From: Bugula neritina
Lineage: Eukaryota; Animalia; Bryozoa
Assembly: GCA_964035545.1 (NCBI GenBank)
Contig: OZ037765.1
Coordinates: 14,456,698 to 14,520,697 of the forward strand
Length of the DNA: 64,000 nucleotides
Reading direction: 5' to 3'
This document shows, piece after piece, positions 1 to 64,000 of this stretch. How positions within the stretch are numbered: the first letter of the stretch is position 1; each line of letters starts with the position of its first letter. The notes under the pieces are model-generated. The model was given only the letters and a program-made list of their open reading frames with translations, had not been told where the DNA came from and ran no database searches. Both the position numbers and the translations under genes were made by a program.

Positions 1-297
1 ATCAAACTTGTTTTTGCAGATGAGCCCAGTAAATGGGAGTTCATAAAAAGAACCAATGCAAAGGATACAAGGACTACAGGAGTTTTCTGCAAGCTTGATA
101 CCAGTAAAGAAATGCGTGATAAAGAATTTCAACTCCGTGATCAAATTCGCAGACTTAAAGAAGATGACGCGAATGCAAACAGACAGTACCGCATCAGAAC
201 CCGGGAAACGAAAGTTGGGATAGAAGAGCGACTCCAATCGGGGGAATGGCGCCCGCTGAACCCTGCTCTCAATCAAACAAAGGAGACAACATGCTAA
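1..297 (+). CDS. LINE ORF1 C-terminus (partial)
   Basis: Frame 1 is open from base 1 (IKLVFADEPSKWEFIKRTNAK...VFCKLDTSKEMRDKEFQLRDQIRRLK). Its stop TAA at 295-297 overlaps the ORF2 ATG at 291. Confidence 0.7.
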   Translation: MKLVFADEPSKWEFIKRTNAKDTRTTGVFCKLDTSKEMRDKEFQLRDQIRRLKEDDANANRQYRIRTRETKVGIEERLQSGEWRPLNPALNQTKETTC

Positions 298-3014
298 AAC
301 TTTTTCTCGCAAATACTAGATCAGCCAAAGGCAAAACTGCTGAAATAACTGCTTTAACAAATAAATATAACATTATCTGCTTAACTGAAACCCACTTAGA
401 TGAAACAGTTCCGGACTGTTGCATCATTGAAGATCCAAGCAAGAAAATATTTAGGAGAGACAGAACCCTACATGGAGGAGGAGTGCTACTTGCCTTGGAT
501 CGTGACCTGAAACCAATGAAAATAAACATTGACGACCTCAAAGAGGAAGTATTAGTTGTAGCAATGGAACCGCAAACTATCATCTGCTGTCTCTATAGAC
601 CTTATGTACACTTAAGGAATATGAACAAACTACACACCATCCTTGAGAACATAACAAACAAATTCCCTAGCCATGTGCTGATCCTGACTGGGGACTTCAA
701 CCTTCCAGGTATTGATTGGAAACAAAAACTAGTGAAACCTGAATGCCAACACAAGCACATTCACAGGGAGTTTATCAGTATCCTGGATGAATTTATGCTG
801 AGCCAGATGGTTTTGGAGCCAACTCATGTCAAGGGAAACACATTAGACCTCATCTGCATTAATACACCTGGCTACGTCTTGGATACTGACATCATTCAAC
901 CTGGCTTAAGTGATCACTACATTGTAAGTGCTACATTAAAGCCTGTGGTCCAGCGACACAAAGCTAGCACTAAACTCGTTGTGAAACGATACAAAGAGGC
1001 TGATGAAGAGACCTTCTGTGAGCGTATGCAGGAACTCAGTGAAAACTTGGCAGGGATGGAGAATCCAAACAAAATGTGGTTGTTATTCACCAGTCAACTA
1101 CAGGCAAACATAGAGGATTGTGTTCCTACAAAAGAGCTTGATCGCAAAAAGACCAGTCAACCTGAGTGGTTTGGTAAAGCAGCTGAAAAACTTGTCTCTA
1201 AACAAAGAAGAACATATAAGAAATATAAACAAACTGGGGATTCCTTTTTCCTAAGAAAATATAAGCAAGAGCGGAGGACGACCAAAAAAGAGGTCCGGCG
1301 GATGAAAACTAATTTTCTTGTGGATAAAATATGTGGCCCACTCGCACGAGGAAACTCGAAGCCCTTCTACCGTCACCTGAGAAACACAAGAATGCAGTGT
1401 CCTCCACCAATGAGCCTCCAAACAAACGGCCAATCCTCGGATGACCCCAGTGAGTGTGCAAACATGTTGAATAATTTCTTCCAGCAGCAATTTTGTCAAG
1501 ATCACTGTATTGATGGTATCCCGCCATTGGAGTCTCCCGGTGAAAAAATAGAGATATCGGAAGATGGTGTTGCTAAGCTGATTATCTCGCTAGGAAATGG
1601 TAAGTCTCCAGGACCGGATGGGATCCGGAAACCAGACCTCATGATAGATATACATACCACCGCTGAGTGTCTCAGCCACATATATCGAGCCTCCATAAAA
1701 TATGGCCGATTGCCTGACCAATGGAAACTGGCAAATGTGACCCCAATTTACAAAGGAGGAGAGGCTAACCAAGTGTTCAATTACAGGCCTATTTCCCTAA
1801 CATCAATACCATGTAAGATTCTTGAACATATTGTCCTTCATCACCTCAACAAAAAACTGGATATCTTCCTTCACCATCGGCAACATGGGTTCCGGAAAGG
1901 TATGTCCTGCGAGACCCAACTATGTGCCACTTACCATGATCTGGCTAAATCAATGGAACAGAACAAAATTACACATGCCCTTATCTTAGACTTTAAAAAG
2001 GCTTTTGACAAAGTACCACATAGCTTGCTACTGCAGAAACTGAGAGCTATTCCTGATTTAGACCCCTCCCTTTTAAACTGGATTCAATACTTTCTGACAG
2101 GGCGAAAACAGAGAGTAGTTCTAAAGAATCAAATGTCGAGTGTGTGCGATGTGACATCCGGAGTACCTCAAGGCTCAGTCCTAGGGCCTACACTTTTCCT
2201 TGTATATATCAACGATCTACCAGATGTAGTAACTTGTAACGTTAGCCTTTATGCAGATGATACCCTCTTATATCAGGAAGTCAACTGCTACGAGGAATCG
2301 GTGGAATTTCAAAAAAACATTGATGCTGTACAAGCATGGTCGCAGAAATGGAAAATGCCATTTAACGCATCTAAATGCCATGCAATAGCATTCAACAAAA
2401 GAAGCCAAACACCCGCGTATAAACTAGGTGATGCTGACATACCTTGGACAGACAAGACTCGCTATCTTGGTATCACGCTCCAGCAAGATCTAAAGTTTGA
2501 CCAACACATCGCTCAAAAAACCAGCAAAGCAACCAAAATTCTTGGGGCTATAAAATACACACTACACTCTGCACCTACCAAAAGCCGATTATTGGCATAC
2601 ACTAGCCTGTGTCGACCGATACTGGAGTATGGGGACACTCTATGGGATCCCACCAGTAAACAGACCATTGAATTCATAGAAAGTGTTCAACGGAAAGCTG
2701 TCCGCTTCATAAGTACTGTTAAAGGACGGGAAAGTGTCACTGAAGCCAGAAATCTTCTTGAACTGGTACCACTAGAATCCAGAAGACGAAACCATCGAAT
2801 GACATTACTACACAAAATTCTAGAAAATGAAACCAGCAATAATACTTTATCTTCTAATTATGATGAGATCGTCAACAACCGCTTAAATACAACTATGACC
2901 ACTAGAGCTGCGAGCAGAGGACAGTTAACATCAATATCTGCAAAGACTAGTGTCTACCACAACAGCTTCCTTCCCCGAACAATACGGGACTTGAGAATAA
3001 ATGTTCATGAATAA
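291..3014 (+). CDS. LINE ORF2: apurinic-like endonuclease plus reverse transcriptase, uninterrupted (907 aa from ATG 291)
   Basis: EN motifs: ICLTETHL, GGGVLL, GDFNLP, SDHY. RT motifs: KSPGPDGI, NYRPISLTS, QHGFR, LDFKKAFDKV, GVPQGSVLGP, YADD, YLG. Confidence 0.95.
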   Translation: MLKLFLANTRSAKGKTAEITALTNKYNIICLTETHLDETVPDCCIIEDPSKKIFRRDRTLHGGGVLLALDRDLKPMKINIDDLKEEVLVVAMEPQTIICCLYRPYVHLRNMNKLHTILENITNKFPSHVLILTGDFNLPGIDWKQKLVKPECQHKHIHREFISILDEFMLSQMVLEPTHVKGNTLDLICINTPGYVLDTDIIQPGLSDHYIVSATLKPVVQRHKASTKLVVKRYKEADEETFCERMQELSENLAGMENPNKMWLLFTSQLQANIEDCVPTKELDRKKTSQPEWFGKAAEKLVSKQRRTYKKYKQTGDSFFLRKYKQERRTTKKEVRRMKTNFLVDKICGPLARGNSKPFYRHLRNTRMQCPPPMSLQTNGQSSDDPSECANMLNNFFQQQFCQDHCIDGIPPLESPGEKIEISEDGVAKLIISLGNGKSPGPDGIRKPDLMIDIHTTAECLSHIYRASIKYGRLPDQWKLANVTPIYKGGEANQVFNYRPISLTSIPCKILEHIVLHHLNKKLDIFLHHRQHGFRKGMSCETQLCATYHDLAKSMEQNKITHALILDFKKAFDKVPHSLLLQKLRAIPDLDPSLLNWIQYFLTGRKQRVVLKNQMSSVCDVTSGVPQGSVLGPTLFLVYINDLPDVVTCNVSLYADDTLLYQEVNCYEESVEFQKNIDAVQAWSQKWKMPFNASKCHAIAFNKRSQTPAYKLGDADIPWTDKTRYLGITLQQDLKFDQHIAQKTSKATKILGAIKYTLHSAPTKSRLLAYTSLCRPILEYGDTLWDPTSKQTIEFIESVQRKAVRFISTVKGRESVTEARNLLELVPLESRRRNHRMTLLHKILENETSNNTLSSNYDEIVNNRLNTTMTTRAASRGQLTSISAKTSVYHNSFLPRTIRDLRINVHE

Positions 3015-4279
3015 TTAGAAAAAAAATCAGTGACATGCTGATTCACTGCCTACCCACTGTAACACACTGTTATAAACGAGGCATTTAACTTACACATTTT
3101 TGTGATATCTAAATGTTCTATCGACACAGAGTGAGTACAGAGTGAGTCACTTTGAGTTTATCATTGACATTATCATTATGATAACCATAATTGATTTTAA
3201 TTTAGTATATTATTAAAATTATTATAATTAAATTATCATGATGGTAACGATAATCATTATCATTATCATTATGGTTATGATTATCACAGCCATACATGTT
3301 ATGAGTCATACTTTTTGTGTACACGCTTACTGCTATGTAGTCAGGTTTTCATCCAGTTTTACAAAACAGGATGCATGCCTAATTGATATGCTAATCTAAA
3401 TTGCCAGGTAAAATAAAAATTGTTATGAACACAAATAATATAGCATACGTGTCTAGTTTTACTTTTAACTTTTAAGCATATAACTGATAATCATGATGGA
3501 TATAAGTAAAACCTATTCATTATTGTTCGGTTCTTGTCAAGAGAACTTAAAAACCTAAGCCAATTTTTTATAAAAAACCTCCGTAAAGTTCTTTGTAGCT
3601 ATAACTTAGAAATTGTTTTGTAAATTGTTTTGTAAAGGCAATGGCAGCTTTTGCATATGGTTTTTATCTGTTTTTTAGTTAACTATATTGATTTATTATC
3701 ACTGCTATTCAATGTATAAATAACTCCACTATATACAACCATCCTTGTGATTGTCTTACGAATACAGCTAATATGGCATCTTAATCCAATAGGATAGTTA
3801 GCTTGTAATAACCAACTGCTACTGCGATGTTTAAATAAGTGCCAATCAGTCATTTTTATTATCAATATAAAAGAATCATTTTATCTTCTTTTGAAGCAGA
3901 GTGAACTTCATTTCGTTACCTCATGACCGGTTTTTATAATTCATAGTTATTATTACCAGTTAAATTGTAGGATATTATTAGGGTCTATATTTGAGGTATT
4001 TTTTATTAGTTACTTCACATTTTACACTCTCGTGACAAAGCATTCTATTCTCTTGTATTTTGAGAAGGGTCAAGTACTTTTTTGTATTTCAATGTATAAA
4101 TATCTAGTAAATATATGTCTATTTTATTAACCAGCAGCAAAGTGCATCAAACATTTATTTTTATTGAAATAACTCAATTTTATTTGAATATTATTCACTT
4201 CACCAACAAGCTAAACTATGATTGGTGTTATGTTACACTGATATACTAAATGAGTTTGTTGCATTTTAATTACACTATA

Positions 4280-5094
4280 GGGGAGGGTGGGGTTAGTTGA
4301 ACCAAAAATTGTGTTTTTGAGCATAGGTTTTGAAGAAATGTTTTGCCAATCTAAAAACCAGCACCATGAAAGTCGGTCATATGTTGCTGTTTTTGTCCAT
4401 TAAAACTAAATGCATAAACATTTTACTCACTAAAATAAAGCCAATTTTTTACCTGTAAGTTTTTTGACACAACGCGCCCTGGTAGGGGGCAAGTTGAGCC
4501 GCCCTATGTGCAAGTTGAACCAGTGCCATTTATTTTATAATATACATTATTTTACCTACTTTGCAAGTTGAAAACGATTTAATAAAAATTAGCAATGGAA
4601 ATTATTAAAAAGTCAGAATAAATTGGCATAAACAAATAACAAAAACTCTGAATGTGGTTTGTCATTGCAACCATTTAATAGTTAGCGGCAATTTGTACCT
4701 GGTTCAACTCGCCCCACTTCTAACGTGGTTCAACTAGCCCCACTAGCCCCAAATTATTGTCAATATCTGCTCTTAGTGAAATATCACTGCAACTTTAGGT
4801 TATTGCCCAGCTTTGAGATCATGTTGACAAAACAGGCCTGAATTTACTTCACTGGGCTATTAAAACTTGAAAAACTATGCAACTTTTCATGAAAGAATGA
4901 ATGTTTTGTTTGCTCTTTTTTGTATGTAAAAATGTGAAAAATACTCCCTCATTTGAAAACTTCTGCTTTGATTCCATATATTTCCATATGTCTGATAGTT
5001 CACCTAAAATGCTCTTAAGTAAAGGAAGTAAAATAGAGCAATGATTTAAATGAAAAAATTTGGAGCATATGGTTTAACTAGCCCCACTCTCCTC
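4280..5094. mobile_element. Non-autonomous TIR element (MITE), TA-flanked, Tc1/pogo-like
   Basis: Left end GGGGAGGGTGGGGTTAGTTGAACCA pairs with right end TGGTTTAACTAGCCCCACTCTCCTC. TA lies on both sides. Internal copies of the terminal motif occur at ~4485-4522 and ~4700-4750. Confidence 0.8.
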
Positions 5095-5861
5095 TATTAT
5101 ATTTTGTTTATTGATTTTCTTGTTGACTGAATCATGTTGTGTGTGTTATATACTATAGAATATATGCTTTGTTTGATCAGTGTTAAAAATGTGCATTGGC
5201 TTCAAGAGTAAGGTAAAACTAAAAATGCAATGTTATGAAAAATTTTATTTTATGTTGCAATGAAAAATCTGATTTTGTTGTTAAACTCAAGACATTTGAT
5301 GTGATTTTATGTTGAATAAAACTGATAGGATTTACCTTTCTGACAAGTAATTTATGTTTTCATGTTGTTTCCAATATATTTAAATTTCTTCAAAAATAAC
5401 TTTCAAAAACTAAAGTTTTCTTTTTCATCTGTTCTCTTGTAAGCTATTTATAGCTATTAGAAAAATTTAGATTTACTCTACCTATTAAACCATAAAATTA
5501 TAAAAAATTGTAAAATTATTGTTTTTAAAATAAAAATAAGTTTCAAATTCTAATTGGTAGTTTTAAAAATATAAGTATATGGAGTAGTAATTTTTTTAAG
5601 TAGCTTTGCTTTTTGTTTATCATTAAACTCATTTTTCAGTTTGCTTAAAAATTCTGACCATCAGATGCCAGAGCTCAATCAATCGCACATATCTTTTTTG
5701 TTCCAACTGATTGTGGAAATCTTTGTATTCAACTCATTGAATTTACATTTTGCATTATTCAATGATTGTAGCATTGTAAAGCATCGAACTTTTTCCTAAG
5801 TTTTCCCACATCAAAGAGCACCATGGACATGTAGAATACTTTATATCATACACAATATTAG

Positions 5862-15335
<9,474 letters not shown>

Positions 15336-15699
15336 CTATTATCACCAATGTTCTGCAAAAGCACTAATTGGCTTTCCATTATTGCTTTTAGAAATTTATT
15401 ATACTCGTTCAAAACTGCTAGTGCTAGTTATTTATTCAATTCAACTGCCAATTAGCTTTTTTATTTTTCTGCAACTATACATATGTAACATTTTTGCTTC
15501 TATTTACTTTTTTATTGCTGTTTAGTATTTTTATACTGAATGCTTATTTCAAAATATATACAAATTACAAAAATAGCACCTTATATAATTATAAATAAAA
15601 TCATTTTAAAGTACAAAATGGAACTGAAATAATTGCATTGCAAATATACAATAATGTATAATAGAATAATCTGCAGTAGTAGAAGTCATGAAACACTCA

Positions 15700-18600
15700 T
15701 CAAAGTTCCTCGAAAAAAGCCACTCTGGATTTAGTAGAACCGGCGGCAGTCTAAAATAATAAAAATATTTGGTGAAAGTAATTTAGCATGAATGCATCTT
15801 CTCAGTGATGAACGTAAATTTATGCCAAAATAGCAGGCATTACTAACACCCTCCCCATACAAACCTTCTGTAGAGTTTGATATTTTGTGTCGCCTCTCTG
15901 CACATTTTCATCATGCAATCTATCAAGATGAGTCAACTTATCTTCCACCTTTAACATGTCCATGTCAGATTTGAGATTCTTGAGCTGAGCTTGTATACTC
16001 TCACTTCGCTCCATAAATGTCAGACTAGAAATATTGTTTGATGATGGCTAATTTATGATCACTGCATCAGAAAGTAAATTTACAGCTACATTGTAACTAG
16101 TTTTAAAGTATTGGTGAGATAACTTCATGCAAATGATGCTGTCTAACAATTTCAACTGTTAGCACTGCAATAAATGATCAGGAAATTTGTAAAACTAAGC
16201 AGGCGTACTTCTCTTGTTCCACAGCAAGCTTCAGCTGTGTCATATCTGTAGTGAGATAATCAATTTCAGCATCAGTGGCCCCGCTAAGTTGAGGATAAAG
16301 CTGAAAATACCATTAGTTGTGTGAATAGAGGAATTAATATGAAGGATACTAAGATTCATAGAGAATACACATTACAATTTCAAAGAATATTTTTGGATAT
16401 TAATATACTATTAACAATATAACAACTGGTTCATGCTATACTCACAAAGGTTATATTTGAAAGCAATGAATTTTAAGCTGCTGCATTAAGAATGTGATGA
16501 CAATTTAACAAATTCTAGAAGTTTTAATTAAACAGATTCAAGAGCAAGTAGCTATTCTATTCATGTAAAATAGCAAAATATATGAACATGGCTTCCAGGA
16601 GAGCCATTGGCTTGGCCAGCATGATGGTGAATCATAAATTCTTCTGTGTTGCAACAAAAACCTCCAAAACATGTGGTCCTTGCCACCGGGTTTATCATAG
16701 GGCTTAGGAGATTGAGAAGCTCAAGTAAGATGGCAAAATTAGCAACACATAGAAATATACAAACATTTGCCATTGATGTCAACTTTTTTTTAGCAATTAG
16801 TTCTGCTTCTTTTGCCTTTTCAAGTTCTTGTATCAAACGTTCCATCTCTTGAGCTCTCTGTTCAGAGTCTTCAAGGATGCGCGAAGCCAAAAGTTCTGCA
16901 TCTTTTGCCCTTTGTTCAACTACCAACTTTTCTTCTTCAGTCTAAAACCACAAATTTTTCAACACACATAAATTTATAGGTTTTTACAAGTTTACAGTTC
17001 ATAATGTAGCAAAGGTGATCAAACTAATATATATGTCAATTATTTTTAATGACAGGTTACAAAATTTAATAGTATACTATATTAGATACACTGATAACAT
17101 GTAGATATACTAATAACATGTAGATATACTGGTAACATGTAGATATACTGGTAACATGTAGATATACTGATAACATGTAGATATACTAGTAACATGTAGA
17201 TATATTGGTAACATGCAGATATACTGGTAACATGTAGATATACTAATAAAATGCAGATATACTGGTAACATGCAGATATACTGATAACATGTAGATATAC
17301 TAATAAAATGCAGATATACTGATAACATGCAGATATACTAATAAAATGCAGATATACTGATAACATGTAGATATACTGATAGCATGTAGGTATACTAATA
17401 AAATGCAGATATACTGGTAACATGCAGATATACTGATAACATGTAGATATACTGATAATATGTAGATATACTGGTAACATGTAGATATACTAATAACATG
17501 TAGATATACTGGTAACATGTAGATATACTGGTAACATGTAGATATACTGGTAACATGTAGATATACTGGTAACATGTAGATATACTGGTAACATGTAGAT
17601 ATACTGATAACATGTAGATATACTAATAACATGTAGATATACTGGTAACATGTAGATATACTGGTAACATGTAGATACACTGGTAACATGTAGATATACT
17701 GATAACATGTAGATATACTAATAACATGTAGATATACTGGTAACATGTAGATATACTAATAACATGTAGATATACTGATAACATGTAGATATACTGGTAA
17801 CATGTAGATATACTGGTAACATGTAGATATACTAATAACATGTAGATATACTGGTAACATGTAGATATACTGGTAACATGTAGATATACTAGTAACATGT
17901 AGATATACTGATAACATGTAGATATATCTGGTAACATGTAGATATACTGGTAACATGTAGATACACTGGTAACATGTAGATATACTGATAACATGTAGAT
18001 ATACTAATAACATGTAGATATACTGGTAACATGTAGATATACTAATAACATGTAGATATACTGATAACATGTAGATATACTGGTAACATGTAGATATACT
18101 GGTAACATGTAGATATACTGATAACATGTAGATATACTGGTAACATGTAGATATACTGGTAACATGTAGATATACTAATAACATGTAGATATACTGGTAA
18201 CATGTAGATATACTGGTAACATGTAGATACACTGGTAACATGTAGATATACTGATAACATGTAGATATACTAATAACATGTAGATATACTGGTAACATGT
18301 AGATATACTAATAACATGTAGATATACTAATAACATGTAGATATACTGGTAACATGTAGATATACTAATAACATGTAGATATACTAATAACATGTAGATA
18401 TACTGGTAACATGTAGATAATATACTGATAACATGTAGATATACTGGTAACATGTAGATAATATACTGGTAACATGTAGATAATATACTGATAACATGTA
18501 GATATAATGGTAACATGCAGATATACTGGTAACATGTAGATATACTGGTAACATGTAGATATACTGGTAACATGTAGATATACTGGTAACATGTAGATAT

Positions 18601-19573
18601 ACTGGTAACATGTAGATATACTGATAACATGTAGATATACTGGTAACATGTAGATATACTGGTAACATGTAGATATACTGATAACATGTAGATATATCTG
18701 GTAACATGTAGATATACTGATAACATGTAGATATACTGATAACATGTAGATATATCTGGTAACATGTAGATATACTGATGATATCAGCAATATCAAATGC
18801 AGTGAATTATACCAATAGCCAAGAGTACCAACCTTGATAGCTGTGTTCTTCACCCGGCCCATTTCTGCTTCAGCCTCAGCCGACTTCTCCCTCAATAATT
18901 GGTTCTCCTGCTCAATCAAATCAGACTTCTGGCCCAGAAGTTCTACAGTTTCTTCAGATCGCCTCTATTTTATAAAACAAGGCGTTTTGATATTATCACA
19001 TAGACCCATTATAAAAATACAATTACTAACAAGCTAAAACCTAAAACACCTAAATGGTGTTCAATTATCATTGCAGTCAGTCCATCTATGCCCAAACTTT
19101 GGCTATTGGGTCAAATTTAGTAAACTTTTAAATTTAATGTAACTCATTATGCATGATCAATAAAATAATATTTTAATGTACCGTGGAAAAAACAAGTGTT
19201 AAAATGTTTTTGTTAAAAAATGTCACTTCACTGCCTTGGTAAGAACTTGTCATGTACATATGGCATTTGTTCTTGAGACAAATTTGAGATGCTAAATCTG
19301 AAAACATCAGCTCACTATGCCAAATTTCTTCTCAACATATATTAATTTCATTTGAAGGCTGATCCAACTACAACTTCAAAAAATAAAACAGTTGAGGATG
19401 AAAACAGGCCATTCAATAATCTGCACTAGACATTAGAACTGGTGTCAATATGTGCAGCTCATGGTTGATATACTTTGCCACAGAACTCATCATCTTGATA
19501 TTGATTGCAAACCTCAATGGAACAGACTGGCTGGGACTTGCCATCAATGACTTATATAATATACCAGATATAT

Positions 19574-19608
<35 letters not shown>

Positions 19609-20479
19609 ACATATATATAAAATATATATCAGATAACAAGGAACACAATCTTTAATGCATCAATCCACTAAATAATATAATCACTCACCAGGTTTTCTCT
19701 GGTGAGCTCCAACTCCAACTCTAATTGATTTATTCTTGTTACCATCACTTCTTTCTCATGCTCTAAAATGGACCGCAACTCTTGCTCTTTGTGCAGTCTT
19801 GCTTTTTCTTGCTACAGAAACACACACCTATACAGCTCCATTAAGGAACTTGAAGAAGTATTTTAAAGATGAACTGACTATTCCAGCAGCTTTGATACCA
19901 TCGTTGAGTTGCCGCCTTCATTAAAAGAAGTGGTTTTCAAGCAAGTGAATGCTAGAACAAAAAACTCAAGTGATGTGAATATCACTAGTGTTTTCAAATA
20001 CAAAAAGATTAAATATTGTTCAGCTATTGCTATACACAAAGCTAATTTTAATAGTTATGTTCTTTTTCATTTAATAAATATGTACTATAAAATATACTTA
20101 TGCATTCCAAATATCTAACTCATGACATGTATCAATTATGAAAATATGTTTATACAATATATAACTCAAAAATGAATTCAATAATGATATCAAGCTTTTA
20201 AAAAATGGGCCGTAAAAAACTTGAGTAACAAAAACCTTTATGAAGCTTTCCTATCAACTATCACATGCAACATAATTGTGAATTAGAAACAATTAGCTAT
20301 CCAGACCACATTCTTTATTTACGGTTTAATATACCTTGGCCTGAGAATAACTTTGGAATAAAACGTGGTTAAAGACAGTCTATTATTGTATTCCATGTCA
20401 ATCTTGAATAAACTATATAAAACTTTATAACTTGTTAAAAACATACTTGATATTTCATTACTTATATCTGCCACAAATT

Positions 20480-20539
<60 letters not shown>

Positions 20540-23500
20540 TGCGCGTGTGTGTATATATAAAGTTGGTGTGCAGTGTGGTGATGGGTTTAGAAATATCTGA
20601 TATCTGAAAATATGAAGGTATCTTTCTCTACCAGAATTAGAGATGAGATGTGCTGTAGTAATATAATGGTCTTTGTTGAGCTGTGTGGTTTATAAGAACT
20701 TTCTTGTTGAACTGTACCTTACAAGTAAAGCATCTGCTTTTATATTAAACTAACAAGTCTAGAAAATTCCATTGCATTCCACACTGTGCATGAATAATGT
20801 AAAGCTGACACTAGTTATATAGCCAATAGTTTAATAAATAAGCATTGCCCTAGAATCGAATGCCACACTAATAGGTATAACAAGTACGTGTTATGCACAT
20901 GGATGCTACTGTCAGATGAGTATATAATATATTATGCGGCAGAAAAATTTGTGACACAAAAAAGTAAAACTTTGATTATTAACTTGAAAATTGATCTTAT
21001 CTAAATCTGATTTGCCACTACTATTGATATTTAGCTCCATTATGCTATAGGGGTAACGAGGGGGGGGAGGGGGCTCAATGGATCGAATTTTGAATTATTT
21101 GCTCTCATTAATTTGTTTTTCAAGTTACTAGTTCAATAATCTCTAGTCTAAATGCTACACCAGTTTTCCATTATAGGTATCAGTATGTTGTTTTTATCTC
21201 TTTCACAACCTTCAGAATAACAAAATTTTCATGGCGAAAAAACTGGCCTGTTGTGCCCCAGTACAGGGGTACAATGAGCCACTGGGTGTGACACAACAAA
21301 TATATTGAAATTTTGCTGATTCTGTTGCTCTGATCTTTATTTATTTAATATATACAAGTAAATAAAAATACTCGTTCAGATCTACAGGAAAAATAATGTT
21401 TTAGCTGTACAGTTTGTGCCACCACAGATATCAGAGGAAGGTAAAATCAAAAACACACATCTTTCATTTCTACGGTGCCATTATAATTACTGTTTAGAGC
21501 TAAAAATGTTTTTTCTATTTCCACTTCACAGAACTTTCATCAGAAAAAAAACTTTAGTAACATGTGCTACAATATTCCGGTGGAATTTTTTCTATGAACA
21601 GCTGTAGCTAAGGTGGCTGAAATTTGTGACTGGAGTGCGGAAGGGGAGGGGGGAACAAATCACAATTTATTTTACTCAAATACATGTATATTTCCTCAAT
21701 GATACAATGTATAATGAATATCATGACTATTCATTAGTAGCAACAGCAGAGTGTTTTGTATGATGTATAAAATGGCAAAGCTAAAACCTCACCAGATTCA
21801 TATATTGGGTAGCTTAACCTTGTAGTTTGCTAGTCTTACCATGATGTCTTTGATATTTTACAAAAAAAGGTCAGAAATGGCTATATCTATAGATATTATT
21901 AATATTTCAACTAATTTTTTTAGGCAAACAAACTAGTAACAGTGATCAGGGTGTAATGGTCAAGTGGCCCATTGTGCCCTGTGTGGCAAAGTTGAAAATA
22001 AATGTGGTTTAAGGGAAATTCATTTTACAATTTGCTATCATACTATTTAGGCAATGTAAAGACAAGCAATAGCAACAATATAAGTAAAAACTAGGCTTGT
22101 TACTTTTGAGTGTAAAAAGTTATAAAGCTTTAATGACATCTTCAAAAATTTACAAAAAGTAGGTAAAAACAGTTTTTGACTCGCCTCTTCAACATGTATG
22201 TTTCGCAAGTGTTGAAACTACAATGGCTGAATAATTATATCATTACCTTTTTATTAAAAAAATCATAGCTCTAAGTCAATAAGTTCTCTCACAATTTGAC
22301 CGGATTTTTGTACCCCTATGACAGTTGTGCCCCCGTTACCCCTATATACATATGCATAGATGTCACATACTTGACGATTAATTCGCTGCTCTTTTGCCTG
22401 TGCTTTCATTTGTTGAACTTCTAAAGTATCTGGTATACGCCTCTGTTTATATAGTAGATGATTGCCTTGACACAACTCGAACAACTACAGAGACACACAA
22501 CATTACAAATATACAAATATTACACAAATATTACATTTATTCTAATGTAAGAGATAGTAAAAAGTGGCTAAACACCTTCTGACAATTAAAACATCCGTTG
22601 CGAAGAACTAAATCAAATTTTAAAAGTCATTCACTAACAAAAATATAGAGCTTACCGAGTTGTTCACTTGTAGATCACGAGAGAAAAATGTCAAATCATC
22701 ACTATGATTTCTCTCTAGGGTTTTAACTTTAAACTAAAGACAGAAAGTAACCCAGATCATTGGTATGCATATAATTCACACTTCAAACATAAATATCACA
22801 AAAGACTGTATTGAGTTTAAGATATACCTTATGACAAAAGGCAAAAAAGTAACAATCATGAGGTTTACAGAGAAAAGTTTTAAATTTCAAAAATATTACA
22901 GAACTTACTTTCTTGTCAGTATGAGCAATGTGACTTATTTCACTCCACGCAAAGCTAACTACAGGAACTAGCTTGTTTTCAGGTTTAAAAATGTGCAAGC
23001 CAAGAGAATTGACTCCAAGAGATACATCTGAGTTTCTGGCATTCTAAGATAACAGTATCATCAATAATCAATAAACCTGTATTAAAAATAAACTACTACC
23101 TGTATATTAATTTCAAATTGTAGATAAAAAGATTCGTAACTTTTTAGTATTAAATCATCCAACAATTTTACCTTAATGTGAAAATAGCAGTATCCAAACA
23201 TTTCTAAATCTTGTGCTATTTTTAGAAACTCTTTTTCTGCGTCTTCCCTTAAATAATCATTTCAAACAAAACAAGGTAATCATGGCATCTATGATCACAC
23301 AGAAAATATTGAACGACCTGCTGAAAATTTTGTATATTTCAACTCTAAATAACACAGCGTCAACTAGTGACAACCATACAAGGTGTCAGCATGTCAACAT
23401 AGTGCAACTGACCTACTTAATCCCTTGTGATCAGCATACCAGATTTTTATTCGTTCTTCCCACATTTCACTAGTCATTTGGTACTGATCTATAACAGTCT

Positions 23501-24667
23501 GGGGTAAAAGCGACTCAATTTGAAGAGATCCAGGTATAAATGTCTTGTCATCGTAATCCCCAAACTACCAAATGCAGCACTACAGTGTACGTATACACCA
23601 GAAAATGTACATTTATAGCCTATAATAAAAAGTATAGCCATAACCCTGCTACATATAACAACCATAAGGATAGTTTATTTAATATTTAAACATAAGTTTT
23701 TGTTCGTTAAACTCAAAAGTTTAAAATAAATTAGTACTTTATACTTTAAAACTTATTTCCTTTTAATTTCATGTTAAAAATATTGAATTTCAACTTAAAA
23801 AACCTTGATTAGAAAGTAAAATACATATAAATACCTTAGCTTGGACAGCGTAAGAAGCTAAGAGCACAGATGCTTCAGGAGCACAATATATGTGCTCAGA
23901 AACAATATCTTGCTTGACTTGTAAGAAAAAAAGATGTTGGGTTATGTCTTGGATTAATTCTTCCGATACATCTTCAGGGTAGAATTTGACAAGAAAGGAA
24001 CAGTGTATGTGAGTTAGTTGCACTGGTTGACTATTCTTGCCAGCACTGAGTTGATCTATAACCTAGTTTAAACAAACCAGAGCCAGTGGCACAGAAAGAC
24101 TAAAGTTCAACATATAATATCAGAAAACCTGTGTATTTAGCTATAAGGGCACATGCATCTATAACTGGGAAAATCAAATTAAATTACCTTTTTGTTTCTT
24201 TTCAACCAAAATCTGTAATGATCTCTATTTTGGAACTCAATGTCAAAATACCAATGTTCTCTTAGCCCTATAGTTCGACACACCATATCAAATAACTCTT
24301 GTCCGGTGTTTTTGTCCTGCAAAAACAGCCCGAGCATATTCAAAACCTTTTAATTCAAAATTTCTTGGCTATGACTGATTTGAAAATGAAACAGCGAGTG
24401 TAAAATTTTGCTACACTACAAAACGCCCTGTAAACAAATCATTTCGTTGAAGAATATCCTTCTAATCAACAGAAGTATGTAACCATGTCATATTTGTAAT
24501 ATTAGTTGATAGTCAAAGCATACACATAATAAAATGCAAAATAGTTGATAAGCATTGAAATAGAAAATTAACATTCCAATAAAGCATACCGACAAATGGA
24601 ATTTCAGTTCTGCTTCCATTGTGTGTATAGTTATCGGAAATGTGGAGCCTTTACGTTTGGGCAACAT
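15700..24667 (-). CDS. NF2: Merlin / neurofibromin-2 (FERM domain, ERM helical region, C-tail); 14 coding exons
   Basis: Approximate exons: 24590-24667, 24188-24316, 23835-24062, 23413-23564, 23172-23247, 22907-23042, 22657-22732, 22371-22484, 19690-19811, 18833-18964, 16765-16941, 16208-16300, 15865-16024, 15700-15750. Motifs: [37 protein letters not shown], the blue box YQMTSEMW, and the merlin-type C-terminus [10 protein letters not shown]. Confidence 0.93.
17084..18779. repeat. 19-bp minisatellite, ~89 copies, in a merlin intron
   Basis: Unit GTAGATATACT(GG/GA/AA)TAACAT. Confidence 0.97.
20483..20551. repeat. (GT)n microsatellite
   Basis: Direct inspection. Confidence 0.95.
21050..22342. 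mobile_element. TA-flanked non-autonomous TIR element in a merlin intron; similar in style to 4280-5094
   Basis: TA|GGGGTAACG ... CGTTACCCC|TA, with internal (TT)GTGCCCC / GGGGTACAATG repeats. Confidence 0.72.
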
Positions 24668-25973
24668 ACTTGCTGCTTTGTATTCAATATCTTTTGCTGT
24701 TGAAAAAATAGTTTGAGAAAAAGTAGTTATTTAACATGTGGCAGAAAATTTGCTATCTATGATCATGTGAAAAATTACTAACTATCAAAATCAATTATTA
24801 TTTTAACTACAAAATATATTGAATTTGCAATCCACAATCTACTATCTTATTCAACAGCAAATGCCAAATCTTACATAGTGAGCTCTAGCTTTGATAGTTT
24901 TTCTAATAAATTTACAAGAATTGCTCAATAAAACATGCAAAATTAGTTATATTACAGCATTACTAAACAAATTAAACTCAAATGCCTACATAAAAAAGAG
25001 AAAATTTCTCCGTTTAATCAAATGGAGCAAATTTATGGAATGTACCATTCACTTTACCCCGCAAAAATGTAGTAAATTCCGAAAAGCAAAATTTACAAAG
25101 TCAATTTTTCTTAAGTTTTGCATTGTTTTCAACATTTATTCTAAAATGTATATTAACAAAGCAAAAGGTCTTGCATTATTTCTTGATGGTAAACATAACC
25201 AGAGTTGAGTACCATTTAGTTCAAGTATCCAATAAAATTTTACAATCTAAATGAAGCGCTAAGTAAAATTTATATGGAGGGTCATTGAGCGAATAGAGTA
25301 TTTATAATAATCTGTTGAAATAGATTTAGGTTATAATAATATATCCTCACAATGACATACTATAGTTTGTAAATTACAGAACTTGGTGCATGGTTGTAGT
25401 GTTGTTGTGCATCATTAACATTTATGCCTCTCAAAAGTATTGCACATTTACAAGCATATCTTTAGCCAATTTTAGATCATTGTTACCCATATTATGTAGA
25501 AAGGAGGAGGTTGAAGAGACACATTTGCGAGGGATGCTTACCCCCAATACAGCAATAGAATAAATGCTGCCTGTGGTCAATGCATAAGTAAATGAAGCAG
25601 AACATATGCATTTCCTGTACACACAAGGTTTCAACAGACTTTTGTAAAGTTCTATGGATGTAGTGAGATTAGTTTGGATAAGGGTTATTCAGTGGAGCAA
25701 CATAATCAAAATGTTAAATGAGAATAAATGTGCTTAAGGAAGGGAGGGTGAACTAAACATCTGTGCTGATAAAAAACAACAGTGCGAGTTTCAGTGACAA
25801 GAATAGTAGTCATTGGCTGTCCCGTTATGATAAAGATGGATAAGTACTTGAGTACTTATCTATCCTGAGTGCTTATAGTAATACTATAACTATTACTTAG
25901 TAATAGTCATAGTATTCACTGTTACTATTAGGCTTAGTATTGGTACTGCTGTAATTACAAGTATAAGCTATAC

Positions 25974-26095
25974 TGTTGTAGTTTTGTGCACTACTATCAG
26001 TGGAGTTTTATTGTATACACGAATTACAGGTTCATAACCTACGGCGAGGTTTGCGAGAGAAAACCGAAGTAAAATAGCATTTAAAGAATGTCTAT
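25974..26095. mobile_element. LTR-terminus-like fragment joined to a truncated integrase
   Basis: Starts TGTTGTAGTTTTGTGCACTACTA, closely matching TGTTTTAGTTTTGTGGACTACTA at 63563. It does not match the LTR at 29497. Confidence 0.45.
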
Positions 26096-29000
26096 ATTTT
26101 CTTGAACAAGGACTTGACTGTTTGGACTGCCCTCTCAGCCTCTCCATTAGCCTGAGGATGCTTTGGTGAACTAGTGACATGGGCAAACTGGTAAGAAGAA
26201 ACAAACAACTTAAAACTCATGGCTGGCGTATTGGGGGCCGTTGTCCGAAACCAACATATCTGGAACACCATAGCGCGCGAAGATACTCCGCATGTGGCTA
26301 ATAACTTCCCTGCTGGTGAGTTCAGCTAACAAAGCAACCTCGAAAAACCTAGAATAATAGTCTACTACTAGGAGATACCAACGATTGTGAACAAAGAACA
26401 AATCACTACCTAACCTCCCCCAAGGACGCTGAGGAAACTCGGCTACCATCAATGGCTCTACAACAACGTTGGCGTGCATTCTGCAGGTGTTGCACTGGCG
26501 TACCATGTAAGCAATTTGCTGAGATATACCCGGCCACCAAACATATTGCCTGGCCCGAGCACGACACTTGGTCACCCCTAAATGACTTTGATGAATAGTC
26601 CGAAGAACTTCCAATCTCTCAACCTGTAGAATAACAATGCGGTCCCCAAGCACCAACAACCCATTTTGAATAGAAATCAACGATCTTGACTTAAAATAAG
26701 GGCGAAAAAGTATATCCTTATTGGTAAGGTATTCCGGCCATGAGGTCTCAACAAACTTAATAACTTGGGCCAAGACTTCATCAGCTCTTTGCAGCTTTGC
26801 CAACTGCACGAGCCTCTAGCTAGAAGCAAACGACTTATGACTCTCCTTCACGGCCAACTCTACTTCCTCCTCAAAAGCCACTTCATCCACACTGGGCGAA
26901 GCCTGGAGCGGGATAATGCATCTGCAAGCACATGATCCTTACCAGCAATGTGTTCAACGACATACGCAAACTTCATAAGCCTCATCCTGAAACGCTGAAT
27001 GCAAACAGTCAGTTTATCCAGTTCAATTTCATTCCGTAATGGGATCAAAGGCTTGTGATCAGTCTGCATCTTGACTGTGATACCTGTAATGTAATTTCTA
27101 AACTTAGTACATATCCACACAACCCCCAGTGCCTCCTGTTCGATGGTTACATACCTCTTCTCAGTATCAGTCAAAGCACAAGAAGCTGCTGCAACCACCC
27201 TCTTGGAACCATACGGCTGAAGCTGCAGCAATACAGCACCGATGCCATTCCGGCACGCATCAGTCTGTATAGTGGTCTCAGCCTTCGGGTCATAACCTGC
27301 AAGAACGAAATCCCTCGTTTCAGAACCAAGGAGACGTCTTACACAAGTCGCTAAGAGGTTTAGATAGCTCCGCCAATTTAGGGGTAAACTTACTCAACTG
27401 ATTTGCCATGCCCAAGAAGCTACGAACATCTGAGACACTCCGAGAAGTTCTGAAATCTCTAATCCTTTGAACTGCCTCAGGGTTGGCTTGAATGCCTTTA
27501 TCAGAAATTGAATGCCCTAGAAACTTGATTGAACTTTTAGAAAATTCAAATTTGGAACTGTTCATAGTCATTCCTGCATCAGACATGCGTCTGAGGACAG
27601 CCTGAACTTTAGCATCGTGTTCCTCCACAGTATTGCCCCAGACACAAACATCATCCATATGGACAATAACTACTTCTAGACCACAAAGAACCTGTGACAC
27701 AACTTTGGCATAGCTCTCTGGGCTAGATGATAGCCCAAACGGCAACCTATGATAAGCATACCGACCAAACGGGGTCAAAAATGTATTAAGGAGTTTACTA
27801 GACTTGGACAGGGGTATCTGATAAAACCCAGAGTTCGCATTCAACTAGCGGAAAACTTTTCTATCACCTAGTTTAGCTAGACTAGAGTCGCATGGGCCAT
27901 TGGGTATACCTCCCTCCTGACTACTTTATTCAACTGAGTGTAGTCTACACATATACGAATACAACCACTTGCTTTGGGGACTATAACCATGGGTGAGCAC
28001 CAATCAGTTGGTTCACTAACAGGGAAGATGACTCCTAAATCTACCATTTCATCTAACTCAGCCTTCACTTTATCTAATAATGGATACGGCACAGAACGCG
28101 AAACACAAATAGCATAGGGGGGAGGGGGGACCGGTGTTTACTTGAATCTCTGCCTCCTGGCTCATTTTACCTAGGCCAGAAAAAAGACTAGGAAACTCAT
28201 TTCTAAACTTATCAGCACTTTCAGTAACATAATCAAGTTGGGTATTACATAATACAAGACCTACGCCTACACATGCACGTCTACTAAACAAAGCTTTATT
28301 GTGAGCTACAACATATAGTCTATCTGCTACTTTGTGCTTGCCTACAGATAGTGTACTGTCAAAATAGCCTAACACTGATATCTGACTTTTACTCGGTCCA
28401 AACAATGCCTTGTCTGGCTGTTTAAGCGGTACTGACTTACAAAGCTGCTTCAAGATGATGGTAACATCTGCACCGGCATCTAACTTGAATCGCACAGGCA
28501 CCAATAGTTGATCTATGACTACAGACTTTGTCCATTCAACGTTAGCGTCTCTGTCTGTTACTTCACCCAAAAACTACTGTCCTTTGTTGCAGGGTTCAAT
28601 GTTGCTAGTGGACTGGTCATAATCGTTCTCTTCCATAGATTGTACTGCTCCTCTTTTTGATCTGCACACTCTAGCAAAATGTCCTCGCTTTTGGCATTTG
28701 TGACACACGGAATTTTGCACGGGACATTTGCCAAATCTGTGTGTGTTGTGGCCACATCTACCACATGGATTAGCATCGGCTTGAGCTGATTTAGCTGCTT
28801 TACTCTGTTGGGTTGAATGTTTATGTTTACTACCGCTGACTCTTGCCGCATCGAGCGATTTCACATCATTGTATAGCTCCTTTACATTTTTGTCCACTTG
28901 CTCTGCTTGTCTAGCCATGGCCACGGCTGTTGCTTCAGTTAACTGGCCAATGTCCATCTTTTGCATCTCACGGCTTAGCCCTTAGTCAGCTATACCAACA

Positions 29001-29618
29001 ACTAGTTTATTTCTGATTTGTTCTGACGGCTTATATCCAAAGTCACATTTGTCTGCCAACTCAGTTAAAGCATGAATATAACGTTCTATTTATTCGGCTT
29101 GGTGCTGGTCACGCTTGAAGAATTTGGCTTTTTCATAGATGACATATTTCTTAGGTGAGAAGTAGTTCTCAAATCCAGATAGCACCTCACTGTATTTCTT
29201 TTTATTTTCTTCAGAGAGACCTAGGCTGCTAAAGATGCTTTCACTTGTAGGTCCTATACAATACAAGAAACTATTGATTTGTATTTCTTCCTCCTCTTTA
29301 TCTAACTTATAAATCTGTCTATATCTACTCCATCTCTTGGCCTACTCTGCTCATCTCTCTGGCATAAAGTCAAACTCGACAGGTGGATTAAACTTTGCTA
29401 TAGCAGTAAATCGTCAATAACGCCAGAAAAAGAAACCAAGGACAGCAGATGGCACGGATTAAACATGGTAAACCCAAAACTTTGTACTGGCCACCATGTT
29501 GTGTTAATACCAAGAGGATGTATTTTTAGAAGAACCATGCGTCCGACAGCTACGCATACGAATAAAACAAAACAGTAAAGTAGTTCCGCGTGTGCGTTAA
29601 TTCGAGTATAATGCAACA
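26096..29618 (-). mobile_element. Ty3/Gypsy LTR retrotransposon (Mag-like), degenerate and 3'-truncated
   Basis: 5' LTR 29497-29618 (TGTTG...CAACA). PBS TGGTGGCCAGTAC at 29484-29496 is complementary to the tRNA-Ile(AAT) 3' end. Gag has two CCHC-type knuckles (CHKCQKRGHFARVC). Protease FKLDAGAD, RT HMDD, RNase H TDHKPL...ADALSR, integrase HLGVTK...CNTC and SDNGPQY. Many stops and frameshifts; no matching 3' LTR. Confidence 0.9.
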
Positions 29619-30748
29619 ATCAGCATCACTATGAGTATGACAATCACAATGCCAATGTGTATTCCTATAAAATTAAGCATAGCCTATACGTAACTGCATA
29701 AGTCACTGCCATAACCAACACCATCACTATGTCCGTTAGACAGTAAGTAATACTATTAGTCCTAGGTGAGTATTAGTAACTCTAAGTCTAACAGTAACAG
29801 TAACTCTAAGCTTGAGGCTGAACCGCAAAATCAATCTGAAGCGGTAATTAAAGTTAAACTGTGTCTGACAGTGTCACTAATTTTACATTGACTAGGCCAA
29901 GCACAATCCAAATTATCCCAATCATTGATCAATCAAAATCATGAATTATTGAATAAAATAATAATCATAATGATAATGATATATCAGTATCGTATGAGTA
30001 TCACTATCAGTATCAGTATCACCAAAGGCAAATCAAATCACTTCAATCACTAATGACTTATACTTATAGTTAATAACTCTTATAGTTACACTTACACTTA
30101 CAGTAATACTGTAAATGTATAAGTTATACTTATTAAAAATTGCAAATCTCAAGCTGAATTGATTTTAAACTATTATAATTATATATATTATACTACTAGT
30201 AGGAGTACTGCGACGTCTATTGCATTTCTATAAATCGTGGTTACAACCATTGAACTACAAGGTTATAGTTTCAGTGCAGTGGACATAACTGCTTACACTC
30301 CTAATACTCAGTGTAGTATATATAGGAGTGCCGTCTTTGGAGCATGAAAAGTCATTATGCCGCGATTTGTACCGCGAGTTTATATAAGTTGTAAGGGAAA
30401 TATTTTGCCACTTCTGTTATTTTAATATTTTTTTATTTTATGTGTACGTTTTTTAGTTTTGTTTATTGGTAAAGCCTTTAAAAACATTTTTTATGCAAAT
30501 AAAATTAAAAAAAAATTCAAAATTCTCTCATGCACGTAAATACAAAGCTATAAAGTTTAAGCTTCGCTGTGATTACAATGTGGATATTAACTGAATAATG
30601 CTTGCAATAATCATTTTACTCAAAATACATTACAGTTGCTATAAATGTAAGACTAGTAAATTGAATGCAAATAAGCATAGTAGGACTACTTAGTTTATGC
30701 TATTTTTGAAATTTGTAGTAAATAATTGGTATGTATATATATATATGT

Positions 30749-31027
30749 TGTTGTGCGAAGCACAATGTTTGTGTGGGCTTCTAGTGAGCAATATGCATAT
30801 AGTCACAAGCAATTCACTGATATTTTCGTGTGTAAGACTTTATTATAAAACTGTAAAATATGGCGTAGAAATCTCTATAAGTATTAGTACAATGTTACTT
30901 ATCATCACGGCAAGTATACGCTAACTAACTAAAAGTAGATTGTTCTGCTTGGCTTCATCCAATAATTGCCAATCACTCTCTGATTGGCAGGGGGATACGC
31001 ATGAGGCATAAACCACGCCCCATTACA
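30749..31027 (-). repeat. 3' LTR of E1
   Basis: TG...CA ends; direct repeat of 37936-38212; PPT adjacent. Confidence 0.93.
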
Positions 31028-31368
31028 CCGCCCCCCCCCCCAGCAGGAAGCATACCTTCCTGATATGCACCAAAAAAAATAATAATAATAAAACAATTTA
31101 TTACATAGAAAAAAAAAACCCAAGAAAAATATAAGATCTAAACGTCACGTAAGGTGGATACTTCCAAGAGAGCTTACACACTATTGAGCAATTTATATTG
31201 ACATGAGAAAAATATAATAATAGTAAAACAGAATAATGTAATCACAGGTACGGAGATCGTGCAACACCGACTAGAGACGGTCAGAGGAGGGAAGGAACAG
31301 AGAGAGAGATCGTCACCACCTGCAGGTGTGGATAGTCAGAGAAGTGGAAGGGGAGGATACAGCTGCCA

Positions 31369-32518
31369 TCAGTCTTGATCGCCCCGTTTGAGGAGGGCCA
31401 CGGAAGCTTTAAGGGTCTTCATTTCGGAAGTGGCTGCAGCAACTCTGGGTGTCAACCGTTGAATCTCAGCTTCTAATTCGTACATACGGAGCTCGACTTC
31501 TTTTATGTTGCGGGCTGTAGGGGGCTGCCGTTTCGGGGAGGAGGGTCTCCATCACCGTTTAGAAGAAGGCTGCATAGGAGTGGGGGAAGGGGAACGTCGT
31601 TTTTGGGGTATCTCAACTCGGTGAAGTAGAACTCGAGGTAGGGTGGAGGGACGAGGTATGGTCTGTGCGGGAGGAGAGTGAGATGGCTTGGTAGGTTTCT
31701 TACGTCTGGGAGGTCTTGGACACGGTCCATGAGTGATGATGCGAGGTGAGGGGAATCCGTGTTTGAGCCGTTCAAAGCGGGGGAGATCCTTAATGAAAGG
31801 TTTGATCAGATTGAGAAAGGTGGGGAAGTTGTATTTGTCCACATCGTACAAGTGTCCCACATGGCAGTCCATAGTACGCTGATGTCTGAGAATGTAGTCC
31901 CTGTGGTAACTATATTCACCACAGGGACAGAGAGTAGTTAGGAAGTGCTGCGGTACGTGGACGCGCAAACGGCGATGGGTGGAGAAGTGCTGCTGACACA
32001 GCCTGCAGGTGGTACATCCAGCATGGCCGCGGTGTAGTTGAATCAGCTGTTCTGTCTCTGGTGCGACCCAGCTATGTTGCTGAAGTAGCACGTCTGGTAG
32101 GGAGGTAGGAGGTGTCTCACTATTCCAGGCCAGTTCTAATGGTGGCATATCTCCGTAGTTAGGAGAGCGAGTGGCGTCTAAAAGAGCAGAATTATTGTTA
32201 GATCGAGTTTGATCTTTACAGCATAATTCTGATGACAATCGACTGTTATTAGTCTGAGAGTCGTGCATCTTTTTATACGGCACTCGAGAGACTGTGTCAG
32301 AACGTGTAAACTGACTGAGAGACATATTATCAAGCTCCAGATCTAGTAGATCATCCGCCATTACTATGTTCTCGTCGTCATTCATGTGTGACTCTGTCTC
32401 CAGTAACTGTGATTCAATCAGATCGATTAAATCAGAGTTGACTGAGGTGAGATCTATTTCCATTAGTGGAGTGTTAGATCTAAGCAAGCTTACCTGGGAA
32501 TTCGGTATTTATACTCAT
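31369..32518 (-). CDS. E1 accessory gene ORF3, predicted spliced (32494-32518 + 31369-32177): double zinc finger plus coiled coil, ~277 aa, one internal TGA
   Basis: Micro-exon MSINTEFP(G)|GTAAG. Acceptor CTAAC..TCTGCTCTTTTAG|AC joins in frame. Fingers CRLCQQHFSTHRRLRVHVPQH and CPCGEYSYHRDYILRHQRTMDC. The frame continues past TGA 31552-31554 into IKEVELRMYELEAEIQRLTPRVAAATSEMKTLKASVALLK. Confidence 0.7.
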
Positions 32519-32548
32519 ACTCGACGTTCAAGCTTGGATGCAGATGGG

Positions 32549-35500
32549 TTAGAAAGCACGTCTACTCTTGACCGCGTCGGCGTAGGAAAAGGCTGGGCAG
32601 CGTGTTTGTTGTGCGAGACCGGAAATGTGTGCCCGGAGAGTGGTAATTCCACTCGCTATTCCGTTTTCGCAAAACTTGGTTTTTCCGTGGTGTTCATAAC
32701 TCCCACGCTTTGCTGCCAGTGCCAGTCTTTCCGTACGGCGCCCAGCTGGACTTTCATACCTGCCGCTTGTAATGCGGTCGCATACGAAGTCTTGAAGATA
32801 AGCTGGGGGTCTTCTAGTACGTTGTCCCCTTTCAAGGAGGGGAGATGTACTAGTGGTAGACGCCGGGGAAGGTGGTGTAGCTGGTGAGGGAGGTGGTGTA
32901 CCCACCAGTGGGTTGTTATTCTCCACTGGTGGTGTTTCCTGCCTCCCGTCAGCTGTTATTCCTTCTTCCCCTCTGTTCTCTCCGGACGGAGCCCCTCCCG
33001 TGTGGGGGTTTTGCACTTCCGGAAGTATACTTATTTCCGGAAGTGGTGGTGGCAGCTCTGGGGTCGGACGGCTTGGCTCTGGAGGCAGAGGGTGTGGCCC
33101 CATTGGGGGAGGTGGCCTCTCTTGCCTTGCCAAGTCTTCTGTCCGTGGCATAACCCACTCATCATTGGGTGTATGCCGCCGCCCGTGCATCGTTGTCTGC
33201 CTCCTGGGCTCTAACAATGGGGGGCACCCCCGGCCGCACCTGGGCTAGCCCAATAGGGTTTCAAGCGGGCTTCATTCTGGACAGATACTTGTCCAGACCG
33301 CTCCAACTTGTAAGTGTGATTGGGCATCACTTCAACTACCACGTAGGGTCCTACAAACTTAGGCTGTAGTTTAGCCGCCTGTCCTCGACGCCTACGGTAG
33401 TTGATCATCCAGACCTAGTCTCCGGTCTGGTAGAGGGGTGGCTCATCAGCGTCTTCCTGTCGCACCTGCCACTGCTTATCCCGCAGTATTTCGTGTGCGA
33501 CTTTCAGACGCTCTATCAATTCCCCATCGTACTCGTGGACAGAGTATCCTGGTTCTGGAATATAATAGGCGAGGTGGTCGGGCACTCGTGTCTCACGACT
33601 GAGTGTCAAGAGGTTGGGGGTCTCGCCGGTGCTGGTATGTGGCGTGCTGTGGTAGGCCCGCATGACCTGCGGCAATACGAGATCCTACTCCTCCTGGCCT
33701 CGGCCGAGTAGTAGACTGCGGAGTGCATCGCCCGGCATCCGGTTGTTGCGTTCGACCACTCCGTTACCCTGAGGATGGTATGGAGTGGTCCTACTTTGGT
33801 TTACTCCCCAGAGGCGACAGAGGTCGCTCATCAGTTGAGGCTGGAATTGCGACCCCTGGTCCGAGTGTAGTTGCTCGGGCAACCCAAAGTAGCAGAATAC
33901 ACGCTGGTCTAGTGTGCTGGCCACTGTCGGGGCAGACGCATCCGGAATGGCCAGTGCGTCGGCCCACCTAGTGAAGTGGTCGGTCAACACTAGAATCCAG
34001 CTGTTTCCTCTGGGGGTGATGGGCATGGGTCCGACCAAGTCAACAGCTACCACCTGCCAGGGCCTACAAGCATATAGCCTACGCCATCCCGCCTCCCTGG
34101 GGAGACAGCCATGCTTGCTGGCCTGGCAGATTTCGCATTGTTTGATCCTTAGGCGGATGTCACGCTCCATATTGGGCCAATACCACCGGAGCCTTAGCTT
34201 GGTAAGCACCCTCCGAACTCCGGCGTGAGCCTGTCGGTGAGTGTCCCATACTAGCTCCCGGCGCATGGCGGTTGGGCAGATCACCCTTTCTCGACCAGGG
34301 TGTCCCTGGTCGGCGGCCAAGGTGATGGTCAGCAGACCATCTGGCCCGATCCGCAGAGAGTCCCAGCGTTGGCAGTACAGCCGTAACTCGGCGCACCCCT
34401 GCCGCAGCTGTTCTTCGCTGGGTCGTCGCTCTTCCCGTTTAGCTCGATATATGTCGGCTACCACCCCAGGGAGGTCCTCCTGGAGTTTCTGCAGCTCTCT
34501 GACATCACGAGCTAAGACAGGGTTGGTGCGGAGGTTGTTGACAGCCTCCGGTGGGTTAAGACTCCTTGGTTTGAGTTGACCTTGGTCCGTGTCGTAGCTC
34601 ACTCCAGGGTGGTCCAGTGTCGCCAACTCGGATCTTGGGGGACCCCCATCCCTTCTCTCGATGTTGTGACACTGTTTGCACCCCTCGTCCGGCCGCCGAC
34701 TCAGTCCGTCCGCAGTGCCGTGTTTTCTACCGGGTCGATGTTCGATCCGGTATGAAAATTCGGCTAGGACTTCGAGCCATCGGGCGACTTGACTGGACGG
34801 TTCAGCTCTCTTACACAGCCAGATCAAAGAGGCGTGGTCCGTCCGCAAGCGGAACGGCCTACCATAGAGATAAGGCCGGAAGTGTTTCACTGACTTGATT
34901 ACTGCCAGCAACTCCTTGCGAGTGGTGCAGTAATTGCACTCTGGGGGTGAGAGTGATTTGCTGTAGCAAGCTACGACTACTTCACGGCCTTCTTGCACTT
35001 GCTACAGCACAGCGCCAACGTTCTGGTCACTGGCGTCAGTGTCAAGAACGTACTCCAGAGCGGGGTCTGGGTAGGCTAGAATTGGAGCCTCTAGCAAGCG
35101 GCTCTTGAGACTGTCAAATGCCCTTTGTTCGTCGGACGTCCACTGCCAGGTCACTCCCTTTGCGGTGAGCCGATTTAACGGCTGTGCAACCCCCGCAAAG
35201 TCTGGTATGTATTGTCTGTAATACCCTACCAGCCTCAGGAAAGCCCGGAGTCCGGTCAAATCCTGGGGGGTGACCCAGTCGGTCACAGCCCGCACCTTAT
35301 CGGGGTCCTTTGCCACGCCATTACGGCCGACTACGTGCCCCAGGTACTTCACCCCCGGCTGCAAAAGAGCGCATTTGGAAGGTTTGAGCTTGAGACCGGC
35401 ACCTCGGAGTCGCTCGAAGACCTCCCGCAAACGACTGACATGGGTCGTGAAGTCTGGGGAGATCATGATGACATCATCGAGGTAGACGAGCAATGTTTTC

Positions 35501-37883
35501 CAGTGGAGGCCGCTGAGAACCTGTTCCATGAGCCTCTGGAAGGTAGCGGGAGCAGAAGTTAACCCGAAGGGCAGTACCTTCCACTTCCACAACCCGTCTC
35601 TGGTGATGAACGCCGCTTTCTCCTGGGCGTCGGGACTGAGGGGGACTTGCCAGTAGCCACTCAGCAAGTCTAAAGTACTGAAGTATTTGCTGCCGGCTAA
35701 GGCGCCCAGGGATTCGTCGATCCGAGGTAGAGGGTAGGCGTCCTGTATGGTTACGCTATTAAGCTTGCGGTAATCCACACAGAACCGCCAACTGCCGTCT
35801 TTCTTCCGGACCAGAACGACCGGCGAGCTCCACGCACTATGTGCAGGCTCTATGAGGCCGCGGTCCAGAAGATCCCGGACTTGTCGGCTGACCTCCTTCT
35901 CCTTCTCTGGCCCCAGTCTCCGGGTGGGTTGGCGGATAGACAAAGTCCCGGCAGCTAGCGGTATCTCGTGACGGACGGCTCTAGTCAAGCCCACGTCCTG
36001 GTCTCCGCTGCTGAACACGTCCCCATACTGGCGCAGCAACTGGGCCATAGCTTGGCGCTCCTTGTTGCCCGCACAGCCTTCACAGGCTGACTGGTATAGT
36101 TCTTGGACGTGTTCCGGGACGGTCCCCCACCGTACAGACGGGCGCTCTTGGGGACCCTCCCTCGCTTCGCCCAGCGACGGTCCTATGTCTCCCTCTTGGA
36201 CCGCATAGAAACGGCCCAATAGGGATCCAGACGGTAGTGTCACCGACTCTGAAAAGGGGTTGACGCACTGCACCAAGATCTCCCCTCGGTCAGTCAGCCG
36301 ATTCAAGCTGCTGGCGAGTTGGATTCTCTTGTGCGTTCCTTCAACGACCCCTAGTCCAGAGAGTTGGCGGTCATTCACTCTGCAGTGAATGGTCGCCCGG
36401 GAGCGGCCGGATACCGTACAGTTACGGACCACCTGCACACCCCGACCAGGGGGCGACCGAACTTATCGACACAGGAAAGCTCCCGGCCTGCCATTAGTAT
36501 GGCGGACTTGTGGAAGTCCATGTGGCACTGGTGTCGCTTCAAGAACAGCGTCCCCAGGATAGCGTCCTCTTCCAGCTGGCTGAGGATAAAGGTTTCCTGG
36601 ATGGCCTGGTCGCGGACGCGGCCAGGCAGCTCTACAACACCGTAGAAGGGGATACGCGACCCGTCTGCGAGGGTGCCAGGTTCCCCGGTGTAGGGAGCTA
36701 ACCCCTTCCTCACCTGGGCAGGGAGGGCATCGAAGACTCGTCTGCTGAGGAGATTCGTGTTGCAACCGAAGTCTAGCAAGAACGTGACGGCCTTGCCGGC
36801 TACCTCCCCGGGCAGGAAGTAGCTTTCTCCATGCGGTTGCAACCTTACTTCCCCAGCATGCGTAGCCTCGGTCAAACGGCGGGGTGTCCGTTTGGTGGTC
36901 TGCTGGCGCCGCTTCTTCGGCGGAGGGGTGTTTAATCCCCCTCCGATGTCCCGAGGGACATCGCCGGCCAGCTCCGTCTCCGGTAGCTGGCTGAAGCGGT
37001 TGGTGATTGGTAGGACAAACGGCTCCTGTCGCCCGATAGGGCGGATGGTCCGTCGTGGTATCTGCCATTCACGGGGTACATCCCGTGATTGCTCCCTCTT
37101 CCGCCCGCGGGGCCTCTTTCTGGGTTGGGGGTCTCCGGAGCGGGGAGGCCCTGGCTTGTCACTTTTCCTACTCCGGGTAGTCTTCTCCGAGGTCTCTCCT
37201 TGTTGTCCTCAGTTAGGGGGCCCGGCATTGGTAAGGGTCTTTGCCACCCGCTTCAGTCTGGCGCTCAGCCGGCCCATCTTCTCCCCGAGTGATTGGGCTA
37301 TCTCCGTGGTGACTTGTGTGCCTTCTGTTTTCCCTGTATATAACTGCTCGGCCCGGAGGTAGTCTTCCCCGACTTGTAGGGCACTTTCTAGAGTGGTCAC
37401 TCCCTTTGCCTGTAGTTGATGGCAGAGACCCACATCTTTTAGGGATTGCATGAAGTCAATGAGAGTAAAGTTCCGTCGGTGTGCTTCTGGCAGGTCGCTG
37501 TACGCGCTCCGTGCCAGTCTCTTCACTAAGGCAACGTGGTCGCGGAGCGGAGTGTCTTCCGCCTGGCGTAGCACTTGTAGACGGGCCCTGGCTTCCAGAG
37601 TGGAGGTGCCAAAACGGCTCCGTAGTGTAGTGAATATCTCCGCCACGCTCCGTCCTTGTCCGAATGGTCTAGCGCACTCCGTCAATACTTCCCGCAGCTT
37701 GACGAGGGCTACTTGTGGCGGCCATTGAGCGACATTTGCTACATCGTGGAATTCCTCAATGAATTGCTCTACATCTTCTACACCCGTGAAGGTGGGAGCG
37801 GTCAGTTTATCTCTATACACCTCCTCCATATGCAAGAAATTGGCTGGCTTACCTCCCGGGTGTTTTGTGCTGTGTTCTGTCAT
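32549..37883 (-). pseudogene. E1 gag-pol with stops and frameshifts
   Basis: Gag APTFTGVEDVEQFI; PR LLDFGCNTN; RT RFCVDYRKLN and YLDD; RH DTDASD and TDHASL; IN HAG..CEIC, HSDQG, PQGNGVVER; GPY/F module KLQPKFVGPY. Confidence 0.93.
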
Positions 37884-37935
37884 GTTCTCCGTCTTTTCAT
37901 TGTCTCAGCTAGAATAATCCCACCGCTGCCACCAC

Positions 37936-38212
37936 TGTTGTGCGATGCACAATGATTATGTGGGCTTCTAGTGAGTTATTGGCATTTAGTCACAAGCAAT
38001 TCACCGGTAGTTTCGTTTGTAAACTTTATTATAAAACTGTAAAATATAGTGTAAAAATCTCTATAAGTATCATTACAATTGCTACTTTACATCGCTGCAA
38101 GTACACGCTAACTAACCAATAATTGTTCTGCTTGGCTTAATCCAATAGTTGCCAATCACTCTCTGTGATTGGCAGGGGGATACGCGTGAGGTGTAAACCA
38201 CGCCCCATTACA
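37936..38212 (-). repeat. 5' LTR of E1
   Basis: Followed on the minus strand by the tRNA-Leu PBS; contains three CCAAT boxes. Confidence 0.93.
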
Positions 38213-39527
38213 ATACACACATGCCAATTATTTACTACAAATTTCAAAACTGTCATAAACCAAATGGTATTACTATGCCTATTTGCATCCAATTTACTAG
38301 TCTTACATTTATAGCAACTGTAATGTATTTTGTGTAAAATAGTTATTGCAAGCATTATTCAATTTATATTCACATTGTAATCACAGCGAAGCCTAAACTT
38401 TATAGCTTTGTATTTACGTGCATGAGTGAGTTTTAATTTCTTTTTAATTTTAGATGCATAAAAAAATATGTTTAAAAACTTTACCAATAAACAAAACTAA
38501 AAAAAAATGTACACATAAAATAAAAAAAATAAAATAACAAAAGTGGCAAAATTTTCCCTTACATCAATGGTGACATCGCGCTAGACCGCCTAGTGGCATA
38601 AGGGGCGTGCCTCAGTTTTTAGTTATGATTGAGCAGTAGAGTAATATTTTTTAACAGTGTGTCAAATATCATAGATAGGACATATTGCTTCAAAGAGGGC
38701 GTATCAACCCATTTAGTAATTTGTCATAAGCTTTTCTTTGTTTTTATGCATTATAACTTATATAAACTCGCGGTAATAATCACGGCATAATGATGCCCAT
38801 ATGATTCTCTAAGATTTCATAAAGTCGGCACTCTTAAATACCACACTGCTAATACTAATAGTGATAGTGACTCGGTAGTTTCCTGAATGGAGCTATTACA
38901 AATGTTTATTTAGCTGTCATGCGAATTGAGAACTCAAAGAAAAACAACTCCTATTGGATCAAAAAAGCGTAAAATTTCGACTATAAACATTAATTGTACG
39001 CTACCAACTAACAAACTTGTACAACTTGAGGCAGCGGAGGAAATTGACCTCCACTCAAAGGGAAAATGTCGTTAAAACTTCTGTGAAGCGTTTACTTAAA
39101 ACTTTTTGCTTTTAGTATTACTATAAGTATAGATATCTTTATTTGCTTTTAGTATTACTATAAATATATTTATTTTCTTTTAGCATTATATGGCACTGTG
39201 ATGAAATTGATACACTGATACTCATACATTATGATTGAGTTCAAGTTTAACCATATTCATATTGATATTAATATTCACTTTCAGGCTTGAATGATTTTAA
39301 GATGCCCTATACTCTATAGGCTATAAGTATAAGTGTTAGTATAACATTAACTTCAAGTATAAGTATAAGGTAATCACTATCATTATCACAAATACTAAAA
39401 TAGTGAAATACTAATGCTAATAGTAATACTATTACTATTAGCATTACTAATACTAATAGTATTAGAGTAATAGTAATAGTATTACTAATGCCAACAGTTA
39501 CTGTAAGTTGTAAGACCATAAGAGTAA

Positions 39528-40030
39528 GGTTTCATCCCACTTTGACGTTTCCCAGTTAGACGCCATTTATTTATATTTATACAATGTATATTTTACGCGC
39601 AATTTATTTGACTATAAATATTATTTGAATATATAATTATGTATATTTAAATAAAGCACGTTTTGAGCACATAGATAAACTTTTTTGATCTGCATTAACA
39701 TATTAATTTTACAGAATTATTGCTTTTTGTTTGAACAGATATTTTGTTAATGAGTATTCATTAATTAATGGTTATGTTTATTGTTAATATATTACTGTTT
39801 TTTGTCCCACACAAATCTATAAAAATTAGAATATTATTTCAGATGATTCATGTTAGCTATTGTAGCTATTAGCATTTTAGCTATTTAGCAATCAATGCAA
39901 CAGTTATATAGGTATACATAAGGATATTACTATATATAATTATATACGGTAGCGCCAAAATAAAAAACAGCATCTAACCGGGAAGTGTCTAAGTGGGAAA
40001 TTTAGCCTAGCGTCTAACTAGGATGAAACC
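39528..40030. mobile_element. MITE with GGTTTCATCC TIRs and an 8-bp TSD (Merlin/IS1016-superfamily-like signature)
   Basis: AAGAGTAA|GGTTTCATCC ... GGATGAAACC|AAGAGTAA, with TSD copies at 39520-39527 and 40031-40038. Confidence 0.82.
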
Positions 40031-41047
40031 AAGAGTAATACTAATAGTGTTACTAGTACTAGCAGTAGCAGTTACAATAACTCTAACAGTAACACAGACA
40101 CTAACTGTGCCTAAAAGTAACACCAACAGTAGCATTCTTGCTCCTGGCACTAAGTCTAACGTTACTCACAGCCACTAACACTAGCAGTAACTTTAAGTGT
40201 AGTCTCAGTTTTATTACTATTACTAGTATAAGTATTAGTATTGCTATTAGTATTAGTGATTATATTTATAATACTAATAGTAGTAGTAATTCTCTAACTT
40301 ATTCGAAGTGATCATCACACTAGACAGCCCTAGAAGGGGTGTGCCGCATATGCCTATGGGTAATATGTTGGATAGTCATTGGCCAATAGTCATACAGTCA
40401 GTACTGGTTGGGCTGTATTGACTGAACAGAAATTTATCCTCTCTTATGGAAGTCTCTGAATTATTGCTTTGATTGTGACCAATTTTCAGATCCTGAATAG
40501 TCCTCGGGAGAAAACTGTTCAGGTACTCGGTATTGTTAGCAAATAGTAATACTAATAGTAATTAATAGTAGTAATACTACAACTTGAACTATTACTAATA
40601 GTAATAGTAATAATAAAAGTAATAGTAATGTTTAAAATAATAGTAATACTCATAGTAATAGTAGTTATGAAATCACTCATATTCATATTGATTTTGATGT
40701 ATTCATATCAATGTTGCTAAACTTCCAAATTTTCAATGGCAATTACCATTGGCAATCAAAGAAAACATGATGATTAAATTAGATTATTAATAATAATACT
40801 AATAGTTATAGTATTTGTATGAATATTAATTATATTTAATTTTATAGACTATGGACATAGTTAATGTTATACTATTATTATTAGTATTCAAGTCAATAAT
40901 ACTAATAGTAATAGTAATACTTACTTATACTGGTAGCCAATAGATGACTTTAATTATTTGGTCATTCCACGCCAAATCAACAAGGCCAAAACCGACCCGT
41001 CTCAGATTTTTTCGAGATTCTAGTAGAGTATTTCAAAACATGTCAAT

Positions 41048-42887
41048 AGACCCTTTTCACATGTCCCTCTAGAAGCATTTGTATTTTGAAATTGGCTCCT
41101 CCCTCAGGTGCAAGTTTGAGTCTCCATGTTATATAGAGAGAGCCCATAAAATCAGTAGAAATTTAAGGTTTGTGTGAAAACTATTGCTAGTATGAGTTTC
41201 ATTTTTTTTGAGATTAATATTTTGGCATAAGCACACAGATTAGCAGTTTCAGAAAAAATTAAAAAAATTTTCTTTCTTGACAAACCTTGAGAAAAATGAA
41301 CTTCAAAGCATGTTTGTGGTTTTGATTGCTGCATGAGGAAGCTGAATTGACAACTATATGATATAGCCTAAGTATCAAATTAATCATTTGTTATACTGGC
41401 TGTCGTGTTCAATGTATAGCTGTTGACCTTTGAACTCTTTGGTCTGCCGTTAACACAGTCTTAAAGCACTGCTAGTGAATGAGACAGCAGATTAGCTGTG
41501 TTAGCATTTTCAATTAACTATATTTACACACTTATGCTATGAGAATAGCCAGACTACCACAACATCTATCATTTTTACAAAAAGCATTCTCACAAAACTA
41601 TAGATATATACTAAATAGACAGATTAAATTTGTAGTATCAAAATGATGTGTAATAGTATGTACACTTAATTATACTTTGAAGAGTTTGTGCTACATTATG
41701 TTCAAGGGACTGTGAATGCTTTACATAGTTTCACGTTATGGCTAAAACTTCTTTAAAAGAAAAATATTACCAAGAAAAGCAAAGCTCAGTTTATGCAAAA
41801 ATTTATTTAAAAGATTTTATATTTAGGCAGGCATCTTTTCATTCAATATCTTCTTGAAATATTTTGTCTGCTCTATATCTTTATCACATGTTTTACAACA
41901 GGTCTAATACTTTTATTTAAAAGTTTCAATTTAGATTAATTTAAATGTTTTACTTAATGTTAACTGATATATTCTCGCTCATGCCTATTTTAAGATAATA
42001 GCTGTAATATTCTAATCGGTGCTGTCGTGACTTATAGCCAACCTCTAAAATTTTATGTTATTCAAATGTGAGTCTCAAATTAAAGAAAAGCATTATAACA
42101 TTTTGTGATCCAGGGTCAGCCAAGCCAGCTGTATAACTGCAGCTAAGTTTCAATAAGACTAGCTCATGATATTTAAAGCATGAGAAGTTGAAAAGCTATA
42201 ACATTAAACAGTTTTACTGAAAACCCAAGCAAAACGTTATAACACAGTTTTATCAACATGCTTTCAATGCTTCACTTGTAAAAATCTGCTTAATACTTTT
42301 CAACCAGAATTTCCTTCTGAAGTAATTTTCAGATAACTCAGTTTATGCTGCAGGTTGATGAGTTGGGAAACTTGGGCTTTCAGGTGCAGTAATGATTAGC
42401 TTAGTTTACTTATTTTACCTTTCACCCATTTCATTATATAACTGCATTTTAACCTACCACCTACATTAACTGGGATCTTAAGTCTACTGCAGCTGACGGA
42501 GATGACTACTACACACGAGGTAGGTGCAGTAATGGAGAAATAGAGAAAAGCCTGTGTTCTAGATTAGAAATGTAGCAAAAAAGTTATGTTATACGCAACA
42601 CCAAAATTTGTAAAGAAATTTAAAGAAATAAGGCTATCTCAATTTCTTCACTACTGCTCCTAAATGGTACAATCCACAGGCATAATTAAGAAATAACGAA
42701 ACTGTAACACAAAAGCCTGAATGCCAACAGCTAAAAGGCTAACTGAGCTTTCAATTAAATTATCTAGATATATTTATTTGAGCACAATTGTTACAATTGC
42801 AATAGGTGCATTTAACCTGCTAGAAAATTAAACGGCATGTATCAATCCACATTTCATATTCGTTTGATACTACAAATCTAATCTGTC

Positions 42888-42918
<31 letters not shown>

Positions 42919-43452
42919 GTTTTGTGGGAATGCTTTTTGTAAAAATGATGGATGTTGAGGTAGTCTAGCTGTTCTTATAGCATAAGAGTGTAAATATAGT
43001 TAATTGAAAATGCTAACACAGCTAATCTGCTGTCTCCTTCACTAGCAGTGCTCTAAGACTGTGTTAACAGCAGGCCAAAGAGTTGAAAAGTCAACAGCTA
43101 TGATTTGAACACGGCAGCCAGCATAACAAATGATTAATTTGAGACTTATATCATATAGTTGCCAGTTTAGCTTGCTCATGCAGTAATCAAAACCACAAAC
43201 ATGCTTTGAAGTTCATTTTTTTCAAGGTTTGTCAAGAAAGAAAATTTTTCTGGAACTGCTAATCTGTGTGCTTATACCAAAATATTAATCTCAGAAAAAA
43301 TGAAACTCATACTAACAATAGTCTTCACACAAACCTTAAATTTCTACTGATTTTATGGACTCTCTATGTATCATGGAGACTCAAACTTGCACCTGTGGGA
43401 GAAAACAATTTCAAAATGCAAATGCTTCTAGAGGGACATGTGAAAAGGGTCT
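41048..43452. mobile_element. Non-autonomous DNA element with ~600-bp terminal inverted repeats
   Basis: 41043-41643 is the reverse complement of 42864-43457. Termini AT|AGACCCTTTTCACATG ... CATGTGAAAAGGGTCT|AT. Confidence 0.85.
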
Positions 43453-44390
43453 ATTGAAAAAATATCAAACGTTAGCCCTTACTTCCTAATAGTTTTTTAG
43501 TTATGACACTTTTTGTGAGCGAAGGGTGGTAAAGAAAATAGTAATTTTTTCATGGGTTTCGGTATTGACGGTCAACTTCATAGATTTGTATCTCAGACAA
43601 TTCAAGGCAAACCTCTCATACTTTTATGGATGATATTCCTACATGACTTGAATCAAGTTAGGGCAAAAAATCTGCCATAAGTGTTGAGAAAAGTTTTCTG
43701 TTGCATTATGTTTTTAGGCCCAAAAGTTTGGTAATTTTTCAAAATCCTCAATTTTTTGACACTTAAAACTCACCTTTTACAAATGTCTAGGATCTTGATA
43801 TTTGTAGCACCTAACAACTATATTATATATATTGCATTAAAAAGTTTCAGCTTTTTACCGGCATAAATTTCATCACAATTGCACGTTAAAATCTTAAAAT
43901 TATGAAATTATGCACTATTTCATGAGGAGAAAACTCAATGTGGCTAAAAAATTTTTTCTTAAAAGTGGTTTCATTTAAAAGATGTTGGTGTATATTATAT
44001 TATAATAAAACTGAATGTTTTTATGTTTTTACCTTCATGGAAAAATTGTGGATTAAATTGACGGGCTTTTACAATTTTCGCCTATATTTAAAACTACACT
44101 TTATACAGTTACTGAAACATGCATAACGTTATAAAAAATACCAAAATTGTTTACATATTATCTGCAATCATTTTCATAACATTTAAATTTAATTTGGATA
44201 TCATTAATTATTACACTCCATAGAATTGATTGGGTTCATTTTAGGTAAAACCAGTAAACGATTACAGTTTAAAAGCACAATAGATTTAAATCTAGTAAAT
44301 AAAAAAAGAATGATATTACAATTATCACTTGTTGGTTTATAAGTATATTTTTTTATTTCTCAAAGAAATAATGTTTGTATATGGGGCATT

Positions 44391-44782
44391 TTACTTAATT
44401 TAGTACACACTGGAAATCTCCAGTTTTTAGCTATTTTTTACAATTTAGCTGCTAATGAACAGGGGTTTTTGCCCAAAACTAGTAAAATATAAATGAATAC
44501 ACCTAAATAATCAAAGTTCTTCTTAATTTTGCTAATTTTCCTAATTATTCAGCTACTTTGAATTGTAGAGTGTTATAAAAAACCATAACTCTCTGAAATC
44601 AAAATTAGTTGAATAATTAAAAAACAAATGGGAAATCAAGCAAAATTAAGAAGAACCTTCATTATTTAGGTGTGTTTTTTCATATTTTACTAGTTTTGGG
44701 CAAAAACCCATGTTCATTAGCAGCTAAATTGTAAAAAATAGCTAAAAACTGGGGATTTCCAGTGTGTACTAAATTAAATAAA
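44391..44782. mobile_element. Palindromic MITE / hairpin with ~150-bp arms
   Basis: TTTAGTACACACTGGAAATCTCCAGTTTTTAGC... pairs with ...GCTAAAAACTGGGGATTTCCAGTGTGTACTAAA. Confidence 0.82.
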
Positions 44783-45889
44783 CTGACCCACATTGTTTTT
44801 TTTTTCATAAGTAAATATTTAATTAAAATAATGTATTTTGTCATGCTGCCACTTGGTGGGTTCTATGCTTGCATTATACTTCCCATTGTTTTCTGCCCTT
44901 CAATTTGTGCCCCCTCACTTACTCCCTATGCACTACTCCTCATGCACTCCTACATACTCATATATATGTGTGTGTGTGCGCGCGTGCGTGCCTGTGTTTC
45001 CAATCTTTGAATAATAAATAGTATTTAGTAAGTTTTTTGTTCTACTTGACTATAAAAGAAGACAAAGTGGTCACATTGTTGTTGATCAGCACCTGACAGT
45101 TTTGTGTCTAGGCTTGAATCCTGGTACTAGAGTATAAAACTGCGTTATTTTAGTTCTTGCCCCTAACTTAACTTCCTGTGTGTATTCTCCAGTTCATGCA
45201 ACTGTGTTAAGTCATAGAGAAGTACCACTGCAAGGAGAAACTGTATATGCTCAGTACTGATTTCATTCCAGTTAAACCACAACCTCCCTTCCACCCAATC
45301 AACTATTCCCTTTCAGCTCTGCAGAAAAATGTCTTGATACATGCTCACCCTAAACCTCTCACCCCAGCCCTCATCCCATTGCATACACAGTAATTTTTCC
45401 TTTGCCAAAGAATCACCGACCTGTAAATTTATCATGTAGAGATACCTTCACACAGCACACTGGCACAATGTATTTTATTATTAGCAAGCCAGCCAAACTG
45501 AAAGAGCAGGTTTCTTACAGGGTGTGTATGTGTGTGTGTGTGTGTGCGCGTGCGAGTGTGTGACTTTTTACAGGAAGAAAGTAAGAGATGATGTGTGGGT
45601 TAAGGTGTGGGTGAGTGAGTGAGTGCAGGAAGGAGTGAGGGAGAGATGGGGGCTTTAGCAATTGTTTCTTCAACTGTGTATAACATAAATTAGACAAAAA
45701 GTCCTCAATTCCCTGATGAACCAGAAAATTATATGTAAATATTGCAATTTACATATTTAGATCCATCGACATAAAATGCTATGGCCTGACATTTCTTGCT
45801 TTCGAATGACTAGTTTCACTGGTAAAATTCTCAAGCTGCCATATATCTCTTTCTGGCATATCTTGTGGAAGATTGAGAGATTAAACCAT

Positions 45890-46147
45890 GCTGCATGTGT
45901 ATGATAACTAATAAGTGACTGCAACATGACACTGTTGCATCATCATATTTTAGAAAACAGTCTTGAATCTTGTGAAATTCATTATTTTTCTGATGGAGCA
46001 GCTGCCCAACATAAGAATATTTAAAAAATTGCAAATCTTGTGTTTCATGAAGACGATTTTAGACTTCATGCTTATTGGAACCTTTTTTCAACCAGTCATG
46101 ACATGGATGCGTGTGATGGTGTAGGTGGAACGATTAAAAGTTATGCA
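45890..46147 (+). pseudogene. Degenerate DDE transposase fragment, Sola2-like
   Basis: Translates to ISD.QHDTVA ... FSDGAAAQHKNI*KIANLVFHEDDFRLHAYWNLFSTSHDMDACDGVGGTIKS. This resembles the SDG..QYKN...W.FFATSHGK..CDG.GG core. The superfamily label is from memory. Confidence 0.7.
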
Positions 46148-46249
46148 TTCTTTTACTTGTATTCTAATACTTGTGCTTCTACAATATATTTGTAGCCTAT
46201 AATAAATCTTGATTCAAGTTTTGGCAGCTAAAGCAGAGGTTTTGTCACC

Positions 46250-47060
46250 ATGTCTTATTTATTGCAACATCTGCACAATGGCTGGCAGGTTGACCAAGCG
46301 ATTCTCTCTGAAGAAGACAGGGTTGTGATAATAAGGTAAGTGCAATAATATTTTATAATTGTCTTTGTTCCATCTTCGACTAATCTGCTAACAGAACATT
46401 TTAGCTTGGTACTTTATATGGTCAATTGTGGATCCAGTTACGCTGTTCTCCGAGAATAATAGGACTCATCAAAAATTATTGCAACAATTTATAGAATCAT
46501 TATTTTGTAATATTGGTTGTGTTGGTAGTTGTAGCTTTCATCTGTTTTGTTTCATTGATTCGCAACATGCATGCATGCAAGAAACTTTTATAAAGTTTAG
46601 AATTGAAAAAGTTGAAACTTAATTTAGCATTGTGAATTATATTTACTGCTGAACTTTTTATTGTACAATTTAGTATTTTTTACCTTATAAAAATTTACAA
46701 TATTATATTATCTGCAGATTTGGACATGATTGGGACCCAACTTGCATGGTCATGGATGAGACCTTATACAAGTGCGCTGAGAAGATGAAAAATTTTGCAG
46801 TAGTGTATTTAGTAGACATAACTGAAGTACCTGACTTTAACAAAATGTACGAACTCTATGATCCGTGTACATGCATGTTCTTCTATAGAAATAAGCATAT
46901 AATGATAGATCTGGGTACAGGAAACAACAACAAAATCAACTGGGCAATGGAGGATGTGCAAGAGTATATAGATATTGTGGAGACAGTATACAGAGGAGCT
47001 AGGAAAGGAAGAGGTCTGGTAGTATCTCCTAAAGACTACTCAACTAAATATAGATACTAG
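46250..47060 (+). CDS. TXNL4A: Thioredoxin-like protein 4A (Dim1, U5 snRNP), 142 aa; exons 46250-46335 and 46718-47060
   Basis: MSYLLQHLHNGWQVDQAILSEEDRVVIIR|FGHDWDPTCMVMDETLY...GRGLVVSPKDYSTKYRY. Exon lengths 86 + 343 = 429 nt. Confidence 0.97.
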
Positions 47061-47388
47061 ACAGTTTAAACTGGCTACTTTTGTATATGTTTATTTCATT
47101 ATAAAGATTTTGTGTTTTTATCCATACTTTGTTTAGGCAGTAAATTCATTAATGTGAGAATATAATAGATAAGTGCAGTCATATTTAGCACTTCTCCATA
47201 ATATATCATTAACTGAACATTTAAAATTACCTGTTGTGTGATTAATAAATACTTATAATAAAATGTAATGAACATTCTAAAGAGGTATGATCACTGTTGT
47301 TCTTAAGTCATGCTCTAGCCAAATAAATTAACCATCAACCTGTTAATATATAATCACAGTTTTGCAAAACATTATGATTGATAAAGCT

Positions 47389-47985
47389 TTAATGATTCCA
47401 TTGAGGTATAAGATCACGAGTAGATTTAGTAGCTGTCAGTTTCTGCATGCTGTTTCCATAGACTCCACTTTCGTCTTGCCATGTGTTTCGGCCAGGTCTC
47501 CTGTAATCTGCTGTATCAGTAAATTGGGAATGGCATTTTTTGTTTGCAACTGTATTGTCAGCAAACTCCTCACCCTAAACAACAAGTTCAACAATATTGA
47601 AGATCAGTAATATTTGTAACATACCATGTATATTGATTGGGAGTAAACATTATTGTGCGGTGTACTTATACACCAAAGCTTTAAAATTTAAGATTACAAG
47701 CACACTTATTGCAGAATCACATCATGTTTTGTTACCAATAAAACCTCGATCTGTGTAGAGTGGTGACTATAAAATACAGGGTAGTGGTTGAAAATTGGAC
47801 ACTAACCTGTACGTCGGTGTTAGACTCTACAGCTTCATAAGGATAAGGTGCACAATAATCATAATTGTAAGTAGTCTTTGAACGAAATGCGTCATGATCT
47901 GGGTGATGGTGCGGTAAAACAGATCCATAACCTTTTTCAGGTTTGCTTGTATCTCTGTGAAACAAATAGGTACACACACATGTGT

Positions 47986-48038
<53 letters not shown>

Positions 48039-49836
48039 CGAATTTTCAACCATTTCGTTTCTTTGCTCCTTTAGTATTTTCATAAAATATTTAATGAAAA
48101 ATGAAAACGCTAATGTCATTAGTAAATAATGGTTGGCTTGAAGCTCAAACCTAATATTATATAAAAAATAACTCAAAAGAAAGGGGCTAATTCAAGATCA
48201 CCTGCTATCTAAAGACAGGTGGTGGAATGTTGATGTGTTCACCATGCACTTCTTAAACTCTTTTTCTGAATAGTCATCCTTTAGCTCGCTCTGCTTACAA
48301 TAGTCTTGATAAGTAGTTGGTGGAAACATCTAAAATATGTTCTCATTTTCTATTTGGTGGTAAATAGATTTTGCAAGGTAGAAACCATATGAGCCTTATT
48401 CAGCATAATAGTGTGATATTTAGCATGACAAATTAAAACAGTGAATACAAATGTAATCATTGTGAACAGGAAAGAGAAATACAAAGACATATTTTGGTGC
48501 AGTACTAGAGAAATTTCAACCCTACTGCGGTCTTCTAACTGAGACAACCAGAGAAATTTCAACACTTTAAAATCTTCAATTTTTTATGAACTTTACATTG
48601 AAAATCTTGCGAGCACATGACCTTTTTGCAATTTATTGTATAACAGACTTATCCAAATTTCTCCATTACTGCACTTATACCTCCAAATTTAATAAAAACT
48701 GAAAATAATAACTTTAGTCAATAAAATAAATTGAAAATTGTGCATCATCAATATAATTACCAGTTGGCCCTGCAGAGCAAACAAAAGAGTTTTTCGGTTA
48801 GTTTTGAATCACAAATGAGTATAATCAACATATTATTCAGCCCCCACATATTATACTATATTGTAACGTATTTATAGTCTATGGAATGTTTTGTCCCACT
48901 GTGCATCAAAGCCACTCACGCTATCAATTTCAGCGATGAAAGTCAATGCAAATTGGCTTTCGCAGTGACCTTAGTGCATGAAAAGATAGAGTATACTTTT
49001 TTGAAGCTCATACCACTTTATGCTAGGTATTTTATGCAATTTTCACTGTTGCAAAATAGTGGTTGAAAATCGAATTCAAAATTGATTAGTGCAATGAAAA
49101 CGCTTGAATAATCATATGATATAAAATGAGCCAGAAAATGCTAGAACCAGTGAGATAACTATTTTCATTTTGCTAGTGCACTTCTAATCTAACCTTTGAC
49201 TTTAAAGATTTCTGTTATTTCAAATGCCAAAGAAATACTAATTATAAATAGGCTTGGGAGTCCTATGCAATACTCTATTAATGTACTTTACACTGTAACC
49301 ATCTCATGTACTCATATTAAAATGTTGGTGGATTAAAGATGACTTTATTCCAACACTATAGACTATTAGAATTGTGTTTCCAACTACTGGGTTAAGGTCT
49401 AGACAGCAAGGAGAAACACCTTAACATTTGTCGTTGACTTACCCCATTTGTGACAGAAGCGAGCCTGTTGTATGTAGCTCTTTTCAAATTTCGAACAGGT
49501 GCTGTACTTATATCAAAATCTTTAGGTTCAGATTCTCTAGCTTGGTGCCTAAAAAGTTTTCTTTCAAATAAGTTTATCTGATAAAAGTTGCAAAGATATG
49601 ACATACGATTGCAGAGTGTAAGACGCATAACATCCAAGAAGTAAATAACTCAGCTGACAGTAATCATTACCAAAAAATTACATAATTTGACAACATGAAA
49701 CACATGACAAGAGCGTATAAAATGATGTATACCAATTAGAGTTGAGTACCACACGAGAGTAATTCATAGGACCACCTCTCATAGTCAAAGTGCCAGGTCT
49801 CTCATTATAGTCCACCATTCCTAGTGTAGCAGACAT
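47389..49836 (-). CDS. CFAP95: CFAP95 / C9orf135-like ciliary microtubule inner protein; 5 coding exons
   Basis: Approximate exons: 49733-49836, 49443-49548, 48202-48329, 47807-47954, 47389-47574. Motifs ERPGTLTMR, NYSRVVLNSNWHQARESEPKDFDI, GYGSVLPHHHPD..TTYNYDY and KKCHSQFTD..RRPGRNTWQDESGVYGN match my recollection of C9orf135. Confidence 0.85.
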
Positions 49837-50176
49837 CCTAAATTTAAAAACCAACAAAACCCAGTAACATCGCTCTTGTTTTGAATAATATATTAGGCTA
49901 TAACAGTTTAAGATGTTTACAGGTCATCTGCTATTCAGCTTCCTTATAGCATTAGAATCCTAAGTTTGATGGGAAATTTTACCTACTTGATTTTTAAGTA
50001 CAAGTATGTACATACTCAATGTCCATAAAAGCATTTTTATTGTAGCTTCTAATGCAAAAGTAAATCTCAAGGTTTAAGTACGTCTTTCAAAGTTAAACAG
50101 TAAATATTCCATTAACATAATATATATTTTATGGGTACTAGCTTGACTTGTAATGCTGACTCAAACAAGAATAGCA

Positions 50177-50797
50177 AAACGATTGTCAAAACATCTACCA
50201 GAAGGGAGGATGCAGGACAGAGGTGAAAGTGCGCATTGGCAGAGCCAGGGATAAATGGAGGCAGCTTACTAGAATTTTGTGTGACCAGATTGTTACAAAG
50301 AAACTCAAAGTCTTCATTTACAAGACAATAATAAGACCGGTGCTATTATACGGAGCGGAAACATGGCCAGCGACTGATTACCTTACGGGGAGAGTAAGCG
50401 TATGCGAGATGAGAATGCTACACTACTGCCTAGGAATTACTCTTGAAGAACACAAGACCAACGAAAGCATAAGGCAAGAAACGAAAGTAATTAATGTGTT
50501 AGAACTGATGAAAAGAATAAGGCTACAGTAGTTTGGACATATATCCAGAATAAAGAAAGAAGATGATATCAGAAGAGTGCATGAGATGAAAGTTGCAGGA
50601 AAGAGAAACCAGAAACGCCCAAAGCATATATGGCATGATACTATCAGAAAAGACCTCCAATCCTGGTTCCTCAATGAAGAGGACGCTCAGGACAGGGCTA
50701 GGTGGAGAAGCCTAATTGAGCTAGGCATCCGGCAGTCACCCGCTACCCGAACAGGACAAAGCGGAGATAGGTAGGTGAGAATAGGTGTGAAAAAAAT
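50177..50797 (+). mobile_element. 5'-truncated RTE-clade LINE 3' fragment
   Basis: KTIIRPVLLYGAETW, EMRMLHYCLGIT, RIRLQ*FGHI, DAQDRARWRSLI. Candidate TSD GAATAGCA at 50169-50176 and 50798-50805. Confidence 0.85.
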
Positions 50798-52608
50798 GAA
50801 TAGCATGTAACTGGGAAGCGTCTATCTGGGATGACACTGTATAAGCTGCTAAAAAACTAATGAGTTGCTTATCATCAATACCAGACACTCCTACTCCTAG
50901 CAATTAATCTCTACAACATATAAATAAATACAATAATAATTTGCTCTGCTGTTGTACAACTACCAACCCATTTCATTAGATAATTTGCAAGTTAGTTTTG
51001 TCCTAAATAATCAAAAAAGTAGAAAGTACAGACATAATTTTGTCAATGTTACTGCTAGAATTTATCCTCTTCATTTTTATTTTGAGAGAACAAAAGAAAA
51101 CTTCAATTTAAAAAAAAAGATAATTGTAAATTTATATTAATGTCCCTAATATTGATATTAACATCAACATTTACTATGTGATAAATTTAGTTTTATCATT
51201 ATGAGCATTTATTTTACAAAAATAATTATATCAATATTATTAATATATCAATATCAATATGAATATCATTATCAATTATATGGTACTGCTCTAGAAATTT
51301 TAAACATTCAAATTAAAATTGTTAGAACATGACCACTCGAATTTTTTGCTATGTGACGAAGTAATGACAAAAAATAACTTTCATACCTAGTACATAAATG
51401 ATAACCAACAATGTTGAAGAAAACAGTGGGCAAGAACGATATTTAAAGAAGATAAAGTGTGTGCAATGTTAGGTTAAGAAGATGTTTATAATAGTGCTGG
51501 CTAATTCTTCTTGTTTCTATAACAACTGCAAATTAAAGCTTCTTTTATCAAAGAGCAGTTCTTATCTAACTTTTAAACGCTAATATAAAGTAAAATATAG
51601 GTTATTTTACGAATTCACCAGCGCGCGTAACGAAACTCGCGTAGAACAATTTAAAAAGAAGACAACTCTTTACTTAAGTAAGCTTTCAAGGTTATGTACG
51701 CTTGCATAATATGTAACAATAATAAAATGTTAGAGCAATACAATGATGCTGTTAAATTAATTATGTAGCGATTTTCAGAGTGCTATGTAACTGTTTTGAC
51801 ATACTGTGTACAATGTTAGTCAGTTAGCCTTGAGATTTGATAAAATAAAGTGTAGTGACAGTATAAGAAGATGGCAGCTAGTACGTGACTGTGCATCAGA
51901 ACAACATCTGAAGGCCTTTAAAAACTGTTAGAAGTATGTTTAAAAATATTTCAGTTGTTTGGTACACTCTATTATGTATTTTTTATTTTATGAAATTGTT
52001 TTCTTGCTGAATGCTGTGTTACATAAGCAAAAGCTCCAATTTTTACTTAATAACACCTTTGGATATGATGAATAAATAGTAGGTACTTATAGTGGCTGCT
52101 GCACATATGGCTCATATTATTCCACCCACATACACGCAATCCTAAATCTTCTAAAGAAATTTTTTTTCTATGCTTAATATGTTCACTTCTTCGATGTCTA
52201 TAAACAAAAAATTCTTAAGTTTTTCTATAAATTTAAACTAAAAACCAGTTGGTTAGATTACTGGTCTAGCGTAGAACTGTTTTTATTAAGTTGTTGCTTA
52301 TAAATTTCACATTGTAAGCTTTTCATTATAGTATACATGTCATAATATTGTAATGGATTTTAATAGTTGCCATCATTATGTTCTTAAAGTTATAGTAATT
52401 ATATTGTTGTAATTTGCACAATTACTAAGCGTGGATTCTGCTTAGGTATTCAGTACTTGTTCCTAACTAGCAATTACTAGGGTAGTAGCCGGATAATAGT
52501 CTTTATTATTCACAATAAACACAATACAAAACATTACACTAATTCACAATACCACAATAGCCATTTAATACGTGTGTTCACTCTGGGTCCTCGCCCACAA
52601 CAACATAA

Positions 52609-52883
52609 TGTAGTAATTTGTGTAACTACTATGCGTGGGTTCCTAGCTTGTAATTATAGTCTATTTATCCACATCAATAAAGTATTTAAGTAAGAGTTTA
52701 CAAAGTTTATTCGCTACTAATTATATAGAAAGATACAACACATACACAGATTAGAAATTACATCTTCGCTTAGTTAGTACGCTCTCTCTACTGACAAACT
52801 ACTACTCGCTGAGGGTTATCACGTGACGCACTCCGATAGGCTGAAGGGGTTTGAGGGGACGTTCGTATTACGTCCTCACTACA
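52609..52883. mobile_element. Solo LTR C (275 bp) with ATAA TSD
   Basis: ATAA|TGTAGT ... ACTACA|ATAA. Confidence 0.78.
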
Positions 52884-53188
52884 ATAATAACTACTAGCAA
52901 ACGCTGGAACTGTCACTTGATCGGAAGTTCATTTTCCGGCCCTTCTCATTGGATAATATAATGTGGCCTTTAGTATTGTAGTAGTTTCGTGGGTTATAGA
53001 ATGAAATCAGGCAGAGAACATAACTCCTTGTTATAGAAGAGACAAGAGAGAGAGGTTGCCGTGTGCTTGCAGTACTTTGTTGTAGTAGAGAGAAGTATCC
53101 AGTGTGAGCTCCAGTCCGCAAGTGGCTGAAGCTCTAAAATGCGTGTCCTTTTATACCAGTGGAACAAAGGACTTCTAGAACCTTCTAC

Positions 53189-53410
53189 CGACAGTGGGCC
53201 GATGTTCGACAGTGGGCCGATGTTCGACAGTGGGCCGATGTTCGACAGTGGGCCGATGTTCGACAGTGGGCCGATGTTCGACAGTGGGCCGATGTTCGAC
53301 AGTGGGCCGATGTTCGACAGTGGGCCGATGTTCGACAGTGGGCCGATGTTCGACAGTGGGCCGATGTTCGGCAGAGGATACCGACATTCGACAGTGGGCC
53401 GATGTTCGGC
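53189..53410. repeat. 18-bp tandem array (~10 perfect copies plus variants) in the U3-like part of LTR B
   Basis: Unit CGACAGTGGGCCGATGTT. Confidence 0.95.
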
Positions 53411-55002
53411 AGAGGATACCGACATTCGTCATGTCGGTAACCGACACTGGAAATATCGGTAACCGACATTCGGTCTGCCTGCATCCACCTGCCGAAATTG
53501 GTCCAACTGTCGGTTTAGATGAATCAGCAAAAATGAACCCAACCAAGTGTATGCGTATTGTAACTTATAATTGGGGAAAGGGGATTAACTGTTTACTATG
53601 CCAAAGGCTTAATAATAGCCATAGTATTTAAGGTATTAGAAAGTTACGCCACAGACTTAGCTATAACTACAGTATTTAGAAAAATAGCCATAAGTAATGT
53701 GTCAAGGGGGATAATTCTTATTATTTACCACAGTATTCCCCCAAGGGAGAGGAGATGATTCCATATTATTATACTACGTAACCCATTACAATATCTCGTC
53801 ATTATTATTATGGACTTGGCGTAACGTTTTAGATGCTGTTAAATGTTGTAGTTATAGCTAAGCCTAGCTTTCTAATGCCTTAAGTATCGTAATCATAGCT
53901 AAGCTCTCAGCGTAGTGAATAGCTCAATGATTGTGAATTGCCCTTCCTATTTTATTGTTTGTTTATAAAATACTGTAACAGTTTTTGTTGAGTTGTATTC
54001 CCCCCACTTGTTTTGTTATAATCTTTGATAAGTTGTGTGAACCGAAGTTCGGCTGAAATCGGAGCCCGGAAACGCTATTTCGAACAGATTTGTCCGATTT
54101 CAGCAACCGGCACTCCGAATTTCGGACACCCAAAGTGGCCGGAAATTTTGTTGGTATATAAGTGGGAGAGTTTCCAGTGCTAAGTCAGTCAAACACTGGA
54201 GCTCAACCAAGACGCATCTATAGAAGAATAAAGGCACTTATATCAAGAGTATTCAAGAAGGCTTTTATTTGATCAACATAGTATAAGGCATGCAGACTGC
54301 TTAGTATATTTCATAATAACCCACAAGTTTATTATGTTATCTTTTTCAGTATTGTGGGTTTAGGGTGCAATCAAGTTACTTTATAGCACGTAATCTAAAT
54401 CAACTCCGCAAGTGTGGTTAAGGTTACAATAATATATTTATACAGTAATACACAATACAACTACATCTATAAAACACATTAACAACTACTCAGCACAGTG
54501 TTTACAGTTTGCCAGTCTACTCCTAACTAACTGTTACCCTGGAAGTCACAGTTCCTAATTATAGTTCATGATTCCTATTGGCGAATTGCTGTCTCGGGTC
54601 ATCTTCGTAATACACTTAGTGACCCCGTGCTGCACTTAGAAGGGAATTAACATTTCCTCCTTCTCCGTTATGATCGTAGCTCCTCGAGCCACCACACCGC
54701 CCCCACCAGCAGAAAGCCCACTTTCTGATAAAAAAATACACTCCCTCGTACAGTACAGAATATTATAAAAGCAGTTACATAATATAGGACATATATACAT
54801 AAATGGCGACAAAAACATAATCATTACAACAAGAACAAGGTACACACAATTTATCAGCTATAGAAAGAAAAGTAGTGCTAACTATAGTGGTAGCCAAGGA
54901 AGAGGAAGTAACAGGCATTTGCATGATCATAATGTTGTACATTGGGATTTCCCAGGAAGGGCGAAATTCACAGATATGTCCCGGGGACAAGGACTATTGT
55001 CA

Positions 55003-56048
55003 TTATTTAAAGAGCCGATGCTTAGTCTGGCGGGCACACAGTCTCCGTTTTATTCTTCCCACCGAATTCTTAAGCTGGTACATCCCAGTCGTTGTGTTTA
55101 ACAAGTCTGGGGCTAGTTGCGTGAAGTCGGCCTGTAACCGAAGGGGTTGCTCCTCTATTCTGGCCAGATGGGTTGGGCGGTCCGGTGGTGGAGTCATAGC
55201 CTTCCGGCGGGGGAATTCTAACTCTTCTTCCATCTCCGCGGAGGTTGGTTCATCAGAAGTGGGTAGGATTTCGAGCTTGTCTGCTATCATGGAAGACTGC
55301 TGTCGGGCATACTTTAGTACATGCTGGAATTCCAAGGTCTGGAGGGCTAGCACCAATGCCTTCCTTACTAGGAGCCGGATGGGCGTTAGAAATTCTGGAT
55401 ACATGTCGGCATCCACAACATAGTTCTCCCTGGGATAGCATCCAGCAGCTCTATGTTTAATGATCGGGCATGGGTAGACATCGTGATGTCCGCATGGGCA
55501 GAAGGTCAATAGAAAGTGCGCATCTACATGCGTCTTAGGGAGCGGTGAAACGGCCTATCCTTATAGCAGATTTGACATCGGGTACTCCTCTTCGGTCCCC
55601 ACGCAGCCTCTATTTTCTTCTCTGTTGCTGGTGACATCCACCGCCAACAGCGGCACAGTGGTCTTGGTAGTCTGCCATTTGCTTCTTCCTCTATGGGTGA
55701 GGTGGAAGGCGGTCGGTCCCTTACCCTGGTGGTAGCGGGTTGAGTGTAACCTGAAAGAGTTCAACAGTGTTAGTAGCATACACTGAAGTGTTGCTGGCAT
55801 TAGACAGCCTGACAGGTTCTCATTCAGTTAAACACTTGAGAGATTTATGTTGGTGATTAGTTGGAAGGGAACACACACTGCAGTGGAAAATTGTTAAATC
55901 TCTAAGTCAATCTGTGTTCCTACCACTGTATTTCACTAGTCTATCTCTAGCTCAATTGACTCAGTCGTGTCGGAGTTGAGTGATGCAATCTAGTTTCCAT
56001 ACCAAAAGAACGTAGTTACTCACCCCATGATCCGGTATCGTATGACAT
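55003..56048 (-). CDS. E2 accessory gene ORF3, predicted spliced (56024-56048 + 55003-55750): double zinc finger plus coiled coil, ~257 aa, one 1-nt frameshift near 55530
   Basis: Micro-exon MSYDTGSW(G)|GTGAGT. Acceptor TACTAAC..AACTCTTTCAG|GT joins in frame. Fingers CQICYKDRPFHRSLRR/HVDAH and CPCGHHDVYPCPIIKHRAAGC. C-terminus LARIEEQPLRLQADFTQLAPDLLNTTTGMYQLKNSVGRIKRRL. Confidence 0.7.
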
Positions 56049-56073
56049 ACTGAATATTTGAAAATGGTTTGTA

Positions 56074-59000
56074 CTAATGACTAGTGGCACGTCTGCTCTT
56101 AACTGCATAAGCGTAAGAAAAGATCGAGCAACGTGGTTGGGGTGTGTGACTATGACTTTGCACACCCGGCGGATGAATTTTATTTCTAGTTTCGCCAATG
56201 TAAAAGTTGATATTTCCGTGGAGCTCACAACTCCCACAATTGCCCGATAGTTTTCCCGTACAGTTCCCCTCTAGACTTTCATACGTGCCGCTTTGAACGC
56301 GGTCACATACGAAATCTTTCAAATTCGCTGGGGGTTGTCTTGTACGCTGTCCTCGTTCCAGGGGAGGTGGAGCACTCACTGGTGGACTATCAAGTTGTAC
56401 TGGCAGTGCTTCTGGTCCCCTAGTAATCGTTTCCTCTTCATTCTCTCCGGATGGAGCTTCTCCCTCCGTGGGGGTTTGCACTTCCGGATCCGGCTCGGGT
56501 TCTGGAAGTGATGGCGTCAGACCTGGCGTTGGAGGCGGCGGACCCACTTCTGTGGTGGAAGTGGTCGCTCGTCTCTACCAAGTCTTCTTCCCGCGAGATG
56601 ACCACCTCATACTCAGGTCCATACCGCCGCCGACGCGTTGTCGTCTGCCTCCTGGGCTCCAACAACGGGGGCTTCTCCCACTGCGTCTGGGCTAGCCCAA
56701 TACGGCTTCAAGCGAGCCTCATTCTGGATAGACACCTGTCCCGAGCGCTCGATCTTGTAAGTATGGTTGGGCATAGCCTCGACTACCACATAGGGCCACA
56801 CAAACTTAGGCTGTAATTGACCATCCACACTTAATCTCCTATCTGATAGAGGAGTCCTCACGCCGCACCTGCTACTGCTTTTCCCGCATCATTTTGCGTG
56901 CGACCCTCATCCACTCTACCAGTTCACTGGCATACTCGTGAACTGAGCTATCTTGCTCGGGAACATGGTAGGTAAGGTGGTCAGGGACCCGATTCTCCCT
57001 CCCGAGCATCAGGAGGTTTGGGGTCTCGCCAGTGCTGGTGTGTGGTGTGCTGCAGTATGCGCGCATGACCTGCGGCAATACCGTATCCCATTCCTCCTGA
57101 CTATGCCCGAGGAGTAGACTCCGGAGCGCATCACACAGCATCCTGTTGTTGCGTTCTACCACTCCGTTACCTTGAGGGTGGTAGAGAGTGGTCCTGCTCT
57201 GGTTCACTCCCCAGAGGCGGCAGAGGTCGCTCATCAGTTGAGACTGAAACTGAGCGCCTTGGTTAGAATGTATCTGTTTGGGAAAACCGAAGTAGCAGAA
57301 TACATGTTGATCCATCACCCCGGCCACTGTCGGAGCCGATGCATCTTGGATTGCCAGGGCGTCGGCCTACCTAGTGAAGTGGTCGGTTAATACTAGGATC
57401 CAGCTGTTGCCTCTAGGAGTCAGGACATGGGTCCGACCAGGTCGACAGCTACCACTTGCCACGGCTGTCCAGCATATAACCTTCGGCATTCTGCTTTACC
57501 AGGGAGACGACCATGCTCACTGGCCTGGCAGATCTCACACTGCTTCACTCTGAGTCGAACATCACGCCCCATCTTGGGCCAGTACCACTGGAGTTGCAAT
57601 TTGGAGATCACCCTTTGGACTCCTGCGTGAGCCTGTTTGTGAGTGTCCCAAATCAATTCATGGCGTATGGCAGTGGGACAGACCACCCTCTTCTTCTCAG
57701 GGTGTCTGCTGTTGGCGGCTAGATTAATGGTCAGCAGACCATCTTGCCCGATCCTCAGCGAGTCCCAATGCTGGCAGAACAGCCGGAACTCGGCGCATCC
57801 CTGCCTCAGTTGTTCTTTGCTGGGTCGTCGCCCTTCCTTTTTGGCCTGATACACGTCTGCCACCACCCCGGGCAGGTTTTCTTGAAGCTTTCTCAGCTCT
57901 CGGACGTTATCAGCCAAAACAGAGTTGGTGCGGAGGTTTTGCACAACCTCCGAGTGCTCGTCAACCACCTGCTTGAGTTGACCCTGGTCCCAGTCAAACG
58001 CTGCTCCATGGTGAGCCAGTGTCTCTAACTCAACCCGTGGGAGACCTCCTTCCCTCTTCTCGATGTTGAGACACTGTTTACAACCCCCATCAGGCCGCCG
58101 ACTCAACCCATCCGTATTGCCGTGCCTCCTACCCGGTCGAAGTTCGCTCCGGTAAGAAAACTCGGCTAGGATTTCGAGCCACCGAGCAACCTGACTGGAC
58201 AGTTTTGCTCTTTTGCACAACCAAATCAAAGAGGCATGATCCGTACGCAGCCGGAACTTCCTGCCATATAGATAGGGTCGGAAGTGTTTTACTGACTTGA
58301 TCACTGCCGGCAACTCTTTTTGGGCAGTGCAGTAATTTTGTTTGGTTATGGTTGCGAGAGACTTGCTGTAGTAAGCTAATACTACTTCATGGCTTTCCTG
58401 CACTTGCGACAACACAGCGCCAACATTCTGGTCACTGGCTTCCGTGTCGAGGATGTACTCCAGAGTGGGGTCTGGGTAGGCCAAGACGGGTGCCGTCAGT
58501 AGGCAACCCTTGAGGCTGTCGAACGCCTGTGGTTTAACCGGGGTCCACTGCCACGCCACTCCCTTTGCAGTGAGCCAGTTTAACAGCTGTGCTATCCCCG
58601 CAAAATCTGGTATGTATTGCCTGTAATACCCTACCAGACCCAGGAAAACCCAGAATCCGGTCAAATCCTGGGGGGTGACCCAGTCTTCTATAGCCTGTAC
58701 CTTCTCAGGATTCGTTACCACGCCGTTTCGACCGACCACGTGCCCCAGGTACTTAACCTTCGGCTGCAACAGAGCGCACTTGGAAGGCTTCAGTTTCAAA
58801 CCAGCACCTCTGAGTCTTTCGAAAACCTCCCTCAGACGACTGACGTGTGTCTTGAAGTCTGGGGAGATCACGATGACGTCATCGAGGTAGATCAGCAGTG
58901 TCTTCCAGTGAAGTCCACTCACGACATGTTCCATCAGCTTCTGGAAGGTGGCCGGGGCGGAGGTCAACCCAAATGGCAGCACGTTCCACTTCCACAGTTC

Positions 59001-61420
59001 GTCCCGTGTGATGAACGCCGCCTTCTCCTAGGTGTCGGACTCAGAGGGACCTACCAGTAACTGCTCAACAAGTCTAACGTACTGAAGTACTTGCTGCCGG
59101 CTAGGGCGTCCAAGGATTCATCAATACAAAGTAGAGGGTAGGCGTCCTGTATGGTCACGCTATTGAGCTTGCGTAGTCCACACAGAACCGCCAACTTCCG
59201 TCTTTCTTCCAGACCAAAACGACCGGTGAGCTCCATGCGCTATGGGCTGGCTCTATAAGGCCGCGGTCCAGAAGATCTCGAACTTGTCAGCTGACCTCCT
59301 TTTCTTTCTCCGGCCCCAACCTGCGTGTGGGTTGCCGAATAGGAACTGTCCCTGCAGCCAGCAGCATCTCGTGTCTGACAGCTCGTGTCAGTCCCACGTC
59401 ATGGTCTCCGCTGCTGAACACATCACCATATTCGCATAGCAACTTTGCCACAGCCTGGCGTTCCTTGTTGCTCGCTCAGCGGTCACAGGCCATCTCATAC
59501 AACGCCTGGATGTGTTTTGGGACAGTCCCCCGCCTTTTTGGCAGGCGCTGTTGGGGACCCTCCATCGTCGTCCCCAACGACGGTCTTACGTCTTCTTCTT
59601 GGACAGAGTGGAAACGGCCCAACATAGACCCTGCCGGTAGCTTTACCGGCTCCGTAAAAGGTTGACACACTGCACTAAGATCTCTCCTCGCACAGTCAGT
59701 TAATTTAGGCTGCTGGCGAGTTGGATTCTATCGTGTGCACTTTCCACCACCCCTAGTCCGGAGATCTGGCTACTGTTCACTCTGCAGTGAATAGTAGCCC
59801 GGGAGCGGCCCGGTATTGTACAGTTCCGTACTACCTGCAAGCCTTCCACTAGAGGACGGCCGAACTTGTCGACACAGGCTAGTTCTCGCCCGGACATCAT
59901 CATTGCAGACTTACTGAAGTCGATGTGACATCAGTGCCGTTTCAGAAACGGCATCCCGGGGATAGCATCCTCTTTGAGCTGACTGACGATAAACGTCTCT
60001 TGGATAGCTTGATCTCGGACGCGTCCCGACAGCTCAATTATACCATAGAAGGGAATGCATGACCCGTCTGCCAGGGTGCCATACTCCCTGTCGTATGGTT
60101 CCATCTCGTTCCGGACCCTAGCGCTGAGGGTGTCAAAGAGTTGGCGATTTATGAGGTTCGTGGTGCAGTCCAAATCGAGCAGGAAGGTAACAGCTTTACC
60201 TGCTATCTTGCCGGGTAAGAAATAGCTGTTCCCATGGGGCTGCACCTGTACTCTCTCTTTGTGCCGTACTCTTGCAGGGAGCACCTCTCTCGCTTTAGGT
60301 CGGGGAGTTAGTGGTTTGGGACGGTTATAGGGTGACCTCGGAGGAGGGGGGTAGGTTTCCTGGCGCCTGTACTGGCCCCATTCCAATTCATGGGCCAGTA
60401 GCCCGTCGAATCTATTGTGGAGTGGCATAGAGAAGGTAACAGCGGGGCGGAACCCCTTACCTGTCCGTCGTGTCTTCTGCCACTCCTGATTGTTAGCACG
60501 TGATACCCGTCTGGGTGACCTATGTTTCTTAATCCCTGGGGGACTCATCGCCGGCCCGCAGGAGGCGGGAACATCTGCGGGCCGCGGTAGTTTAATCCCG
60601 GAGCAAGAAGAGGGCAATATCTACAGAAATGTCCTTGGTTTCCACATTCCCAGCAAAAACTGACTGCCTCCCCCGGTGGCAACGCTAGCGGCCGTGGAGG
60701 CTCGCAGGCGGTACCTACTGGAGTTTTGTGTGTCAGTGCCGTCACCAGTTTAGCCAACATGTCGGTCAATTGGGCGACCTTCGATGCGGCTGTTAACTGT
60801 CCCACGGCAGCGGCCGCGGGGCCTTTGTCTCTAGATCAGCTGGAGCGACTGTGGATTCTACTTCCACCTGGTGGGAAACCCCCGCGGTTCCTATGCATCT
60901 GGTTTGCCAGAAAATAGGCTTCCCCTTCTGCGAGGGCGCCTTCGACTGTGGTAACTCCCCTAGCTAGAAATTGATGGTGGAGTCCTAAGTCGTTGACAAA
61001 TTGTACAAAGGCATCAAAAGTATACCGTTCACGGTTAGCTTGAGGCAGATCGCTGTATGCAATCTGTGCTAGCTTCATCACCATGGCGGCATGTTCTTGT
61101 AGCGGGGTGTGAGGATCACGCTGCAGCCTTTGTAGTCGGGCGCGGGCGTCTATGGCGGAGATGCCAAAACGGGCCCGCAGAGAAGCAAAGATACTGTCGA
61201 TGTCCGGTCCTAACCCATAGGGCTTGGCCTTATCTATCAACGACATTCTAAGCTTCAGCAGGGCCACCCTAAGTGGCCATTGGGTGATGTCCATCACATC
61301 ACTAAACTCCTATATGAATTGTTCCACTTCTTCTTCACCCGTGAAAGTTGGTGCCTTTAACCGGTATCGATCCTCATTCAGCTCCCTCGGAGCTCTTCGC
61401 TCTTCTACTACAGGATTCAC
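56074..61420 (-). pseudogene. E2 gag-pol with stops and frameshifts; gag start approximate
   Basis: Same domain order as E1. Fragments include 57420-58982, 56872-57327, 59931-60617 and 60836-61297. Confidence 0.92.
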
Positions 61421-62527
61421 AGGAACAACATTATCTCCACGCTCACCTTCTATCGGCTGTGGTGGTGTTCCAGCATCGTCAGTCTCCATCGTTGATATAC
61501 ACAGCTTATCCCACCGCTGCCACCACTGTTATCTTTTTCAGTATTGTGGGTTTAGTGTGCAATCAAGTTACTTCATAACACGTAATCTAAATCAACTCCA
61601 CAAGTGTGGTTCAGGTTACAATAATATATTTATACAATAATACACAATCCAACTAAATCTATAAAACACATTAACAACTACTCAGCACAGTGTTTACAGT
61701 TTGCTAGTTTACTCCTAACTAACTGTTACGCGGAAAGTCACAGTTCCTAATTATAGTTCATGATTCCTATTGGCGGATTGCTGTCTCGGGTCATCTTCGT
61801 AATACACTTAGTGACCCCGTGCTGAACTTAAAAGGGAATTAACATTTCCCCCTCCTTCGTTATGATCGTAGCTCCACGAGCCACCACACCATTACAATAT
61901 GTTAATTATATAGCTAAAGTATATGCTATCAGTTTGTAACATTTATGTAACAGACCTGAAGGCTAGTAAGCACTCAACTCCAATGATATACCACATTAGT
62001 AGCAGAAGTAAAAATATCTAGCATGTCTAAAAGAAATACTTTGCTAAACTTGAGAAGCTCTCCGCATAATGGTAATTAACACAGCTCTATACTTATAGAA
62101 TCTAGTCAAATTTCAATACATTGTAATTATATATTACCATATACTTCGAAACACAGCAGGAGCTTCATTTTAAAAGTTAACACACTTGTTTATGCATACA
62201 GCTGTAAAGCCTATTAGTAGTAGCTTTCAATGTTTTCTGTATATTTTATATTTATGTTTTGTAGTGTACATACATTGCTCCTAACTCGCTTCAATATAAT
62301 ATACAGTGTGAACAATACCACGTTTTGATTGTGCCAGAACAGGGCTATTAAAAAGTGGTAAAATCCGTGTAGGTCAGGACTATATGAAAATCACCAACTG
62401 CAAAATTGTTTTGTGTGCATGTCATATTTTTATGGCGCTTTTGCTTTCACCTTATAAACATATACATGCACAACACTTGGTCATGCAAATTATTTAAAAT
62501 TTTAAATGTACATCATGCATATTCTGG

Positions 62528-62680
62528 AGGTAGATGAAGTAATGGAGAAATTGAGAAAAGCCTGTGTTCTAAATTGAAAATGTAACAGAGGATATTATGT
62601 TCTCGCACAAAGTTCAACTTGTTCCCCAAACTTAATAATGAAGTTAAAGAGCTTGGGCTATCTCAATATTCTGAGCATAT
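62528..62680. repeat. Short dispersed repeat with a second copy at ~42519-42660; internally palindromic
   Basis: GGTAG(A/G)TG(A/C)AGTAATGGAGAAAT(T/A)GAGAAAAGCCTGTGTTCTA and a downstream GGCTATCTCAAT occur at both loci. Confidence 0.65.
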
Positions 62681-63562
62681 AACATATTTTAACTTTGAAC
62701 TGTGGCCATGGATTTATTTGCAATGCCCTTGGCTAAATTTACACATTTTTCATATGCTTTAATAGAAAATATCAATTTTTTCATCTTCTGTTTTTCACTG
62801 ACAAGGAAGCAAACTGTATAAAATGCTTTAGGTTTCTATAAAAAAAGTTATATTATAATTTGTTCTAGCCTTATGCCAATCGGTCATGCATATTTAGTAA
62901 ATCAGCAAGTAAGAACTGGCAGATACTACTGCTTAATTGCATTATTGACTGCAGAGCATAAACGTTTCCAAACAGCTTAGCCAACAAATGTTCGTAATAA
63001 TACAATATTGTCACATAATTACAACTTTTGTAACTAGTTGTCAGACAAAAGGTTCACTTATGTTATGATGGTATAATGCTGTATGCTATGGTGCAATGGG
63101 TGTTGAAATAAAGTTTTACCAAGAGTATATTTGCAGACTTACAATTTTCAATTTTGGAGAAAGTAAATTAGCTTTTTAATAAATAAATTTCAGTTCTACC
63201 AACATAAAGTATAAAAAAGCAACACAAAAAACATAAATTGCACGACTTTAATTAAAAGCTATAATTATATACATTTTGCACTTGAACACATAAGCTGATA
63301 TTTTTGCTACATAGAGGGGAGTGATCCTATAGTGTTTGTCTTTTACCTCTTCATGATACAATTTTTGATGACAGAGACAATGTTTGCATCTTTCTAACTT
63401 TGTGGCACCTGCTCCCATTTCAGATGTCAACCACCAACTCACCATGTTTATGTCAAGTTTAGTGAAATTAGAACTGTTGCACTTTCAGTTTTTGACAACA
63501 AAACATAGCAGGCAACATAATTTTATATATTAGTCTTACACTTGAAAGTTTTGCAGTTATAT

Positions 63563-64000
63563 TGTTTTAGTTTTGTGGACTACTACAGGTGTGGTTTTTT
63601 GTGGGCTTGACTGCTAGTTCATTGTCTGACTAAGAGGTTAACTAAGAGAACTGAGGAGTGGTTACATTTAGATGAACAATTGTATTTACATTGTCTAATT
63701 ACAAAAAGCAAGGTGCATAAAGTTAAAAGAGCACATATGAGATCAAAATACAAGAGTGGTTAGTTTAGCTCTACGTCAGGAATGAGACTGCATGGGCGCC
63801 GAAAGGTACTTCTTATAAAGGGGAAGTATTATTTGATTGGCTGCTGGGTTCAGGTGGTGGGGACCGCAGCGGCTGGTGCGGCATCCTGCGTCATCACCGC
63901 AGAAGTGCGACATTATGAAATGCTAGCTTTAGCGTAGTGAATAGAGTTTACATACCTTGGACCATAATACAGTTATGCTCTCTATACAAGTGTCTGTATA
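63563..64000. mobile_element. Probable LTR running off the window end
   Basis: ATAT|TG start. The first 23 nt match the fragment at 25974. AGCGTAGTGAATAG is shared with LTR A (~53909). Confidence 0.45.

Follow-up and report, generated by a model that had tools for sequence, protein, structure and literature searches.

A predicted zinc-finger gene behind pol, with a conserved micro-exon and a constrained putative intron, in Ty3/Gypsy retrotransposons of the bryozoan Bugula neritina

Accessory genes are what sets "complex" retroviruses apart from simple retroelements. The Rev/RRE and Tas/internal-promoter circuits of complex retroviruses each combine a small, multimerising, nucleic-acid-binding regulator made from spliced RNA with a conserved cis element that is absent from the regulator's own mRNA. 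To our knowledge, few retroelement accessory genes have been studied outside vertebrates, the clearest case being CERV of Cer1. Cer1 is a Ty3/Gypsy element of Caenorhabditis elegans, and its accessory protein CERV is produced from a spliced mRNA and is required for export of the unspliced genomic RNA (PMC10309623). CERV is 517 aa long and is encoded by five exons, three of which are shared with gag; besides G-like and M domains it contains basic motifs, a helix resembling a leucine zipper and a loop rich in Cys that putatively binds zinc (PMC10309623). In bdelloid rotifers, the Juno, Vesta and TelKA elements carry diverse, family-specific ORF3s after pol, which are generally expressed from spliced messages and include GDSL lipase, DEDDy exonuclease, transmembrane or env-like and coiled-coil types (PMC5408684). 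In a term search, the text of a 2026 survey of env-carrying Gypsy elements, which covers bryozoans, mentioned neither zinc fingers nor splicing (PMC13524379).

Here we describe a predicted third gene, ORF3, located downstream of pol in Gypsy elements of the bryozoan Bugula neritina. Judged by architecture, its closest known system is Cer1 CERV: like Cer1, the element would have to export RNA that still holds usable splice sites. Unlike CERV, ORF3 has only ~255-365 aa, would begin with a coding exon of 25 nt shortly downstream of pol and has two C2H2-type fingers. The likeness is drawn from architecture, and it pairs a CERV whose function and splicing were established by experiment with an ORF3 for which both are predicted. 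Compared with the Rev and Tas circuits, ORF3 shows no homology and belongs to an endogenous Gypsy element without env; the likeness there is one of layout, with binding as a postulate. It also differs from the bdelloid ORF3s as given in PMC5408684 in being of a zinc-finger type and in having a conserved micro-exon and putative intron.

The window, the whole 64-kb stretch of DNA that was analysed, is AT-rich (G+C ~30%); besides satellites and the ORF of a non-LTR retrotransposon, it contains three Gypsy-type elements, which are GC-rich. The element designated E2, on the minus strand, is an aged and defective representative of a Ty3/Gypsy lineage in which a third gene is located between pol and the polypurine tract. 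Its 5' LTR (61527..61888) and 3' LTR (54335..54696) are direct repeats of 362 nt bounded by TG...CA and are 94.5% identical, with 20 mismatches and 0 gaps, which points to an old insertion. Conservation among copies drops to background below ~54340. The primer-binding site is a 19-nt string located directly after the 5' LTR (61508..61526). The gag-pol region (56074..61489) is split into several ORFs, with the last pol stop at 56076-56074. The ORF at 57420-58982 matched Pfam RVT_1, RT_RNaseH, RT_RNaseH_2 and Integrase_H2C2, and the order of reverse transcriptase, RNase H, then integrase was found in the ORFs of E2 and of a second element, E1 (Pfam RVT_1, RT_RNaseH(_2), Integrase_H2C2 and rve). 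The 3' untranslated region (54697..55002) ends in a polypurine tract that adjoins the LTR before 54696, and a similar purine run is present in E1.

E1 lies on the same strand at ~38212-30745, and its LTRs are 87% identical to each other. The initial annotation had regarded the LTRs of E2 as unrelated to those of E1 and the two elements as highly diverged. We indeed found no significant similarity between the LTRs (local score 98 against 83 +/- 8 for shuffled sequences), but the second half of that view did not hold: the primer-binding site is identical in E1 (37901-37883) and the pol DNA is 73-85% identical, so E2 represents a sister family of E1, not a remote one. Searches of the assembly yielded 29 usable copies of the E2 family, 73-87% identical to the window copy, and 29 of the E1 family (72-98%); the copies were tallied singly, with no consensus built.

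In the window copy of E2, the putative ORF3 would be assembled from two exons. A spacer of 25 nt (56049..56073) separates the pol stop from the ORF3 start codon and ends in TTCAG followed by a single T directly before the ATG. Exon 1 (56024..56048) comprises exactly 25 nt from the ATG at 56048 and encodes MSYDTGSW plus the first base, G, of the next codon. The putative intron (55751..56023, 273 nt) starts with GTGAGT (56023-56018), contains a TACTAAC branch-point motif (55775-55769), the branch A of which lies 19 nt upstream of the acceptor AG, and ends with TTTCAG (55756-55751). Exon 2 (55003..55750) would be joined in frame, with phase 1 on both sides of the intron, and closes with a stop at 55005-55003. 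Those of these features that the initial annotation had proposed were all correct to the base on the minus strand. So was the position of the tryptophan of the W-[VM]-S-P motif, which is the 38th residue past the junction in E2 and the 37th in E1. The reading frame of exon 2 is broken near 55531, inside the first zinc finger. This break is a single-base deletion private to the window copy, and its nearest relative breaks elsewhere; the frameshift is thus not fixed among the copies. The corresponding E1 locus (31370..32518, minus strand) has a 25-nt exon 1 (32518-32494), a GTAAGC donor, a 316-nt "intron" (32493-32178) and an exon 2 (32177-31370) that carries a premature in-frame stop at 31554-31552.

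We examined the splice signals copy by copy. In the E2 family, the ATG was present in 27/29 copies, the 25-nt length of exon 1 in 28/29, the GT in 28/29 and the AG in 26/29, and all four were found together in 24/29. The corresponding values in the E1 family were 29/29, 28/29, 28/29 and 29/29, with all four in 28/29. The branch point of the E2 family was an exact TACTAAC in 18/29 copies and matched the motif YTRAY in 25/29. The sequence before the ATG was TTCAGT in 24/29 E2-family copies and TCGAGT in 24/29 E1-family copies. Intron length took 11 different values between 262 and 276 nt in the E2 family, and in the E1 family it was 316 nt (16 copies), 317 nt (11 copies), 320 nt (one copy) or 288 nt (one copy). 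Insertions and deletions were accepted by the spacer before the ATG and by the start of the intron, but not by the micro-exon. Among three E2-like metagenome contigs examined, two kept the ATG, the 25 nt and GTGAGT, the third having an insertion in exon 1, and all three kept TTTCAG. Metagenome relatives that keep the signals, L068 and L069 among them, encode an ORF3 protein only 49-63% identical (49-60% for the E2-like contigs). No intron-less copy was present among the 58 genome copies fetched. Contigs of the only public sequencing run found to contain the stretch, most likely of DNA, aligned at 80% likeness, had the intron-containing form, and among the joints listed there was none between 55750 and 56024. 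The conservation of the splice signals across copies is far beyond chance.

The E2 family appears to depend on this arrangement for the translation of exon 2. Every frame of the E2 intron contained 3-11 stops in all copies, and in unspliced DNA a stop lying 4-61 codons upstream of the AG closed the frame of exon 2. For an unspliced exon 2, the first ATG in frame ranged from codon -43 to codon 131 or was absent, and it differed in almost every copy. Only one ATG is conserved in the E2 family, 25 nt ahead of the conserved GT. A coding pattern, with identities of 0.81/0.83/0.73 at the three codon positions, was displayed already by the initial 37 codons of exon 2, which precede any usable ATG. 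These results suggest that exon 2 of the E2 family has no conserved start of its own and most likely acquires one from the 25-nt micro-exon through removal of the intron. In one metagenome subfamily of the E2-like kind, an ATG lies four codons ahead of the acceptor (MFSDYTR), and exon 2 could be translated from it without splicing. A distant relative, L062, possesses a single contiguous ORF3, in which no compatible splice is possible and the start Met is followed by E-F-P, resembling the micro-exon peptide of E1. This contiguous ORF points to an ancestral frame without interruption, inside which the intron would have arisen.

The acceptor at 55751 could also be served by another donor. It is possible, although we consider it unlikely, that the true donor is one just after the gag start, as in the env mRNAs of retroviruses, so that exon 2 would be preceded in frame by a few codons of gag, and that the ATG plus 25 nt would be an upstream mini-ORF or an optional internal micro-exon. 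A candidate leader or gag-proximal donor, AG/GTGAGC (the slash marks the cut), is located at 61441..61446 on the minus strand and follows by 43 nt the first ATG beyond the primer-binding site, at 61489. E1 has a counterpart, AG/GTAAGC at 37852, 31 nt after the likely gag ATG, and both donors, counted from the sequence, are in phase 1, the phase required by exon 2. Such hexamers are rare (seven on the sense strand of E2 and four on that of E1), and CERV is built likewise. Use of the micro-exon as an internal exon would be compatible with the AG one base ahead of the ATG in 24/29 copies of each family. However, the candidate gag-proximal donor was identified in two sequences, the E1 and E2 copies of the window, and its use would leave unexplained the ATG and fixed 25 nt kept across families in which the spacer and the intron take indels. 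We favor the micro-exon as the first coding exon of the E2-type ORF3.

The substitution pattern of exon 2 was that of a coding sequence. Mean pairwise identities at the first, second and third codon positions were 0.79/0.85/0.65 and 0.75/0.83/0.51 in the two halves of the E2 family and 0.83/0.89/0.62 in exon 2 of E1. Between copies lacking an internal stop, dN/dS for exon 2 was 0.06-0.31, at dS values from 0.4 to above 2. Exon 2 was free of internal stops in several copies, including ones only 73-76% identical to the window copy, and the breaks that did occur were private to single copies. Across 19 sequences, which included two modules of a Watersipora protein, 11 residues were invariant; they include seven of the eight metal ligands, and the remaining ligand, a His, was conserved in at least 90%. 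By these substitution patterns, exon 2 of ORF3 is a real gene under long-term purifying selection. The proposal of long-term selection on a spliced accessory gene, made in the initial annotation, thus stood as regards selection, as seen in the codon-position pattern, the dN/dS values and the retained metal ligands. Two points correct or complete it: E1 does not have an equivalent obligate intron, its intron being a 95-codon ORF, and the intron does not behave as a neutral spacer, as described below.

The predicted ORF3 protein contains two zinc fingers, encoded at 55438..55577 (minus strand), with the spacing C-x2-C-x12-H-x3-H followed by C-x-C-x12-H-x4-C, and their ligands are invariant or nearly so in the 19 sequences. 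The first finger fits the C2H2 ligand pattern C-x2-4-C-x12-H-x3-5-H, which is invariant in these sequences. A C-terminal amphipathic helix with a basic tail (55006..55161, minus strand) is conserved between E1 and E2. Overall, the ORF3 proteins of E1 and E2 are 31-33% identical and have in common the motifs W-V-x-P-x-T-E, C-x2-C-x12-H-x3-H, F-C-P-C-G ... H ... C and V-D...Y-P-x-F-L, as well as a Pro/Ser/Arg-rich linker and the C-terminal helix. The sharing of a CPCG-type motif and of the amphipathic helix, which the initial annotation had pointed out, was recovered in both proteins. AlphaFold (AF2), run on the family alignment, predicted a 130-residue domain with a mean pLDDT of 92, followed by a disordered linker, and the model of the E1 type included a long C-terminal helix at residues 224-265 (pLDDT 87-89). 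No env Pfam match was found in ORF3, and its model, which combines the zinc-finger domain with a disordered linker and a single amphipathic helix, is not that of an errantivirus-type env, a membrane fusion glycoprotein of the F or gB type with signal peptide and transmembrane anchor.

The fingers resembled those of DNA-binding C2H2 proteins in part of the searches. A PDB profile search retrieved HIC2 with an E value of 1.1e-5 and the fingers of SALL4, ZBTB and CTCF in the range of 1e-5 to 1e-2, and the structural neighbours of the two-finger core were all DNA-binding tandem C2H2 proteins (Z at most 3.6, rmsd 2.4-2.7 over ~50 residues). Pfam zf-C2H2 and zf-C2H2_4 matched ORF3 at E values of 0.006-1, below their gathering cut-offs, and no Pfam family scored above threshold. 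With the whole ORF3 model, Foldseek against PDB returned nothing at E <= 0.001, a wide fold search returned only generic long helices, and the ESM Atlas yielded only generic C2H2 neighbours. ORF3 is like the classical tandem C2H2 proteins (HIC2, SALL4, Kaiso and CTCF) in the spacing C-x2-C-x12-H-x3-H and in a superposable two-finger core, and unlike them in its second finger, C-x-C ... H-x4/5-C, and in that the fingers sit in a helical domain of 130 residues, for which no structure matched over the full length. When 1.8 billion representatives were searched with a profile, 296 clusters at 50% identity were retrieved, 41 of them at E <= 1e-30. A protein without a name from the bryozoan Watersipora subatra, the only species with named relatives, belongs to one of these clusters; the other relatives came from a few host-associated metagenome samples, and the cluster members checked were named only "uncharacterized protein" or "hypothetical protein". 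From its fingers, basic linker and helix, together with the constrained intron, ORF3 most likely binds nucleic acid and regulates how the element itself is expressed or how its RNA is handled.

The E1 "intron" has coding properties of its own. In the frame of exon 2 it contains no stops, versus 10-16 in the other frames, and it forms an ORF of 95 codons with its own ATG, at 32462 in the window. The distance from this internal ATG to the acceptor was exactly 285 nt in 9/9 diverged E1-type sequences, with no indel and no stop and with a dN/dS of about 0.3-0.6. At least 14 metagenome proteins begin at this E1-type internal ATG and have an acidic N-terminus, M-E-x-x-L-T. Elements of the E1 type are thus able to encode a protein of ~364 aa without splicing. 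The E1 type still keeps the ATG, the 25 nt and GTAAGC, after which a stop follows if the RNA is unspliced, and its TCTAAC...TTTTAG is invariant. Synonymous changes were nearly lacking from the 27 bases ahead of the AG, including in copies whose overall identity is 72%. Since the E1 "intron" is a conserved ORF with its own ATG, splicing in E1 would be alternative; the findings fit an E1 intron that is at best alternatively spliced, of a retained-intron type, and not equivalent to an obligate intron.

Within each family, no segment in the 3' half of the element is better conserved than the intron. The median pairwise distance in the E2 family was 0.131 for the intron, 0.226 for the third positions of pol, 0.452 for those of exon 2 and 0.227 for the 3' UTR plus LTR; the corresponding distances in the E1 family were 0.039, 0.185, 0.401 and 0.344. 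In both families the intron evolved 3-10x slower than adjacent synonymous sites. Identity among copies was 0.83-0.95 over the entire block between the pol end and the acceptor. There was no codon periodicity in the E2 intron, and the drop in conservation coincided with the AG. Like the protein, the intron is tightly constrained within a family and diverged between E1 and E2. The two intron bodies, for which the initial annotation had noted little similarity, are weakly alignable (z about 4) with detectable homology (global score 134 against 98 +/- 9 for shuffled sequences). RNAalifold, applied to 28 introns of the E2 family, found no covariation (term -0.57), nearly all pairs being invariant and leaving little variation to score, and no Rfam match was found in 54300-62000. 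An intron more conserved than its exon is unusual, and such a pattern would also fit a regulatory element that is not spliced. The slow rate relative to neighbouring synonymous sites suggests that the intron probably also acts as a cis-acting element.

This constraint bears on a further reading, in which nothing is spliced: the ~270 nt would be a cis-acting element, such as an internal promoter or a packaging or export signal, translation of exon 2 would begin at an internal or non-AUG start, and the GT and AG would be kept merely through conservation of the block. Because the entire block from the pol end to the acceptor is conserved, conservation of the signals alone is weak evidence of splicing. 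The E1-type block being an ORF with its own ATG, the ATG shortly before the acceptor in the E2-like subfamily and the lack of intron-less forms among the 58 DNA copies and the joints listed for the contigs of one run are all compatible with this reading. However, the coding pattern extends over the first 37 codons of exon 2, ahead of a usable ATG, and in many copies exon 2 starts within a few codons of an upstream stop and has no conserved ATG. Moreover, conservation falls exactly at the AG, and exon 1 was spared the indels that its neighbours took. We consider this reading improbable, and slightly more so than the use of a gag-proximal donor.

That the E2-type ORF3 is a functionless, decaying remnant of a longer E1-type gene, as the frameshift of the window copy and the closure by stops, in all E2-family copies, of the region homologous to the E1 N-terminal domain might indicate, is very improbable and already contradicted by the substitution pattern, given a dN/dS of 0.07 at dS above 2 between E2 subfamilies, an exon 2 that stays open in several diverged copies, metal ligands that are invariant apart from the one His, and breaks private to single copies. 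Two further candidates were rejected. E1 contains an antisense ORF of 173 aa on the plus strand (32366-32887), and no plus-strand ORF of at least 60 aa exists at the matching place in E2 (~55900-56290). A fusion of integrase to ORF3 by splicing was discarded since pol stops before the micro-exon and E1 lacks a counterpart of the only GTGAGC in a compatible phase within the E2 pol tail (56228).

We propose that ORF3 is a selected gene whose exon 2 is reached, in E2, by phase-1 splicing from the micro-exon, that the intron doubles as a cis signal and that E1 is spliced alternatively, and we consider this combination fairly probable. The copies compared show that the gene exists and is under selection, that its splice signals are conserved and that the intron is constrained; splicing, the choice of donor and the function of the protein are what the proposal adds. 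In E2, exon 2 would be started from the 25-nt micro-exon after removal of the ~270-nt intron. The product would be a protein with a globular domain of ~130 residues, comprising a C2H2 and a C2HC finger, followed by a disordered Pro/Ser/Arg linker and a C-terminal amphipathic helix. The intron would also be a cis-acting signal, present only on the unspliced genomic RNA. In E1, alternative splicing would yield a long isoform with an acidic N-terminus or a short isoform.

A bolder extension, which we put forward tentatively and regard as rather unlikely, is that these parts form a self-contained circuit in a bryozoan Gypsy lineage without env, in which the ORF3 protein, made from spliced RNA only, would recognise the constrained intron of the unspliced genomic RNA. 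If so, the protein would control export, packaging or splicing of the unspliced RNA by a Rev/RRE-like or CERV-like logic that evolved independently. Retention of the E1 intron would then add an acidic N-terminal domain and thereby provide a second isoform, and the joint divergence of intron and protein between E1 and E2, the pol sequences of which are ~80% identical, would represent family-specific co-evolution.

ORF3 belongs to a large uncharacterised protein family, and in elements of this kind it is not found by ORF scanning alone, which is a lesson for their annotation. With clear domains, purifying selection, a conserved splice layout, a constrained intron and a sister family in which the intron is coding, these Gypsy elements offer a tractable system for the balance between spliced and unspliced retrotransposon RNA.

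A consensus splice-donor match, AG/GTRAGC, was found downstream of the primer-binding site (PBS) in both of the Ty3/Gypsy elements E2 and E1, at 61441-61446 in E2 and at 37847-37852 in E1 (both on the minus strand). The E2 site lies 43 nt past the first ATG that follows the PBS, and the E1 site lies 31 nt past the likely gag ATG, as counted by hand from the sequence. Both candidate donors are in phase 1, which is the phase required by exon 2 of ORF3, the zinc-finger accessory gene 3' of pol. This motif near the gag start could be a retrovirus-like major splice donor.

We also examined the bases preceding the 25-nt micro-exon of ORF3. An AG was found one base 5' of the micro-exon ATG in E2 (56049-56053, minus strand) and in E1 (32519-32523, minus strand), and in the tally of genomic copies the sequence leading into the micro-exon read TTCAG/T-ATG in 24 of the 29 E2-family copies and TCGAG/T-ATG in 24 of the 29 E1-family copies. 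Because the AG is so placed, the 25-nt exon could be an internal exon with its own acceptor. The E1 copy of ORF3 in the window carries a premature in-frame stop (31552-31554, minus strand) upstream of the C-terminal helix, and the remaining E1-family copies read through at this position.

Comparison of ORF3 exon 2 with pol (55003-55750 versus 56300-57327 in E2; 31373-32175 versus 32900-34056 in E1) showed that among-copy divergence at third codon positions was ~2-fold higher in exon 2, and pol distances correlated only weakly with exon 2 distances (r about 0.1-0.5). This mismatch could mean either that the 3' module, from exon 2 to the LTR, was swapped between lineages or that pol synonymous sites are constrained.

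Other repeats were observed in the window. A non-LTR retrotransposon ORF of 922 aa (246-3014, plus strand) looks intact, with an endonuclease-like N-terminus and reverse-transcriptase (RT) motifs recognized by eye. A third Gypsy-like element of a different family (26210-28966, minus strand) is fragmented into five ORFs, which carry segments of gag (CCHC), of a protease-like region, and of RT and integrase. Tandem arrays occur at 53153-53404, 8014-8733, 9905-10614 and 17082-18919; one, with an 18-nt unit in ~14 copies, lies just beyond the E2 3' LTR, and others are longer satellites whose translation gives repetitive peptides.

Outside the window, one E2-like metagenome subfamily (L068; P0074, P0226, P0233 and others) possesses an ATG four codons 5' of the acceptor, and its proteins begin with MFSDYTR or MLSDYTR; exon 2 in this subfamily could be translated without splicing. 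A Watersipora subatra protein annotated as 'uncharacterized protein', P0069/P0212 (XP_067940964/XP_067940963), contains two ORF3 finger domains in tandem and a C-terminal coiled coil, and may represent a domesticated or chimeric derivative.
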